Positions 1 to 64,000 are shown, numbered from the stretch's first letter. The stretch: DNA of 64,000 nucleotides from Eubacteriales bacterium (GCA_045544255.1 JAZPYP010000028.1:13064-77063), one strand, 5' to 3'. Numbers and translations: made by a program. Notes: generated by a model from the letters alone, not told the origin.

Positions 1-219
1 AGTCGTTTTTCCTTCTCCGGCAGGAGTAGGAGTAATTGCGGTAACAAGAACCAGCTTCCCGTCTTTACGCTCTTTTTTAAGCAAGGAAAGATCGATCTTT
101 GCCTTATATTTGCCATAATGCTCCAAATATTCTTCTTCCACATGGGCGGTGGCGGCAATTTCGGAGATTGGCTTCATTTTACATTGCTGTGCAATTTCAA
201 TATCGCTTAAATATGCCAT
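1..219 (-). CDS. fhs: Formate--tetrahydrofolate ligase, N-terminal fragment (continues beyond left edge)
   Basis: Not in the ORF track (edge). Minus-strand ATG at 219-217 gives [22 protein letters not shown]...[20 protein letters not shown], the characteristic Fhs N-terminus and P-loop. It begins 12 nt after the purL stop, so it is probably co-transcribed. Confidence 0.85.
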
Positions 220-231
220 TTTCAAAGCTCC

Positions 232-3200
232 TTACTTTTTAAAATACTCAACCGCAGAGCGGAACATTTTCAGATCATATTCGCCGAGCACGTTCCGATA
301 GAGACCATCTGCATAGCGCTCGGAATGGCCCATTTTACCAAATACGCGGCCATCAGGAGAAGTAATACCCTCAATGGCGAAGCAGGAATCATTGGGATTG
401 AAGCGAATATCAGAGGTGGCATTGCCGGCCATATCCACATATTGAGTGGCAATCTGACCATTTTCTGCCAACTGACGAATCAGCTTTTCATCGGCAAGGA
501 AGCGCCCCTCACCATGAGAGATGGGCACAGAATATACATCGCCAACATTTGCGGCCGCAAGCCAAGGCGATTTATTGGAGGCAACGCGGGTCTGAACCAT
601 TCTGGATTGATGCCTTGCAATGGTATTAAAGGTAAGAGTGGGGCAATTTTCATCGGTATCGATGATCTTGCCATAGGGCACAAGGCCAAGCTTGATCAAA
701 GCCTGAAAGCCGTTGCAAATACCAAGCATCAAGCCATCTCTTTGCTCCAAAAGCGCAGTAACCTGCTCCTTCACAGCAGCATTGCGGAAGAATGCAGTAA
801 TAAACTTACCGGAGCCCTCCGGCTCATCACCACCTGAGAAACCGCCGGGAACAAATACAATTTGAGATTCCTTCAATTTTTGACTAAAGAGTTCAACACT
901 GCGATTGATCCCTTCAGCAGAGCGGTTATTAATAACAAAGATTTCCGGATCCGCTCCTGCATCCCGCATGGCTCTTGCGCTATCGAATTCGCAGTTGGTA
1001 CCGGGGAATACAGGAATCAAAACCTTGGGCTTGGCCACCTTAATTGCAGGAGAAACGCGCTCATGAGCCTCATAAGAGAAGTTTTCCATCGGTTGATCGG
1101 GATGCTTGATATTGCAGCTAAATACACTCTCAAGCTTATCTTCATAAAGGGATTGAATTTCGGCGAAAGCGACCTTTTCTGTGCCCCTTACAAACGATTT
1201 ATCTTCGGTTACCAGACCAATCTGCAAACCAAAATCGCAATCCTCTGCCATCTCAAGAAGGAAGCTGCCATATTGATAGCCAAAGAGTTCCTCCATGGTG
1301 CGATCTTCATCAAAAGCAAAACCAAAGCCATCGCCCATAGCCATCTTGATAACCGCCTCGGCAACACCGCCAAAACCGGGGGTATAAGCGGTAACAGCCT
1401 TGCCGGAGCGCAGAAGATCGGTAACAGTATCAAAAAGCTTCATCAAAGAAGATGCATCGGGAAGATGATTTTCATTATATTCAGGACGAAGCAAAACAAC
1501 CCGATTGCCGGCCTTCTTAAAATGATTGGGAACAATCTCGCCGGTTTTTCCGGTTGTAACCGCGAAAGAAACCAATGTAGGCGGAACATCCAGATCCTCG
1601 AAAGTACCGCTCATGGAATCCTTACCGCCGATAGCGGCAATTCCCAAATCTTTTTGCGCTTCAAAAGCGCCAAGCAAAGCGGCCAAAGGCTTGCCCCAGC
1701 GCTTTCCGTCTTTACCGGGGCGCTCAAAATATTCTTGGAAAGTAAGATAAACATCCTCAAATTTTGCACCGGTTGCAATCAGCTTACATACAGATTCCAC
1801 TACTGCAAGATAAGCACCATGATAAGGGCTCTTTTCAGCAACATAAGGATTATAACCCCAAGCCATTAATGAGCAATCATCGGTATGCTTTTCTTCCATG
1901 GAAATCTTCTGCACCATAGCCTGAATCGGGGTCATTTGATATTTTCCGCCAAAAGGCATCAAAACAGTACCGGCGCCAATGGTGGAATCAAAACGCTCGG
2001 AAAGGCCGCGCTTGGAGCAAACATTAAGATCTTCTGCAAGGGATTTAAGTTCTTTACCAAAATCCTCTCCCACCTTTTTGCGATAGCAAGTAGGAGCCGC
2101 GGGAGTAATGGAAATATGCTTTTCTGCACCGTTGGAATTCAAGAACTCTCGGCTGATATCAACAATCACCTTGCCATTCCAATGCATTACCAAGCGAGGA
2201 TCGGCCTGAACAGTTGCAACAACAGTTGCCTCAAGATTTTCTTGGTCGGCAAGAGCCACAAAGCGCTCCACATCCTTCGGCTCCACCACAACAGCCATTC
2301 TCTCTTGAGATTCGCTGATTGCAAGTTCGGTTCCATCCAAACCATCATATTTTTTAGGAACAGCATTCAAATCGATCGTTAAGCCATCGGCCAACTCACC
2401 GATAGCAACAGAAACACCGCCTGCACCAAAATCATTGCAGCGCTTGATCATGCGGCAAGCCTCGTAGTTACGGAAAAGGCGCTGCAGTTTGCGCTCTTCC
2501 GGAGCATTACCCTTCTGCACCTCTGCGCCGCAGCTTTCCAAAGACTGCAAGGTATGGGATTTGGAAGAACCGGTTGCACCACCGCAACCATCGCGGCCGG
2601 TGCGGCCACCCAAAAGAATTACAACATCGCCGGGAGCAGGGCATTCTCTGCGAACATTCTCGGCAGGAGCGGCACCAACAACGGCGCCGATTTCCATTCT
2701 TTTGGCTGCATAACCATCATGGTAAAGCTCATCAACAATGCCGGTAGCAAGACCGATCTGATTACCATAAGAGGAATAGCCCGCCGCTGCAGTAGTTACA
2801 ATTTTTCGCTGAGGCAGTTTTCCTGCCATGGTTTCTTTAACCGGCTTTAAAGGATCTGCAGCGCCGGTTACGCGCATCGCGCCATAAACATAGCTTCTGC
2901 CGGATAAAGGATCCCGAATCGCGCCGCCGATGCAAGTTGCAGCACCGCCAAAAGGCTCAATTTCGGTAGGATGATTATGAGTTTCATTTTTAAAGAGCAA
3001 AAGCCAAGGCTCTTTTTTGCCATCGGCCTCCACCTCGATCTTAACTGTGCAGGCATTGATTTCTTCGGATTCATCAAGCTTATCCAGTTTTCCGTGGGCC
3101 TTAAGATATTTAGCCGCAAGGGTTCCGATATCCATCAAATTGATAGGCTTTACGCGGCCAAGCTCTTTGCGAACCGCAATATAATCATCATAAGCGGCTT

Positions 3201-3924
3201 GAAGCAATTCATCTTCAAACTCCACATTATCAATAGTGGTAAGGAAGGTGGTATGGCGGCAATGATCAGACCAATAAGTATCGATCATGCGAATTTCGGT
3301 AATTGTGGGATCTCTGCCCTCTTTTTGGAAATAAGCCTGGCAGAAAGCGATATCGTCCTCATCCATGGCAAGGCCATAGGCTTTAACAAAATCGGCAAGA
3401 CCGGCCTGATCCAGCTTTAAAAATCCCTCTAAAGTTGCAACTGTTTCGGGAATATCATAAGCAATCTGAAGGGTTTCGGGCTTTTCGAGAGCGGCTTCGC
3501 GGGATTCCACAGGGTTGATAACGCTCTTTTTAATTGCTTCAACCTCTTCTTCGGAAAGATCCCCGTAAAGCAAATATACTTTAGCAGTGCGCACAATGGG
3601 GCGCTCCCCCTGAGAGATGATTTGAATGCATTGGGCAGCGGAATCTGCGCGCTGATCAAACTGACCGGGCAAGAATTCAACTGCAAAAACCTTGGCGCCA
3701 TCTGCATCGATGGCATCATAGGTATTATCAAGCTGAGGCTCTGAAAAAACAGTTTTTACTGCATAATTAAAGAGATCCTCTTCGATATTTTCAACATCAT
3801 AACGATTGATAATTCGCACCGATTCCAAAGATTTGATCTGATGGATATGGCGAATCTCATGGCGCAGATCCCGCGCCTCACCGGCAAGAGCCGGTTTCTT
3901 TTCAACAAAAATTCGGTATACCAA
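232..3924 (-). CDS. purL: Phosphoribosylformylglycinamidine (FGAM) synthase, single-chain large form
   Basis: 1230-aa ORF. Two AIR-synthase-like repeats (HNHPTEIEPFGGAATCIGG; GGKDSMSG) plus a C-terminal class-I glutaminase (GICNGFQ ... SHGEGR). Confidence 0.95.
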   Translation of the reverse strand: MVYRIFVEKKPALAGEARDLRHEIRHIHQIKSLESVRIINRYDVENIEEDLFNYAVKTVFSEPQLDNTYDAIDADGAKVFAVEFLPGQFDQRADSAAQCIQIISQGERPIVRTAKVYLLYGDLSEEEVEAIKKSVINPVESREAALEKPETLQIAYDIPETVATLEGFLKLDQAGLADFVKAYGLAMDEDDIAFCQAYFQKEGRDPTITEIRMIDTYWSDHCRHTTFLTTIDNVEFEDELLQAAYDDYIAVRKELGRVKPINLMDIGTLAAKYLKAHGKLDKLDESEEINACTVKIEVEADGKKEPWLLLFKNETHNHPTEIEPFGGAATCIGGAIRDPLSGRSYVYGAMRVTGAADPLKPVKETMAGKLPQRKIVTTAAAGYSSYGNQIGLATGIVDELYHDGYAAKRMEIGAVVGAAPAENVRRECPAPGDVVILLGGRTGRDGCGGATGSSKSHTLQSLESCGAEVQKGNAPEERKLQRLFRNYEACRMIKRCNDFGAGGVSVAIGELADGLTIDLNAVPKKYDGLDGTELAISESQERMAVVVEPKDVERFVALADQENLEATVVATVQADPRLVMHWNGKVIVDISREFLNSNGAEKHISITPAAPTCYRKKVGEDFGKELKSLAEDLNVCSKRGLSERFDSTIGAGTVLMPFGGKYQMTPIQAMVQKISMEEKHTDDCSLMAWGYNPYVAEKSPYHGAYLAVVESVCKLIATGAKFEDVYLTFQEYFERPGKDGKRWGKPLAALLGAFEAQKDLGIAAIGGKDSMSGTFEDLDVPPTLVSFAVTTGKTGEIVPNHFKKAGNRVVLLRPEYNENHLPDASSLMKLFDTVTDLLRSGKAVTAYTPGFGGVAEAVIKMAMGDGFGFAFDEDRTMEELFGYQYGSFLLEMAEDCDFGLQIGLVTEDKSFVRGTEKVAFAEIQSLYEDKLESVFSCNIKHPDQPMENFSYEAHERVSPAIKVAKPKVLIPVFPGTNCEFDSARAMRDAGADPEIFVINNRSAEGINRSVELFSQKLKESQIVFVPGGFSGGDEPEGSGKFITAFFRNAAVKEQVTALLEQRDGLMLGICNGFQALIKLGLVPYGKIIDTDENCPTLTFNTIARHQSRMVQTRVASNKSPWLAAANVGDVYSVPISHGEGRFLADEKLIRQLAENGQIATQYVDMAGNATSDIRFNPNDSCFAIEGITSPDGRVFGKMGHSERYADGLYRNVLGEYDLKMFRSAVEYFKK

Positions 3925-3931
3925 TGTTCTT

Positions 3932-5203
3932 TTACTCCTCTCTGCCGGCAGCTAGCGCGCGCTGACCGATATCCTTGCGATAAAAAGCATTTTCAAAATG
4001 AATTTTCGAAACCTTTTGGTAGGCAGCATGAATTGCTTCTTCCAAAGAATTTTCTACTGCACAAACGCCTAAAACGCGGCCGCCTGCGCTCAATAGTTTC
4101 TCTCCTTCAAGCTTTGCCCCTGCCACAAAAACACTATCCTTCAATTCATCGGGGATGGAAATTTCCTTGCCGGTTTCATATTTACCGGGGTAACCATCCG
4201 ACGCCATAACAACGCAGCAGGCATTTGCCTCTTTAAATTTCACCTCAGTTGAAGCAAGATTTCCATTGGTGGTTGCCATCATAATGGTTAGCAGATCGCT
4301 TTCCAGCAAAGGCAAGACCACTTGGGTTTCAGGATCTCCAAAGCGGCAATTATATTCAATCACTTTCGGACCATTAGGGGTGAGCATCAAACCGAAATAT
4401 AAGCAGCCTTTAAAGGGACGCCCCTCCGCCTTCATCGCTTCAATGGTAGGTAAAAAGATTTCTTTCATGCAGCGCTCTGCAACTGCAGGAGTATAATAAG
4501 GATTGGGAGCAACAGTGCCCATACCGCCGGTATTAAGGCCTTGATCGCCATCTAATGCCCGCTTATGATCCATTGAGGAAACCATGGGAACAACACAATT
4601 TCCATCGGTGAAGGAAAGAACAGATACCTCCGGACCGGTAAGAAACTCTTCAATTACCACGCGGCTTCCGCTTTCGCCAAAAACCTTATCCTCCATCATG
4701 GAGCGAACAGCATCCTTCGCCTCTTCGCGAGTCATTGCAATAACAACACCCTTTCCGAGGGCAAGGCCATCGGCCTTAATAACAGTGGGGATTGGTGCAT
4801 TCTCCAAGTAGCTGAGCGCTTCCTCGCAATCGGTAAAAACAGCGTATTCCGCAGTTGGAATATGATATTTTTTCATCAAATCCTTGGAGAAAACTTTGCT
4901 TCCTTCAATGATCGCAGCATTAGCCCGCGGGCCAAAGCACGGGATCCCCTTTTCATTGAGGGCATCTACCGCACCCAAAACCAAAGGATCATCAGGGGCA
5001 ACTACTGCATAATCAATTTTTTGATCCACCGCAAAGGCAACGATTTTTTCAATCTCTTTGGCACCGATAGGAACCAACTCGGCATCTTCAGCCATTCCCC
5101 CATTACCGGGCAAAGCAAAGATTTTTTCAACAGAAGGATTCTCCTTCAGTTTCTTTATAATGGCATGCTCGCGGCCCCCGCCGCCCACAACCAATAATTT
5201 CAT
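3932..5203 (-). CDS. purD: Phosphoribosylamine--glycine ligase
   Basis: 423 aa. N-terminus MKLLVVGGGGREHAI and ATP-grasp core (VIEYNCRFGDPE). Starts 7 nt upstream of purL. Confidence 0.95.
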   Translation of the reverse strand: MKLLVVGGGGREHAIIKKLKENPSVEKIFALPGNGGMAEDAELVPIGAKEIEKIVAFAVDQKIDYAVVAPDDPLVLGAVDALNEKGIPCFGPRANAAIIEGSKVFSKDLMKKYHIPTAEYAVFTDCEEALSYLENAPIPTVIKADGLALGKGVVIAMTREEAKDAVRSMMEDKVFGESGSRVVIEEFLTGPEVSVLSFTDGNCVVPMVSSMDHKRALDGDQGLNTGGMGTVAPNPYYTPAVAERCMKEIFLPTIEAMKAEGRPFKGCLYFGLMLTPNGPKVIEYNCRFGDPETQVVLPLLESDLLTIMMATTNGNLASTEVKFKEANACCVVMASDGYPGKYETGKEISIPDELKDSVFVAGAKLEGEKLLSAGGRVLGVCAVENSLEEAIHAAYQKVSKIHFENAFYRKDIGQRALAAGREE

Positions 5204-5236
5204 ATTGAATACTCCTTTATTTATTGAGCAAAAGCG

Positions 5237-5264
5237 CCGAGATGCCTTAAATATCGCATCTCGG
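5237..5264 (-). terminator. Intra-operon hairpin between purH and purD (weak terminator or processing site)
   Basis: 9-bp inverted repeat CCGAGATGC/GCATCTCGG in the 77-nt purH-purD gap. On the coding strand it is followed only by CGCUUUUG. Confidence 0.3.
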
Positions 5265-5280
5265 TCTGCTTTTTTATAAA

Positions 5281-6465
5281 TTAATGATGGAACAGGCGCA
5301 TACCGGTAAAGGCCATGGCCATATTGTACTTATCGCAACAACGAATTACAACATCATCGCGAATAGAGCCGCCGGGTTGAGCAATATAGGAAACACCGCT
5401 TCTCTTGGCGCGCTCAATATTATCATCAAAGGGGAAGAAGGCATCGCTGCCAAGGGCAACGCCGCTTAAGGAATCAAGATATTCTCTTGCTTCCTCAGCA
5501 GTCAAGGGAGAGGGCTGGCAGGTAAAATATTTCTGCCATACACCATCTTTGCATACATCTTCTTCATTCTTATTAATATAGCTATCAATAACATTATCGC
5601 GATCCGGTCTGCCAAGGGTGGGCAAGAAGGGCAGATTCAAAACCTTTTCATGCTGACGCAAATGCCAAACATCTGCTTTGTTTCCTGCCAGACGAGTGCA
5701 ATGAATGCGGGATTGCTGCCCTGCGCCAACACCGATTGCTTGGCCATCAACTGCATAGCATACGGAATTAGACTGGGTATACTTTAAAGTAATCAAAGCA
5801 ATAATCAGATCACGCTTTGCGGTATCGGGAAGTTCTTTATTTTCAGTAACAAGATTTGCAAGCAATTCCTCATCGATCTTGAATTCATTACGCCCCTGCT
5901 GGAAGGTAATTCCATAAACCTCTTTGGTTTCAACGGGATCAGGGGTAAAATCGGGATCGATCTCAATAATATTATAATTACCATTACGCTTGGATTTCAA
6001 GATTTCGAGCGCTTCATCGGTATAACCGGGAGCAATAATACCATCAGATACCTCGCGCTTAATTAAAAGAGCAGTGGTTTTATCGCAAATATCGGAAAGC
6101 GCAATGAAATCACCAAAGGAGCTCATGCGATCGGTGCCTCTGGCTCTTGCATAAGCGCAAGCTAAAGGAGATTCATCAAGCCCTTCAATATCATCAACAA
6201 AGCAAGCCTTTTTCAGCTCGTCGCTCAAAGGATTGCCAACAGCGGCAGAGGTGGGGCTTACATGCTTAAAGGAAGTAGCGGCAGGTTGGCCCAAGGCTGC
6301 CTTTAATTCCTTCACTAATTGCCAAGAATTAAACGCATCTAAAAAATTAATATAGCCCGGTCTGCCGGAAAGGATCTTAATGGGCAGATCGCTTCCGTCC
6401 TTCATAAAAATCTTCGAAGGTTTTTGGTTGGGATTGCAGCCATATTTCAATTCAAATTCTTTCAT
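5281..6465 (-). CDS. purH: AICAR formyltransferase (PurH transformylase domain only, no IMP cyclohydrolase domain)
   Basis: Start trimmed to MKEFELKYGCNPNQ, with GAAAGGGA RBS upstream. Motifs LKYGCNPNQ and GVGAGQQSRI. About 394 aa, so it lacks the roughly 200-aa MGS-like N-terminal domain of bifunctional PurH. Confidence 0.9.
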   Translation of the reverse strand: MKEFELKYGCNPNQKPSKIFMKDGSDLPIKILSGRPGYINFLDAFNSWQLVKELKAALGQPAATSFKHVSPTSAAVGNPLSDELKKACFVDDIEGLDESPLACAYARARGTDRMSSFGDFIALSDICDKTTALLIKREVSDGIIAPGYTDEALEILKSKRNGNYNIIEIDPDFTPDPVETKEVYGITFQQGRNEFKIDEELLANLVTENKELPDTAKRDLIIALITLKYTQSNSVCYAVDGQAIGVGAGQQSRIHCTRLAGNKADVWHLRQHEKVLNLPFLPTLGRPDRDNVIDSYINKNEEDVCKDGVWQKYFTCQPSPLTAEEAREYLDSLSGVALGSDAFFPFDDNIERAKRSGVSYIAQPGGSIRDDVVIRCCDKYNMAMAFTGMRLFHH

Positions 6466-6479
6466 TATTATTCCCTTTC

Positions 6480-7202
6480 TTATTTGCAATTTTTATTGAT
6501 CATGCGGCTTTCAACCTCGCCGGTAGCAAGATCAATATAGCGCACATAAAGAGAAATCTTATTATCTTCATCCAAATTGGACCAAATATCATTGGTAAAG
6601 GCATCAATATCATCAGGAATGCTAACTCGCTCCGGCTCTCCTTGGAAGGTAGGAATAGGATTACCATCGCAAACATAAGTATGGATAAAATGACCAAGGC
6701 CTTTAAGGGCGGGATAAGAGAAATGATAGCGATTGCAGGCAGAACCTTCCGCATCAGCACTCTTTAAAATGCTCATCTCATAAGTAAAATCGCCCTCATC
6801 AAAGGTCATCATTCCGCTAATGCGCGGAGTCCAGTTGGGGCCGTCGGGCTCAAACTCGCGGGTAGTAAGGGCTTGGGCGAAGGTGCCGCCATCTTTGATA
6901 AAATCATAGATGGTATCGGTCTGATCTCCGTTGGTAACAATAAGCTTATTCTCATATTCCCGCAAAGCAGCATAGATAATCAAAGAAGGATCTTCCACTT
7001 TGGAAGGATCAAAGGGCTCAGTATAAACAGTGCCTTCCTTCTCGGTAAAAATACGATTGCGGCTATTTTCGCTTCTGCCCATAATAAAATAAGCAGTTGC
7101 AGCCTTTTTCCCATCGGGAGTCTTGCCGATTACAACACCGCGACCAACATAGCTATTACCGGCGATTCTTTCGCCCATGGATTTCACTTCATAAATATTC
7201 AT
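6480..7202 (-). CDS. purO: IMP cyclohydrolase, PurO-like (archaeal type)
   Basis: Start trimmed to MNIYEVKSMGERIAGNSYVGRGVVIGKTPDG; its ATG overlaps the purN stop (ATGA). The sequence resembles PurO-type IMP cyclohydrolases, and the gene sits next to a cyclohydrolase-less purH. Confidence 0.8.
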   Translation of the reverse strand: MNIYEVKSMGERIAGNSYVGRGVVIGKTPDGKKAATAYFIMGRSENSRNRIFTEKEGTVYTEPFDPSKVEDPSLIIYAALREYENKLIVTNGDQTDTIYDFIKDGGTFAQALTTREFEPDGPNWTPRISGMMTFDEGDFTYEMSILKSADAEGSACNRYHFSYPALKGLGHFIHTYVCDGNPIPTFQGEPERVSIPDDIDAFTNDIWSNLDEDNKISLYVRYIDLATGEVESRMINKNCK

Positions 7203-7816
7203 ATCTTTTCTCCCTTTCTGATGGCGGCACTGACTTTTTCTACTGCTTGGGGCAGCAAAATCCATTCTGCCTTTTCCATCACCCGTTTTTGAAGAATTTC
7301 AGGGGTATCCCCTTCTTCGATCTCCACCGCCTTTTGAGCGATGATTCTGCCGCCATCCGGCACTTCATTAACAAAATGAACAGTTGCACCGGTAACCTTC
7401 ACTCCATATTCGAGAGCCGCTTCATGGACATGAAGCCCATAAAATCCCGCTCCGCAGAAGGAAGGAATCAGCGAAGGATGCACATTGATCATCCGCTCCG
7501 GCCAACGAGAAGTAAACTCCGCAGATAAAATCTGCATAAACCCTGCCAAAACAATCAGTTCAACGCCATATTCTTCCAAAACAGAAAGAATCTTTTCTTC
7601 AAACTCTTTCCGATCAGCGCATTTTTTTCGATCAACCGTTACAGCAGCAATCCCTGCATTTTCTGCTCTGGTCAGCGCATAAGCCCCTGCGGTTCCGGAA
7701 AGAACCAAGCAAATTTCGCCGTTCTTTAACAAACCGGCCTTTTGGGCATCAATTAATGCTTGAAGATTGGTTCCACCTCCGGATACCAAAACTGCAATTT
7801 TAGTTGCTTCCTTCAA
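7199..7816 (-). CDS. purN: Phosphoribosylglycinamide formyltransferase
   Basis: Motifs KIAVLVSGGGTNLQALID and NVHPSLIPSFCG. The ORF-track start (GTG, 7867) lies inside a structured spacer. TTG at 7816 follows AAGGAGGA by 8 nt and is preferred. The start remains uncertain. Confidence 0.88.
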   Translation of the reverse strand: MKEATKIAVLVSGGGTNLQALIDAQKAGLLKNGEICLVLSGTAGAYALTRAENAGIAAVTVDRKKCADRKEFEEKILSVLEEYGVELIVLAGFMQILSAEFTSRWPERMINVHPSLIPSFCGAGFYGLHVHEAALEYGVKVTGATVHFVNEVPDGGRIIAQKAVEIEEGDTPEILQKRVMEKAEWILLPQAVEKVSAAIRKGEKI

Positions 7817-7975
7817 TGCTTCATCCTCCTTTGGGGGGCAGGACTTGAACCTGCCACGGTCTTTCACGACGCCTTTTCCCGCCTTGCTTGTGTTCCTTTT
7901 TGCAAGACCAGCGCCTATAAATCTTCAACATGCCAAAAAAGCGTTGAAATTATGCCATTTCAGGCAGGTTCGGAC

Positions 7976-9019
7976 TTATTCCAGGATGATCTTATTTTCG
8001 CCCTCAATAATAGAGCCGATGATATAAGGATCTTCGCCCTGCTCCTTAAGGATAGCAAGAGTAGTCTCCACATCTTCGGGAGCCACAACGATGCTCATAC
8101 CAACACCCATATTAAAGGTATTAAACATATCTCTTTCGGGAATGTTGCCAACCTTGGCGATCAAATCAAAGATCGGCAGCACCCGAACAGCGCTTTTATC
8201 GATCTTTGCGCAAAGGCCATCAGGAATGCTTCTGGGAATATTTTCATAAAAACCGCCGCCGGTAATATGGGAAACACCCTTAACGCGAACCTTTTCGAAA
8301 AGAGCGGTCATGGGCTTCACATAAATCTTGGTCGGAGTGAGCAGAGTTTCACCAACAGACTTACCGCCAAGCTCGGCAACAGGCTCTTTGATCTCGGCAT
8401 TTTCAACATCGAAAACCTTGCGCACCAGAGAAAAACCATTGGAATGAACACCGCTTGACGGCAGCGCAATTACAACATCGCCGACCTTCATGGTTTTATT
8501 ATCGATCACTTTTTCCGCATCAACAATGCCCACTGCAAAACCGGCCATATCATATTCATCGATAGGATAAAAACCGGGCATTTCGGCGGTTTCACCACCG
8601 ATCAGAGCGGCGCCACTCTGCACACAGCCTTCAGCAACACCCGAAACAATTTCGGCAATTCGCTCGGGCACGTTCTTACCGCAAGCGATATAATCCAAGA
8701 AAAAGAGAGGCTTTGCACCACAGCAGATAACATCGTTCACACACATGGCAACACAATCGATGCCGACAGTATCGTGCTTATCCATCAAAAAGGCCATCTT
8801 AAGCTTGGTGCCAACACCATCGGTTCCGCTAACAAGCACAGGCTTTTTCATGCCGGAAATATCGGGCATAAACAAGCCGCCAAAACCGCCGATATCAATA
8901 TCGGCACCTGCGGTTTTGGTGCGAGCCACATGACTCTTCATCAATTCTACCGCTTTATATCCGGCGGTAATATCAACGCCGGCTGCAGCATAACTTTCGG
9001 ATCTAGAATTATTCATCAT
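7976..9019 (-). CDS. purM: Phosphoribosylformylglycinamidine cyclo-ligase (AIR synthetase)
   Basis: 347 aa. Motifs [15 protein letters not shown] and [11 protein letters not shown]. Abuts the purF stop. Confidence 0.95.
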
Positions 9020-10444
9020 TTATTCCTTTCCGTTCCAGCAATAGGTGCATAAATCGCATGCAGGAAGCCCTATCGCCTTAATAATATTTTCAAGGGATTG
9101 AAACTCAAGTGAGGCAAAATTAAATCGCTCACAAAGATTTTTGCGCAAAGCCTTTCCGCGCTCGGTTTTTTCATCGATATATTCATCGATATATTTAAAC
9201 CCTTCTTCTCCTTCCAACTCCAAGATCACCCTGCGGGCAATCAGATCCATATCAGAAGTAGAACGAGAAAAACTATGGTACTTACAACCATACATAATCG
9301 GCGGGCATGCAGAACGCATGTGCACTTCCTTTGCGCCATTTTCATAAAGAAAATCCACGGTTTCTTTTATTTGAGTGCCACGAACGATGGAATCGTCAAC
9401 AAAAAGCAGTTTCTTATCTTGAATCAGATCATGAACGGGAATCTGCTTCATTTTAGCCACCCGATCGCGATCAGATTGCTTGATAGGAGTAAAACTTCTG
9501 GACCAAGTCGGCGTATATTTAATGAACGCCCTTGCGTAAGGAATCCCACTCTTATTCGCATAACCGATTGCATGAGGAATTCCGGAATCCGGCATACCGC
9601 CAACATAATCAAGATCAGTTGCAATTTCTTTTTCTGCATCACTTTCTGCCAGCAACGCACCATTACGATAACGCATGGTCTCCACATTAATTCCTTCATA
9701 TCCGGAAGTGGGGTACCCATAATAACTCCAAAGAAAAGAGCAAATCTTTTTACATTTTCCGGCTTCTTGAAGAACACTGATGCTATCGGGAGCAAGTTCA
9801 ACAATTTCTCCGGGCCCCAATTCCTTTTCGATTTCAAAGCCCAGCTTCATTGCGGCAAAAGATTCAAATGTTACACAATGGGCGCCATCACCTTTCCCGA
9901 TCAAAACCGGCAAGCGCCCCATTTTATCTCGAGCGGCAATCAGATGACCATCATTTTTAAGAATTAATATATTCGCTGTGCCTTCGATTTGCTCTTGAGC
10001 AAATCGAATTCCTTCCAAAAAATTTTCTTTTTGGCTGATGAGCGCAGCCGTTAATTCGGTGCAATTCACCTTTCCACCGGTCATTGCATCAAAATGACCG
10101 CTTTCTTCTTTTATATACTGATCAATCAAATCCTCTGCATTATTTACCTTGCCGATAATACAAATAGCAAAGGCGCCGAGTTTAGATCTGATCAACAGCG
10201 GTTGAGGATCCCAATCACTAATGCAACCGATGGCCGCCTTTCCTTCCATTTCTGAAAGAACATGCTCAAAACGAGTACGAAAAGGAGCGCTTTTAATCCC
10301 ATGGATCTGCCGCTGCAATCCGATTTCTTCATCATAGACGGCAATCCCCGCCCGATGAGTGCCGAGATGGGAATGATAATCTACGCCAAAGAAAACATCT
10401 GATAAACATTCATTTTTAGAGGTAATACCAAAAAATCCTCCCAT
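9020..10444 (-). CDS. purF: Amidophosphoribosyltransferase-like protein lacking the N-terminal catalytic Cys
   Basis: 474 aa. PRTase motif KKLLFVDDSIVRGTQ and an Ntn-amidotransferase-like N-domain. The N-terminus reads MGGFFG instead of the canonical MCG. Confidence 0.8.
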   Translation of the reverse strand: MGGFFGITSKNECLSDVFFGVDYHSHLGTHRAGIAVYDEEIGLQRQIHGIKSAPFRTRFEHVLSEMEGKAAIGCISDWDPQPLLIRSKLGAFAICIIGKVNNAEDLIDQYIKEESGHFDAMTGGKVNCTELTAALISQKENFLEGIRFAQEQIEGTANILILKNDGHLIAARDKMGRLPVLIGKGDGAHCVTFESFAAMKLGFEIEKELGPGEIVELAPDSISVLQEAGKCKKICSFLWSYYGYPTSGYEGINVETMRYRNGALLAESDAEKEIATDLDYVGGMPDSGIPHAIGYANKSGIPYARAFIKYTPTWSRSFTPIKQSDRDRVAKMKQIPVHDLIQDKKLLFVDDSIVRGTQIKETVDFLYENGAKEVHMRSACPPIMYGCKYHSFSRSTSDMDLIARRVILELEGEEGFKYIDEYIDEKTERGKALRKNLCERFNFASLEFQSLENIIKAIGLPACDLCTYCWNGKE

Positions 10445-10465
10445 AGGTTTTGCGTTCCTCCCAAA

Positions 10466-11146
10466 TTATGCAAAAAACAACTCACTCAAGGTCATGGGAT
10501 CGATATATTCCCCATCTTTATAAACTCTCATATTACCGGAGGCAATCTCATCAATCAGCATCACATTGCCTTCAGAATCATAACCAAACTCAAATTTGAT
10601 ATCATAAAGAACGAGGCCCTTTTCCTTCAGATCATCTGCCACAATCTGAGTGATCTTTTGAGTCATTACCTTCATATCATCATATTGCTTATCGGTCATA
10701 ACACCAAGATCAACCAAGCCATCCTTGGTAACCAAAGGATCGCCCTTTTCATCGTTCTTAAAGGTCATCTCAACATAAGCGGGCAGATCAGCGCCTTCCT
10801 CAATATAATCGCTATAGCGGCGATAAAAGCTACCCACAGCCTTATGGCGGCAGATCACTTCAAGCCCCTTGCCAAATACCTTTGCGGGAAGCACTTCCAT
10901 AGTAGTATCCTCCAAGGAGGCATCTACATAATGAGTCTTAATTCCGGCGGCATTAACCTTTTCGAAGAAATAGATAGACATCCGCAGATTGACATCGCCA
11001 ACACCATCGATAGTGAGGCCAACTGCATTTTCGCCGGGATCAAATACACCGTCTTTTCCGGTGCAATCATCTTTAAATTTCAAAAGGTAATTTCCATTCT
11101 CGAGGGCAAATACGTCTTTGGTTTTTCCGGTGTACACAAGCTTCAT
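10466..11146 (-). CDS. purC: SAICAR synthetase
   Basis: 226 aa. N-terminus [13 protein letters not shown], with LIDEI...S.D motif context typical of PurC. Confidence 0.93.
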
Positions 11147-11182
11147 TGTTTTTCTCCTTTTATTTTAATATTAATTGATAAC

Positions 11183-11662
11183 TTATTGAAGAGCGGCATC
11201 CTTTGCCAGCACAACCTCGGCATCCTTTACTCTTTTGGCATCAAGCTTTTCTGCAAGTTCCTGATCAGAAACTGCAAGAATCTGAATTGCCAAAAGGGCG
11301 GCATTAACTGCACCATCAATGGCAACAGTTGCAACCGGAATCCCCGGAGGCATCATCACAGTAGAAAGCAACGCATCCATTCCGCCAAGACCTTTAGATT
11401 GAATCGGAATGCCGATCACAGGCAGAGTGGTATTCGCGGCAACCGCTCCGGCAAGATGGGCCGCCATTCCCGCCGCGCAGATAATGGCACCGTAGCCATT
11501 TTCGCGAGCAGCTCTGCTAAAATCTCTTGCTTGCTCGGGAGTGCGATGAGCAGAAAACACATGCGCTTCATAAGGCACGCCGAAAGACACCAAAGTATCT
11601 ATCGCCTTCTGCACAATCGGAAGATCACTGTCGCTCCCCATCATAACAGCAACTTTTTTCAT
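11183..11662 (-). CDS. purE: N5-carboxyaminoimidazole ribonucleotide mutase (class I-like PurE)
   Basis: 159 aa. Motifs KVAVMMGSDSDLP and AAGMAAHLAGAVAANTTLPVIGIP. The AAHL-type loop points to class I rather than the SN-type class II. Confidence 0.93.
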   Translation of the reverse strand: MKKVAVMMGSDSDLPIVQKAIDTLVSFGVPYEAHVFSAHRTPEQARDFSRAARENGYGAIICAAGMAAHLAGAVAANTTLPVIGIPIQSKGLGGMDALLSTVMMPPGIPVATVAIDGAVNAALLAIQILAVSDQELAEKLDAKRVKDAEVVLAKDAALQ

Positions 11663-11677
11663 TATGAACCCTCCTTT

Positions 11678-11722
11678 AAAAAATAAATGGGCGCACCATT
11701 CCCGATCAGGAATGGGGCGCCC
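11678..11722 (-). terminator. Intrinsic terminator (riboswitch expression platform)
   Basis: GGGCGCCCCAUUCC-UGAUCG-GGAAUGGUGCGCCC followed by AUUUAUUUUUU, then the AAAGGAGG RBS and the purE ATG. Confidence 0.78.
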
Positions 11723-11788
11723 AGACGGTCGGCATTATTGTTCTTTGTTCCCCTGTGGTAAACCACTAATTCCGTCAGTTACAAAGAA
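11678..11788 (-). promoter_or_regulatory. ZTP (pfl-motif) riboswitch with terminator expression platform, leader of the pur operon
   Basis: Minus-strand RNA elements: P1 UUCUUUGU/ACAAAGAA; ACUGACGG; P2 GUGG-UUUA-CCAC; GGGGA; a 12-nt linker; then CCGUCUGGGCGC, where CCGUC pairs with GACGG as a pseudoknot. The UGGGCGC overlaps the 5' arm of the terminator. Confidence 0.82.
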
Positions 11789-11806
11789 CTTCAAAAGACA
11801 TTAAAA

Positions 11807-11836
11807 AGTATATCATAAAAAACTATAAATTGTCAA
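11807..11836 (-). promoter_or_regulatory. Sigma-A type promoter of the pur operon
   Basis: Minus strand: TTGACA (11836-11831), 18-nt spacer, TATACT (11812-11807). It lies about 20 nt upstream of riboswitch P1. Confidence 0.65.
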
Positions 11837-11920
11837 TCAAAAGGAAACGAGTTTTTTAAAATTGTTTATTCTCACTTGAAAGGCCGCCTCAAAGGAAAAA
11901 CTCTTTGGAAATTTCCACAG

Positions 11921-11953
11921 AAAAAATACGGACAAGGGTTTCCCCTTGTCCGT
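11921..11953 (-). terminator. Intrinsic terminator after the dockerin-protein gene
   Basis: ACGGACAAGGG-GAAA-CCCUUGUCCGU followed by AUUUUUUCU on the minus strand, 9 nt after the stop. Confidence 0.75.
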
Positions 11954-11961
11954 ATTTTACC

Positions 11962-14900
11962 TTACAAGATTTTTTTACAGATCAAAACAGCATCAGCAGT
12001 ATCAACAATGGGATCCCCATTAAGATTTGCTGCTTCGGCATCTAATCCGGCCGCAGTGATCTTGCCGTTGATAAATCTTAAAATCCGAACCACATCGGCA
12101 ACCGAAACCGTCCCATCGCCGGTTACATCGCCAAGGCGAGCAAAAAGATCCTCGGCAGCAACCAAATCATTCAAAAGGGCAACGCATTCCTTTTGATCAT
12201 CGGTCAATGCATCAAAAGCTTCTCTTGCCTCTTTAATGGCCTCTCCGCTATCTACCGAAACAGTTCCGATCGCTTCGATTAAGGCATCAACTTTAGAAGC
12301 AGCTTCGCGATTCAGAAGAGTGCTCCCAAATACAATGGTATCGCGATCAAATACATTATCAATGCTCGAAAATTCTTTGTTATCTGCATCATAGACCCAA
12401 TCTTCGCTTTCGAGCATAGCCCTAATGGCATTTTGCTCCTCCGCATCAAGAAGCAATACGCCTTCGGAGTTCGTATAGAATACCTTCTCCCCTTCAATAT
12501 TCTTAAAGGTGATCTTCAAAGGCGAAGCGCTTCCAAAAAGCGAGGGATAACCAAATGTTTCGCCCACTTTCCAAACCTTTGCGGCCTCATTTGCTTTCCA
12601 AGCAACTTCGCTATTTTTAAACGCAGCCAAAGCAACAGTTGTTACCCCTTCTGCCTCAACATCGGCATAGGAATTGGTATATATAACCCCTTCTGTTAAT
12701 GCACCGCTTTCGGCAGCCAAGAAATTATCTGCAGAAACGATACCTCCATCACCAATGGCAGCAACAACAGTCGGAGCGCCGGAACTTGCAAAAACGCCCG
12801 CGTTTTTAATTGAAACTTCAGCGCCTTCAGCCTCACCGATCAAAATACCGGCAAGATCATCAGCCCTATTGGTAAATCCATTTGCTTCAACATTCAGAAG
12901 CTCATAATCGAAGCCGCCCCAAGCATAGCCAATAGCTGCGGCTACCCGCTGGCGCGCGTTACCGGAAATTTCAGTATCAACAACCGAACAATTCTCAAGG
13001 CGGATCATTTTGCCGCTACCAAAAGAAAGAAGAGCGGTTTCTGCAGTATTGACCGGACGGCTGACGCCTCCGAAAAGGATCGCGCCGCCATCATCGATCA
13101 TATATCCATCGTTTACAACAATCGAATTGCTCACATGAACATTTTTCATTAAGAAATCGGCGGGAGCGGAGGTATAGCGACGCCCCACAACAAGCCCAAC
13201 ACCATCGCTGGTCGGCCAAGTGAGCGATGCCCCATCAAATTTAAGATTGGAAATGGAATTCCCGCTATACCAATCAAAGAATCCGCGAGAGGTTGCACTC
13301 CAATTCTTGATCACATGCCCCATTCCGTTAAAGGAGAAGGAAACACCGCTAAAGCCCTTGAAATCAACACCCTGAAGATCGAGATCAGAAGCAAGATAAA
13401 GGGTAACATCAGCATCAAGATCTCTTCTTTCGGCTGCAGCCAAAAGGTCATCTATATTACCGATCATAAAGCCCTTCATGCCCGAATAAAGCTTTGCATC
13501 AGAAATTGAAGGATAATCGGGCGCAGAAAGATCGGCTTTATAATTCTCTTTATAGGAAATCAGCGTTTCTACATCGGAAGAAGCAAGGGTTCCGGCAGAT
13601 AGCTTTTCTTTGCAAAGGGCGATTGCTTCTTCAAGCCCACTTGCATAGTAAGATGCATCTCTATTAGCAAAATAAGCAAGCGCGGCTACCGCTTTTCCCT
13701 CAATACTATTTGATGCATAAGCGGTAAGAGCAGCATCGGAAGAAGGCACTTCATAGATAGATGCGCTCTCATCCAGAATTCCGGCATCAGCAGTAAATAC
13801 ATATCCCGGAAGAACCGAAGAAAACTCTACCTTTGCACCGGTATTGGCATAAATAACTTTATCTGCCGCACCGCTTACCGCGATTTTACGGATACGATCA
13901 GCAGAAGAGCCGATAGCAGGAAGCCCTTCCTTCATCGACCATGCAAAAGAATCAGAGGAGGCAAGATAGGCCACTTCCCCACTCTTAAAAGCAGAAAGAT
14001 CCTTGCTGATTACCGCCTTATCTGCGCCTTCATAGGCCTTATATGCATCGGAAGTATAAACCCCGTCATAAGTTACAGCCACAGAGGATGCAGAATCATG
14101 CATTGCCGTAATAAAAGCTTTGCCCTCTTGGCTTGCAAGGGCATTATTGGCAAGAAGAATATTCTTCAGCTTAATCGGCCCTTCAAAAACGCGCCCGATG
14201 ACGGAAGCATCGCAAGGATCGCCGTTTTCGTTCCCAAGGGCAGAAAGAGAACTATTGAATACTGCAATATTGCTGATATTCATATTGCGGCGCATCTCTC
14301 CGAACAAAATTCCGCAGTGATTTGCAGCCATTTGATGAGAAAAGCCATCAATCAAAATATTGGAGATATTAAATACCGAATCAGCGGCAACATTCATGGA
14401 AACGCCACCCATAATGGCGGCAACATTATTCTTCGCTGCTTTTCCAACAATCGCGGTATCGATAATGGAGCAATCGGTAATATTCACCGTTACTTTTGAG
14501 CCAACGCGATAGCGGCTCAAAAGAATTGCTGCGCCGGTATCATTTCCATCATAACGGGTCAGTTCGCATTCTTTAACATGAACATTCTCCATGGTAAAGG
14601 TAGATTGCAAAGTAGAAAGCGCCGCCTGCTGCATACCAAAAACAAGAGCAGGCCATTGAGCGCCGCCCATGCCCGATGCATCTAACTTCACCTTATAAAG
14701 AGTTAGGTTTTTAATGCTGGCCATGGGGCAATTATAGAATAAACCTTTAGAGGCAGCGGACCAGCCATAGATCATATTCCCCATGCCATCGAAAGAGGCT
14801 TTAAGCCCTTCAAAGCCGGTAAACTGCTTATTACCGATCAGATTAAGGCTTTTAGCCAAATAAATAGTATCTGCGCTATCGAAGAGCGATTCATTATTTC

Positions 14901-15096
14901 CCGCAAACTCCAGATCCTCTATCGATTCGATTTTGAATTCTTTAGAAGAGGAGTTGCCCGCCTCCTGCACCGAAGGGATTACGGAGAGAGCAGACTCTTC
15001 AAGAGCCACTGCGGAAAACGCAAAAACAGACATCAACGCCATGATGACGCTGATAGCAGCAACAATCGAAAGCACACGCGTACTTCGTCTGTACAT
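11962..15096 (-). CDS. Secreted dockerin-containing surface protein with two tandem large repeat modules (beta-helix-like), function unknown
   Basis: 1044 aa. N-terminal signal/TM segment (RVLSIVAAISVIMALMSVFAFSA). Duplicated modules at aa ~55-395 and ~543-860. C-terminal type-I dockerin (GDVTGDGTVSVADVV ... NLNGDPIVDTADAV). Confidence 0.8.
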   Translation of the reverse strand: MYRRSTRVLSIVAAISVIMALMSVFAFSAVALEESALSVIPSVQEAGNSSSKEFKIESIEDLEFAGNNESLFDSADTIYLAKSLNLIGNKQFTGFEGLKASFDGMGNMIYGWSAASKGLFYNCPMASIKNLTLYKVKLDASGMGGAQWPALVFGMQQAALSTLQSTFTMENVHVKECELTRYDGNDTGAAILLSRYRVGSKVTVNITDCSIIDTAIVGKAAKNNVAAIMGGVSMNVAADSVFNISNILIDGFSHQMAANHCGILFGEMRRNMNISNIAVFNSSLSALGNENGDPCDASVIGRVFEGPIKLKNILLANNALASQEGKAFITAMHDSASSVAVTYDGVYTSDAYKAYEGADKAVISKDLSAFKSGEVAYLASSDSFAWSMKEGLPAIGSSADRIRKIAVSGAADKVIYANTGAKVEFSSVLPGYVFTADAGILDESASIYEVPSSDAALTAYASNSIEGKAVAALAYFANRDASYYASGLEEAIALCKEKLSAGTLASSDVETLISYKENYKADLSAPDYPSISDAKLYSGMKGFMIGNIDDLLAAAERRDLDADVTLYLASDLDLQGVDFKGFSGVSFSFNGMGHVIKNWSATSRGFFDWYSGNSISNLKFDGASLTWPTSDGVGLVVGRRYTSAPADFLMKNVHVSNSIVVNDGYMIDDGGAILFGGVSRPVNTAETALLSFGSGKMIRLENCSVVDTEISGNARQRVAAAIGYAWGGFDYELLNVEANGFTNRADDLAGILIGEAEGAEVSIKNAGVFASSGAPTVVAAIGDGGIVSADNFLAAESGALTEGVIYTNSYADVEAEGVTTVALAAFKNSEVAWKANEAAKVWKVGETFGYPSLFGSASPLKITFKNIEGEKVFYTNSEGVLLLDAEEQNAIRAMLESEDWVYDADNKEFSSIDNVFDRDTIVFGSTLLNREAASKVDALIEAIGTVSVDSGEAIKEAREAFDALTDDQKECVALLNDLVAAEDLFARLGDVTGDGTVSVADVVRILRFINGKITAAGLDAEAANLNGDPIVDTADAVLICKKIL

Positions 15097-15302
15097 ATTT
15101 TAGTTTTCCTCCTTAAAATATTCGGTTTTGGAAACGGAATGGTCTGATTTTATTATAAAATTTCCTCATTTATTTCTCCATATTTTTATTTATGAAAAAC
15201 TATGCGTTATTTTAGATGTTAACCGGAAGGTATTGTAATTTGAAATTGAAACATGATATATTTATGGTGGAAACGGAAAATTCAATATAAGGAGAATTCA
15301 TC

Positions 15303-18300
15303 ATGAAACGCAAAAGAGTCATTGCGGCAATCACCGCCGCAGTTTTATGCGTAGCCATGCTGGCGACCTGCGCCATCACCTTCACTCTTGGCTATGCCGA
15401 TTCTTTTTATTCATCTTTTGAAGACAACGAGAAAAATGCATTTTTAGCCAATACCGCCGATAAGGACGGAAGCGGCAACGCAAGAGTACAGGGGTTGGGT
15501 TATCCTCTAACAGATGCTTCAGGAACAATCGCAGATTTCACCGCCAGTGTTACAGCGACCGAGCAAACCACCGGCCATAACGGAAGCACCGCAGCAAGTT
15601 TGAAAGATAGCAACTCTTCTACCAAATATATTACCGCCGTTGGTAATAGCAAAGCATATATCATTTACACTTTAAATCAACCTTATGTTTTGCAAAAGTA
15701 TACCATTACAACCGCTAATGATACTGCAACCTACGGGCGCCATCCCAAAGATTGGACACTCTACGGTTCCAACGATAAATCCACATGGATTCCCTTGGAC
15801 CGACAAACCAATCAAAGTTATGTTGCAAATTTCCATGTAAGCACTTATAACATTAAAAATTCCACTCCATTCCTTTATTATAAATTGGACATCACCAAAA
15901 ATGATGGCCAAAATATGATTCAAATTGCCGATTGGAATCTTTATGGATTCACTTCGTTGGTTGGCGATTTCACTTCCGATGTTGTTAAGGTGGAAGGTAC
16001 CGCCTCCCGCAACAATCGCGAAGTGATCGGAAACTTGAGCGATAGCAGCTCCGGCACTAAATATCTTGTTGATGGCGGGAGCGCCACGATTACCTATACC
16101 CTTTCAAAGGCGCAGGCAATGGCTTCTTATTCTCTCACCTCCGCCAATGATGAACCCACTCGCGATCCCAAGGCCTGGACTTTGCAGGGCTCCAACGATA
16201 ACGCTCAATGGGCAACCCTTGATACCCGCAGCGAAATCACCTTTGCAGATCGCTACGAAACCAAGATTTTTACCACTGCTAATACCGCGGCTTATAAATA
16301 CTATAAGCTTTCCATTACTGCAAATAATGGCGCAGGAATGATGCAGCTTGCAGATTGGAATCTGGCCAGCAATCAAGCCGGTACCGCGGGGCTTTTCACC
16401 ACCTTGAGCTCCGGCCCCAAGGGATCCTACAGCAATTTTTCCGATCGGGGCTGGACAGGAGCCAAAGCCTTGGCAATCCGCTCCTCTCAAACCGATGAAA
16501 ATGCATATGGTTATAATGTAATTTATAAGGATGTTGACCTCTATGTTGGTAAAAACACTCAACTTTCTTATATGATTTATCCCGATTATGTTGGCAGCGA
16601 TAAGGTTGCCGATTATGATACAGAATATACCTCTCACCATATTTCTGTTGACTTAAAATTCACCGACGGAACCTATTTGAGCAATTTGAATGCCGCCGAT
16701 CAAAACGGCGACATTGTAGCCCCCGATGCGCAAGGCCAAAGCCACGCTCTCTATACCAAGCAATGGAATCAAATCAAAACCAAGATCGGTCAAGTTGCAA
16801 AAGGCAAGGTTATCGATCAAATTTTGATTGCTTTCAAGAAAGATGAAAAGAAGGCCCACGATTCTCTTGGTGTTCTCGCCTATATCGATGATATCAAAAT
16901 TGAGACAGCCGAAAAGAAGGTTCGGAAAAATCAACTTTCCTATACCATGACCCGTCGCGGTTCACAAAGCTCCAGTTCCTTCTCTCGCGGCCTGACCTTC
17001 CCCGGAACCACTTATCCCAACGGATTTAATTTCTGGTCCATGAGCACCAACGAAAAATGGGGAAAATCTGCGGATGGCACCTTCTTTAATTATCAACCGG
17101 GCAACGATATTACCCATTTCACCATCACTCATCAGGCAAACTATTGGATCGGTGATTGGGGCACCTTCCAATTTATGCCCTATACTGCAGAAAACCTTTC
17201 CTCTGCTACCGAGGCACCCACTGCTGCCCAGCGCAAGAGTGATTACAACCGCGATACTTTGGTGGATCAAGCCAATTATTTAAAGGTTGATTTTGCCGAT
17301 GGCACCAAAGCAGCAGGCACTACTGTTGAATTGGTTCCCACCAACCATGGCGCATCTATCAAATTTTCCTTTGATAAAAATGTAAACAAAAATATTATTT
17401 TTGATTCGGTTAATGCAACTGCAAACTGCCAGTTTACCTTTAATGCAGATGGTTCCTTCCAAGGCCGAACCACTCATACCGGCACCGGTATGGTAAGCGG
17501 AGCGCCCTATATGTATTTCTACGGAACCTTCAGCAAAACCCCCGCCGCCACCAAGGTAATCAGCGCTTCTTCTGCTGATGCAATCGCAACCTTCTCCGAT
17601 ACTGAAGTGGTCATGAATCTTGCCACTTCCTTCATCAGCGCTGATCAGGCCAAGCATAATCTTGAGCTGGAAATCGGCGATAAATCTTTCAAAAAGGTTT
17701 ATAAAGAAACCGAGGCAGCATGGCTCGATATTATGGATCGCATCGAGATCGAAGGCGGCACCGAAGAGCAATTAACCACCTTCTGGTCGGCAATCTACCG
17801 CGCTTATATGTATCCTAACACCATGGCTGAAAATCAGGGCACAAACGAAGCGCCGAAACCGGTATATGCTTCCCCCTATTCTGCCGATCCCGCTGCACCC
17901 GAAATCAAGGAAGGAAATCTTTACTATAATAATGGTTTCTGGGATACCGCAAGAACCACTCCGGGTGTTTATCCCTTATTAACCCCCACTGCCTATGGCG
18001 AATATTTAGATGGCTTTATTGAGCATTATAAAGAAAGCGGTTGGATCGGCCGCTGGATCGCACCCAACGCTATCAACAGCATGGTTGGCACCCATTCCGA
18101 TGCCATGATCGCCGATGCCTATTTGAGAGGCATTGAATTCGATTATGAGAGTGGATTGGAATCTGCACTGCGCAATGCATCCGGCTATTCCTCAAATGTT
18201 ATCTACGGAAGAGAAATGACCGAAACCTCCAACTATGTTGGTTATGTGAATAATTCCTTGCGACAAGGCATGAGCTGGTCTTTGGAGAGCTATCTCAACG

Positions 18301-20258
18301 ATGCCGCCATTGCAAAACTTGCCCAAAAATTGGGCGATAAAGATATCGCAACCTATTATGGCAACCGCGCGCTTTACTACACTAAACTATTCAATGATGA
18401 AGTTGGGTTCTTCATGGGTAAAGATGCTTCCGGCAACTGGAGCACCGATGCAAGCAGCTATAATCCCCGCATTTGGAATGCCGACTATACCGAAACCAAT
18501 GGTTGGAACTATGCTTTCTCTGTGCCCTATGATGGCCAAGGCCTTGCCAATCTCTATGGCGGAAAGAAGCAGCTTGAAGAAAAGCTTGATGAATTCTTAT
18601 CCACCGATAGCCAGATTGTTTTAGGCGGCGAGCGGCCCACCAGCGATAGAACCATTCATGAGATGCTGGAGCAGCGAGAGGTTCGCCTTGGAGAATATGC
18701 CCATTCCAATCAGCCCTCGCATCATGCACTCTTTATGTATAACTATGCCAATGCCCCTGAAAAGACTCAATATTATACAAGAGATATTCTCGATCGCCTT
18801 TATGTTGGCTCCTCTATCGGCCAAGGCATGGTAGGCGATGAAGATAATGGTGAATCTTCCAGCTGGTTTATCCAAGCCTCTATGGGCATCTTTGCCGCCA
18901 ATGTTGGCTCCGGTAACTATACCTTCACCGCTCCCCTCTTTGATAAAGTAACCTTGCATTTAGAGAACGGAAACGACCTTGTAATCAAGGCAAACAACAA
19001 CAGCGATGAAAATGTATATATCCAAAGCCTGACCATCGATGGCAAGGCCTATAATTCCACTGTTATTTCTCATCAGGAATTCATTAACGCAAAAGAGATC
19101 GTATTTGAGATGGGCAATACTCCCTCCGAATGGGGCAAAACCGAGGATTCCCTCGATTCCATCACCACCGGAAAAGAGATTGCAACTCCTATGGAAGATC
19201 TCATGCCCTCTACTGTTGCAACCAGCCTTCCCGCAGCGAACGCAAGCGGAAACGCTGTTTATTCCACCACTGATGTGAAATGGATGGTAGACAACACCAA
19301 CTATTCTTATACCGGCATCAACAGCAAGAATGCTTCTGTTTACGCCTACTTTGAGAAGGGTGCTGTTATTGAGATGTATACCATCTCCACCTATGAAAAT
19401 ATAACCAATATGCCCACCACCGCCGCCCTTTACGGTTCCAATAACGGAAACGATTGGACCAAGCTAGATGAGCACAAGAACATCACCTTCAAGTGGCAAC
19501 GCTATGTGGAGCCCTTTGCAGTTGATAACGATGCTTCTTATAAGTATTATCGCTTGGATCTTTCCACCACTGCTTCCAGCATGATCATCGGTGAATTGGA
19601 GCTCTACGGATATCCTTATGCAGGCGCCAATCAAGAAGCTTTGAGCAAGTTAATTACTGAGGCCAAAGCGATTGATCAAAGCAAATATGGCACCGCTCTT
19701 ACATCCTTTAACGAAGCTATTGCAAAGGCGGAAGAAATCCATGCAAATTCCAACGCAACAGTGAAAGAGATTTATCAAGCCATGACCGCTTTGCAAGACG
19801 AAATGAAAGCTATTGCGCCTTCCGATGGTACCGCTAAAATTGAAGCCGAAAAATGCACTGCTTATAGCAATTTGGTTCTTGATGTTAATGCAGCGCGCTC
19901 CGGCGGCGGTAATCTCGGCGGCGTTAAACCGAATTCCTATGCATCATATAACTTCTTGGATTTCGGAAGCGGAGTAAGCAAGATCAAGATCAACTATTCC
20001 AGAAAGAACGGCGCCGATAATGGCGTTGTGCAAAGTCCGGATGCCACTGTTAAGATCTATATCGATGCCCTTCCTGCTGATGGCGGCACTTTGGTCGGCA
20101 CCATTTCGGAGCCCGCTTATACTGCTACCACTTGGGGAACTTATTTAGATCTTTCCACCAATCTTTCTTCTAATATTACAGGTATTCACACCGTTTACCT
20201 GGTATTTGAAGGAACCGGTCCGTGCGTTATCAATCTGGACTATTTCCAATTCTCATAA
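15303..20258 (+). CDS. Secreted multidomain GH92-like alpha-mannosidase with F5/8-type-C (CBM32-like) modules, a FIVAR-like helix and a C-terminal CBM6/35-like module
   Basis: 1651 aa with a signal peptide. GH92-like core motifs: GFWDTARTTPGVYPLL, MVGTHSDAMIADAYLRGI, EYAHSNQPSHHALFMYNY and GDEDNGESSSWF. Three discoidin-like repeats (DWTLYGSND, AWTLQGSND, ALYGSNNG). RBS AAGGAG. Confidence 0.8.
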   Translation: MKRKRVIAAITAAVLCVAMLATCAITFTLGYADSFYSSFEDNEKNAFLANTADKDGSGNARVQGLGYPLTDASGTIADFTASVTATEQTTGHNGSTAASLKDSNSSTKYITAVGNSKAYIIYTLNQPYVLQKYTITTANDTATYGRHPKDWTLYGSNDKSTWIPLDRQTNQSYVANFHVSTYNIKNSTPFLYYKLDITKNDGQNMIQIADWNLYGFTSLVGDFTSDVVKVEGTASRNNREVIGNLSDSSSGTKYLVDGGSATITYTLSKAQAMASYSLTSANDEPTRDPKAWTLQGSNDNAQWATLDTRSEITFADRYETKIFTTANTAAYKYYKLSITANNGAGMMQLADWNLASNQAGTAGLFTTLSSGPKGSYSNFSDRGWTGAKALAIRSSQTDENAYGYNVIYKDVDLYVGKNTQLSYMIYPDYVGSDKVADYDTEYTSHHISVDLKFTDGTYLSNLNAADQNGDIVAPDAQGQSHALYTKQWNQIKTKIGQVAKGKVIDQILIAFKKDEKKAHDSLGVLAYIDDIKIETAEKKVRKNQLSYTMTRRGSQSSSSFSRGLTFPGTTYPNGFNFWSMSTNEKWGKSADGTFFNYQPGNDITHFTITHQANYWIGDWGTFQFMPYTAENLSSATEAPTAAQRKSDYNRDTLVDQANYLKVDFADGTKAAGTTVELVPTNHGASIKFSFDKNVNKNIIFDSVNATANCQFTFNADGSFQGRTTHTGTGMVSGAPYMYFYGTFSKTPAATKVISASSADAIATFSDTEVVMNLATSFISADQAKHNLELEIGDKSFKKVYKETEAAWLDIMDRIEIEGGTEEQLTTFWSAIYRAYMYPNTMAENQGTNEAPKPVYASPYSADPAAPEIKEGNLYYNNGFWDTARTTPGVYPLLTPTAYGEYLDGFIEHYKESGWIGRWIAPNAINSMVGTHSDAMIADAYLRGIEFDYESGLESALRNASGYSSNVIYGREMTETSNYVGYVNNSLRQGMSWSLESYLNDAAIAKLAQKLGDKDIATYYGNRALYYTKLFNDEVGFFMGKDASGNWSTDASSYNPRIWNADYTETNGWNYAFSVPYDGQGLANLYGGKKQLEEKLDEFLSTDSQIVLGGERPTSDRTIHEMLEQREVRLGEYAHSNQPSHHALFMYNYANAPEKTQYYTRDILDRLYVGSSIGQGMVGDEDNGESSSWFIQASMGIFAANVGSGNYTFTAPLFDKVTLHLENGNDLVIKANNNSDENVYIQSLTIDGKAYNSTVISHQEFINAKEIVFEMGNTPSEWGKTEDSLDSITTGKEIATPMEDLMPSTVATSLPAANASGNAVYSTTDVKWMVDNTNYSYTGINSKNASVYAYFEKGAVIEMYTISTYENITNMPTTAALYGSNNGNDWTKLDEHKNITFKWQRYVEPFAVDNDASYKYYRLDLSTTASSMIIGELELYGYPYAGANQEALSKLITEAKAIDQSKYGTALTSFNEAIAKAEEIHANSNATVKEIYQAMTALQDEMKAIAPSDGTAKIEAEKCTAYSNLVLDVNAARSGGGNLGGVKPNSYASYNFLDFGSGVSKIKINYSRKNGADNGVVQSPDATVKIYIDALPADGGTLVGTISEPAYTATTWGTYLDLSTNLSSNITGIHTVYLVFEGTGPCVINLDYFQFS

Positions 20259-20271
20259 AAATCCGGTAACT

Positions 20272-20314
20272 AAAAAAACATCCCGAAGGGGCGCCCCTTC
20301 GGGATGTTTTTTAT
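20272..20314. terminator. Bidirectional intrinsic terminator shared by convergent genes
   Basis: Perfect hairpin ACAUCCCGAAGGGG-CG-CCCCUUCGGGAUGU flanked by A7 on the left and T6 on the right. Confidence 0.85.
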
Positions 20315-21096
20315 TTTCGCATAGCGCGGGGAGATTTGCCGAATTTAGCTGAAAAACGGCGGGAAAAATTCACATAATCATTAAATCCCGCAGTTGAACA
20401 AATTTCCGAGGAAGGCAGATCAGTGGTTCGGAGCAGATGCGAAGCATAATAAAAACGCAGGCTATCCACATATTCCTTAAAGCTCTGCCCCGTTTCCTGC
20501 TTAAAAAGAGTGCTTAAATAAGCGGGCGCAAGGCCTATATGTTCGGCGGTAGAAACCAAGGTGATCCCTGTGCGGAAATGCTCTAAAATATAAACAATAG
20601 CAGCCTGAACATGGGAATCCGGACGCTTTTTTTGCTTTGGAGCAAGTTGGAAAGCCTTTAGCAACACACACCGCAAAAAATGCAAGGCATTTTCCGGCTC
20701 CTTTTCGCAAAGCTCGATCGCCTCTTCCAAAAGCTTTTGAATCAAAGGCTGATCCTTTTCCGGAATGCGAAAGGAAGGATCGCGATTGGGCTGAAATAAA
20801 ACATAAAGCAATTCAGGCTCAAATACCGCGCAGGGGAACATAACAGTAACCCATTTGGCATGATAAACTTTAATATGATGAAAATCAGCAGGAGAATTCA
20901 GAAAAAGAGAACCGGGGGCAACTGTATAATTAAATCCGTTAATACTGTACTCACCATGACCTTCGTAAAAATAATCAAGTTCAAAGCAATCGTGGCTATG
21001 ATCCATTGGTCCCCCTTCATTTTCATGAAGAACCGCCGATATAATCCCCTTTTCGACATAGTTTTTAAGATAAAATATCCGCAAAGTAACCCTCAC
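20311..21096 (-). CDS. AraC-family transcriptional regulator (cupin sensor + HTH)
   Basis: 261-aa ORF with an N-terminal AraC-type cupin (HSHDCFELDYFYEGHG) and a C-terminal AraC HTH (GFNDYVNFSRRFSAKFGKSPR). The start is uncertain; ATG at 21006, after AGGGGGA, is an alternative. Confidence 0.85.
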   Translation of the reverse strand: MRVTLRIFYLKNYVEKGIISAVLHENEGGPMDHSHDCFELDYFYEGHGEYSINGFNYTVAPGSLFLNSPADFHHIKVYHAKWVTVMFPCAVFEPELLYVLFQPNRDPSFRIPEKDQPLIQKLLEEAIELCEKEPENALHFLRCVLLKAFQLAPKQKKRPDSHVQAAIVYILEHFRTGITLVSTAEHIGLAPAYLSTLFKQETGQSFKEYVDSLRFYYASHLLRTTDLPSSEICSTAGFNDYVNFSRRFSAKFGKSPRAMRK

Positions 21097-21173
21097 CCCC
21101 TATGCTTCATTATAATACAAAATCATAAAAATACAATACGACTCATCGTAGACATTCCAAAATGATCTGCCAT

Positions 21174-22040
21174 TTACTCAACACGCCGCTTATAGCTCAT
21201 TGGAGTGGCTCCAACATATTTTTTAAATACCTTTATAAAATAGGAGCAGTCATTAAATCCGCAATCGTAGCACGCTTCTGTTACATCTGCACCTTTGCTC
21301 AGAAGTTCCTTAGCAAGGGCGATTTTTTTGGCTTGAATATATGTCTTTAAAGGCGTTCCGACCTGATGGCTGAAATAACTGGAAAGATATTGAGGCGAGA
21401 ACCCTAAAGCATCGGAAATCTCTGTGACAGATTGCAGCTCGGCAGTATGATCCGCAACATAGCGAAGGATCCTTTTTAAAACTTCAGGCGTATGAGCAGT
21501 TTGAAGTTCTAAAGGCTCATCAATCTTTAAAAAGCGATCAATTTCATCAAGCAAAGATAAAAACAAACTCAAGGCACGCAGCTGATCATCTTTCCCCTCT
21601 TTAAAGCAATCACTGATCCCATAAAGGATATTAAGTATTTTGGGGCGAACAGACTCATCAAAAGAAATCAAATTACTGCGCCCATCAAGCTTATTTAAAA
21701 TAGGAAGAAGCGGATTCAAATGCATTCTATCAAAACTTTGCAAATCAACCAAAAAATAAAACCGCTCATATAAAACCTCTTTACTCAAAAGAGCCTTATG
21801 CACTTCTCGCGGGTTTATGATAACGATATCCCCTTTTTTTAATTTATAAAGGGAATTTTCAACAATATACTGATGATCCCCTTCGATATAAACATAAATC
21901 TCAACATAATTATTAATATGAAGAACATGTTTTTCCGGCCGATCCATGCTCCGATTATGAACAAACCGAATTGGAATACTTTCCTGCATCGCTATAAGAT
22001 CTGCGCTGATTCGAAAAAGATCGTTCATTTTTCTCTCCAT
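21174..22040 (-). CDS. AraC-family transcriptional regulator (cupin sensor + HTH)
   Basis: 288 aa. Motifs HINNYVEIYVYIEGDH and GFNDCSYFIKVFKKYVGATP. Divergent from the glycyl-radical operon. Confidence 0.85.
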   Translation of the reverse strand: MERKMNDLFRISADLIAMQESIPIRFVHNRSMDRPEKHVLHINNYVEIYVYIEGDHQYIVENSLYKLKKGDIVIINPREVHKALLSKEVLYERFYFLVDLQSFDRMHLNPLLPILNKLDGRSNLISFDESVRPKILNILYGISDCFKEGKDDQLRALSLFLSLLDEIDRFLKIDEPLELQTAHTPEVLKRILRYVADHTAELQSVTEISDALGFSPQYLSSYFSHQVGTPLKTYIQAKKIALAKELLSKGADVTEACYDCGFNDCSYFIKVFKKYVGATPMSYKRRVE

Positions 22041-22143
22041 CTTAAAAAATTACCATTTTTAGCGATAAAACTCCTATTAATAAGAGTTTTTCAATGCTAT
22101 TATATAAACAACAAAGAAAAAAGTCAAGGAGGAGATATACGAG

Positions 22144-24036
22144 ATGTATGTTTCAATTTTTTCAGACGAGTTGTTCAAGGATATCCACGAGGTATTACCC
22201 ATCATTAAAGAATGGGGCATGACTCATGTTGATTTTCGCGGAATGATCAATGGCAAGCCCATTGAAAAGCAAACCGACGAAGAGCTTTATGAACTTAAAG
22301 CTGCATTGGATCATTATGGCATCAAGCCCGGAATTATCCAATCCTCTCTTTGCAAGGTCCATCTGCCCGATGCAGAGCGGCAGGCACAGGAGATGGAAAA
22401 ATTAGAGGGCATTATTCGCGCCGCCAATATTTTAGGAACCAAATATGTGCGCAGCTTTTTCTATTGGCAGCATAAGCAAGAGGATCCCGCCTGCGGGGAG
22501 CTTGCCATGCGCCCCGATGCGTTAGCAGAGGTTTTGGAGATGTTTAAGCCTATTGCCAAGCGGGCAAAAGAAGCGGGGCTGATCCTTGCCTTTGAAAACT
22601 GCGGCGTTACTCCCGATGAAGTTATCTGCTTCTTGGATGCCCTCGGCAATCCCGATTGGGGAATGGCTTGGGATGTATCCAATATGTTTGAATTGCTTCC
22701 CGAAGCCCAAGACGACTGCGTTGACTACTTCACCAAAGCATTGAAATATGCCAATATGGTCCATGTGAAATCCCGCGGCGTTGCCACTCTTCCTCAATTA
22801 AAATATAAAAAAGTGCCTTGGGATCGCGTTTTAGCCGGTGTTGCTGTAACGGGCAAAGATATGGCTATATCGATTGAAACCCATGTGCCCATCGAGGCCA
22901 ATCTTGATAAAATTGAAACTTGCAAACATGTATATGAATATGTAAAGAAAAATATCCCCGCATCGGCTCCCGGAGATATGCTCTCCGCCCTTTCCCCTAA
23001 GCTTCGCTTTGAACGCCCTTATGCAGATAATCCTGTAAAGATGGTTGTTGTTGGCCTTGGAATGGGAAAAAATCGATGCGCACAGATCGCAGAAACCAAT
23101 GGCATTGAGCTTTATGGTGTTTGCGATATTAATGAAGAAAAAGCAAAAGCGGTTGCTGAGATGTATCATGTTCCCTACTCTACCGATTATCATGATTACC
23201 TTAAGGATCCTGCAGTCGAAGTTATGTATATCGTTACTCCCACCGGCACCCACTGCGACATTGCCATGGAATGCTTTGAAGCAGGCAAGCATGTTCTGAC
23301 CACGAAACCGATGGATGTGAACTACAAAAAATGCGACGAGGCCATTGCAATGGCCAAGGAAAAAGGGCTGCTTTTCGGCGTTGATTTCGATCTTCATTTC
23401 CGCGGCCCCTTAACAGAGCTGAAGCAAGCGGTTGATCACGGCTTCTTCGGGGAAAAGATTTTGGGAGCAAATATCACCCTAAATATTCGCCGCTCTCAAG
23501 AATACTATGATGAAAACGACGGCTGGAGAGGCACTTGGGCCATGGATGGCGGCGGGGCTTTAAGCAATCAAGGTATTCATGAAATCAATCGTTTGATCAC
23601 TATTTTAGGAATCCCCGATGAAGTGCGCGCCACCACCGCAACGCAATCCTTTGATATTGAGGCAGAGGATTATGGCTGCACCGAATGGAAATATAAAAAC
23701 GGAGCCATCGCCAGATTTGCAGTAACCACCTCTTTCCTTGCTTCCTCTTGGTATAGCCGCGTTGAGGTATATGGCAAGAAGGGCGCATACTTAAATGTTA
23801 GCGGCGGCGCGGAAGGCACCAACATTAGTTGGTATAGCGATGGGAAATGGACAGAAGAGGCCCCCTTCCCCTATGAAAGAGAATGGCAGCAGGGCAGCGA
23901 TAACTTTGCTTATTGCCTGCGAATGGGCACCCCTCTTGCTGTTACTGCAGAAGACGGAAGATGCGCCCGCTATGTTTTGGATAAAATCTATGAAAGCGCC
24001 AAGAATGGCGGCGAATGGACCAAAGTTGGTCTTTAA
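22144..24036 (+). CDS. Fusion protein: xylose-isomerase-like TIM barrel (sugar-phosphate isomerase/epimerase family) + Gfo/Idh/MocA NAD(P)-oxidoreductase
   Basis: 630 aa. N-terminal half carries TIM-barrel family traits (KYVRSF, LAFENCG, HVKS). C-terminal half has a Rossmann motif (KMVVVGLGMGKNR) and a HVLTTKPM (EKP-like) motif. RBS AAGGAGGAG. Confidence 0.78.
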   Translation: MYVSIFSDELFKDIHEVLPIIKEWGMTHVDFRGMINGKPIEKQTDEELYELKAALDHYGIKPGIIQSSLCKVHLPDAERQAQEMEKLEGIIRAANILGTKYVRSFFYWQHKQEDPACGELAMRPDALAEVLEMFKPIAKRAKEAGLILAFENCGVTPDEVICFLDALGNPDWGMAWDVSNMFELLPEAQDDCVDYFTKALKYANMVHVKSRGVATLPQLKYKKVPWDRVLAGVAVTGKDMAISIETHVPIEANLDKIETCKHVYEYVKKNIPASAPGDMLSALSPKLRFERPYADNPVKMVVVGLGMGKNRCAQIAETNGIELYGVCDINEEKAKAVAEMYHVPYSTDYHDYLKDPAVEVMYIVTPTGTHCDIAMECFEAGKHVLTTKPMDVNYKKCDEAIAMAKEKGLLFGVDFDLHFRGPLTELKQAVDHGFFGEKILGANITLNIRRSQEYYDENDGWRGTWAMDGGGALSNQGIHEINRLITILGIPDEVRATTATQSFDIEAEDYGCTEWKYKNGAIARFAVTTSFLASSWYSRVEVYGKKGAYLNVSGGAEGTNISWYSDGKWTEEAPFPYEREWQQGSDNFAYCLRMGTPLAVTAEDGRCARYVLDKIYESAKNGGEWTKVGL

Positions 24037-24048
24037 AAGGATAAAATA

Positions 24049-24945
24049 ATGAAACATTTAATTACCGATATCCAGCGATTTTCTTTAAACGACGGCCCCG
24101 GAATTCGAACAACAGTATTCTTTAAAGGATGCAACATGCACTGCTCTTGGTGCCATAATCCGGAAACCTTATCCACCAAAGAAAATTTAATGTTTTACCC
24201 TGCTAAATGCATTGGTTGCGGCAAGTGCTTCAGCACCTGCCCGCAAGGTGCTCATCAGGTAATCAATAATAAGCATATTATTGATCGCGCGCTCTGCAAT
24301 AATTGCGGAAAATGCGCCGCAATTTGCTATGCAGAAGCTTTGGTTATCAGCGGAAAAGAGATGACCATTGAGGAGATTATGGCAGAGGTGCGGCAGGATA
24401 AGGCTTATTATGAAGCATCCGGCGGTGGCGTTACCCTATCCGGTGGCGAAGTTCTTTGCCATGCCGATTTTGCATTGGAGCTTGCAAAAGCCTGCCATCA
24501 AGAAGGGATCTCTGTTGCCATCGAAACAAATCTTTCCTTCCCTCTTGACCAAATTCGCCCCCTTTTGGAGGAGATCGATTTAATAATGGCAGATTGCAAG
24601 ATTTATGATAATGCCATTCACAAAAAATATACCGGCATTGGGAATGAGCATATTTTAGAGAACATTCGCGCCATTAAAGAGCTTCCTATAATCATTCGCA
24701 CCCCACTGATTCCGGGCGTTACTGCATTTAAAGAAAATTTGCGAGCCATCGCGGCAGAACTTTCAAAAAAGGAAAATCTTCTTTATTACCAGTTGCTCAA
24801 TTTTAATCCTTTGGGCAGCGGGAAATATCAAAGCTTAGATTTTAAAAACGAATTTGCTTCTGCGCACCCTTATTCAGATGCGGAAATGAAGAAATTTGGC
24901 GAGATGCTTGCTGATATTTCGGTGAAAGTGAAGGTGGGTGAATAA
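24049..24945 (+). CDS. Glycyl-radical enzyme activating protein (radical SAM, with auxiliary ferredoxin-like clusters)
   Basis: 298 aa. N-terminus DIQRFSLNDGPGIRTTVFFKGCNMHCSWCHNPE (CX3CX2C), plus CIGCGKCFSTCP and CNNCGKCAAICY. Confidence 0.92.
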   Translation: MKHLITDIQRFSLNDGPGIRTTVFFKGCNMHCSWCHNPETLSTKENLMFYPAKCIGCGKCFSTCPQGAHQVINNKHIIDRALCNNCGKCAAICYAEALVISGKEMTIEEIMAEVRQDKAYYEASGGGVTLSGGEVLCHADFALELAKACHQEGISVAIETNLSFPLDQIRPLLEEIDLIMADCKIYDNAIHKKYTGIGNEHILENIRAIKELPIIIRTPLIPGVTAFKENLRAIAAELSKKENLLYYQLLNFNPLGSGKYQSLDFKNEFASAHPYSDAEMKKFGEMLADISVKVKVGE

Positions 24946-24946
24946 A

Positions 24947-27178
24947 ATGTCGAAGATTTGCTTTGTTAATACCTATCCAAAAGAAGCTCGTTATTCCTAT
25001 GAAGAGCGAATCGCGCTTCTTCGAGCGCGCAAGGTTGCGCAAACAGAAGAAAAAGCCAAAAATGGTGGCGCCGACGAGGATGATTACGGCTTGATCGAGC
25101 AAGATGAATTTCGTTTTGAACTAAAACCCAATCATGAAAACGGCTCCATTTATGGCTACGAAGCGTGGGCAGAAAACTATACCCGACTTCTTGAAAACCA
25201 TCCGATCTATTGCGATCCGATGGATGCATTTGTTGGAAAAGGCTTTTTATTTTTGGAGCGGTTGCGTCCCAAAACCTGCAAATGGAACCCTGCCTATCCC
25301 TTCGATGAATTAAAAAAGATCTTTGATCAATATAATATCATCTCCGGCATTGATAATTGCCACCACTTCACCCCTGATCTGCAGATCGGTTTCGACCTTG
25401 GATGGGGCGGGATCCTTCAAAAACTCAAGGAAGAAAAGGAAAAGCATGATAAAACTCATCATCGCTTCTATAATGCGGAAATTGCTGTGGTTGAAGCGAT
25501 TATCGCCTTTTTAAACCGCGCCGCCGACGAGCTTTTGCGGCTGTCAAAAGAAGAACGCAATACGCAACTTTCCGAAAATCTCTTGCAAATGGCGATCATG
25601 AATCGCAAACTTTCGGCCGGAAAGCCGGAAACCTTTAAAGAGGCAATCCAGTGGATGTGTTGGTTTAGTATGCTCTCTCGCACCTATAATCGCGGCAGCG
25701 CCGGCGGGCAATTAGACGAGATGCTCCGCCCCTATTATGAGCGCGATATTGCCGAAGGGCGCCTCGATGATGAGGAGGCAGTCTTTTATCTTGCCTGCCT
25801 TTTTCTGCAAGATAGCCGCTATTTTCAGTTAGGCGGCCCCGATATTCATGGCGAAGATATGACCTCAAAAGTTTCTTATCTTGCATTAGAAGCCGCAGAT
25901 AAAATAAATATTGCCTGCAATCTAACCATTCGCGTTCATGATAAAATGAATGAAGATTTCTTCCTGAAATCCATCGAATATCTTTTTAAGAATAAACAAG
26001 GTTGGCCGCGATATTCCTCGGATAACGCTTTAGTTGAAGGGTTTATGAAATGCGGATATTCCAAGGAACTTGCAAGAAGAAGAGTAGCCGCGGGCTGCCA
26101 TTGGATGTGTATCCCCGGAATGGAATATACCATGAACGATACCGTTAAGGTAAACCTTGCCCGCACCTTTGAAGTGGCATATAACGAAATGATGAAAGAG
26201 GGCTCCCCTTCTGTGGATCATCTTTTTATGCTTTACCGAAAGCATCTTAAAATTGCGGTAGATGCCACCGGTGCAGGTATTATGCATCATCTGCGGTATC
26301 AGACCGAAAGCCAGCCGGAGCTGATTTTAAACCTCTTTCAGCATGGGTTGATTGAAAAAGGCGTTAATATCACCGATGGCGGGGCCAACTATTATAACAT
26401 GTGTGTAGATGGAAGCGGTCTTGCAGTTGTTGCCGATAGTTTCGCCGCATTAGAGCAAAGAATCGAGCAAGAACAAAAACTAACCTATGAGGAACTTGAT
26501 TTACATATTAAAGCCAACTACGAAGATCCCGACGGGGAATATATCCGACAGTTGATGCTCCATAGTCAGCGCTATGGCGGAGGCGATTCTTTAGGAGATC
26601 GATGGGCAGGAAAAATCAAGGATCTTTATACCGAGCTTGTAAGAGATCTTTGCCGGCAGCATTCCGGAATCAACTTTATCCCCGGATTCTTTTCATGGAG
26701 CAACACCATTCTTTTAGGTAAAAGCGTTGGCGCAACGCCAAACGGAAGAAAAAGCGGAACGCCTATCAACCATGGTGCAAATCCATGCAGCGGATTTCGA
26801 GCAGATGGCGCTGTAACCTCTATGTGCAACAGCATCGCAAGGGTGCAGCCGGGTTACGGCAACACCGCACCGGTCCAGCTTGAGGTAGACCCCGGCATCG
26901 GCAACGATGCGGAAGGGATAAGAAAGATGGCTGCCATGGTTAAAACCATTATGAATACCGGCAACACTCTTTTAAATATCAATATTATTGATACCGATAA
27001 AATTTTAGAAGCGCATAAAGATCCTTTTAAATATCCCGATCTTGTTGTTCGCGTTACCGGTTTTACCGCTTATTTTGCCATGCTTTCTCCCGAATTTCGG
27101 CAGTTAGTGGTAGATCGCATCACCTCTGTTAACCCAAGACAACTAAAAAACGAAAAGGAGCAAAAAAATGATTACTGA
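24947..27178 (+). CDS. Glycyl radical enzyme of unassigned specificity (PFL2/dehydratase-like fold class)
   Basis: About 743 aa from ATG 24947, with RBS AAGGTGG upstream. C-terminal glycyl radical motif VVRVTGFTAYF (Gly codon at 27059-27061). Candidate Cys loop AAGCHWMCIPG lies about 320 residues upstream (Cys codon at 26096-26098). Confidence 0.9.
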   Translation: MSKICFVNTYPKEARYSYEERIALLRARKVAQTEEKAKNGGADEDDYGLIEQDEFRFELKPNHENGSIYGYEAWAENYTRLLENHPIYCDPMDAFVGKGFLFLERLRPKTCKWNPAYPFDELKKIFDQYNIISGIDNCHHFTPDLQIGFDLGWGGILQKLKEEKEKHDKTHHRFYNAEIAVVEAIIAFLNRAADELLRLSKEERNTQLSENLLQMAIMNRKLSAGKPETFKEAIQWMCWFSMLSRTYNRGSAGGQLDEMLRPYYERDIAEGRLDDEEAVFYLACLFLQDSRYFQLGGPDIHGEDMTSKVSYLALEAADKINIACNLTIRVHDKMNEDFFLKSIEYLFKNKQGWPRYSSDNALVEGFMKCGYSKELARRRVAAGCHWMCIPGMEYTMNDTVKVNLARTFEVAYNEMMKEGSPSVDHLFMLYRKHLKIAVDATGAGIMHHLRYQTESQPELILNLFQHGLIEKGVNITDGGANYYNMCVDGSGLAVVADSFAALEQRIEQEQKLTYEELDLHIKANYEDPDGEYIRQLMLHSQRYGGGDSLGDRWAGKIKDLYTELVRDLCRQHSGINFIPGFFSWSNTILLGKSVGATPNGRKSGTPINHGANPCSGFRADGAVTSMCNSIARVQPGYGNTAPVQLEVDPGIGNDAEGIRKMAAMVKTIMNTGNTLLNINIIDTDKILEAHKDPFKYPDLVVRVTGFTAYFAMLSPEFRQLVVDRITSVNPRQLKNEKEQKNDY

Positions 27179-27974
27179 AAAAGGCCAATTTTTGGCATGG
27201 GAAACCATAGATACTTCTGAAGAAAAACTGCGCAGATTGCCGATGTGTCAAGGAGAGATCCCCGGCACCACCCCCTATCATCTTACCATTCCCGCGGGGC
27301 AGACCTATAAGCTTGAAGCAGATGAGGCGCATTATCATATCTTTATTCTGATTGAAGGCGAATGTCTCATGGTTTCAGGCGGAACCGAAAAACTTTTCAA
27401 TGAGCGCGTTACCTTTGTTGGCGCACCGGAAGATGAGCTGATTCTTTCCGCCAAAACAACTCTTCAGCTTGTTGAGATCGAATGGAATATCACCAGTGAA
27501 GACATTAAGCTTCGGGCGGATTATAAAACCGAATTCCCCCTTATCATCAACTATGCCGATTCCATTCAATATGTTGATCCCAATAAGAGCCCGAAAACAA
27601 TCAGCCGCATGATGATTCCCCATAAAATGATTCCCCGCTTTGCCATTGGCTCGGTTGAATCTTATGGATATGATCTGGTGCGTCCTCATTCTCATCCGAT
27701 GCTGGATCAATTCTTCTTCTCTTTCCCCGAAAATCAGATGGATCTTATTATCAATGATGAGAAGATCCCTATGGGCGGCAATGTGATTGTGCATATTCCT
27801 CTTGGCGCTGATCATGGTGTTGAAGTAACCGGAACCGATCATATGCACTATATGTGGATCGATTTCCTGCCCGATAATGAAGCAGGGCTTGCCCGCCTTG
27901 ATAAGAGCCATAAGCCTACCGGCACTGTTCGAGATCTTTCTAAAGAAGATAAATTCAGAAATAATGATAAATAA
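27168..27974 (+). CDS. Cupin-fold protein, function unknown (size and architecture of KduI/IolB-type sugar isomerases; unverified)
   Basis: 268 aa. Cupin metal motif region RPHSHPMLDQFFF ... HIPLGADHGV. RBS AAAGGAG. The start overlaps the GRE stop by 11 nt. Confidence 0.6.
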   Translation: MITEKGQFLAWETIDTSEEKLRRLPMCQGEIPGTTPYHLTIPAGQTYKLEADEAHYHIFILIEGECLMVSGGTEKLFNERVTFVGAPEDELILSAKTTLQLVEIEWNITSEDIKLRADYKTEFPLIINYADSIQYVDPNKSPKTISRMMIPHKMIPRFAIGSVESYGYDLVRPHSHPMLDQFFFSFPENQMDLIINDEKIPMGGNVIVHIPLGADHGVEVTGTDHMHYMWIDFLPDNEAGLARLDKSHKPTGTVRDLSKEDKFRNNDK

Positions 27975-27975
27975 G

Positions 27976-29055
27976 ATGAAAACAATTGATCTTTCAAAGC
28001 CCATTAAACTTCTCTCTTCGCGGGCTTGGCGCACTTATTTGGGCGGTAAAATGATTTCCCTGCTCCATGGTGAATGCGGGGAAGATGAGCATTTCCCCGA
28101 AGAATGGCTTATGTCTACCGTTGCGGCGCGCAATAGCGGCAGAGAGCATATTATTGAGGGAATCACCAAAATCGCAGAAACCGATCAAACTCTTGCAGAA
28201 CTGATAGAGAAAAACCCCATTACCCTATTAGGCGCTGATCATATTGAAAGGCATGGTCATTCCCTTGGAGTGTTGGTGAAGCTTTTGGATGCCGCCGAGC
28301 GGCTCACCCTGCAGGTTCATCCCTCAAAAGAGCGAGCAAGAGAACTATTTCAATCGGAATTCGGAAAAACTGAATGCTGGCATATTATTGACTCCCGAAA
28401 AATCAACAATGAGAAGCCATGCATCTATATCGGCTTTAAAGAAAGCATCACCCGCGCATATTGGAAGGAATGCTTTGAAAGTCAGGATATCCCCGCTATG
28501 CTGAATTGCCTTCATAAAGTTGAGGTTCAAACAGGAGATACCTTTATCATCCGCGGAGGTGTTCCCCACGGAATCGGTGCCGGATGCTTCTTGGTGGAAA
28601 TCCAGGAGCCTACCGACTATACTGTTCGTACCGAGCGGGTAACACCTTCCGGTTTTGAGGTTGCGGATTTTATGTGCCACCAAGGCCTTGGATTTGAGAA
28701 GATGTTTGATTGTTTCTCCTATGAGGGTGCTTCTCTTTCCAAAACTCTGGATCTTTATAAAGTTGAACCAATTAAAGAAAATCATAATGATTTCTCCATA
28801 GAACATCTGATCTATCCTGCTATTACCGATCTCTTCTCCATGGATATGATCTCTGTAAAAGGCCAAGCAGAGATTGACTGCGATCGATTCAGCGGAATCT
28901 ATGTTTTAGAAGGTGAAGGAACGCTCAATGGTGAGCCTGTTCAACCTTGTGATCATTATTTCCTTGGCAATGATTGCAAGCATCTGAGCATCAATGCAAA
29001 TAAAGAGAAACCTTTAAAAATCATTCGATGCTTCGGCCCGAATGTGAATCTATAA
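27976..29055 (+). CDS. Type I phosphomannose-isomerase-like cupin isomerase
   Basis: Start trimmed to MKTIDLSKPIKLLSSRAWRTYLGG, 1 nt after the cupin stop. PMI-type motifs LTLQVHPSKE, GKTECWHII and GVPHGIGAG. Confidence 0.78.
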   Translation: MKTIDLSKPIKLLSSRAWRTYLGGKMISLLHGECGEDEHFPEEWLMSTVAARNSGREHIIEGITKIAETDQTLAELIEKNPITLLGADHIERHGHSLGVLVKLLDAAERLTLQVHPSKERARELFQSEFGKTECWHIIDSRKINNEKPCIYIGFKESITRAYWKECFESQDIPAMLNCLHKVEVQTGDTFIIRGGVPHGIGAGCFLVEIQEPTDYTVRTERVTPSGFEVADFMCHQGLGFEKMFDCFSYEGASLSKTLDLYKVEPIKENHNDFSIEHLIYPAITDLFSMDMISVKGQAEIDCDRFSGIYVLEGEGTLNGEPVQPCDHYFLGNDCKHLSINANKEKPLKIIRCFGPNVNL

Positions 29056-29090
29056 AAAATCCCCACCTATTTGTACGGTGGGGATTTTTT
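29056..29090 (+). terminator. Intrinsic terminator of the glycyl-radical operon
   Basis: AAUCCCCACC-UAUUUGUAC-GGUGGGGAUU followed by UUUU, immediately after the stop. Confidence 0.8.
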
Positions 29091-29200
29091 CGCTCGTTGC
29101 TAAAGCAAAAAGCCGCTTGTCGCAAAAAAGAGCACCCACATAAGTGAGTGCTCTTGAGATAGACAGGTTATCTCTTGGAGAACTGAGGAGCGCGACGAGC
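29091..29200. repeat. Tandem duplication, distal copy (rpsI 3' end + terminator region)
   Basis: Near-identical to 29240-29372, apart from a roughly 23-nt indel and a few substitutions. Confidence 0.85.
29168..29200 (-). pseudogene. Orphan duplicate of the last 10 codons + stop of rpsI
   Basis: The 33-nt string ttatctcttggagaactgaggagcgcgacgagc is identical to 29340-29372 (rpsI C-terminus RRAPQFSKR*). Confidence 0.8.
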
Positions 29201-29239
29201 AATCCGCCCTTGGCGTATTGCTGTGCAGATGCCCCCACT

Positions 29240-29372
29240 CGCTCGTTGCTAAAGCAACAACCGCTCGGGGATGGCAAAAAGCCGCTCGTCGCAAAAGAAA
29301 AGAGCACCCACATAAGTGAGTGCTCTTGAAATAGACAGGTTATCTCTTGGAGAACTGAGGAGCGCGACGAGC
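29240..29372. repeat. Tandem duplication, proximal copy (functional rpsI 3' end + terminator)
   Basis: See 29091-29200. The repeat period is 149-172 nt. Confidence 0.85.
29293..29327 (-). terminator. rpsI intrinsic terminator
   Basis: AGAGCACUCAC-UUAU-GUGGGUGCUCU followed by UUUCUUUU on the minus strand. A second copy sits at about 29125-29157. Confidence 0.75.
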
Positions 29373-29738
29373 GGCTTTCAAACCGTACTTCTTTCTCTCC
29401 TTCATTCTGGGGTCGCGGGTAACAAAGCCGGCCTTCTTCAGAACGGGCTTCAAGGTCTCATCAGACTCGATGAGGGCGCGGGTGATACCATGACGGATAG
29501 CACCTGCCTGACCGCTAACACCACCGCCAACAACATTGACGATAACATCAAACTTACCGAGGGTGCCGGTCAGCTCCAGAGGCTGACGAACAAGCAACTT
29601 CAGGGTTTCAAGACCAAAATATTCATCCATGGTTCTGCCATTGATGGTTACATTGCCGCTACCGGGGAGCAGGCGAACTCTGGCAACAGAAGATTTTCTT
29701 CTGCCGGTGCCATAGAAATAATTTTCGTTATTATACAT
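29340..29738 (-). CDS. rpsI: 30S ribosomal protein S9
   Basis: 132 aa. Motifs [16 protein letters not shown] and a C-terminal [14 protein letters not shown]. Confidence 0.97.
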
Positions 29739-29752
29739 CGTTTAAGTCCTCC

Positions 29753-30181
29753 TTACTTCTCGAACACTTCAGGCTTCTGAGCAGCAAGATTATGCTCAGC
29801 ACCGGAGAATACTCTCAAGCGAGTCATAGCAGCGGAAGCGATCTTGTTCTTGGGCAGCATACCCTTAACAGCCAACTCCACAGCCTGCTCGGGACGAGTT
29901 TCCATGATCCGCTTATAGCTGACCTCTTTCAGACCGCCGATATGGCCGGTATGATAACGATAGAACTTCTTGTTGAGCTTATCGCCGGTCAATACAACCT
30001 TTGCAGCGTTGAGAACGATGACACCATCGCCACCATCAACATGGGGAGTATAATCCGGACGATGCTTACCCATCAAAATGGTAGCGATCTGGGTTGCAAC
30101 GCGGCCCAAGGGCTTATCTGCTGCATCCACAATGTACCACTTGCGGGAAACTTGCTCTTGCTTTTTCATAAAAGTAGACAT
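29753..30181 (-). CDS. rplM: 50S ribosomal protein L13
   Basis: Start trimmed to MSTFMKKQEQVSRKWYIVDAADKPLGR. The GGAGG RBS lies inside the longer ORF-track N-terminus. Confidence 0.95.
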   Translation of the reverse strand: MSTFMKKQEQVSRKWYIVDAADKPLGRVATQIATILMGKHRPDYTPHVDGGDGVIVLNAAKVVLTGDKLNKKFYRYHTGHIGGLKEVSYKRIMETRPEQAVELAVKGMLPKNKIASAAMTRLRVFSGAEHNLAAQKPEVFEK

Positions 30182-30220
30182 CTTGTTTTCCTCCATAAAT
30201 CTTTCTTTTCGTGCCTTGCT

Positions 30221-30249
30221 ATTATAATATACCTTTTCGACATTGTCAA
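30221..30249 (-). promoter_or_regulatory. Consensus sigma-A promoter of rplM-rpsI
   Basis: Minus strand: TTGACA (30249-30244), 17 nt, TATAAT (30226-30221). Confidence 0.75.
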
Positions 30250-30417
30250 CACCTTTTTTTGAAAAAATTAATTTGTAGTTTTATTTCTCGCGTTTGCTCT
30301 CTTTTTCTCTGTTTTTCTTCGATTTACTCACTTTCAATTTACAAAAATAATTTGCATTTTACTAATAAAACCATTAAAATAAGAGCATCAAACAAGATTT
30401 ATGGAGGATATGCATTT

Positions 30418-31131
30418 ATGCAGCAGATCATGGGGCATCTTCGCCGCGCAATCGATGATTTCGGCATGATTAATAAAGGAGAAAAAATTGCAGTTGCCCT
30501 ATCCGGCGGAAAAGATTCCATGCTGATGCTGGAAGGGCTTAAGCGCCTCTCTCAATATCATCCCGCCGGCTTTGATCTATTTGCCATGTTTATTGATCCC
30601 GGTTTCGAAAACATAGATACCGACGGAATGCAAAACTTCTGTGATGATTTAAACGTACCTTTAGTTATCAAAAAGACCGACATTGCTCCTTTGATTTTTG
30701 ATATCCGCAGAGAAAGCAACCCCTGCTCCCTTTGCGCAAAGATGCGAAGAGCCTGCCTCCACGATACAGCCAAGGAAAACGGAGCTCGAACCATTGCATT
30801 AGGGCATCATCGGGATGATGCCATCGAAACCTTTGTTATGAATTTATTATTTGAAGGACGGATCGGTTGCTTTCAACCGGTTACCTATCTGGATCGCAAA
30901 GATGTAAATGTGATTCGCCCGATGCTATATCTTACAGAAGATCAAATTAAAAATGCAGTGATCAGAAATAACATTAAACCATTGAAAAATCCTTGCCCTA
31001 TGGACCAAGCCTCCAAGCGGCAAGAAGTAAAGGATCTTCTTTTGCGGGCGGAAGAAAAATATCCCGGCATTCGGGAGCGCCTATTTGGTGCTATCCAAAG
31101 AAGCAATTTAGAAGGATGGACGAAACCATGA
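30418..31131 (+). CDS. ttcA: TtcA-family PP-loop ATPase (tRNA thiolation enzyme-like)
   Basis: Start trimmed to MQQIMGHLRR, with RBS GGAGGA. Motifs: PP-loop ALSGGKDS, CSLCAKMRR, and GHHRDDAIETF. Confidence 0.78.
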   Translation: MQQIMGHLRRAIDDFGMINKGEKIAVALSGGKDSMLMLEGLKRLSQYHPAGFDLFAMFIDPGFENIDTDGMQNFCDDLNVPLVIKKTDIAPLIFDIRRESNPCSLCAKMRRACLHDTAKENGARTIALGHHRDDAIETFVMNLLFEGRIGCFQPVTYLDRKDVNVIRPMLYLTEDQIKNAVIRNNIKPLKNPCPMDQASKRQEVKDLLLRAEEKYPGIRERLFGAIQRSNLEGWTKP

Positions 31132-31168
31132 GACAATGCAAAAAGCTGCACGGACCTTACTTTTTCTA

Positions 31169-31196
31169 TTGACAAATGATTTATATATGTGATAAT
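31169..31196 (+). promoter_or_regulatory. Sigma-A promoter (extended -10) for the valS leader
   Basis: TTGACA (31169-31174), 16 nt, TGtGATAAT (-10 at 31191-31196). Confidence 0.6.
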
Positions 31197-31204
31197 ATTT
31201 TATA

Positions 31205-31483
31205 AAGGCATGGACAAAGAGACCATAAAGAAAAGCCCGGTGCAGAGAGGCGGCGGTTGGTGAAAGCCGCACGAGTGGTGCTTTATGGTGTAGCTTTCGA
31301 GCCGGAAGGAAGAACAGATTTTCCTATTAGACCCTTCCCGATTGGGCCGCGTAACGGTCAATGGGCAAAAAGCCCAAAGGGGCGCATAATCAAATGCGCA
31401 ATTTGAGTGGTACCGCGGGTATTGATAGTTTGGTAAATCAAGGCTCGTCTCAAAGATTTTCTTTGAGGCGAGTTTATTTTTTT
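31205..31483 (+). promoter_or_regulatory. T-box leader (tRNA-Val sensing) upstream of valS
   Basis: Stem I elements CAGAGAG and GGUUGGUGAAAGC. T-box sequence AAUUUGAGUGGUACCGCGG (31400-31418). Candidate specifier GUA at 31290-31292. A terminator follows. Confidence 0.85.
31444..31483 (+). terminator. T-box leader terminator
   Basis: 12-bp stem CUCGUCUCAAAG/CUUUGAGGCGAG followed by UUUAUUUUUUU. Confidence 0.8.
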
Positions 31484-31497
31484 AAGGAGAGAAAAAA

Positions 31498-34116
31498 ATG
31501 AAAGAACTGGAAAAGGTATATAACCCCCAGGAATTCGAAGATCGAATTTATGATTTTTGGCTGAAGGGCCGCTATTTTCATTCCGAGCCGGATGAAAGCA
31601 AGAAACCCTTTACCATCGTTATTCCGCCCCCGAATGTAACCGGCCATCTGCATATGGGCCATGCACTGGATGAAACTTTGCAGGATATCCTCATTCGCTA
31701 TAAGAGAATGCAGGGCTACAATGCCCTTTGGGTTCCCGGCACCGACCATGCAGGAATTGCAACACAAATCAAGGTGGAAGAGGTGCTTCGCAAGGAAGAG
31801 GGCCTCACCCGCTATGATCTTGGCCGCGAGAAATTTTTGGAGCGGGTTTGGGATTGGAAAAAAATGTATGGGGACAGAATCATCAATCAGCTTAAAAAGC
31901 TGGGCGCTTCCTGCGATTGGGATCGAGAGCGCTTTACCATGGATGAAGGCTGCTCCAAGGCTGTAAAAGAGGTATTTGTTAAGCTCTATGATAAGGGGCT
32001 CATCTATCGCGGAAATCGCATTATCAACTGGTGCCCCAACTGCACCACCGCCCTTTCCGATGCCGAAGTTTCATATGAAGAGCAACCGGGGCATTTTTGG
32101 CATATTCGTTATCCTGTGAAGGATAGCGATGAATTTGTTACCATTGCCACTACCCGCCCCGAAACCCTTTTGGGCGACTCGGCAGTGGCAGTGCATCCCG
32201 AAGATGAACGCTATACCCATCTGGTGGGCAAAATGCTCATTTTGCCTTTGGTTGGCAGAGAAATCCCCGTTGTTGCCGATGAATATGTGGACAAGGAATT
32301 CGGCACCGGTTGCGTAAAGATCACTCCTTGCCACGACCCCAACGACTTTGAAGTTGGCAAACGCCATAATCTGGAAGAGATCCTTATTATGGACGGTAAC
32401 GCTAAAATCAATAAAAACGGCGGAAAATATGAAGGTTTGGATCGCTATGAAGCCCGCAAACAGATTGTTCGCGATTTGGAAGAGGGCGGCTTCTTGGTAA
32501 AGATTGAGGATCATACCCATAATGTTGGCGCCTGCTACCGCTGCGGCTGCACTGTTGAGCCGATGGCTTCCCAGCAATGGTTTGTTAAGATGCAGCCCTT
32601 GGCAGAAAAATCCATTAAAGAGGTTAAAGCAGGATCCACCAAGTTTGTGCCCGATCGTTTCTCCAAGACTTATTTGAATTGGATGGAAAATGTGCATGAT
32701 TGGTGCATCTCTCGTCAGCTTTGGTGGGGCCATCGGATTCCCGCATACTATTGCGATGCCTGCGGCGAGATGATCATTGCCAAAGAAGATGTGCACACCT
32801 GCCCCAAATGCGGCGCTGCCATGCGGCAGGAAGAGGATGTGCTGGACACTTGGTTCTCCTCTGCCCTTTGGCCTTTCTCCACCCTTGGTTGGCCGGAAAA
32901 GACCAAGGAACTTGACTATTATTATCCCACAAGCGTTTTGGTTACCGGCTACGATATTATCTTCTTCTGGGTTGCAAGAATGATCTTCTCGGGCTTGGAG
33001 CAGATGGGAGAGGTTCCCTTCAGCCATGTTTTAATTCATGGTTTGGTGCGCGATAGCCAAGGCCGCAAAATGAGTAAATCCTTGGGGAACGGAATCGATC
33101 CCCTTGAAGTTATTAAAGATTTCGGTGCTGATGCCCTTCGCTTCACCCTTGCCACCGGCAATGCCCCCGGCAACGATATGCGCTATTATCCCGAACGAGT
33201 GGAGGCTTCCAGAAACTTTGCCAACAAAGTTTGGAACGCGGCTCGCTTTATCCTGATGAATTTGAAGGAAGAGGATCTCGCCTTCGACGGAAAGGATCTG
33301 CGCCCCGAAGATGAATGGATTCTGACCCGTTATAATGAAGTTGTAAAAGATGTTACCGATAATCTTGATAAATTCGAGATTGGCCTTGCATTGCAGAAGG
33401 TTTATGATTTCATTTGGGATCTCTTCTGCGATTGGTACATTGAGCTTGTGAAACCCCGCCTTTATGCCGGCGGAAAAGAAAGCGCCGGCGCTCAAAAGGT
33501 ATTGCTTTATGTATTCTCCGGTGCATTGAAGATGCTCCATCCCTTCATGCCCTTCATTACCGAAGAAATCTGGCAAGCGCTTCCCACCAATGAGGAATCC
33601 ATTATGGTTGCCTCCTTCCCCGCTTATGATGAAAATCTTAATTTTGTGCAAGGCGCTGAAAAGATGGAGCATATCATGGAAACCATCAAGGCCATTCGCA
33701 ATCGCAGAGCGGAAATGAATGTGGCCCATAGCAAAAAAGCCAACCTTTATATCGAAACCGCTCATGCCGATTGTTTTGAAGGAGCTGAAGAATTCTATCA
33801 AAAGCTGGCAAGCTGCGAAGAACTCTTTATTAATGAGCAGCCGCCGGAAGGCGCTGTGAAGCTTGTTTGCAACGGCGCAAACCTCTATATTCCCTTTGAC
33901 CAATTAGTTGATATTGCGGCTGAAATTGCGCGGCTGAAAAAAGAGCTTGAAAAAGCAGAGGGCGAACTGAAGAGAGTAGACGGAAAGCTCAAAAACGAAG
34001 GCTTCCTTGCAAAGGCACCCGCCGCCTTGATTGAAAGCGAGAAAGCCAAGCAAGAAAAATATACTGCTCTTTGCGCTTCTTTGAAGGAAAGCATTGAGGA
34101 AATGCAAAACCGATGA
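31498..34116 (+). CDS. valS: Valine--tRNA ligase
   Basis: 872 aa. HIGH-type motif [19 protein letters not shown] motif present, and a C-terminal coiled coil. Confidence 0.97.
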
Positions 34117-35399
34117 AAACTTATGAAGAGGCCTTGGATTTTATCCATAGCCGAAAAAAATTCGGCGGTACATTAGGCCTTGATCGAATCAAGGCCCTAA
34201 TGGCGCAATTTGGGAACCTGCAAGATGCCATTCCCTGCATTCATATTGCAGGGACCAACGGAAAAGGCTCCACCGCCACCATGATTGCAAATGTATTAAA
34301 AAAGGCCGGTTACAAAACCGGTCTTTTTACCTCTCCCTTTATTCATGATTTTAGGGAAAGATTCAGGATCAATGATGAACTAATCTCTAAAGAACAACTT
34401 CTTGAAATTACTTCAAAAGTTAAAAACGCCTGCACCATTCTTGAAGAGCGCGGCAATGAGGCGGCAAACGAATTCGAAATTGTTACCGCCATTGGATTTC
34501 TATACTTTGCAGAGAGTAAATGCGATATCGCAGTAATTGAAACAGGGCTCGGCGGGCGCTTTGATGCCACAAATATCATCAAGGCTCCCCTTGCCTCGGT
34601 TATCTGCTCCATCTCTATGGATCATACCGCTGTTTTAGGCGATACCATTGAGAAAATCGCCCTTGAAAAAGCAGGAATCATCAAAGAAGGTTTCCCCGCG
34701 ATCCTTTATCATCGCAATCCTCAAGAAGCTCAAAGCGTTTTAAAAGCCGCTTGCAGGGAGAAAAAAGCCCGTTATACCATGGCAGATCCTTCTTTCCTGA
34801 CAATTTTAGATGACAAGGAAAATTCCTTTAAATATAAGGGATTGGATTTTTCTCTATCTTTGCAAGGGCCGCATCAAATTTCCAACGCTTTAACTGCAAT
34901 CGAAACTCTGATGCGCTTGAAAGAGGAACAAAAAATCGATTTTACGGATATTGATCTAAAAGATGGCCTTAAAGAAGCCTATATCCCCGCCCGAATGGAG
35001 CAAATCTGCCAAAAGCCCCCCATTTATATCGACGGAGGCCATAATATTGAGGGCATCGATGCATTAACAAATGCAATGGATCGATTGGGCCTTGATAATG
35101 CCGTTATTCTCTTTGGTATGATGCAGGATAAGCCCTATCAATATGCCATTCGGAAGCTTGCATTAAGAGCCCATTCCTTCATTGGCATTGAGGCCCCGCT
35201 CCCCCGCGCCATTCCCGCTTTTGAAATTCGCGATCTTGCAGAACCTTATTGCGATAATGTTTTTCATCGGGAAAGCTATGAAGAAGCGGCTGCTTTGGCC
35301 AAAGAGCAAAGCCAAGGGCGCCCCATTATTGCCTGCGGCTCTCTTTACTGCGCAGGAGAAATTAAGAATGCGCTAAAAAAGATTTTTAATGTTTCATGA
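34113..35399 (+). CDS. folC: Bifunctional folylpolyglutamate synthase / dihydrofolate synthase
   Basis: 428 aa. P-loop [11 protein letters not shown] (Mur-ligase fold). Overlaps the valS stop by 4 nt, matching the classic valS-folC synteny. Confidence 0.9.
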
Positions 35400-35420
35400 A
35401 AATTCGGCAAATTATACTAT

Positions 35421-35457
35421 ATCCACCCGCTATAATAGCGGGTGGATACTTTTTTAT
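35421..35457 (+). terminator. Intrinsic terminator after folC
   Basis: AUCCACCCGC-UAUAAUA-GCGGGUGGAU followed by ACUUUUUUAU. Confidence 0.65.
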
Positions 35458-35473
35458 GATCAGGAGAAGAAAA

Positions 35474-35794
35474 ATGGACTTAAGTTTTGAGCATAATTAT
35501 AACGAACTTGAAGTGAAGCTACGGGGTGAAATTGATCACCATTGCGCTTTGTCGGTGGCAAAAACCATCGATTTTAAAATCCGAAGGCATCGCCCGATTT
35601 TATTGATTTTAGATTTTGGCGGCGTTAGCTTTATGGATAGTTCGGGCCTTGCAATTGTAATGGGCAGGCAAAAATTAATGAATTCCATAGATGGATCTGT
35701 TGAGATTCGGCATCTATGCGGTTCGGCCAAGAAAATCTTTGAAATGGCTCATTTAGAAAAATACATTACTATTCAAAAGGAGGACATAAAATGA
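35474..35794 (+). CDS. spoIIAA: Anti-sigma-F factor antagonist (STAS domain)
   Basis: Start trimmed to MDLSFEHNYNELEVKLRGEIDHH, with RBS AGGAGAAG. Contains the phosphorylatable Ser context FMDSSGL. Confidence 0.85.
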   Translation: MDLSFEHNYNELEVKLRGEIDHHCALSVAKTIDFKIRRHRPILLILDFGGVSFMDSSGLAIVMGRQKLMNSIDGSVEIRHLCGSAKKIFEMAHLEKYITIQKEDIK

Positions 35795-36225
35795 AGGCTA
35801 TTAACCAAATGCGCATCACCTTTCCTTCCCGCTCGGCCAACGAGGGCTTTGCCAGAATTGCCATTGCCGCTTTCGCTGCGCAACTTGATCCGAATGTGGA
35901 AGAGATCAGCGAAATCAAAACTGCAATCAGCGAGGCAGTTACCAATGCCATTGTGCATGGATATCGACAAACGATCGGGACCATTACCCTCACAGGAAGA
36001 ATTTACGAGGACGGAAAGCTTGTTATCGTTATCAAAGATAAAGGCGAAGGAATCGATAATATCCATCAGGCGATGGAACCCCTTTATACAACCGGAAATC
36101 CGGAAGAGAGAAGCGGCATGGGCTTTACCATAATGGAAACCTTTATGGATAAAATCAAGGTAACCTCCCGCCGGGGAAACGGGACAACAGTTACCCTAAC
36201 CAAATACATAAAATCACGCAACTGA
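35791..36225 (+). CDS. spoIIAB: Anti-sigma-F factor (serine protein kinase)
   Basis: 144 aa with HATPase motifs EAVTNAIVHG, DKGEGI and ERSGMGF. Its start overlaps the spoIIAA stop. Confidence 0.9.
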   Translation: MKAINQMRITFPSRSANEGFARIAIAAFAAQLDPNVEEISEIKTAISEAVTNAIVHGYRQTIGTITLTGRIYEDGKLVIVIKDKGEGIDNIHQAMEPLYTTGNPEERSGMGFTIMETFMDKIKVTSRRGNGTTVTLTKYIKSRN

Positions 36226-36875
36226 TGCCAGCCTTAAAAGACCACCTTATTGAGGATAACATGGGCCTTGTGCGCATGGTGGTTAAAAAATATCGGGGAT
36301 TTGGGATTGAGGAAGAAGACCTATTACAAATCGGCTCCATTGGGCTGCTTAAAGCAGCAAGGGACTTTGAGCCTCATCGGGAAATCAAATTTTCCACTTA
36401 TGCGGTTGCTAAAATCATCGGAGAGATCAAAACCTATCTGCGAGATCATTCCGAAATTAAAATTTCTCGAAAATATAAAGAGGATAAAATAAAAATCGAT
36501 CGCGCCACCCGCGCCCTTACGCAAACTTTGGGGCGAGAGCCAAAACTTTCAGAAATCTCTTCGGAAACAGGCATCACCATTGAAGAGATTTTAGCGGCAA
36601 CAGAAGCGATGCGCCCAACCCTCTCTTTAGATCTTCCGCCCGAAGAAGGCGGAGTGATCCCTAAAATACCCTCCTGCGAAGAAGATGCCCTAAACCGTGT
36701 GATGGCAAGAGAAATGCTCTCTACCCTGCCGCCTTTGGAGCGCTCGATCATGATCATGCGTTATTTCAAAGAAGAAACTCAAAGTAAAATTGCGGAAAAC
36801 CTTGGTTTAACTCAGGTTACTGTTTCTCGAATGGAAAAGAGAATTCTAAAAGAACTTCGGGATCGTTACAAATAA
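36225..36875 (+). CDS. sigF: Sporulation sigma factor F (compact, 216 aa)
   Basis: Sigma-70 regions 2-4 (DLLQIGSIGLLKAARDF, FSTYAVAKIIGEI, QSKIAENLGLTQVTVSRMEKR). Assigned by its position after spoIIAB. The ATG overlaps the TGA of spoIIAB. Confidence 0.85.
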   Translation: MPALKDHLIEDNMGLVRMVVKKYRGFGIEEEDLLQIGSIGLLKAARDFEPHREIKFSTYAVAKIIGEIKTYLRDHSEIKISRKYKEDKIKIDRATRALTQTLGREPKLSEISSETGITIEEILAATEAMRPTLSLDLPPEEGGVIPKIPSCEEDALNRVMAREMLSTLPPLERSIMIMRYFKEETQSKIAENLGLTQVTVSRMEKRILKELRDRYK

Positions 36876-36878
36876 AAA

Positions 36879-36911
36879 TAAAGCCATAGTTTTCACTATG
36901 GCTTTATTTTT
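36879..36911. terminator. Bidirectional terminator between sigF and the convergent AraC gene
   Basis: UAAAGCCAUAGU-UUUC-ACUAUGGCUUUA flanked by A- and T-runs. Confidence 0.8.
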
Positions 36912-37767
36912 ATTCTGCTTCAAAATCTTTTGAATTATCTCTTTTACAAAGAGCCCGATATTCTTTGGGGCTCATTCCAACGCGGCTTTTGAAAATCCGA
37001 GAAAAACAATAAATATTAGTATAGCCCACAGCGGAGCAAACCTGAGAAACATTGAGATCCTCTTCTTCAAACATTTTCTTTGCCCGCTGGATTCGATAAT
37101 CAATAATGTAATTTTGGGTACTCTTATTCTTATAGGTTTTAAAAAGACGCGAAAGATAACTCCGCTCAATGCCGAGCATATTTGCTATATTTTCAACGCT
37201 GATATTTTGATTATAATTCTCTTTTATGTATTCCACAGCACGGGTCATATAGAAATTTTTAGCAGGAAGCTTTCTCGCTACAAGGCTTTCTTCTAAGCAC
37301 TCCAATAAATGATGGAAGCAAACCGAAAGGGCAAAATGGCTACGATATTTCTTCTCGCATTCCATAAAAAGATCATAAGCCGCATCCATAGTTTTATGGG
37401 GAGAATTAAAATCGATCACGGGATTTTGAGAAGAGATACCAAAATCCTCAAACATTTTTTCAACCCCTTCCCCAATCAGCTCCACACCGATATAGTTCCA
37501 AGGCTCAAGGCCATCTGCTTTCCATCGATAGGTTTTACCCGGAAAGAGCACAAATGCCTGACCGGTTACAACAGAATGACGGCGACCATTCATCTCAAAA
37601 ATTCCGCGACCTGCCTCAACAATATTTAGCACATAGTGGTTTGGCGTTACAGGCCCAAAGGATTCAGAAGGATTATAGCGATGGCAGCAGCAAAAGCTCA
37701 TTCGAACATCAAGGAAAGCATCTTCTGCAAAAGAATAATGCTCTTCCCGATTGAGATATTCTAACAT
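36910..37767 (-). CDS. AraC-family transcriptional regulator
   Basis: 285 aa with an N-terminal cupin-like sensor and a C-terminal HTH (VGYTNIYCFSRIFKSRVGMSPKEYR). Confidence 0.85.
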   Translation of the reverse strand: MLEYLNREEHYSFAEDAFLDVRMSFCCCHRYNPSESFGPVTPNHYVLNIVEAGRGIFEMNGRRHSVVTGQAFVLFPGKTYRWKADGLEPWNYIGVELIGEGVEKMFEDFGISSQNPVIDFNSPHKTMDAAYDLFMECEKKYRSHFALSVCFHHLLECLEESLVARKLPAKNFYMTRAVEYIKENYNQNISVENIANMLGIERSYLSRLFKTYKNKSTQNYIIDYRIQRAKKMFEEEDLNVSQVCSAVGYTNIYCFSRIFKSRVGMSPKEYRALCKRDNSKDFEAE

Positions 37768-37923
37768 AAATACACCTCTAAATTTGATGATATGGATATT
37801 GTATCACAAATTGTTTCTAAATTGCAACATAAAATTAAAAAAACACATATTTTTTTGCAACTTTGTGTTAAATTTTCCGCATAAAATCAAAGAAGTTATT
37901 ATAATTTTTTGCTTTATGTGAAC

Positions 37924-37959
37924 TAAAAAAACGGCCTATATTTTAAAATAGGCCGTTTA
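37924..37959 (-). terminator. Intrinsic terminator after clpB
   Basis: AAACGGCCUAU-loop-AUAGGCCGUUU followed by U7 on the minus strand. Confidence 0.8.
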
Positions 37960-37964
37960 AAAGA

Positions 37965-40544
37965 TTATTTGATCAAAAGACTTCCCTCTTTATAATCAAC
38001 AGTTAAGGTTGAGCCGGGCTGAAGATCACCCTTTAAAATTTTGCGAGCCAAAAGAGTTTCCAATTTTTGCTGAAGAAGCCGGCGAAGAGGGCGTGCGCCA
38101 TAAATCGGATCATACCCTGCTTCAGCAAAATATTTTTTCGCCTCGTCTGTCAGCCGCAAGGTAAGATGCTTTTCGGAGAGTCTTCCCTGCAGATCATTCA
38201 ACAGAAGGTCCACAATATAGCCGATATTCTCGCGGGTGAGCGGTTTATAGAATACAATCTCATCCAAGCGATTAAGAAATTCAGGCCTGAAGGAGCGGCG
38301 CAAAAGTTGGTCCACTGCTCCCCTTGCTTCAGAAGAAATTTCGTCATTTTCAATACCTTCAAGAATCAGATCTGAGCCCAAATTAGAGGTAAGGATAATA
38401 ATCGTATTTTTAAAATCAACCGTTCGCCCTTGGCTATCGGTAATCCGCCCATCATCTAATACTTGAAGCAGCACATTAAATACATCGGGATGGGCTTTTT
38501 CCACTTCATCAAAAAGCACCACTGCATAGGGGCGCCGACGAACCGCCTCTGTCAGTTGCCCGCCTTCATCATAGCCCACATATCCCGGAGGGGCCCCGAT
38601 CAATCGAGAAACAGAATATTTCTCCATATATTCGCTCATATCAATACGGATCATGCTCTTTTCATCATCAAAAAGCGCTTCCGCAAGGGCTTTGGCCAGT
38701 TCGGTTTTACCAACGCCTGTTGGCCCGAGGAAAAGGAAAGAACCAATCGGGCGATTCGGATCCTGAATCCCCGCTCTTGAACGCAAAATCGCATCGCACA
38801 CCCGCTGCACTGCTTCATCCTGGCCAATCACGCGCCGGTGAATAATATCATCTAAATGAAGAAGTTTTTCCCGCTCGCTTTCCATAAGCTTGGAAACAGG
38901 AATACCGGTCCAGCGGGCAACAATTTTTGCAATTTCCTCTTCTGTTACTTTATCTCTCAAAAGAGAATCTTCCCTTGAATCATTTTCTTTTTCTTGATTT
39001 TCCGCCTCCTCAAGCTGCTTTTTCAGAGCAGGAAGCTTACCATATTTAAGCTCTGCTGCTTTATTTAGATCATAGCTGTTTTCTGCTTGCTGAATGGCGC
39101 TATTGGTTTGCTCAATTTCTTCCCGAAGCTTCTGAACGATGGAAATGGCCTGCTTTTCGTTTTCCCACTTCGCTTTCATGGCATTAAATTCATCTCGAAG
39201 AAGCGCAATTTCTTTTTGAATTTCTTTAAGGCGCTCGGTCGAAATGGGATCCTCATCCTTTTGCAGGGCTTGAGCCTCAATTTCCATCTGCATAATCTTG
39301 CGCTGCTTTTCATCAAGCTCATAGGGCATGGATTCCATTTCTGTTTTGATGAGTGCGCAAGCCTCGTCCACCAAATCAATCGCTTTATCGGGCAGAAATC
39401 GATCCGAAATATAGCGATTGGAAAGAACCGCTGCAGCAATCAAAGCCTGATCCTGAATCTTTACTCCATGATAAACCTCATACCGCTCTTCCAAACCGCG
39501 AAGAATGGAAATGGTATCCTCAACAGTTGGTTCCGCCACCAATACCGGTTGAAAACGGCGCTCTAAAGCCGCATCCTTTTCAATATATTGCCGATATTCA
39601 TTCAAAGTGGTAGCACCAACGCAATGAAGCTCTCCTCGTGCAAGCATGGGTTTTAGAAGGTTACCTGCGTCCATAGAGCCTTCGGTCTTCCCTGCGCCAA
39701 CTATGGTATGCAACTCATCAATAAACAAAATGATTTCGCCTTCGCTCTTGCGCACCTCCTCCAGCACCGCTTTTAAGCGCTCTTCAAATTCGCCTCGATA
39801 TTTTGCGCCGGAAATCAGAGCTCCCATATCAAGAGAAAAGAGTTTTCTATTCTTCAAATGGTCGGGAACATCTCCGCGAACAATGCGCAAGGCAAGGCCT
39901 TCTGCAATAGCGGTTTTACCAACACCCGGTTCACCGATCAAAACAGGATTATTTTTTGTTTTTCTCGAGAGAATACGGATCACATTGCGAATTTCCTCAT
40001 CTCTGCCGATAACAGGATCCAGCTTTTGCGCTCTTGCAAGTTCGACCAGATCTCTTCCATATTTATTAAGAACATCATAAGTTCCTTCCGGATTTTGGCT
40101 TTCCACTTTGGAATTTCCGCGAAGCTCTTTTACCGCTTCTGCAAAATTCTTCTTTTGAATATTATGGTCGATAAAAAGCTTCTTAAGAGTTGAATCCTTG
40201 CATTCGATGAGACCGAGCATTAAATGCTCCACAGAGATAAATTGATCCCCCATTTTTTCGGCCTGCTTCTCCGCAGCCATCAGGGCATGATTGAGCTCAT
40301 TGCTGCAATAAAGCTGACCAACAGTGCTCACTTTGGGCAGGTCGGAAAGAGCGCGGGCGCAATCTTCCAAAAGGCCCTGCACCCCCATTTTTTGAAGAAT
40401 TCCGCCTATAAAACCATTTTGTTGGGTAATAAGCGCTTCCAAAAGATGGATTTGCTCCACTGCAGGGTTCTTTTTCATTGCCGCCGATTGCTCTGCGGCT
40501 TGCATCGCTTCCAAACTTTTTTGAGTAAATTGATTTGCATTCAT
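37965..40544 (-). CDS. clpB: ATP-dependent chaperone ClpB
   Basis: Start trimmed to [15 protein letters not shown]. Two AAA+ modules ([15 protein letters not shown]; [15 protein letters not shown]) with a long middle coiled coil. Confidence 0.95.
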
Positions 40545-40545
40545 T

Positions 40546-41199
40546 TTAAAGCACTCCCTTTCCGCTTTTTGCATATTCCCGCATAACCTGCTCCACCAAT
40601 CTTATTGCATAGGCAGGCTGATCCAAATATTCAAAGTATAATTTCAGGGCACGATCCAAATGGTTAACATAATTATATATTGATTCCCCCATTAATTCCG
40701 GCTGCTGCTCAAACAAACTATTAAATCGAAGATTCCGATAAAATCGACCATCTTCAACCATTGAACGGCAATCGCCAAGATATTTCTTTTCTATATTGCC
40801 CCAAATTTTCATAAATCCGTTTACATAATTTATTAACTGACGATTTTGCGTTCTTAATTGCACCTGCAACTGCCCGAATTCCGGTTCTAAAGATCTGAAC
40901 AGCTCTACACGATAACGCACCGACGGATTATATTTAAAAGGCAAAGCACTACGCACCATCAGCATTGTTCCGGTTGGTTGAGAAAGGGGTTGAAACCCAA
41001 GCTGATCAAAGAGCTGCTCCAACTGAGATAAAGTGGAGCGCATTCGTTTTTCAGGAGTAAGCATAGAGCAATATTCCGCTAAAATCTGGTTAATCATATT
41101 TGAACGATTGGTATGCATGGAATAGGCCAAGCGATCCACCTGATCCACCACTTCATCCATGAGCACCAATGAATATACACTTTTTTTCATTCCGATCAC
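40546..41199 (-). CDS. Ribbon-helix-helix (CopG/Arc-like) N-terminal domain protein, function unknown, co-transcribed with clpB
   Basis: 217 aa. N-terminus KSVYSLVLMDEVVDQVDRLAYSMHTNRSNMINQILAEY fits a strand-helix-helix pattern. The stop lies 1 nt before the clpB ATG. RBS AGAGGTGA. Confidence 0.6.
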   Translation of the reverse strand: MIGMKKSVYSLVLMDEVVDQVDRLAYSMHTNRSNMINQILAEYCSMLTPEKRMRSTLSQLEQLFDQLGFQPLSQPTGTMLMVRSALPFKYNPSVRYRVELFRSLEPEFGQLQVQLRTQNRQLINYVNGFMKIWGNIEKKYLGDCRSMVEDGRFYRNLRFNSLFEQQPELMGESIYNYVNHLDRALKLYFEYLDQPAYAIRLVEQVMREYAKSGKGVL

Positions 41200-41210
41200 C
41201 TCTTGATTTT

Positions 41211-41238
41211 ATTTTACCACTTTTCCATAACTTGTCAA
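41211..41238 (-). promoter_or_regulatory. Sigma-A promoter of the RHH-clpB operon
   Basis: Minus strand: TTGACA (41238-41233), 16 nt, TGgTAAAAT (-10 at 41216-41211). Confidence 0.55.
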
Positions 41239-41317
41239 GCGATTTATATAAATTTCATAACAAGTTTACATTTCGGATTATAATATATGACCTTTTCTAT
41301 CGAATTATCAGAACCTC

Positions 41318-41346
41318 TTGCAAACGAGAGAAAAACTTTTTATAAT
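41318..41346 (+). promoter_or_regulatory. Sigma-A promoter of the DUF4965-type gene
   Basis: TTGCAA (41318-41323), 17 nt, TATAAT (41341-41346), then RBS AAAGGAGG. Confidence 0.65.
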
Positions 41347-41377
41347 GAAATTATAATAAAAAGGAGGAAAATTCCCC

Positions 41378-43435
41378 ATGAATAACCAAAAACTGCGCGC
41401 ACCTTGCGTACCTTTGATTGCCAACGACCCCATGTTTAATGTATGGTCCTTTGCCGATAAGCTTACCGACGATGTTCCCCGCCATTGGACCAATGAGCGC
41501 CAATTCATTACCGGCACCATCGCTATTGATGGAGAACTTTTTCAATATATCGGAAAGCTTCATCCCGATAATCATCGCTATGCAACCGAATTCCCCGCCC
41601 TTCCCCAAGTTGATGTTACCATCAAAGCGATGACCACCACCTATACCTTCGAGAACGAAAAGATCCGCTTGGAGCTTTCCTTCATGAGCCCCCTGCTGAT
41701 GGATGATCTTAAGCTTTTGAGCAGACCTATCACTTATCTGACTCATAAATTGACCTCTCTTGACGGAAAGACTCATGAAATTGAGCTCTTTGTTGGTTTG
41801 AGCTGCGAGATGGCAGTTCATGAACCGAGCCAATCGGTAACCTTTGGCCGCACCGCTTATTCTATAACCTGCTCCAGCGGCACCGATATGATGCTGAAGA
41901 GAAGTGGCGATGATCATCGCATCGAATGGGGCACTCTCCATTTGATCGCTCCGAATTGGAGAACTGTAGCCGCTCCCATTGAAATGGTTGAAAATCATAT
42001 TCGAAAGCTTTATGTTGATAAGAAATTCCCCAAGATCACCATGAACTATCAAGGCCCCGGCCCCAATCCCGGCATCACCCCGCCGGAGTATTATAAAGAG
42101 TATGCATCCGATACCATCTATCCCTATTATCCCACCCTTTTTGCAAAGAAAAGCTTTGTTTTGGAGGGAAGCTGCGAGGAAATGATCGCCTTTGGCTACG
42201 ATGATATCAAATCGATCCAATATTTCGGCGAAAATATCGAAGCATATTGGCGCAAGGACGGCGAGAGCTTTCTTGATATCATGAAAAAGGCCTTAGATGA
42301 ATATGAAGAGATCAAAGGCAGAGTTGAAGCTTTTGAAGAAGAGCTGACAGCAAAGGCTTCGGCCATCAGCCCTAAATATGCTGATATTCTTAATCTTGCT
42401 TATCGCCAAACCATTGCCGCTCATAAATTAACTTGGCATGATGGCGAAATCCAATTCTTCTCAAAAGAAAATTATTCCAATGGTTGCATTGCCACTGTTG
42501 ACGTTACTTATCCTTCCATTCCTCTTTTCCTGATCTATCAGCCGGATTTGGTGGAAGGCATGCTCAACCCCATCTTTAAACTCATTGAAAAAAACCTTTG
42601 GGAATTTGATTTTGCACCCCATGACGCAGGCCAATACCCCCTTGCCAATCGGCAGGTTTATGGTTACAGCAACAAATATTTCTTCGCGGGTATCAGCGCT
42701 TTTGAAAAGCAGATGCCTGTTGAAGAATGCGGCAATATGATTCTTTGCGTTGCTGCGCTTTGCTATGCGCGAAAAGATTTTTCCTATTTTAAAAAGCATG
42801 AAAAGATCTTAAAGCAATGGGCAGACTATCTGGTAAAAGCGGGATACGATCCCGAAAATCAGCTTTGCACCGACGACTTTGCGGGCCATCTTGCTCATAA
42901 CTGCAATCTTTCTGTTAAAGCGGCTATGGGCATTGCAGCCTTTGCAAAGCTGCTGAAAGATACCGGCAACACCGCTGAGGCAGAAAAATACCATGCTAAG
43001 GCTGCAGAATTCGCAGCTCTTTGGGAAAAAGGCGCCAAGAGCGGCGACCATACTCGCCTTGCATTCGACCAAGAGGATAGCTGGAGCATTAAATATAACA
43101 TGGTTTGGGATAATCTCTTCGACCTGCATATCTATAGCGATGATGTAAAAAAATCAGAGCTTGCATACTATAAAAAGATGGCTAATGCCTATGGCCTGCC
43201 TTTGGATAATCGCGCCGACTATACCAAGAGCGATTGGCAGCTTTGGAGCGTGATGCTGGATGAAGAAGATGAAGAATATTTCAACTTAATTGTTGATCGG
43301 ATGTGGGACTTCTTGAATGAGACAGTCGATAGAATCCCCTTCACCGATTGGTATTTCACTTCCAAACCCATTCATAGAGGCTTCCAAAACAGAACAGTTC
43401 AGGGCGGTCTCTTCATCAAATTTTTAAAATTTTAA
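41378..43435 (+). CDS. Glutaminase-A-like / DUF4965-DUF1793 family protein (putative intracellular glycoside hydrolase)
   Basis: 685 aa with no signal peptide. The N-terminus LRAPCVPLIANDPMFNVWSFADKLTDDVPRHWT and overall length are typical of this family, as recognised from sequence. Confidence 0.7.
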   Translation: MNNQKLRAPCVPLIANDPMFNVWSFADKLTDDVPRHWTNERQFITGTIAIDGELFQYIGKLHPDNHRYATEFPALPQVDVTIKAMTTTYTFENEKIRLELSFMSPLLMDDLKLLSRPITYLTHKLTSLDGKTHEIELFVGLSCEMAVHEPSQSVTFGRTAYSITCSSGTDMMLKRSGDDHRIEWGTLHLIAPNWRTVAAPIEMVENHIRKLYVDKKFPKITMNYQGPGPNPGITPPEYYKEYASDTIYPYYPTLFAKKSFVLEGSCEEMIAFGYDDIKSIQYFGENIEAYWRKDGESFLDIMKKALDEYEEIKGRVEAFEEELTAKASAISPKYADILNLAYRQTIAAHKLTWHDGEIQFFSKENYSNGCIATVDVTYPSIPLFLIYQPDLVEGMLNPIFKLIEKNLWEFDFAPHDAGQYPLANRQVYGYSNKYFFAGISAFEKQMPVEECGNMILCVAALCYARKDFSYFKKHEKILKQWADYLVKAGYDPENQLCTDDFAGHLAHNCNLSVKAAMGIAAFAKLLKDTGNTAEAEKYHAKAAEFAALWEKGAKSGDHTRLAFDQEDSWSIKYNMVWDNLFDLHIYSDDVKKSELAYYKKMANAYGLPLDNRADYTKSDWQLWSVMLDEEDEEYFNLIVDRMWDFLNETVDRIPFTDWYFTSKPIHRGFQNRTVQGGLFIKFLKF

Positions 43436-43440
43436 CATAA

Positions 43441-43476
43441 ATAAAACTCGAGGTGAAATCACCTCGAGTTTTATTA
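43441..43476. terminator. Bidirectional terminator
   Basis: AAAACUCGAGGUGA-AA-UCACCUCGAGUUUU. Confidence 0.85.
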
Positions 43477-43477
43477 T

Positions 43478-44440
43478 TTATTGATGTTCAAGTTGCGCCT
43501 TGGCAGCAGAAATCTGCGCCAATGCCTTATGATGGATCTCCATCCAATCAGGATCGATCCGTTCCCAAGCCGTTTGCAGCATTCCCATCCACCCCTCAGA
43601 AGAAACATGCTCAGCGCAATATTCAGTTAGCTTTTCAAAGCACTTCTCCTTATAACAAACACTTCCGGTAGGAATTTGTTTGTAGCCGTTGCGGTCCAAA
43701 AATTCAAAAACTGCCAAACGCTCCGCATTAGATTCATTATACCCCTCATCGGTAGGTTTAGTTTTATCAGCATAATACCAATTGCTTTGAATCACATCTT
43801 TAGGCATCTTCTCCAAAAATGTCTCGGGATGATGCCAAGCATAATCCGACCAAACCCATGGAATAGCGCCCCCTTCTCTGACGCAATCAAAAAGGAAATA
43901 AAGATCATGCCACCAAAGATCCCCTTGGCGAATCACCGCGTATTGAAATTTTCTTTGGTTAGCAAAATTTTCTTCGTCCATTCCCAAATGAAAATACTTC
44001 GGTTTAAAAATCTCGCAAACCTCGGTAATCAGATCCTTGCATACCTGATAATAGATCGGTGTTGAAAGCATTCGGGAATAATCCTTAAGCCAAATATCAT
44101 GGCAAGCAGAAAAATTCAGTTTGGGCACCACTTCGAAGCCCATCCCCTTCAATTTTTCAACCTCAGCAAGCATCTGCTCTCGGCTCCAGGAGCCCTCCAC
44201 CGCAATTTCGGGGTGAGAATCATATCGAAGGGCCTCTCCAATATCAATAACCAAGGTATTTACGCCCGAATCCTTTAATTCCTGCATATAAGAATCCCAA
44301 CAGTTTCTGTTGAAGAGAAAAACAGGAGATGCACAAGGGGTTGAACGATGCTCTCTGCCTGCTGTATTCCCCTCTTCATTCCACATATTGGAACCAAGAT
44401 GAACTAAGGCTGCCCACATAAAATCTTTATTAAGACTCAT
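43478..44440 (-). CDS. Hypothetical cytoplasmic protein, TIM-barrel glycosidase-like (H-x-G-x-D-E motif)
   Basis: 320 aa with no signal peptide. YFHLGMDEE resembles the GH20-type catalytic motif. The gene lies 21 nt downstream of galT on the same strand. Function not established. Confidence 0.45.
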   Translation of the reverse strand: MSLNKDFMWAALVHLGSNMWNEEGNTAGREHRSTPCASPVFLFNRNCWDSYMQELKDSGVNTLVIDIGEALRYDSHPEIAVEGSWSREQMLAEVEKLKGMGFEVVPKLNFSACHDIWLKDYSRMLSTPIYYQVCKDLITEVCEIFKPKYFHLGMDEENFANQRKFQYAVIRQGDLWWHDLYFLFDCVREGGAIPWVWSDYAWHHPETFLEKMPKDVIQSNWYYADKTKPTDEGYNESNAERLAVFEFLDRNGYKQIPTGSVCYKEKCFEKLTEYCAEHVSSEGWMGMLQTAWERIDPDWMEIHHKALAQISAAKAQLEHQ

Positions 44441-44461
44441 TTTGTAATACTCCTTGAAATA

Positions 44462-45961
44462 TCATTCGATACCAACCGATTCAGCAAAGCGCATAAAGGC
44501 AGCTCTGCCTTCATCGGTGCTTTTATAAACCCCTGCATCCTCCAAAACGCGGCTAAAGACCAAACCAACCTCCTCTTGAAGAATGCTCATAACATTTTCT
44601 TCATTAAGCTCCGGATGAGCAGCGACAAGCTTATCTGCCCATTCGGTATGCTTTTCGGTAGCAGGGTGGGTTGCAGGAGAAATGCCTTGCACAAGCTGCC
44701 TTGCAAGAATCTCCAATTCCCCTTTCAGGCGAGCAGGAAGCACCGCAAGCCCCATTACCTCGATCAAGCCGATATTTTCTTTCTTAATATGGTGAAGCTC
44801 TGCATGGGGATGGTAAACACCCAAAGGATGCTCCTCGGTTGTAATATTATTTCGCAGCACCAGATCAAGCTCAAATTCCCCGTTGCGCATTCTTGCAATC
44901 GGAGTAATGGTATTATGAGGTTCCCCATTTGTTTCGGCCAAAACAAAGGCATCTTCATCGGTATAGCTGCGCCATGCAGCAAGAATTTTTTCAGCCAAAG
45001 CAGAAAGGCTCTTGCGATCAGCGCTCTGCAGGCGAATAACCGATAGCGGCCACCGCACAATTCCTCCCTTAATATTAGGATAGCCCTCAAAAGAGAGTTC
45101 TTTTTCAATGGGAGCGCGTTCCATGGGGAAAATATAATGGCCGCCCTGGAAATGATCATGGCTCAAGATGGTGCCACCAACAATAGGAAGTTCCGCATTG
45201 GAGCCAACAGTATAATGAGGAAAGATCTCGAGAAAATCAAAGAACTTTTCAAATGTTGCAGTATTGATCTTCATCGGAGTATGGGCATGATTCAAAAGAA
45301 TGCAATGCTCATTATAATAAACATAAGGAGAATATTGCATGCTCCATGCTTCCCCATTAAGAGTAAGGGGCAGGATGCGATGATTTTGACGCGGCGCGGC
45401 AGTCAACGAACCTGCAAATCCTTCGTTTTCTTTGCAGAGAGCGCATTTAGGGTAAACTGCAGGCGGCGCATTCTTGGCAGCAGCAATCGCCTTGGGATCC
45501 TTCTCCGGTTTAGAAAGGTTCACAGTGATATCCAATTTCCCATAAGGAGTTGCAGTTTCCCATTTCATATCTTTTTCAATACGATAGCGGCGAATATAAT
45601 CGGTATTGCAAGAAAAATCATAGAAGAAATCAGTTGCCTTTTGAGGATCCTCTTTATAGAGCGCATTAAAGCGATCAATCACAACAGAAGGCGCAGGGGT
45701 TAAAATCCCCATAATGCGCGTATCAAAAAGATCCCGATATGTAATGGTATTTTCCGGCAGAAGGCCGCGTTCCGCCGCATCATCCAAAAGATTCTTTAAA
45801 ATCTCTTCTAAAGAGGCCTCCACCGGAGCCACCTCCGCAGGATCATAGCCTTCCAATTTTAAAAGATCCAGCAGTTGATTGCGGGTATAGATCAAATCCC
45901 TTGGATCCACCAATTTCTTCTCGAGACCATATTGCAAAAGCGCTTCAATATATTTTTTCAT
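44462..45961 (-). CDS. galT: UDP-glucose--hexose-1-phosphate uridylyltransferase (type 2, Gram-positive GalT)
   Basis: 499 aa. The N-terminus IEALLQYGLEKKLVDPRDLIYTRNQLLDLL and the length are typical of type-2 GalT. Confidence 0.88.
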   Translation of the reverse strand: MKKYIEALLQYGLEKKLVDPRDLIYTRNQLLDLLKLEGYDPAEVAPVEASLEEILKNLLDDAAERGLLPENTITYRDLFDTRIMGILTPAPSVVIDRFNALYKEDPQKATDFFYDFSCNTDYIRRYRIEKDMKWETATPYGKLDITVNLSKPEKDPKAIAAAKNAPPAVYPKCALCKENEGFAGSLTAAPRQNHRILPLTLNGEAWSMQYSPYVYYNEHCILLNHAHTPMKINTATFEKFFDFLEIFPHYTVGSNAELPIVGGTILSHDHFQGGHYIFPMERAPIEKELSFEGYPNIKGGIVRWPLSVIRLQSADRKSLSALAEKILAAWRSYTDEDAFVLAETNGEPHNTITPIARMRNGEFELDLVLRNNITTEEHPLGVYHPHAELHHIKKENIGLIEVMGLAVLPARLKGELEILARQLVQGISPATHPATEKHTEWADKLVAAHPELNEENVMSILQEEVGLVFSRVLEDAGVYKSTDEGRAAFMRFAESVGIE

Positions 45962-46044
45962 TTTCAGCCATTTCCTTTATTAAAAATTATACAATTATTT
46001 TATCATAAATATCAAATAAATGGTAGACTTTTTTTGCAAAATCC

Positions 46045-46073
46045 TTTACTTTATATCTTTTATTTGTTACAAT
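46045..46073 (+). promoter_or_regulatory. Possible sigma-A promoter of galK
   Basis: TTTACT, 17 nt, TGtTACAAT (-10 at 46068-46073). Confidence 0.4.
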
Positions 46074-46107
46074 TATTTTGGTTAAATTAGCTAAAGGAGA
46101 ACAAAAA

Positions 46108-47346
46108 ATGAAATTATCTGCAATTGCAAAAGAGCTCTACCCCGAAAATCTTTGGGAAAGCCAAGAAATTCGATATACCAAATCTGCCGAGCGCTTTTTA
46201 GCGCTTTTCGGCAAGGAGCAGGAAATGATCATCTCTGCCCCCGGCCGCAGCGAGATCTGCGGCAACCATACCGATCATAATTTAGGCAAAGCAGTTGGTG
46301 CTTCCATTACCCTTGATATCCTTGCCTTTGTTGCTCCGCGCAGCGATGGAAAAATCCGCATTTTAGCCGATGGATTCCCCGCAGTTGAGGCTGATTGCGC
46401 CGATCTTTCCGCAAAAACCGAAGAGGAAGGCACATCTGATGCCTTGGTAAAAGGCGTTGCCTTCAAAATGCAGGAAAAGGGCTATAAGATCGGCGGATTT
46501 GATGCTTATACCACCAATAATGTATCTAAAGGCTCCGGCCTTTCCTCTTCCGCCGCTTTTGAAGTGGTTGTTGCTGCCATTTTCGACCATTTATATAATG
46601 ATGGAAAAATGGATCCCAAGGAAATGGCTATCATTTCCCAATTTGCTGAAAATGTATATTTCGGCAAAGCAAGCGGCCTTTTGGACCAGCTTTCCTGCGC
46701 CTTCGGCGGCATGATTGCCATTGATTTTAAAGATCCAAAGGCCCCCGTTGCCGAACCGATCCCCTTCGATTTTGCCACTACCGGCCATAGCATGGTGATC
46801 ACCGATGTGCATAGCGATCATGCGGATCTGACTGCTGATTATGTTGCCATCAAAACAGAGATGCAACAGGTGGCCAACGCCTTTGGAAAGGATCATTTAA
46901 GAGCTGTTTGCCCCAAAGAATTCAAAGAAAAGCTCCCCGAACTGAAGAAAACTCTTTCCGAGCGGGCTTTGATCCGCGCAAGCCATTATTTCAGAGAGAA
47001 CGATCGAGTTGATGCTTTGCAAAAGGCATTAACCGCGCAAGATTTTGAAGGATTCAAAAAGGTCATCAATGCCTCCGGCAATTCTTCCTATCGCTATCTG
47101 CAAAATATCTATTCCGATCGCGCCCCCACCTCTCAAGCCATTAGCCTTGCTCTTTGCATCAGCGAAGAAATGCTGGAAGGCAAGGGCGCATGGAGAGTGC
47201 ATGGCGGCGGATTCGGCGGCACCATTCAGGCATTTGTGCCCAACGATATGGTGGAGGCTTATACTGCAGAAATGAACCGCATCTTCGGCGAAGGAAGCAG
47301 CTGCGTTCTTCAGATTCGCAAATATGGCCCTGTTCGCGTTGATTAA
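46108..47346 (+). CDS. galK: Galactokinase (GHMP kinase)
   Basis: Start trimmed to MKLSAIAKELYPE, with RBS AAAGGAGAA. Galactokinase signature PGRSEICGNHTDHNLG and GHMP motif GSGLSSSAAFEV. Confidence 0.88.
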   Translation: MKLSAIAKELYPENLWESQEIRYTKSAERFLALFGKEQEMIISAPGRSEICGNHTDHNLGKAVGASITLDILAFVAPRSDGKIRILADGFPAVEADCADLSAKTEEEGTSDALVKGVAFKMQEKGYKIGGFDAYTTNNVSKGSGLSSSAAFEVVVAAIFDHLYNDGKMDPKEMAIISQFAENVYFGKASGLLDQLSCAFGGMIAIDFKDPKAPVAEPIPFDFATTGHSMVITDVHSDHADLTADYVAIKTEMQQVANAFGKDHLRAVCPKEFKEKLPELKKTLSERALIRASHYFRENDRVDALQKALTAQDFEGFKKVINASGNSSYRYLQNIYSDRAPTSQAISLALCISEEMLEGKGAWRVHGGGFGGTIQAFVPNDMVEAYTAEMNRIFGEGSSCVLQIRKYGPVRVD

Positions 47347-47372
47347 TATAGCAAACTAAAGATTATATCATT

Positions 47373-47409
47373 AAAAAGAGTTGCTCGAATCGAACAACTC
47401 TTTTTATTT
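47373..47409. terminator. Bidirectional terminator between galK and the ABC-F gene
   Basis: AAAAAGAGUUG...CAACUCUUUUU palindrome. Confidence 0.7.
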
Positions 47410-49241
47410 TATTCACTTAAAAGAAGCCATTGCTCGGTGAGCTCATCTTGCTCTCGGCGAAGGGATTCCATTTCGGTGCAGATGAGCTGCAGCGCCTCAT
47501 AATCAGCCTCTGCGGCAGCCATTTTTTCCTCAAGAGAAAGGAGTTCCTCTTCGATGGCGGAAAGCCGACGCTCAAGCCTGCTGATCTCTTGCCGCCGCGC
47601 CGCTTCCTTTGCGCGCTCTTCTTTGCTTTTATAGCCGCCTACGGGGACCTTTTTTTCTTTGGGAGGCGCTTTTTCCTCCTGCTTTTCTTCCTTCCAATAG
47701 TCCTCAATATTCTTCAACTCATGCAACCCGCTCTCATCAAGCTTTAAAATTTTAGTAGGAACATGAGAAAGAAAATACCGATCATGGGAAACCACTAAAA
47801 GATTGCCGGAAAACTCTTCCAAGGCGCGCTCTACCTCTTCCCTTGCAGGAAGATCAAGATGGTTAGTGGGTTCATCGAAAAGAAGAGTATTGCGACGCTG
47901 AAGCATTAAAATCACAAACTGCAATCTTGCGCGCTCGCCACCGCTCAAAGTGCCAACCTTTAGTTCCACTTCCTCGCCGATGAAAGAAACCCTTGCCAAT
48001 GCAGCGCGAAGCTCTTGATAGGTGAGGCTCGGAAAATATTCGGAAAGTTCTTCTAAAACAGTTCGATTTTCATCTTCAAACCGAATGGCTTGGCGAAAGA
48101 ACCCCTGCTCCACACCTGCGCCCCAATGAACCTTTCCGCAGGTAGCGGGAACTTCGCCCATAAGAGCGCCAAAAAGAGTGGTTTTTCCACAGCCGTTATC
48201 CCCAACAATTGCAATCTTTTCGCCCTTTTGCATTCTAAAGGAAAGATCGGTAAAAAGCCGATGCCCCTCCCCCACCTCAACAGTGAGATCCTTGCAATGA
48301 AGGGCATCGTTGCCGCCGGCACGATCCACCGGAAATTTAAGCGAGAGGCGGCGAACCACTTCCTTGGGCTTCTCGATCAATTCCATCTTTTCAAGCTGCT
48401 TTCTGCGGCTTTTCGCCATAGCAGAGGTTGAGGCGCGAACAAGGTTGCGATCAATATAATCTGTCAGCTTTGCAACAGTTTCTTCCTGCCGCTCATAAAT
48501 GCGCTCTTGCTCCTTGAGCCATAGCGCTTTTTGCTCTTTATAGGCGCTATAATTACCCAAATAACGGCGAAGAGAACCCTGCTCCATATCCCAAATTTCG
48601 CTAACGCATCGATCAAGGAAAAAGCGGTCATGAGAAACAACGATAACGGTACCTTTATAATTGCTTATGTAGCCCTCAAGCCATGCAATGGTGCGAAAAT
48701 CAAGATGGTTGGTAGGCTCATCGAGCAAAAGAAGATTGGGCTGCTCCACCAAAAGCTTGGCTATGGCAAGGCGCGTCATCTCCCCGCCGGAGAGTTCCTC
48801 CACCCGCATTGAAAGGTCTCTGCCGCCAAAACCAAGGCCTTGCAGCACTGTTTGAATGCGATAATCAATATGATAGGCATCGCTTGCATCAATAATCGCC
48901 TGAAGCCGCGCATATTCCCTCGGATCAGTAGTATGAGGCAGGCTTTCTATTGCAGAAAGCCCTTCGGAAACAACGCTTCTTAATTCCTCAAGAATAGTCC
49001 TTCCGCCGGATAACCCGCTATTTTGCCGAAGATAGCCGATTCTTACTTTTGAAGAATAATCAACTGTACCGCTTGTCGGCTCAATGGCGCCGGATATTAC
49101 ATTAAAAAGCGTTGATTTTCCGGCACCATTGCTTCCAATCAGGCCAATTACAGCCCCCTCTTCACAGCTCACATTGATCTCATTCAAAACCCTTCGATCG
49201 CCAAACTCCATTATTAAGTTTTTGATTGCCAGAATTGTCAT
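47409..49241 (-). CDS. ABC-F family ATPase (two ABC cassettes, no TMD, C-terminal coiled coil)
   Basis: 610 aa. Walker A GSNGAGKST and GDNGCGKTT, two LSGGE signatures, and a Lys/Glu-rich C-terminal helix. Confidence 0.85.
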   Translation of the reverse strand: MTILAIKNLIMEFGDRRVLNEINVSCEEGAVIGLIGSNGAGKSTLFNVISGAIEPTSGTVDYSSKVRIGYLRQNSGLSGGRTILEELRSVVSEGLSAIESLPHTTDPREYARLQAIIDASDAYHIDYRIQTVLQGLGFGGRDLSMRVEELSGGEMTRLAIAKLLVEQPNLLLLDEPTNHLDFRTIAWLEGYISNYKGTVIVVSHDRFFLDRCVSEIWDMEQGSLRRYLGNYSAYKEQKALWLKEQERIYERQEETVAKLTDYIDRNLVRASTSAMAKSRRKQLEKMELIEKPKEVVRRLSLKFPVDRAGGNDALHCKDLTVEVGEGHRLFTDLSFRMQKGEKIAIVGDNGCGKTTLFGALMGEVPATCGKVHWGAGVEQGFFRQAIRFEDENRTVLEELSEYFPSLTYQELRAALARVSFIGEEVELKVGTLSGGERARLQFVILMLQRRNTLLFDEPTNHLDLPAREEVERALEEFSGNLLVVSHDRYFLSHVPTKILKLDESGLHELKNIEDYWKEEKQEEKAPPKEKKVPVGGYKSKEERAKEAARRQEISRLERRLSAIEEELLSLEEKMAAAEADYEALQLICTEMESLRREQDELTEQWLLLSE

Positions 49242-49796
49242 TTAAACCTCCAGAAGATAGGCGCTTAAGGTTTCCCCGATAGGGTGAATATGGGCAAGTT
49301 TAAAACCAAGTTTTTCATAGAAATCCACATTATGGGGATTATAAATTTCAACAACTCCCTTTTTCCCAGCCTTTTTGCATTCGGCAATAAAGGCTTCCAC
49401 CAAGGCGCGGGCATAGCCCTTTCCGCGCTGCTCTTTTGCCACTGAGAGAAGATCAAGGGTATAAAAATCTTCATAAAAAAGCGGTGCCGCTGATTGGCAG
49501 ATCTGCTCATAAACCTTTTGAACTGAAGGAGAAAGGATTACCCGATCAACAGGATCCCCTTCAGGAGGATAAATGCAAAGGGCAGCGCTCCCATCTTCTG
49601 ATTGAATAACATGAAGAAAATCCCAGCAATCGGTTAGATATTTAAGAAAGATCTGATATAGAATCCCTTCCCGCTCTTCTTCATATGGAATATAATGGCA
49701 AAAAAGCGGATCTTTAATAAATCCCTTTGCAAAAAGAGCCGCTAATTGATTGATATTTTCTTTTTTAGCATCTATTATTTTCTTCATGCTTATCAT
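49242..49796 (-). CDS. GNAT-family N-acetyltransferase
   Basis: Motif A QRGKGYARALVEAF ... YEKLGF. The stop abuts the ABC-F start. The start is uncertain (49823, 49796 or 49787). Confidence 0.72.
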   Translation of the reverse strand: MISMKKIIDAKKENINQLAALFAKGFIKDPLFCHYIPYEEEREGILYQIFLKYLTDCWDFLHVIQSEDGSAALCIYPPEGDPVDRVILSPSVQKVYEQICQSAAPLFYEDFYTLDLLSVAKEQRGKGYARALVEAFIAECKKAGKKGVVEIYNPHNVDFYEKLGFKLAHIHPIGETLSAYLLEV

Positions 49797-50478
49797 TATA
49801 CCCTTTCCGATCTTCTTTTTCAATCATTTCTTTTAATGCTTCCAACGCTTTATTCAAACCGCCAACGCCGTCGATCAACCCTTCCGCTACCGCTTGCTCC
49901 CCGCCCAAAACGGTACCAACATCGGTTACCATATTTCCAACCTGAGTCATCAACTGGCGAAGGCGAGATAGCGGTATCCGAGAGTTCTTGATTATAAAAT
50001 CGCAAACGCGCTGCTGCATGGCTTCCAATGTGCGCAAACTTTGAGGCACACCGATGATCGTACCTGTTGCGCGCACGGGATGAAGCGTCATGGTAGCCGT
50101 TGGCACAATAAAAGAGCGTTTTGCAGCGCATGCAAGGGGCACCCCAATCGAATGCCCGCCACCTAATACAAGCGAAACCGTAGGGGTATTCATCGAGGCA
50201 ACCAGTTCTGCAATCGCAAGGCCGGCTTCAACATCGCCTCCCATTGTATTAAGCAATAGTAGCACTCCTTTTGTCTCCTTGCTCTCTTCCATGGAAACTA
50301 AAATCGGAAGAAGATGCTCATACTTTGTTGTTTTATTTTGTTCGGGAGCCAAAAAATGCCCTTCGATCTGCCCAATAATGGAAAGAACCTGAATTCCGCT
50401 ATCGGTATTGGCCACCCCCATTTCGCAAATTTCGCCCATTTCCTCCCCAATTTCTTCATTTTTTTGAAGTTTATCCAT
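49765..50478 (-). CDS. tepA: ClpP-fold protein TepA-like (translocation-enhancing protein family)
   Basis: Start trimmed to MDKLQKNEE, with RBS AAGGTGG. Motifs VLSIIGQIEGH, NKTTKYEH, LNTMGGDVEAGLAIAE and GGGHSIGVP. Confidence 0.8.
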   Translation of the reverse strand: MDKLQKNEEIGEEMGEICEMGVANTDSGIQVLSIIGQIEGHFLAPEQNKTTKYEHLLPILVSMEESKETKGVLLLLNTMGGDVEAGLAIAELVASMNTPTVSLVLGGGHSIGVPLACAAKRSFIVPTATMTLHPVRATGTIIGVPQSLRTLEAMQQRVCDFIIKNSRIPLSRLRQLMTQVGNMVTDVGTVLGGEQAVAEGLIDGVGGLNKALEALKEMIEKEDRKGYNDKHEENNRC

Positions 50479-50548
50479 TAACTCTACCACCTTTCTTTTC
50501 TTATCATCTGCAAAAGTAAAAAAAAAATAAATTTTTTCAAAAAATATG

Positions 50549-50577
50549 TTGACAAACTGAATCTTTTGGTGTATCAT
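50549..50577 (+). promoter_or_regulatory. Sigma-A promoter of the tRNA cluster
   Basis: TTGACA (50549-50554), 17 nt, TATCAT (50572-50577). Confidence 0.6.
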
Positions 50578-50595
50578 ATAACACGTTCTGGGTAC

Positions 50596-50672
50596 GGCGC
50601 TATAGCTCAGTTGGCTAGAGCATGCGGTTCATACCCGCAGTGTCATTGGTTCGAATCCTATTACCGCCACCA
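50596..50672 (+). tRNA. tRNA-Met (anticodon CAU, elongator-like), with CCA encoded
   Basis: Manual cloverleaf: D-arm GCUC-AGUUGGCUA-GAGC, anticodon arm UGCGG-UUCAUAC-CCGCA, T-loop UUCGAAU. Two stem mismatches (C5.C68 and U51.U63). Confidence 0.8.
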
Positions 50673-50747
50673 GGCCCGGTGGTCAAGCGGTTAAGACACC
50701 GCCCTTTCACGGCGGTAACACGGGTTCGATTCCCGTCCGGGTCACCA
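50673..50747 (+). tRNA. tRNA-Glu (anticodon UUC), with CCA encoded
   Basis: GGCCCGGUGGUCAAGCGGUUAAGACACCGCC-CUUUCAC-GGCGG..., close to the Bacillus-type tRNA-Glu as I remember it. It starts at the nucleotide after the preceding CCA. Confidence 0.9.
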
Positions 50748-50755
50748 ATATAAAT

Positions 50756-50831
50756 GGGAGTTTAGCTCAGCTGGGAGAGCATCTGCCTTACAAGCAGAGG
50801 GTCAGCGGTTCGAGCCCGTTAACTCCCACCA
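50756..50831 (+). tRNA. tRNA-Val (anticodon UAC), with CCA encoded
   Basis: GGGAGUU-UA-GCUC-AGCUGGGA-GAGC-A-UCUGC-CUUACAA-GCAGA-GGGUC-AGCGG-UUCGAGC-CCGUU-AACUCCC-ACCA. Confidence 0.9.
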
Positions 50832-50834
50832 AAA

Positions 50835-50870
50835 AAAGCCTTTGTTGAAAAACAAAGGCTTTTTTATTTT
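50835..50870 (+). terminator. Terminator of the tRNA cluster
   Basis: AAAGCCUUUGUU-GAAA-AACAAAGGCUUU followed by UUUAUUUU. Confidence 0.85.
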
Positions 50871-50932
50871 ATAAAAATCCTTTCCTGCCCCAAAAGAAAA
50901 ATGCCGGCTTTAAGCCGGCATTTTTTAATCAT

Positions 50933-51310
50933 TTATTTTTCTTCTTCGATCTGCACATTAACCACATTAACATTAACTGCCGCAACTTCATAGTTGGTCA
51001 TATCATTAATAGCAGAAAGAACCGCATCCTGAACCTTAACAGCAACATCCTGCACATTAGCGCGGAATTTAACGATAAGATTTAAAGTTACAACCAAGCC
51101 GCCTTCGGCATTCTCAACAGAAACACCTTTGCCGGCATATTTCTTGGTAATTAAATCTTTGATATTGCTTCCAAGGGAGGCGGAAAGATCAGCAACCCCA
51201 TCTACTTCTTTAGCAGCAACGCCTGCGATGGTGCAAAGCACTTCATCGGAAATAGCAACAGTTCCAAGCTCATTGGACATATCCATTATTTTGGTCTCCT
51301 TTGCATTCAT
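50933..51310 (-). CDS. Asp23/Gls24-family envelope stress protein
   Basis: 125 aa. Motifs GTVAISDEVLCTIAGVAAKEVDGVADL and a C-terminal VNVNVVNV. Conserved position downstream of spoIIIAH. Confidence 0.85.
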   Translation of the reverse strand: MNAKETKIMDMSNELGTVAISDEVLCTIAGVAAKEVDGVADLSASLGSNIKDLITKKYAGKGVSVENAEGGLVVTLNLIVKFRANVQDVAVKVQDAVLSAINDMTNYEVAAVNVNVVNVQIEEEK

Positions 51311-51371
51311 TTGAAATTATTATATCACAAGGAGCTACCTAATTGCAAGTTTTTTATAAAATACGTATTAT

Positions 51372-51938
51372 TTATGTTTTTGCGGTTTTGATTTCAACAA
51401 TCTTAACCGCCGAAGCAACCATTCCCGATTCGCTGATCACAATTTCATGAATCTGCGCCGCCTCTTCTGTTGATAACCCTTGAGTGGCCACAACAACATT
51501 GACTGCTTCGTCAGTTATGTAAACCATGCAATCAGAAAAGCCCTTTGCCTTAACAAGATTTTCAATGGTGCTTTCGGTATCGGTTACCTTTGCAAGATTG
51601 ATCATATCATTATTGGCTTTTTCTTTCATCTCCTGAGCGCTTTCGCCGCTTTGGGCCACTGTTTTCAAAAGTTCCATAGCTTCATCTCTTGTCTGCTGCT
51701 TATTCAATCTGCATTGAGCGAAATATTCACCCACATCTTTTGCCACAGTTTCCACAAGCTCTGCTTCACCCAGCTTCTTTTCTTCTTCATTTTTTTGATT
51801 GGTGGTTTCTACTGTTTGGTTTTTTTCACCCTCAAGATCAACCTGACCTAAAAAGCGCCAATTAAGATAAACCGCCGCGCACACCACCAATGCCAAACTT
51901 AAAAATACAATTTGCCTTTTATTAATCTTCATACTCAC
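51372..51938 (-). CDS. spoIIIAH: Stage III sporulation protein AH
   Basis: 188 aa with an N-terminal TM segment, an acidic/Lys-rich linker and a C-terminal YscJ-like domain. Last gene of the spoIIIA operon. Confidence 0.8.
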   Translation of the reverse strand: MSMKINKRQIVFLSLALVVCAAVYLNWRFLGQVDLEGEKNQTVETTNQKNEEEKKLGEAELVETVAKDVGEYFAQCRLNKQQTRDEAMELLKTVAQSGESAQEMKEKANNDMINLAKVTDTESTIENLVKAKGFSDCMVYITDEAVNVVVATQGLSTEEAAQIHEIVISESGMVASAVKIVEIKTAKT

Positions 51939-52411
51939 TCACCCGAAACTCTACTTACAACGCAAATTTTATTGCTACCGATCCCAAGCAAAGTGCTGAC
52001 TGCTTTAATAATATCATTTTGGACCTTCGCACTTCCTGCGCCACTGCTGGCAACGGTTACTCCCGCAATCTCCGGAGCACCCTCTCGCAGCAAAACCGGC
52101 GATTCATTTCCCTTTTCATCCCGCACCACCAATACATTTCCATCCTCCCGCACATATTCATAAGCACCATTTGAAGATAGCAAGATGGTAACTCTGCATT
52201 CCCCTGCCCCCTCAACATGGCGAAGCATCTCTACTACTCGGTTTTCAAGATCAGCAAGGTATTCCTGCTCCTCCATTTCCACCGAAGACGAAACTTCTGC
52301 GACCTCCGGCTTCAAAGGACGCATCATCAGAAGAAGCCCTGCCAAAATCATAGCGGGAATATACCAATAATTTTTAATACTATTTTGATATTTTCTGAAC
52401 CACTTAATCAT
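51935..52411 (-). CDS. spoIIIAG: Stage III sporulation protein AG
   Basis: 158 aa with an N-terminal TM segment. Motifs CRVTILLSS and GVTVASSGAGSAKVQNDIIKAV. Overlaps its neighbours. Confidence 0.8.
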   Translation of the reverse strand: MIKWFRKYQNSIKNYWYIPAMILAGLLLMMRPLKPEVAEVSSSVEMEEQEYLADLENRVVEMLRHVEGAGECRVTILLSSNGAYEYVREDGNVLVVRDEKGNESPVLLREGAPEIAGVTVASSGAGSAKVQNDIIKAVSTLLGIGSNKICVVSRVSGE

Positions 52412-52850
52412 TTACTACCTCAATTTTCTCTAAACCGATCTGATAGCGGCTCGAAATTAATTTAGCGGCCAATTCTCTATCCATGCCGGATATGATAACC
52501 CCTTCGATCGAAAAGGCTTCTGCCGCTCCTACCACATCAACGCTTATTACTAATGCATCGATTTTTTCTTCATCGAGAAAGCGCTGAAATTCGCCTTTCA
52601 AGCCTTCTTCCATCATAGAAGCAGTATTCTCCCAAATGGCCTCATTATGGGCATAGGAGCGATTCAAAAGCCCCTCAAGCCCCCTCCAGCTCATGTTTCG
52701 AATACCATTTACAATCGACAGAAGAATGAACACAGAAATAATCGCTTTCATAAGATAAGCAGATTTTCCTTTGGGAATAGACTGCTTCAAATAGGCCATC
52801 AGGACCATTAAAATGCAGATTAAAAGACCGGCGCTTCTCCATCCTTCCAT
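52404..52850 (-). CDS. spoIIIAF: Stage III sporulation protein AF
   Basis: 148 aa with two N-terminal TM helices. Assigned mainly by position in the operon. Confidence 0.7.
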   Translation of the reverse strand: MEGWRSAGLLICILMVLMAYLKQSIPKGKSAYLMKAIISVFILLSIVNGIRNMSWRGLEGLLNRSYAHNEAIWENTASMMEEGLKGEFQRFLDEEKIDALVISVDVVGAAEAFSIEGVIISGMDRELAAKLISSRYQIGLEKIEVVND

Positions 52851-52853
52851 TTT

Positions 52854-53939
52854 CTATACCACCGACATAATTCCAAAAAAAGAAAATAATCCCATCATTC
52901 CGACGCATCCGCCGAGGGCAACCATCAGATAATAACTATTGGCCAAAACAGATGCCACAGAACGAATGGTTGAATCGTTCATAAATTCCGCCACCCATCT
53001 GCAAAGACTCCAAACCAGCCCTTGCATTGCCGCTGATATCAGCGCCGGCAGAATGAGGGATAAAACAATCAAGCCTCCTGCAACTGCAAAAGAAACTTTT
53101 ACGCCTGCCGCCGCAGTAAATAGGCTATCAACACCTTGAGAAAGAGTATTCCCAACCATGGGAATTAAGCTTCCTACAGCAGTTTTAATATATTTTTTCG
53201 CCACCTGATCGCCGGCAGCTGCGGCGGTGCTTTGCAATTTAATCACCAAGCGAAATATAATGGCTAATAAGGAGATTGCCCATAGCATAAATCTTCGAAT
53301 ATTTTTGGCAATGGCCGCAAAATTATATTCATCGCTTACTGCAGAGCAGATTCCGATCGCAAGATAAACATCCGTCAGGGGCATCATAAGCCCATTGGAT
53401 ATTAATGCACCAAGCTCCCCCACCAGCACCAGAACCGCCGAGAAAACAGCCGCTCCCGCCCCTTCCCCCGCCGCAATCATGACAACAGAGAAAGAGGGAA
53501 TGCAGGCAGCGGTAAAAACACCCATATTCTCGATGGATTTTTGCAATCCTGCCGCATTTTGACTCAAGGATTGCTCTACCATTAGTGCAATCGATAGAGA
53601 AATCATAAATGAAAATAGCATCTGCAAATTTTGATTTTGAATATTTCCGCTGCATCGATTCACCAAAACAGAGAGCATCACCAAGGCCAAGCCGGTTACG
53701 AGGCTTTTCAGCGCAGGCCTCAATCCATTTTGAATAAGCCCCCAAAGATAATGCATCATCTTTTTAAAAGAAATTTCCTTTGCGAGCTCTTCGGGATCAG
53801 TTATGTTGGCGCCCTCTGATAAAATGGGATTTTCCGGCGAAACTGAATTTCGAAAATCATCACTATATTCCTCCTCCGCCCCAAAAACAGGGGGCGCAAG
53901 TAAAACCAAAAGCATTAAAAAAATTAATATTCTTTTCAT
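52854..53939 (-). CDS. spoIIIAE: Stage III sporulation protein AE
   Basis: 361 aa with a signal peptide and a polytopic membrane domain. Position supports the call. Confidence 0.82.
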   Translation of the reverse strand: MKRILIFLMLLVLLAPPVFGAEEEYSDDFRNSVSPENPILSEGANITDPEELAKEISFKKMMHYLWGLIQNGLRPALKSLVTGLALVMLSVLVNRCSGNIQNQNLQMLFSFMISLSIALMVEQSLSQNAAGLQKSIENMGVFTAACIPSFSVVMIAAGEGAGAAVFSAVLVLVGELGALISNGLMMPLTDVYLAIGICSAVSDEYNFAAIAKNIRRFMLWAISLLAIIFRLVIKLQSTAAAAGDQVAKKYIKTAVGSLIPMVGNTLSQGVDSLFTAAAGVKVSFAVAGGLIVLSLILPALISAAMQGLVWSLCRWVAEFMNDSTIRSVASVLANSYYLMVALGGCVGMMGLFSFFGIMSVV

Positions 53940-54322
53940 TCCAACAGTCCCATGATAATTTCCAAAAAATCCTCAAAAAGCGGAATTGCAACCACCAATA
54001 GAGTGCATCTGCAAGCAACCTCTAATTTATCGCCCCAACCGCTTTGACCGCAATCCTTGCAGATTCCGATAACAAATTCGCCCAGATAGCAAATAGCAAG
54101 ACCTTTCAATACTGCTTGAAAATATTCATTTTCCACTCCGGCGCTCGCCGCTAAATGGTGGATAAAAGAAAAGACAGAAGAGAGCCGCGCAATAACATAA
54201 AGAAGAATAATTACTGCCCCGCCCAACGAGAGATAGACAGCAAAACGCTCATTAACTCCTTTTATTACCAAGAATAGCAATAAAGAGGCAATAATGGCTG
54301 CTAAAAGCTGATAAATGCTCAT
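53936..54322 (-). CDS. spoIIIAD: Stage III sporulation protein AD
   Basis: 128 aa with 4 TM helices. Position supports the call. Confidence 0.82.
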   Translation of the reverse strand: MSIYQLLAAIIASLLLFLVIKGVNERFAVYLSLGGAVIILLYVIARLSSVFSFIHHLAASAGVENEYFQAVLKGLAICYLGEFVIGICKDCGQSGWGDKLEVACRCTLLVVAIPLFEDFLEIIMGLLE

Positions 54323-54516
54323 GGCAGATCAAATACAGAGCGGATAGCTGAAAAGAGCGCGCTCACTTTATCCAGCAGAACTAAAAGCACAATGATTATT
54401 CCGGCAAGGGTTGTGAGGGTGGAATATTCATCTCGCCCTAATTTGGAAAGCACCATATTCACCACCGCCACAACAATTCCAACAGCGGCTATTTTAAAAA
54501 TCAATTCCACTTCCAT
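54319..54516 (-). CDS. spoIIIAC: Stage III sporulation protein AC
   Basis: Start trimmed to MEVELIFKIAAVGIVVAVVNMVLSKLGRDEY. 65 aa with 2 TM helices. Confidence 0.85.
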   Translation of the reverse strand: MEVELIFKIAAVGIVVAVVNMVLSKLGRDEYSTLTTLAGIIIVLLVLLDKVSALFSAIRSVFDLP

Positions 54517-54517
54517 A

Positions 54518-54955
54518 TTAAAACAGAAATACCGCCACCAAAAAACCGATAGCACCGGTTACCAGCGGTAAGGCTTTTCCGGCGGTTTTCCCCTCTTCCT
54601 CCATTGCAGATATTAAGGCCGCAAGGTCTAAAATATATTTTCGCACCTGCTCCAAAGCTTCTTGATAAGCTGCTTTTTTCAAAGAATTAATCAGAGAACA
54701 AAACCGTTCCGAATCCTCTTTTAAAAGCCCCTCTTGAGGCTCGCCCATCAAAAGCTTTTGGATAAATGAGCCTTGGCTTTCAAAATAATCCAATGCAGAG
54801 TCTCTATATTCCGATAGATTCCCCTCATAGTTTTTGGCAATAGAATAGAGCTTTTTGAGTGCGCCAAGTCTGCGCTTTTGCTGATGGGAACGCACCCAGC
54901 CCAAGAGATAACCGCCGCTAATGATCATCAATGCACCAAAAATCTTCGTCGTCAT
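54518..54955 (-). CDS. spoIIIAB: Stage III sporulation protein AB
   Basis: 145 aa with an N-terminal TM segment followed by a helical domain. Position supports the call. Confidence 0.75.
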   Translation of the reverse strand: MTTKIFGALMIISGGYLLGWVRSHQQKRRLGALKKLYSIAKNYEGNLSEYRDSALDYFESQGSFIQKLLMGEPQEGLLKEDSERFCSLINSLKKAAYQEALEQVRKYILDLAALISAMEEEGKTAGKALPLVTGAIGFLVAVFLF

Positions 54956-55853
54956 ATCGATTCACCGTCAGAACTTTTCTTACCCTTCCCGGTGCTCTTG
55001 CACCCTTTAGCAGAACAATTTTGGAGATGGCCCCCGCATCGATCAAACGCTTAATTTGGGGCCGATTAAAGAGTTCCTCCTCATCATGGGCATGGGCAGA
55101 TGCAAGAATCGGAACTCCTGCATTCATTGCCTCCAGCATCTGCTCTGTTTCTTCCTCGGTTCCGATTTCATCGCAAACCAAAACCTGCGGCGAAAGGGTG
55201 CGCAAAGCAACCATCATGCCATAAGGCTTTGGATACCCATCTAAAACATCCGCAAGAGCCCCTATATCCTTTTGGGGCACCCCTTTAAAGGAAGCGGCAA
55301 TCTCGCCGCGCTCATCAACAACAGCAGACCGCAACCCTTTTTTTGAAAGAGAACGCACAAGATCGCAAAGCAATGTTGTTTTGCCGCCGCAAGGTTCAGA
55401 AACAATCAGTGTTGAGCAAAAGCGATCCTCGCAAAAAAGCTTTGGCAATAAGCTTTCTGCAATGCCTTTTATATCTCTGCAAATTCTGATATTGATCGAG
55501 GAGAGATCTTTAATGCGAACCCTACCTTGCTCATTGCGCACAAAACTTCCGCAAATCCCCGCTCGATGGCCTCCGGCCAAAGGAATATATCCATTTTCTA
55601 TTTGATTTTCAAATTGAAAGACTGCATCTCTGCAAAGCTTTTCAAAAAGGGCTTCCATATCTTCTGCAGTTACCCTTATATTTTTGATCAGATAATTTCC
55701 GGCCCCGCAAGAAATGCTGCACCCAATACCTCTGCGAACGCGAAGCTCTGTTGCATTCTGAAGCAATTCTTTAGGCTCTTTTTTAATTGCATCCTGCCAT
55801 TCTTTCTTTAAATATGAAAGAATGGAAAGAATGCCGCTTTCCTTTTTGCTCAT
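54918..55853 (-). CDS. spoIIIAA: Stage III sporulation protein AA (AAA-type ATPase)
   Basis: Start trimmed to MSKKESGILS, with RBS GGGAGGG. Walker A SEPCGGKTTLL and Walker B VLVCDEIG. Confidence 0.85.
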   Translation of the reverse strand: MSKKESGILSILSYLKKEWQDAIKKEPKELLQNATELRVRRGIGCSISCGAGNYLIKNIRVTAEDMEALFEKLCRDAVFQFENQIENGYIPLAGGHRAGICGSFVRNEQGRVRIKDLSSINIRICRDIKGIAESLLPKLFCEDRFCSTLIVSEPCGGKTTLLCDLVRSLSKKGLRSAVVDERGEIAASFKGVPQKDIGALADVLDGYPKPYGMMVALRTLSPQVLVCDEIGTEEETEQMLEAMNAGVPILASAHAHDEEELFNRPQIKRLIDAGAISKIVLLKGARAPGRVRKVLTVNRYDDEDFWCIDDH

Positions 55854-55968
55854 TAAAGTTGTCCCTCCCTTTGGTTTTATTTTATGGACAACATTTAATA
55901 AATAGAACAAAATGGTATGATTTCCTTCTTTCCTGCGCATACTACATTCAAAAAAGGAGGAATTTAAA

Positions 55969-57237
55969 ATGCATTCCAATATTAAGCAAATTCATGCACG
56001 CCAGATCCTTGATTCCCGCGGCAACCCAACCATTGAAACTCAAATTCTTTTAGAAAACGGAGTTACAGCGGCCGCCGCAGTGCCGAGCGGGGCCTCAACC
56101 GGCCAATACGAGGCAGTAGAATTAAGAGATGAGGCGGATATCTATGGCGGAAAAAGCGTTTTCAACGCAATCGCCAATGTAAATACCACCATCAGCGAAG
56201 CGCTGGAGGGCATGGATATTTTTGATCAGACTGCCATTGATCGCATGATGATTACTTTAGACGGTACCGAAAATAAATCAAATCTTGGCGCCAATGCCAT
56301 CCTTTCCGTTTCCCTTGCAGCGGCCCGCACTGCTGCCCATTGCTGCGGGCTCCCGCTATTTCGATATCTGGGCGGCGCAGCGGCAATGACTATGCCTGTG
56401 CCGATGCTTAATGTGCTCAACGGAGGTGCGCATGCAAATAATAATGTTGAGATTCAGGAATTTATGATTGTGCCGATTGGGGCTCCCACTTTCAGCAAAG
56501 CCATGGAGATGAGCACAAGAGTCTACCATAGCTTGGGGCATATTTTAAAAGAAGCGGGACTTTCAACAACGATTGGCGATGAAGGCGGATTTGCGCCCAA
56601 CCTTGAAAGCGATGAGCAAGCTCTTCATCTACTGATCCGCGCCATTGAGCGCGCAGGCATGGAGCCGGAGCGAGATATTGCAATCGCTCTCGATGCGGCA
56701 GCATCCGAATGGAAAACAGCAGAAGGATACCGCCAAACAAAATCCGGAAAAGAATATTCTACCACCGAACTTATCGATTATTTTGAAGGCTTGGTTCGAA
56801 AATTCCCCATCATCTCGCTGGAGGATCCCTTGGGCGATGACGACTATGAGGGCTTTGCAGAGATCAAAAAGCGAACCGGAATCCAAATTGTTGGCGATGA
56901 TCTTTTTGTTACAAACAGTGATCGGCTCCAAAAAGGAATTGCTAAAGGAAGCGGAAACGCAATTTTGATTAAGCTTAATCAGATCGGCACTTTAAGCGAA
57001 ACCCTTCAAACCATTCGCATGGCTAAAAATAATGGATTTAAAACCATCATTTCCCATCGGAGCGGCGAAACTGCCGATGCCTTTATTGCAGATCTTGCTG
57101 TTGCAGTAAATGCAGGGCAGATTAAAACAGGCGCTCCCGCAAGAAGCGAGCGGGTTTGCAAATATAATCGGCTAACAGGAATTGAAGCATTAGTTGGGGT
57201 GCATAGCTATTACCCCGGCATGGCAACCTTTCTTTAA
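55969..57237 (+). CDS. eno: Enolase
   Basis: 422 aa. Motifs IHARQILDSRGNPTIE, VPSGASTGQYEA and SHRSGETAD. RBS AAAGGAGG. Confidence 0.95.
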   Translation: MHSNIKQIHARQILDSRGNPTIETQILLENGVTAAAAVPSGASTGQYEAVELRDEADIYGGKSVFNAIANVNTTISEALEGMDIFDQTAIDRMMITLDGTENKSNLGANAILSVSLAAARTAAHCCGLPLFRYLGGAAAMTMPVPMLNVLNGGAHANNNVEIQEFMIVPIGAPTFSKAMEMSTRVYHSLGHILKEAGLSTTIGDEGGFAPNLESDEQALHLLIRAIERAGMEPERDIAIALDAAASEWKTAEGYRQTKSGKEYSTTELIDYFEGLVRKFPIISLEDPLGDDDYEGFAEIKKRTGIQIVGDDLFVTNSDRLQKGIAKGSGNAILIKLNQIGTLSETLQTIRMAKNNGFKTIISHRSGETADAFIADLAVAVNAGQIKTGAPARSERVCKYNRLTGIEALVGVHSYYPGMATFL

Positions 57238-57242
57238 TAAAT

Positions 57243-57281
57243 AAAAAAATTCCGCAATAAAGCTTATTGCGGAATTTTTTA
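57243..57281. terminator. Bidirectional terminator between eno and rnfB
   Basis: AAUUCCGCAAUAA-AGC-UUAUUGCGGAAUU flanked by A7 and U6. Confidence 0.85.
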
Positions 57282-57282
57282 T

Positions 57283-58077
57283 TTATTGAGGGATATCGAT
57301 AATCTTGCGCGGGCATTTTTCGGCGCAGATGCCGCAACCAACGCATTTTTCATAATCAATATGCGCCACATTTCCATCTACTCGGATAGCGCCTTCAGGG
57401 CAATTCTTTTCGCAAAGCTTGCAACCGATGCACCCTGTATTACAAGCTTCTCTGGTGCGCGCGCCCTTATCCTTGCTGGAGCAATTAACCAGGATTTTGC
57501 TATCTCGCGGCACAATTTCGATCACACCTTTGGGGCATGCCTCTTTACAAGCGCCACACCCGATACAAAGTTCCCGATTAATAACAGCGACTCCATTATC
57601 AATATAGATTGCGTTTTCAGGGCATTTCTTCAGGCAATTCCCAAAGCCGAGGCAACCATATTGGCAGGTCATATACCCGCCTAAAAGGCGATTGGCGGCC
57701 GCACAGTCGTTCATGCCGTAATAAATATATTTCTTGTTGGCAAAATCATTATTTCCATGGCAACGAATATGCGCAACCATCGGTACAAACGCTTCCGCTT
57801 CCGCGCCCATAATTTCAGCAAGCGCAGCAGCCCCTTCTGCCTTTGCGGCAGCGCAAAGATTGCAGCCGGCCTTCTCTGCCAAAATGGCGTCGGCATAATT
57901 GGCGCAGCCGGCATAGCCGCAGCCGCCGCAATTTGCACCGGGGAGATGCTCAAGAATCTTTTCTTTGCGATCATCTTCCTTCACATAAAAGATGTTTCCG
58001 GCAATGCTCAAGGCACCGCCAAAGATCAAGCCCATAATGCCAAGGGCAAGAAACGCTTTTAAAATATCAATCCACAT
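57283..58077 (-). CDS. rnfB: Rnf electron transport complex subunit B
   Basis: 264 aa with an N-terminal TM segment. Motif NCGGCGYAGCANYA plus several CxxCxxCxxxCP ferredoxin motifs. Confidence 0.9.
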   Translation of the reverse strand: MWIDILKAFLALGIMGLIFGGALSIAGNIFYVKEDDRKEKILEHLPGANCGGCGYAGCANYADAILAEKAGCNLCAAAKAEGAAALAEIMGAEAEAFVPMVAHIRCHGNNDFANKKYIYYGMNDCAAANRLLGGYMTCQYGCLGFGNCLKKCPENAIYIDNGVAVINRELCIGCGACKEACPKGVIEIVPRDSKILVNCSSKDKGARTREACNTGCIGCKLCEKNCPEGAIRVDGNVAHIDYEKCVGCGICAEKCPRKIIDIPQ

Positions 58078-58095
58078 TTTGAAAGCCCCCTTCCC

Positions 58096-58692
58096 TTAAA
58101 ACGATAATCCATTGAATCCAAGGAATCCAAAGGAAAGAACTGCAGCAGTTATCAGCGCGATGGGAAAACCCTGAAACGCTTTAGGAACATCGGAAACCTC
58201 TTCCATTCGAGTGCGAATTAAGGAGAAGATCCAAATTGCAAGGGTAAAGCCAAGAGCAGTAAAAATCGAATTGAGGAAGGAGAAAAGGAAATTATACCCT
58301 TCCTGCACATTGGTCAGGCAAATGCCTAAAACCGCGCAATTCGTTGTAATCAACGGAAGATAAATTCCAAGAGCGTTATAAAGAGCGGGAACCATCTTGC
58401 GAAGCGCCATTTCCACCAGCTGAACAAGGGCGGCGATAACCAAAATGAATGCAATCGTTTGAAGATATTCCAGATGGAACTTAACAAGGATCAGCTCATA
58501 AATTCCATAGGTTACAATAGAGGCAAGGCCCATAATAAAGGTAACAGCCATGCCCATTCCAAGAGCCGTATCGCTCTTTTTGGAAACGCCGAAAAACGGG
58601 CAGCAACCCATAAACTGCGATAAAACAATATTTTCGATCAAAATAGCATTGATGGCGAAGGCTAAAATGGTGCCGAAATTATATTGATCCAT
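58096..58692 (-). CDS. rnfA: Rnf complex subunit A
   Basis: 198 aa polytopic membrane protein. Motifs ENIVLSQFMGCCPF and YLPLITTNCAVLG. Confidence 0.9.
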   Translation of the reverse strand: MDQYNFGTILAFAINAILIENIVLSQFMGCCPFFGVSKKSDTALGMGMAVTFIMGLASIVTYGIYELILVKFHLEYLQTIAFILVIAALVQLVEMALRKMVPALYNALGIYLPLITTNCAVLGICLTNVQEGYNFLFSFLNSIFTALGFTLAIWIFSLIRTRMEEVSDVPKAFQGFPIALITAAVLSFGFLGFNGLSF

Positions 58693-59306
58693 TATTCAGC
58701 ACCTCCCTTTTTGCGAAGCACAAAATATTGCGCCGCGGCAATCACAAATCCAAGAGTTAAAAATCCACCGGCAGGAAGCGCCATAATGGAAAGAGGAGCA
58801 ACACCGCCGAAAAGAGGAATTCCAAGGATCGAGCCATTGCCGAGAATTTCCCGAACAGCACCGAGAATAGCAAGGGCTAAAGTAAACCCAAGCCCCATGA
58901 AAAGGCCATCTAAAAAGCTGGGCAAAACCTTATTTTTAGAAGCAAAGCTTTCTGCTCTTGCAAGAATAATACAGTTTACAACAATCAGAGGAATGAAAAC
59001 ACCAAGAGCATTATAAATGCTATTGAAATAGGCCTCCAGCAGCATATCCACAAGGGTAACAAATCCCGCAATAATCACAATATAGGCGGCAATGCGAATC
59101 TTTTGAGGAATGATTTTTCTTAAAAGAGAGATCAAAACATTTGAGCATACCAAAACAAAGGTTGCAGAAAGCCCCATGCCGATCGCATTGATCAGAGTGG
59201 TAGAGGTGGCCAAAGTGGGGCACATGCCAAGAAGCTGAATCAAAACCGGATTATCGGAAATCAAACCGGATTTCACAAAAGAGCCGATATTTATTTTCTC
59301 TTTCAT
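58692..59306 (-). CDS. rnfE: Rnf complex subunit E
   Basis: 204 aa. Motifs NPVLIQLLGMCPTLA and FIPLIVVNCIILARAE. Confidence 0.9.
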   Translation of the reverse strand: MKEKINIGSFVKSGLISDNPVLIQLLGMCPTLATSTTLINAIGMGLSATFVLVCSNVLISLLRKIIPQKIRIAAYIVIIAGFVTLVDMLLEAYFNSIYNALGVFIPLIVVNCIILARAESFASKNKVLPSFLDGLFMGLGFTLALAILGAVREILGNGSILGIPLFGGVAPLSIMALPAGGFLTLGFVIAAAQYFVLRKKGGAE

Positions 59307-59917
59307 TATTCCACCTCCTCGATCATTTGATTTGCCACATCGATTGCAGCATTCACACCATTGAGATAAGCAGTTGAAGAAACGGTTGCACCGGAAATCA
59401 CCTGCACCTCATCTTTAAAGGAAGGCGCTTTTTTAACGATGGAAATGCTTTCGGAAAAACCGATCACACTATTGCGAAAAGCCTCGTCGCTCTCAACCTT
59501 CATGCCAATTCCGGGGGTATCTGCGATAGAAAGGATCTGCACTCCGCTTACCGCCCCTTCCCTATCGGTTGCCACAATCATATCAATGGTATTTGAATAG
59601 CCATTGGGCGCCACTTGAATGCAAAAACCAATGAAGGCGCCATCGGCCCCTCTGGCGGCATAAACAGCCGTTACAGGCACTTTTGCTCCACCGGTGAGAA
59701 TTTCCTTGGGAAAGGAAGGAAGCTCTTCAAAAGAGGCTGCATCTTCCTTCAAAACGCGAAGAGAATCATCAAGGCGCTCCTTGGCAGCGTTTGCAATGAT
59801 AGGTGCAGTAAAATAATTGGCCAAAGCCAATACTGCCGCCACAATAGCGGTAATCGCAAAAAGAGTCAGCGCCAAGCGAAGAAAATCAATTTTTTGCTCT
59901 TTTGTGCCAAAGGACAC
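59306..59917 (-). CDS. rnfG: Rnf complex subunit G (FMN-binding)
   Basis: Start set to GTG at 59917, 8 nt after GGAGG. The longer ORF-track start would overlap rnfD by 86 nt. FMN attachment motif SGATVSS. Confidence 0.85.
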   Translation of the reverse strand: MSFGTKEQKIDFLRLALTLFAITAIVAAVLALANYFTAPIIANAAKERLDDSLRVLKEDAASFEELPSFPKEILTGGAKVPVTAVYAARGADGAFIGFCIQVAPNGYSNTIDMIVATDREGAVSGVQILSIADTPGIGMKVESDEAFRNSVIGFSESISIVKKAPSFKDEVQVISGATVSSTAYLNGVNAAIDVANQMIEEVE

Positions 59918-60875
59918 GGCGCTCACCTCCAAATCGATTGGGAATAGTTTTCTGATCAATAAATCCGGCAAAGAAATTCATGATCAAAATCGCAAATGAA
60001 ACTCCTTCGGGATAGCCGCCGAAATAGCGGATAAAAACAGTTAGCAATCCGCAGCCAACACCATAGATAATTCGACCAACGGGGGTAATGGGGCTGGTTG
60101 TATAGTCAGTAGCCATAAAGAAGGCGCCAAGGAAAAGGCCGCCGCTACTGATTTGATAAAGCATATATTGCCATGCGGATATATCTTGATATTTCGGGAA
60201 AAGAAGGGTAATCAAAGCAACTGTTCCGATAAAGGAAACAGGAATATGCCAAGTGATGATCTTCTTATAAAGAAGATAGGCACCTCCTAAAAGAAGAAGG
60301 ACTGCGCTGGTTTCACCAAGGCAACCGCCGATATTTCCAAGAAAACAATCGCTGATGGGAAATTTAGTTGTAATATTAACCAGTTCTCCATTGGCATTTT
60401 TCAAATATTCCAAAGGAGTGGCCGAAGAAACCCCATCAAACGGAGTGGTCCAGCAACCACTCATATAATTTGAGAAGGAAAGGAATAGAAAAATGCGCCC
60501 TGCAATGGCGGGATTGAACATATTTTTGCCCAGCCCCCCATAAAGCATTTTGATAACAACGATTGCAAATAATGCGCCGATAGGCGGAAGCCAAAGAGGC
60601 GCGGTAACCGGCAGGTTCATTGCAAGGAGAACACCGGTTACAATCGCCGAGCAATCATGAATCGTTTGCCGGCGCTTGATCAGCAAATTATAAAGATATT
60701 CAAAAAGCACACAGGATACTACACTGATAGCAATCAAAGCCATTGCGCGCCATCTGAAATAAACTACAGCGCCTGCCATTGCGGGAACCAGCGCAATCAA
60801 AACGCAACCCATAACGGTGCTGATATTACGATGATCCTTGGAATGGGGCGAGGATGATACAATCAGTTCACTCAT
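59886..60875 (-). CDS. rnfD: Rnf complex subunit D
   Basis: 329 aa polytopic membrane protein. Motifs SSPHSKD and GVSSATPL, plus a FMATDYTTSP flavinylation region. Confidence 0.9.
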   Translation of the reverse strand: MSELIVSSSPHSKDHRNISTVMGCVLIALVPAMAGAVVYFRWRAMALIAISVVSCVLFEYLYNLLIKRRQTIHDCSAIVTGVLLAMNLPVTAPLWLPPIGALFAIVVIKMLYGGLGKNMFNPAIAGRIFLFLSFSNYMSGCWTTPFDGVSSATPLEYLKNANGELVNITTKFPISDCFLGNIGGCLGETSAVLLLLGGAYLLYKKIITWHIPVSFIGTVALITLLFPKYQDISAWQYMLYQISSGGLFLGAFFMATDYTTSPITPVGRIIYGVGCGLLTVFIRYFGGYPEGVSFAILIMNFFAGFIDQKTIPNRFGGERRVLWHKRAKN

Positions 60876-62749
60876 TAATCTTTTCCTCCCGACCGTTTAT
60901 TCATTTCATTAACCTTCTGCTTTCCAAGCCGCATATACTGAATAAGAGGAATTTTAGCAGGGCAAGTGAAAGAGCAGCAGCCGCATTCAATGCAATCGGC
61001 GGCATGAAGAGCTCGAACCTTTTCGAAATTCTCTGTTTTCACATACTGAGCGATATAGCTGGGCACAAGCTTCATGGGGCAAGAGGAAACGCAGCTTCCG
61101 CAGCGAATGCAGCTTGCATCCCGATCCATGGTTAGCTGCTCTTTGGTAAAGCAGAGAAGGGCCGATGTGCCTTTAATAACAGGAGCATCTAAAGAATACT
61201 GCGCAGTGCCCATCATTGGGCCGCCCATGATCACCTTTTTGGTGCTGGGCAGATAGCCAAAATAATCAAGAACTGCTGAAAACGGAGTGCCGATTCGGGC
61301 GCTGACATTTCCAACGCGGGAAACACCGTGGCCCGCCACAGTAATGATCCGCCGCATCAGCGGCTCTCCGGTTACCACTGCACGATAGATCGCAATAACG
61401 GTATCTACATTTAAAACAACGCAGCCCACATCTGCAGGAAGCTTGCCGGAAGGTACTACCCGACCGGTTACCGCGCGAATCAGCTGCTTTTCGCCGCCTT
61501 GGGGATACTTCGCTTTCAAAATAACCACCTTGATGCGGCTTTTAGCCAACCTTTTAAGAAGCAATGAGATCGCATCAGGCTTATTATTTTCAATGCCTAC
61601 ATACATTCTTTGGGCGCCCATTATATAGCGAATGATACGAAGCCCGCTAATCAGCTCATCAATATTTTCCAAAATTTCACGATGATCGCTGGAAAGATAG
61701 GGCTCGCATTCAGCGGCATTTATGATCACAGTATCCACTCTGCCCATTGCAGAGGCAAGCTTCACATGGGTAGGAAATGCGGCGCCGCCCATTCCGACAA
61801 TTCCCGCCTGACGAATAATTTCGATCAATTCTTCAGGGCTTTTGGATTCATAGTCAGAAGAGGCTTGCATAAAGCAATCTGCGCGATTATCTTCAAAATC
61901 ATTTTCAATTATAATGGCCGGAATCCGGTTACCGGTGGGATGATCCCACTCGCAGATCTTCTTCACAGTGCCGGAAACGGTGGAATGAATCGGCGCAGAA
62001 ACCGCCGCATCGGAATCGGCGATCTTCTGCCCCATTCGCACATAATCCCCAACCTTAACCAACGGAGTGCAGATAGCGCCGATATGCTGCAGCAAGGGAT
62101 AGATCATCTCTTTTTGGGGAGGAAGCTTTTCAATCGGAATGGAGCGGGTATTTTTATGAGAAGTGGGATGCACACCCCCGTCAAAACGATGGATCAAATT
62201 CAATCGAAGCTTATACCAAACAGCCTTAAAATCAATTTCGCTCCCAAGCACCGAGAAAATAAAGACACCAAGGGCTAAAAGGAAATGATAATAAATGGCA
62301 TATGGAATTTGGGTGAGCACTGCAGCATCGGTGGTTACAAGCTCCTCGCTGGCATAAAGCAATTCGCGATTAATGCTATAGTAAACAAAAAATTCGGCAA
62401 TATATACCATCATAAAAATCAGCGAACCCATGAAAATGGAGCGCTTTCCGCCGGCGGTCTTCGACCAAGCCAAGATCAAACCGCAAACATAGCAGATCCA
62501 ACCCACATAATAAAACAGCATGGTAACATAAAGAATATCCCCATAAACACTAAAAGAACTGAGAATACTCTCGAAATAGCGCTGCAGATCGCCAAGATCG
62601 GCAAAAATAGTAAAAAGCATATGGTTTTTGCCGGATTCATAATCCACCAAAGGATTGAGCAACGGAATAAAAGAAGATACAACCGTTACAAGCGCTAAAA
62701 GCTGCGCATAAAATTGATAACTTTTTAAGTAATCAAGGACTTTTTTCAT
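60875..62749 (-). CDS. rnfC: Rnf complex subunit C with an additional ~186-aa N-terminal membrane domain
   Basis: 624 aa. The canonical part starts near RFDGGVHPTSHK and includes GMGGAAFPTHVK, CIRCGSCVSSCP and CIECGCCSFTCP. Residues 1-186 add about 4 hydrophobic helices. Confidence 0.88.
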   Translation of the reverse strand: MKKVLDYLKSYQFYAQLLALVTVVSSFIPLLNPLVDYESGKNHMLFTIFADLGDLQRYFESILSSFSVYGDILYVTMLFYYVGWICYVCGLILAWSKTAGGKRSIFMGSLIFMMVYIAEFFVYYSINRELLYASEELVTTDAAVLTQIPYAIYYHFLLALGVFIFSVLGSEIDFKAVWYKLRLNLIHRFDGGVHPTSHKNTRSIPIEKLPPQKEMIYPLLQHIGAICTPLVKVGDYVRMGQKIADSDAAVSAPIHSTVSGTVKKICEWDHPTGNRIPAIIIENDFEDNRADCFMQASSDYESKSPEELIEIIRQAGIVGMGGAAFPTHVKLASAMGRVDTVIINAAECEPYLSSDHREILENIDELISGLRIIRYIMGAQRMYVGIENNKPDAISLLLKRLAKSRIKVVILKAKYPQGGEKQLIRAVTGRVVPSGKLPADVGCVVLNVDTVIAIYRAVVTGEPLMRRIITVAGHGVSRVGNVSARIGTPFSAVLDYFGYLPSTKKVIMGGPMMGTAQYSLDAPVIKGTSALLCFTKEQLTMDRDASCIRCGSCVSSCPMKLVPSYIAQYVKTENFEKVRALHAADCIECGCCSFTCPAKIPLIQYMRLGKQKVNEMNKRSGGKD

Positions 62750-62784
62750 TCCCTATCTCCTTTAAATAAATAAAGATTCATTAT

Positions 62785-62813
62785 ATTATAACATTTATAT
62801 ATAATTTTCGCAA
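62785..62813 (-). promoter_or_regulatory. Sigma-A promoter (extended -10) of the rnf operon
   Basis: Minus strand: TTGCGA (62813-62808), 17 nt, TGtTATAAT (-10 at 62790-62785). Confidence 0.6.
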
Positions 62814-62827
62814 CTTCTTTTTTGCAT

Positions 62828-62862
62828 ACAAAAATACCGCTCTGTTTCATACAGAGCGGTAT
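62828..62862 (-). terminator. Terminator after plsY
   Basis: AUACCGCUCUGU-AUGAA-ACAGAGCGGUAU followed by UUUUGUAU on the minus strand. Confidence 0.75.
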
Positions 62863-62865
62863 TTT

Positions 62866-63501
62866 TCATTTCTTTTTGAAGGAAAATTTATGTTCTTCGC
62901 CTTTGAGCAGACGCTTAATATTTTCCCGATGCAAAATCATCACCATAATAGCAAGGGCAAAAAGGCACCCCACCACTACCCAGCGATTTGCCATATAGCG
63001 GGTAGAGATGAAATACATGGTTACAGGACCGGAAAGCCCTGCCAAGATCGAAGCAAGAGAAACAAAGCGGGTCAGGGCAACAACAAGGATAAAGACCGAA
63101 AGCCCCACTGCAAAGCAGCGCCAATCCACAACAAAGAGGACCATTGCCACAACGGTTACAGCCTTGCCGCCGCGGAACCCAAAATAAATGGGAAATGCAT
63201 GCCCCATGGAGCAGCAAAATCCGCTGAAGGCAACCATAGCTTGCCAATAGGGTTCATCGGCAAAAATCATCTTGGTAATCACCAAAGGAATCAGGGTTTT
63301 CAAAAAATCGCCAAACATGGTGATAAACCCGTATTTTACCCCAAAGGTGCGAAGCATATTGGTGGCGCCTGCATTACCGGAACCCGATTCCCGCACATCA
63401 GATTTCATTTTCATTCTTGAGATCAAGATGGAGCAATTAATGCTTCCAATCAAATAAGAAAAAATTCCTATAAGAACAATGGTGAGAATAAAGATACCCA
63501 T
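62866..63501 (-). CDS. plsY: Glycerol-3-phosphate acyltransferase PlsY
   Basis: 211 aa polytopic membrane protein. Motifs GSGNAGATN and FRGGKAV. The ATG overlaps the der stop (TAATG). Confidence 0.9.
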   Translation of the reverse strand: MGIFILTIVLIGIFSYLIGSINCSILISRMKMKSDVRESGSGNAGATNMLRTFGVKYGFITMFGDFLKTLIPLVITKMIFADEPYWQAMVAFSGFCCSMGHAFPIYFGFRGGKAVTVVAMVLFVVDWRCFAVGLSVFILVVALTRFVSLASILAGLSGPVTMYFISTRYMANRWVVVGCLFALAIMVMILHRENIKRLLKGEEHKFSFKKK

Positions 63502-64000
63502 TATTGCTCTCCCCTCTCTCGAATAATAAACCGCACCGGAGTGCCCTTAAATCCAAAGGTATCGCGCAAACGATTTTCAAGATAGCGCTGATAAGAAAAA
63601 TGGAAAAGGTCTTTCTTATTCACAAAAAACACAAAGGTGGGCGGCTCCACAGAAGCTTGCGTCATATAATAAATCTTCAAGCGCTTTCCTTTATCGGAAG
63701 GGGGCTGAACCCGCGCGGTAGCCTCATTGAGGACATCATTGAGCATACCGGTAGAGATTCTTCTTCTGTTTTCTGCCGCCGCATCGCGCACTGCGATCAT
63801 CAGCTGCTCCAAGCGCTGCCCTTCAAGAGCCGAAATGAATACAATCGGCGCAAAAGACATAAAGGCAAGATCATTTTGAATGGACTTGCGCAACTTTTCC
63901 ATTGTATTGGTTTCTTTTTCGATAGAATCCCATTTATTTACTGCAATCACCAATGCTTTTCCCTGATCATTGGCGTAGCCTGCAATTTTAGTATCCTGCT
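63501..64000 (-). CDS. der: Ribosome-biogenesis GTPase Der (EngA), C-terminal part (continues beyond right edge)
   Basis: The frame stays open to 64000 (...QDTKIAGYANDQGKALVIAVNKWD...). NKWD is the G4 motif of GTPase domain 2, followed by a KH-like C-terminus (PPTFVFFVN). The ORF-track M at 63953 is an internal TTG codon. Confidence 0.85.
   Translation of the reverse strand, partial: QDTKIAGYANDQGKALVIAVNKWDSIEKETNTMEKLRKSIQNDLAFMSFAPIVFISALEGQRLEQLMIAVRDAAAENRRRISTGMLNDVLNEATARVQPPSDKGKRLKIYYMTQASVEPPTFVFFVNKKDLFHFSYQRYLENRLRDTFGFKGTPVRFIIRERGEQ

Follow-up and report, generated by a model that had tools for sequence, protein, structure and literature searches.

Glycyl radical enzymes (GREs) that act on sugars have been described only recently. 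YbiW and PflD, the only characterised sugar-directed GREs, are 'anhydroglycolysis' isomerases that convert 1,5-anhydroglucitol-6-P and 1,5-anhydromannitol-6-P to 1-deoxyfructose-6-P (PMC13450708). Sugar-directed radical chemistry as such is therefore no longer new, and a preliminary description of the locus considered here, which listed the characterised GREs, omitted these two enzymes, known since 2024 (PMC13450708). The other systems with which the locus invites comparison are the B12-independent glycerol and 1,2-propanediol dehydratases and further 1,2-eliminases (HypD, CutC, IslA and HpsG/HpfG), and a series of keto-sugar pathways: the BT2156-2160 glycoside 3-dehydrogenase route, levoglucosan degradation by LgdA/B, C-glycoside cleavage by DgpA/BC, E. 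coli YcjQRS and the inositol enzymes IolG, IolE and IolI.

We analysed a window of 64,000 nucleotides from a Eubacteriales bacterium (GCA_045544255.1 JAZPYP010000028.1:13064-77063) and compared its GRE operon with 70 loci, every one of them taken from a metagenome-assembled genome (MAG). We conclude that the operon is a real unit, centred on an oxygen-sensitive GRE, and that it probably encodes an anaerobic reaction of carbohydrate catabolism not described before, because a GRE without the catalytic Glu of its best-studied relatives is combined with oxidoreductase and isomerase partners of sugar type.

Organisation of the operon and its products

Re-checked ORF coordinates, with their overlaps and short gaps, bear out five translationally coupled genes on the plus strand (22144-29055), bounded by the intergenic region next to the AraC genes and by a terminator hairpin. 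Their order is a TIM-barrel::Gfo/Idh/MocA (GFO) fusion, a GRE activase, a 743-aa GRE, a 268-aa bicupin and an isomerase like phosphomannose isomerase (PMI). Fusion and activase genes are separated by 12 nt and activase and GRE genes by 1 nt, the last 11 nt of the GRE gene, stop codon included, also belong to the bicupin gene, and the ATG of the PMI-like gene at 27976 lies one base past the bicupin TAA. The single terminator proposed previously was found as an intrinsic terminator on the plus strand (29054-29090), formed by a 14 bp inverted repeat (29054-29067 and 29077-29090) that is 100% complementary, with a 9-nt loop and a following T-run.

Two tandem AraC-family genes lie upstream on the minus strand. 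The distal one (20311-21096; 261 aa, GTG start; HTH_18 66.6 bits, AraC_binding 28 bits) has no clear counterpart at other loci by tblastn, the best identity being no more than 28%. The proximal one (21174-22040; 288 aa; HTH_18 69.8 bits), divergent from the operon, has counterparts of 36-64% identity directly upstream and divergent in many loci, and of the 31 loci with 5 kb or more of flanking sequence on both sides, 26 carry an AraC gene. Hence, both regulators of the original pair exist, but only the proximal one is conserved with the operon, and it is the conserved regulator of the module. The intervening segment (22041-22143) is a putative divergent control region, as judged from a promoter motif scan: a minus-strand TTGACT-17-TATAAT site (22127-22099, 11/12 matches) faces araC, while no strong plus-strand sigma-70 match occurs in 22041-22143, which would fit an activator-dependent promoter. 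A ribosome-binding site (aggagg) precedes the fusion-gene ATG at 22144.

The fusion gene (22144-24036, plus strand) encodes 630 aa, in which Pfam identifies a xylose-isomerase-like TIM barrel (AP_endonuc_2, residues 21-211, 64.8 bits) followed by an NAD(P)-dependent oxidoreductase (GFO_IDH_MocA, residues 299-625, 89.8 bits, with C-terminal domains). Every NCBIfam equivalog score is far under its cut-off, and the nearest solved structures of the GFO domain are sugar 3-dehydrogenases and GFOR (WlbA 3q2i/3q2k, 8tdi, DgpA). The activase (24049-24945, plus strand; 298 aa) is a GRE-activating radical SAM enzyme (TIGR02494, 335 bits against a cut-off of 174) with the motif CNMHCSWC (C28x3C32x2C35) and two auxiliary ferredoxin-like Cys motifs, CIGCGKCFSTC and CNNCGKCAAIC.

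The GRE itself (24947-27178, plus strand; PFL-like 309.6 bits, Gly_radical 50 bits) carries its glycyl motif at R702-V-T-G705-F, with the Gly705 codon at 27059-27061 and that of the catalytic Cys384 at 26096-26098. It scores under all NCBIfam family cut-offs (TIGR01774, for example, at 267 against 678), its best sequence match in the PDB reaches 188 bits, and its AlphaFold2 model (pLDDT 76.8, pTM 0.80) aligns with every solved GRE at Foldseek TM 0.70-0.76 and 18-22% identity. Three independent alignments give the Cys loop as G383-C384-H385-W386, that is C-H-W, in place of the C-x-E of eliminases and isomerases or the C-C of pyruvate formate-lyase (PFL). This C-x-W clade comprises 26 of 96 full-length representatives, none of which was found to be characterised, and shares His at position 140 (23/26), Asp at 398 (26/26) and Tyr or Phe at 292 (22/26). 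By profile alignment His140, Tyr292 and Asp398 of the operon GRE correspond to glycerol dehydratase His164, Tyr339 and Asp447, whose roles we take from PMC13450708. Arg245, Arg249 and Arg291 are invariant among close homologues (at least 75% identical), and two of them, Arg245 and Arg291, remain so across a wider set. Since the active-site loops of the model are of low confidence (pLDDT below 50 at 389-398, 584-589 and 609-625), residue roles are assigned from sequence alignment only. The GRE was originally placed outside the characterised families, and this holds: comparison with those families and their active-site residues gave no tight clustering, and these alignments place the enzyme in a previously uncharacterised clade.

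The bicupin (27168-27974, plus strand; AlphaFold2 pLDDT 93.4) had been recognised as a 268-aa cupin overlapping the GRE stop; position and overlap stand, and the fold is that of a bicupin. Its Foldseek matches are generic bicupins, including the isomerases BacB and IolB-like 2qjv, at 7-15% identity. The residues H174-x-H176, D180/Q181 and H216 are invariant and form an intact HxH...H metal site. Only 252 homologues occur among 5.8 billion proteins. The PMI-like protein (27976-29055, plus strand; 359 aa) is a cupin isomerase resembling class I mannose-6-phosphate isomerase (PMI_typeI_cat 31.7 bits; TIGR00218 75.7 bits against 116.2), its start being preferred over that of a 392-aa ORF because homologues are 346-363 aa. 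Among solved structures it is nearest to 1qwr and 1zx5 (E about 1e-12), and its predicted Zn-binding residues (Q113, H115, E133 and H198) are invariant.

Conservation and genomic setting

The preliminary description called the system an orphan; it is instead widely conserved in uncultured gut and rumen bacteria, including those of herbivore and forager guts. As far as contigs extend, activase, GRE and cupin keep their order in all 70 loci, and the cupin lies 3' of the GRE wherever downstream sequence suffices, making the bicupin an obligate partner of operon-type GREs. A TIM domain occurs in 30 of the 31 well-covered loci, and so does a GFO domain; 29 loci encode the two as one fusion, and elsewhere they are separate genes. 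The PMI-like gene is frequent, appearing in the operon clusters of 43 loci, but dispensable, being absent at five with ample downstream sequence (L011, L034, L041, L043 and L061). The five-gene set is thus co-conserved with one optional member, and neither a loss of co-conservation nor clustering of the GRE with a known family was observed.

The surroundings of the operon are less constant. A plus-strand gene for a GH92 alpha-mannosidase-like protein (15303-20258; 1651 aa; F5/8 type C, GH92_N, GH92 and CBM6 domains; Pfam GH92 429.8 bits) had suggested a mannoside association, but a GH92 gene recurs beside the operon in none of the other loci compared, and flanks vary by locus. The rest of the window is housekeeping, with a pur operon to the left and ValRS and FolC to the right, so the supposed glycan neighbourhood is limited to one dockerin protein and the GH92 gene. 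Across the loci, the flanks contain scattered genes for glycoside hydrolases, esterases and AraC regulators.

Some loci carry additional genes. In six loci the module is directly preceded by UxuA (mannonate dehydratase, 480 bits) and an SDR, which stand immediately 5' of the GRE in L024; an AEC/SBF-type anion carrier (Mem_trans) is inserted within the operon in seven, and a 2-hydroxyacid dehydrogenase occurs in four. Among more divergent GREs, a relative of 54% identity lies beside a ribose-binding-protein-type ABC importer and a ROK regulator, with no cupin at its locus, and one of 46% accompanies a CUT1 sugar ABC importer, LacI, two GFO genes, an FAD oxidoreductase and a small cupin 5' of the activase. 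Distant C-x-W members (26-43% identity) have neighbourhoods unrelated to the operon; one of 42% identity (L080) adjoins a NIR_SIR sulfite/nitrite reductase and a sugar-sensor regulator. As no kinase, aldolase or transporter is a consistent part of the module, the entry and exit points of the pathway are guesses.

Proposed pathway and competing explanations

We mildly favour a catabolic module under AraC control that would process a small carbohydrate-like compound, with radical C-O cleavage or isomerisation as the proposed role of the GRE. The partner enzymes, together with the sugar ABC transporters near the 46-54% relatives, point to carbohydrate-type substrates, and a substrate of this kind is likely; the best reading of its class embraces sugars, anhydro-, deoxy- and keto-sugars, cyclitols and sugar acids, while any one named substrate is unlikely. 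To this extent the sugar-directed radical pathway first suggested is upheld, although we infer both its substrate and its reaction. That the reaction is C-O cleavage or isomerisation, and not of another type, is put forward tentatively.

The sequence comparisons indicate that the activase installs the glycyl radical on Gly705. As proposed, the GFO and TIM domains would make or reshape a keto-sugar intermediate: as with pairs of this kind in known pathways, oxidation would come first, and epimerisation or beta-elimination second. The C-O bond adjacent to the radical would then break, so that water or an alkoxy group leaves or a ring ether opens; His140 would donate a proton to the leaving group, Asp398 and Tyr292 would hold substrate hydroxyls and Trp386, in place of the usual catalytic Glu, probably stacks on the sugar ring. 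Given this replacement, the step in which Glu deprotonates a hydroxyl would be done otherwise or be absent. The product, open-chain or keto, may then undergo aldose-to-ketose isomerisation by the bicupin and PMI-like enzyme to a common hexose of the mannose/fructose type, and in some genomes the exit may run via a hexuronate to 2-keto-3-deoxygluconate (KDG). Against this scheme, oxidation and polar beta-elimination by GFO and TIM can already cover most sugar C-O cleavages, leaving the need for a radical step unexplained. Loss of the C-x-E Glu also argues against the textbook eliminase/isomerase mechanism, with room for C-C cleavage, epimerisation or rearrangement.

A cyclitol pathway, degrading myo- or chiro-inositol, a methyl-inositol such as pinitol, a deoxy-inositol, or quinate/shikimate, would cast the fusion as IolI or IolE joined to IolG and the bicupin as IolB, with the GRE replacing a dehydration, demethoxylation or ring-opening step. 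IolG is the top NCBIfam match of the GFO domain, the TIM family (PF01261) takes in IolE and IolI, IolB-like 2qjv is a structural neighbour of the cupin (TM 0.64), and the diet of the herbivore and forager hosts is rich in cyclitols. We nonetheless consider it unlikely: all Iol scores are far under cut-off (IolG 102.8 against 355), the cupin has no IolB/KduI Pfam match, IolC, IolD, IolJ and IolA genes occur in none of the loci, known cyclitol routes give a PMI-type isomerase no role and the canonical Iol pathway already needs no oxygen.

Slightly less probable is a sugar-acid substrate, a hexuronate or aldonate derivative such as 4-O-methyl-glucuronate or a glucuronide-derived keto-uronate. Removal of water or a substituent by the GRE would then yield a keto-deoxy-uronate, with the bicupin acting like KduI and KDG as the end product. 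The UxuA/SDR pair, the anion carrier and the 2-hydroxyacid dehydrogenase described above suit this explanation, as do the invariant arginines and a glucuronide 3-dehydrogenase (8tdi) among the top GFO-domain matches. Those accessory genes, however, belong to a minority of loci and none is in the window, the cupin fails to match KduI or IolB in Pfam, the acidic C5-H of uronates makes polar lyase chemistry sufficient, and the 46-54% relatives accompany importers of neutral-sugar type.

Two further explanations are very unlikely. In one, the GRE would be a C-S lyase acting on sulfoquinovose or 6-deoxy-6-sulfofructose, and the PMI-like protein a sulfosugar isomerase for which the sulfonate mimics phosphate; the 6-deoxy-keto-hexose product would be recycled by the oxidoreductase and isomerases. 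C-S-cleaving GREs are known (PMC13450708), a 2026 review lists no direct anaerobic desulfonation of C6-sulfosugars and so leaves the niche free (PMC12890257), and the three arginines could bind an anion; the reductase at L080 agrees, but this adjacency is a single convergent gene. Sulfoquinovosidase, sulfite exporter and sulfite reductase recur in none of the 70 loci, the Arg/Gln/Arg sulfonate triad of IslA/HpsG is unmatched, and the C-x-E Glu, absent here, is kept in all known C-S lyases. Alternatively, the bicupin, and perhaps the PMI-like protein, could be a GRE accessory subunit, like the small subunits of HPAD and benzylsuccinate synthase that modulate radical installation or substrate access. 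The gene overlap and constant 3' position, the near-restriction of the 252-member cupin family to the operon and the small cupin of the 46% relative favour this; the complete metal motif is typical of catalytic cupins, the accessory subunits known from other GREs are small proteins of Fe-S or rubredoxin-like type (PMC13450708), and the 54% relative dispenses with a cupin altogether.

That the GRE is a mis-annotated PFL or glycerol/propanediol dehydratase among unrelated neighbours is scarcely credible: public records do name homologues 'formate acetyltransferase' and the top structural match is glycerol dehydratase 1r8w, but an ordinary enzyme of either kind is refuted at sequence level by the missing Cys-Cys pair (TIGR01255 74.5 against 994, the PFL alignment being confined to the C-terminal 185 residues), the missing C-x-E motif and the coupled, co-conserved partner genes, and, as previously remarked, microcompartment shell and aldehyde or alcohol dehydrogenase genes are absent from the loci examined.

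Relation to characterised systems

The 1,2-eliminases are the best structural neighbours of the GRE (1r8w, 9rco and 5i2a, E about 1e-30). Equivalents of the glycerol dehydratase His, Tyr and Asp are kept, and the activases of both have two auxiliary clusters; the operon GRE differs in lacking their defining C-x-E Glu, in equivalog scores four- to six-fold under cut-off and in the absence of microcompartment and aldehyde-processing genes from its operon.

The keto-sugar pathways likewise pair a Gfo/Idh/MocA protein with a xylose-isomerase-like TIM barrel, here fused, and WlbA, glucuronide 3-dehydrogenase and DgpA are among the nearest solved relatives of the GFO domain. Those pathways, in contrast, are wholly polar, without a radical enzyme, none has the bicupin and PMI-like pair, and the fusion scores far under the NCBIfam cut-offs for BT_2158/2159, LgdA and IolG. 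Of the two cupin enzymes, the PMI-like protein keeps the Q/H/E/H site of class I phosphomannose isomerases (ManA, YvyI type) and aligns to 1qwr and 1zx5, although it falls below their equivalog cut-off; the 268-aa protein shares the bicupin fold and single metal site of KduI and IolB, but neither their Pfam families nor more than 7-15% identity with any solved bicupin.

YbiW and PflD are only 18-21% identical to the operon GRE. Their C-x-E Glu deprotonates the C2-OH (PMC13450708), where the operon GRE has Trp, and the operon has GFO, TIM, bicupin and PMI-like genes in place of PTS or aldolase partners, its substrate probably not being phosphorylated by an operon-encoded enzyme. Yet PflD (8yjo) is among the top sequence and structure matches of the GRE (188-234 bits, TM 0.73); the enzymes share the fold, one catalytic Cys and an Asp at Cys+14 that aligns with Asp398, both systems come from gut bacteria, and either could plausibly carry out redox-neutral ring chemistry.

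Organization and control of the operon

All genes named in the preliminary description were recovered in the ORF table and by Pfam and NCBIfam scans, and the junction gaps confirmed its account of tightly packed genes. The operon opens on the plus strand with a gene for a 630-aa fusion protein (22144-24036), in which an AP_endonuc_2, xylose-isomerase-like TIM barrel (residues 21-211) is joined to a Gfo/Idh/MocA oxidoreductase domain (residues 299-625). After a gap of 12 nt this is followed by a radical SAM activase (24049-24945) with a CX3CX2C motif and two ferredoxin-like Cys motifs and, only 1 nt further on, by the 743-aa glycyl radical enzyme (GRE; 24947-27178), which has PFL-like and Gly_radical domains. 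The gene for a 268-aa cupin (27168-27974) overlaps the GRE gene by 11 nt, and 1 nt separates it from that of a PMI-like protein, which starts at 27976. A terminator at 29054-29090, formed by a perfect 14-bp hairpin and a subsequent T-run, closes the operon. Upstream, two AraC-family genes (20311-21096 and 21174-22040) occupy the minus strand. The intergenic region 22041-22143 contains a near-consensus minus-strand promoter for araC and no strong plus-strand sigma-70 match, which is consistent with an operon promoter that, as we infer from these motifs, would depend on an activator.

Immediately 3' of the operon terminator, a non-coding element of approximately 172 nt is tandemly duplicated (29090-29372); its 75-nt cores (29126-29200 and 29298-29372) are 99% identical, and each copy contains the hairpin AAGAGCACCCAC...GTGAGTGCTCTT. 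An Rfam scan of the window returned no riboswitch or leader tied to the operon. The same scan placed a ZMP/ZTP riboswitch (RF01750, 65 bits) at 11712-11792 on the minus strand, upstream of a purine-biosynthesis operon in the left part of the window (232-11146) that includes PurL-, PurD-, PurH-, PurM-, PurF- and PurC-like genes. Three tRNA genes are clustered at 50596-50828 on the plus strand. A 1044-aa protein encoded on the minus strand (11962-15096), for which a C-terminal type I dockerin is the sole Pfam match, is divergent from a 1651-aa GH92/CBM6/F5-8 protein on the plus strand (15303-20258); given this pairing, the host is apparently related to Clostridium of the cellulosome type.

The glycyl radical enzyme and the known families

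The GRE possesses the full hallmarks of its superfamily, yet it lies outside every characterised family. The RVxG[FWY] motif (R702-V-T-G705-F) is invariant across 29-32 homologues, the Gly_radical Pfam domain scores 50 bits and, since Gly705 never varies, the radical-storage Ala, Ser or Thr of the aminoacyl radical enzymes does not occur. Cys384 is aligned with the catalytic Cys of glycerol dehydratase (GD), PflD, CutC and the A. fulgidus GRE 2f3o. The adjacent activase, as expected of the superfamily, scores 335 bits against TIGR02494 (cut-off 174), and the two proteins constitute a complete pair for radical installation and radical use.

The Cys loop is non-canonical. It reads G383-C384-H385-W386, and in phmmer, hmmsearch profile and MAFFT alignments Trp386, which is invariant in the family, takes the position of the Glu in the CXE motif. 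This motif is kept by all C-O, C-N and C-S eliminases and by the three GRE isomerases, where the Glu two residues after the Cys hydrogen-bonds to or deprotonates the substrate, while a Cys-Cys pair is confined to pyruvate formate-lyase (PFL) and TdcE (PMC13450708). Three further positions are conserved: His140 is aligned with GD His164, which gives a proton to the departing hydroxyl, Tyr292 with GD Tyr339, and Asp398 with GD Asp447, the diol-binding Asp. His140 and Asp398, both invariant, would supply the GD-type proton donor and diol-binding residue expected of a 1,2-eliminase. An AlphaFold2 model of the GRE (pLDDT 76.8, pTM 0.80) matches all solved GREs about equally well (TM 0.70-0.76, 18-22% identity), in agreement with the 10-stranded barrel that encloses the Cys loop in this superfamily. 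Because its key active-site loops have pLDDT below 50, residue roles are read from the alignments rather than from the model. When solved structures were searched by sequence, 2f3o (deposited as pyruvate formate-lyase 2) and E. coli PflD came first, both at only approximately 188 bits.

Known GRE families were ruled out by NCBIfam cut-offs, by sequence and fold searches of the PDB and by motif analysis. Every NCBIfam GRE model scored far under its curated cut-off, and together with the low structural identity and the missing CXE motif this bears out the earlier claim that the enzyme belongs to no characterised family. Formate-lyases (PFL, TdcE) are rejected because the sequence G-C384-H-W has no adjacent Cys pair and TIGR01255 scores 74.5 against 994. 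For the 1,2-eliminases (GD, PD, HypD, CutC, IslA/IseG, HpsG/HpfG), Trp386 replaces the Glu of CXE and scores remain below their cut-offs (HypD 193 against 1100, CutC 188 against 1050, HpsG 207 against 1000, HpfG 173 against 1000, TIGR01774 267 against 678). The GRE isomerases YbiW, PflD and HplG differ likewise in the Glu at Cys+2, and identity to 8yjo, 8id0 and 8id7 is 18-21%; none of the 70 loci described below contains the PTS or aldolase genes that mark the sugar-6-phosphate context of YbiW and PflD. Against the decarboxylases (HPAD, IAD, PAD, AAD), the scores are 107 for NF033715 (cut-off 1150) and 131 for NF033718 (cut-off 1100), Cys+2 is Trp instead of an acidic or polar residue, and no ORF encodes an HPAD-type small Fe-S subunit. 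Alignment to the X-succinate synthases BSS and MASS is limited to residues 469-724 (E ~1e-16), and no genes for their accessory beta and gamma small subunits are present.

Conservation of the module and its clade

Scanning one genome per species across 185,579 species yielded 70 loci, all in MAGs; the system, supposed in the preliminary description to be an orphan, is instead widespread. The loci belong mostly to Oscillospiraceae, Lachnospiraceae, Christensenellales and unclassified Clostridia, with a few in Spirochaetales and Victivallales/Lentisphaeria, and most derive from human gut (including Hadza), sheep, goat, yak and buffalo. Conservation was assessed by tblastn, ORF clustering and Pfam annotation. 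The order activase-GRE-bicupin is kept wherever the contig extends far enough and, among 31 well-covered loci (at least 5 kb on both sides), the TIM barrel and the Gfo/Idh/MocA domain are each present in 30 and an AraC regulator in 26. The TIM and Gfo/Idh/MocA parts form an upstream fusion in 29 loci; otherwise they are separate downstream genes, often accompanied by one or two additional Gfo/Idh/MocA paralogues. The PMI-like gene is found clustered in 43 loci, but tblastn detected no match in L011, L034, L041, L043 and L061 despite ample downstream sequence, and it is therefore accessory; a housekeeping isomerase could cover its role. Hence the proposed five-gene co-conservation holds for the other components and not for the PMI-like gene, which is outside the core. 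The main thesis nonetheless stands, for the GRE does not cluster tightly with any characterised family whose active site it shares, nor is co-conservation missing.

The GRE family is under very strong constraint, with identities of 58-86% across loci, above the 41-86% of its partners. Its members are found only in uncultured Clostridia of gut and rumen, save for MAGs of Spirochaetales and Victivallales that received it by horizontal transfer; the 76% identity between the Spirochaetales copy (L034) and Clostridia copies indicates such a transfer. The flanks vary by locus (258 clusters, mostly singletons), integrases or recombinases adjoin some loci, and the module seems to be mobile by horizontal transfer; serine recombinase and tyrosine integrase genes border the operon in L002 (15942-19315) and L038 (18241-19284). 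A pooled Pfam scan of 124 flank proteins revealed no consistent glycoside hydrolase or transporter, only low counts of AraC, extra TIM, GH2, esterase and integrase families, and neither GH92 nor any other particular glycoside hydrolase recurs near the operon across loci. The link to mannosides has accordingly been dropped. In the window itself, the genes that lie past those for the GH92 and dockerin proteins serve housekeeping functions, with the pur operon to the left and ValRS and FolC to the right, and so the mannoside neighbourhood first perceived there is incidental.

Some genes accompany the module occasionally, namely an FAD oxidoreductase (12 loci), a beta-lactamase-fold hydrolase (8), an AEC-type carrier (7), UxuA with a short-chain dehydrogenase (SDR; 6) and, further, ABC permeases, a 2-hydroxyacid dehydrogenase and esterases. 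The beta-lactamase-fold gene lies directly 5' of the activase in its 8 loci, and in another locus, L064, a GDSL/SGNH esterase gene (8913-10004) is placed between activase and GRE; in nature the substrate may be supplied in the form of an ester or an acylated conjugate. UxuA (D-mannonate dehydratase) and the SDR are encoded directly upstream of the module in L018 (4297-6240), L020, L024, L028, L037 and L067, in L024 immediately before the GRE, which suggests an exit through 2-keto-3-deoxygluconate (KDG) in some genomes.

More distant relatives were surveyed among 1.84 billion representatives at 50% identity, which provided a handful of full-length sequences at 38-54% identity and another group at 26-34%, the two together forming one clade. 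Its mark, Trp two residues after the catalytic Cys (C-x-W), occurs in 26 of 96 full-length representatives, as against 60 with C-x-E, and is absent from all solved or reviewed GREs. Within this C-x-W clade Asp398 is universal (26/26), His140 is found in 23 and Tyr or Phe at position 292 in 22. At 90% identity, more than 120 clusters are 75% or more identical to the window GRE. The operon of a 54%-identity relative comprises solely a ribose-binding-protein-type ABC importer, activase, GRE and a ROK-family regulator, and a 46%-identity relative follows genes for a CUT1 sugar ABC importer and a LacI regulator, together with an FAD oxidoreductase gene, two Gfo/Idh/MocA genes and one for a small cupin. 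The near relatives thus point to sugars that enter the cell as such, with the GRE probably coming early in the pathway and using either the imported compound or its keto derivative. For the farther C-x-W homologues P0247, P0271, P0246 and P0251, neighbourhoods were unrelated or too short. Another member of the clade, P0252 (40% identity to the window GRE; 1052 aa), has its activase naturally fused to the GRE N-terminus, with radical SAM and two ferredoxin-like motifs at residues of about 16-230; this single polypeptide could aid in vitro activation studies.

Partner enzymes, proposed reaction and alternatives

The obligatory partners of the GRE are sugar-type redox and isomerase enzymes. Nearest to the Gfo/Idh/MocA domain are sugar 3-dehydrogenases (WlbA, glucuronide 3-dehydrogenase, DgpA), glucose-fructose oxidoreductase and 1,5-anhydrofructose reductase; the TIM half has no meaningful match in the PDB (E 0.04), and neither it nor the cupin matches any NCBIfam model. 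The cupin, located 3' of the GRE in every locus extending far enough downstream, is modelled as a bicupin (pLDDT 93.4) whose C-terminal barrel bears an invariant metal motif (H174-x-H176...D180/Q181...H216). In fold searches its neighbours were all generic bicupins of 7-15% identity, among them the isomerases BacB and an IolB-like protein, and 5.8 billion proteins contain 252 homologues, the 120 listed all being at least 54% identical. In the PMI-like protein, Q113, H115, E133 and H198, corresponding to the Gln/His/Glu/His of ManA, are invariant across 17 homologues; we take these to be metal ligands in the PMI pattern. Its score against the ManA equivalog TIGR00218 is under the cut-off (75.7 against 116.2), and the best 120 matches of a deep protein search are all at least 53% identical, with no distant relatives among them.

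The substrate is likely to be of carbohydrate type, whereas any one named compound would be an improbable guess. We assign the reaction itself only tentatively, at somewhat short of an even chance, to C-O cleavage or isomerisation. In the scheme that we propose, the Gfo/Idh/MocA and TIM pair would make or reshape a keto-sugar, from which the Cys384 thiyl radical would abstract a ring hydrogen. The adjacent C-O bond would then be cleaved as water or an alkoxy group departs or as a ring ether opens, His140 protonating the leaving group, Asp398 and Tyr292 positioning hydroxyls, and Trp386, which replaces the usual Glu base, perhaps stacking on the ring. Metal cupins may isomerise the product to a hexose of mannose or fructose type, or the route may lead towards KDG where UxuA is present. 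The scheme has weak points: the module contains no conserved kinase, aldolase or transporter, polar oxidation followed by elimination could already perform most such cleavages, and the loss of the Glu leaves room for other chemistry.

A bolder reading, which we consider unlikely, is that the GREs of the C-x-W clade constitute a new functional class and act on unphosphorylated sugars without the Glu-assisted ketyl elimination common to all known eliminases and isomerases, the bicupin being dedicated to a product that no known pathway makes. Radical ring-opening through the ring-oxygen lone pair, C-C cleavage or rearrangement, and radical epimerisation would be among the candidate chemistries and, if this is true, Clostridia of the rumen and human gut would degrade a plant-derived sugar by an anaerobic route not seen before.

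A cyclitol route is improbable: IolG is the model that the oxidoreductase domain matches best and the structural neighbours of the bicupin include an IolB-like fold, but all scores against myo-inositol equivalogs are far under cut-off (IolG 102.8 against 355) and genes for IolC, IolD or IolJ are absent from the vicinity. The glycoside 3-dehydrogenase/beta-eliminase pathway of the BT2156-2160 type was rejected on its scores (BT_2158 family 30.2 against 750, BT_2159 family 28.7 against 650). A sugar-acid route, compatible with UxuA, the SDR and the anion carriers, is quite improbable, as these are limited to a minority of loci. Desulfonation of a sulfosugar is very improbable. The only hint of sulfonate chemistry within the C-x-W clade comes from L080 (3521-8760) and L081, where a 42%-identity GRE and its activase are convergent with a NIR_SIR sulfite/nitrite reductase and also adjoin a periplasmic-binding-domain/AraC hybrid regulator; the 70 loci contain no sulfoquinovosidase or sulfite-handling genes, and a 2026 review of sulfoquinovose lists no C6-sulfosugar GRE (PMC12890257). 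That the cupin is an accessory subunit is as slight a prospect. A mis-annotated PFL or diol dehydratase is effectively refuted.

We place the enzyme in a GRE clade that is so far uncharacterised and that combines a novel active-site signature with a pathway context both new and conserved. Full-text literature searches found no description of the family or of its partner set, and a June 2026 review describes the combination of Gfo/Idh/MocA, TIM, bicupin and PMI-like proteins for no GRE (PMC13450708). Uncharacterised GRE clusters are already known to exist; this one is abundant, mechanistically atypical and supplied with ready partner enzymes. GREs are the main means by which strict anaerobes achieve chemically difficult bond cleavages, and each newly assigned family has revealed a metabolic route of the gut, as for choline, hydroxyproline, isethionate and 1,5-anhydroglucitol. 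Lacking the catalytic Glu common to every characterised eliminase and isomerase, the present enzyme is a good target, and its invariant partners offer a ready-made pathway for reconstitution in vitro. To identify what it acts on would bring either another reaction type for GREs or a new mechanistic variant, and would account for how the microbiomes of herbivores and foragers exploit some plant carbohydrate that is poorly handled by polar enzymes. Action on sugars is not in itself the novelty once supposed, since sugar-directed GREs have precedents in YbiW and PflD, the only ones known. These two are the nearest functional analogues of the window locus and the B12-independent diol dehydratases its nearest structural analogues, but it differs from both in having Trp386 where they have the CXE Glu and falls below every curated cut-off.
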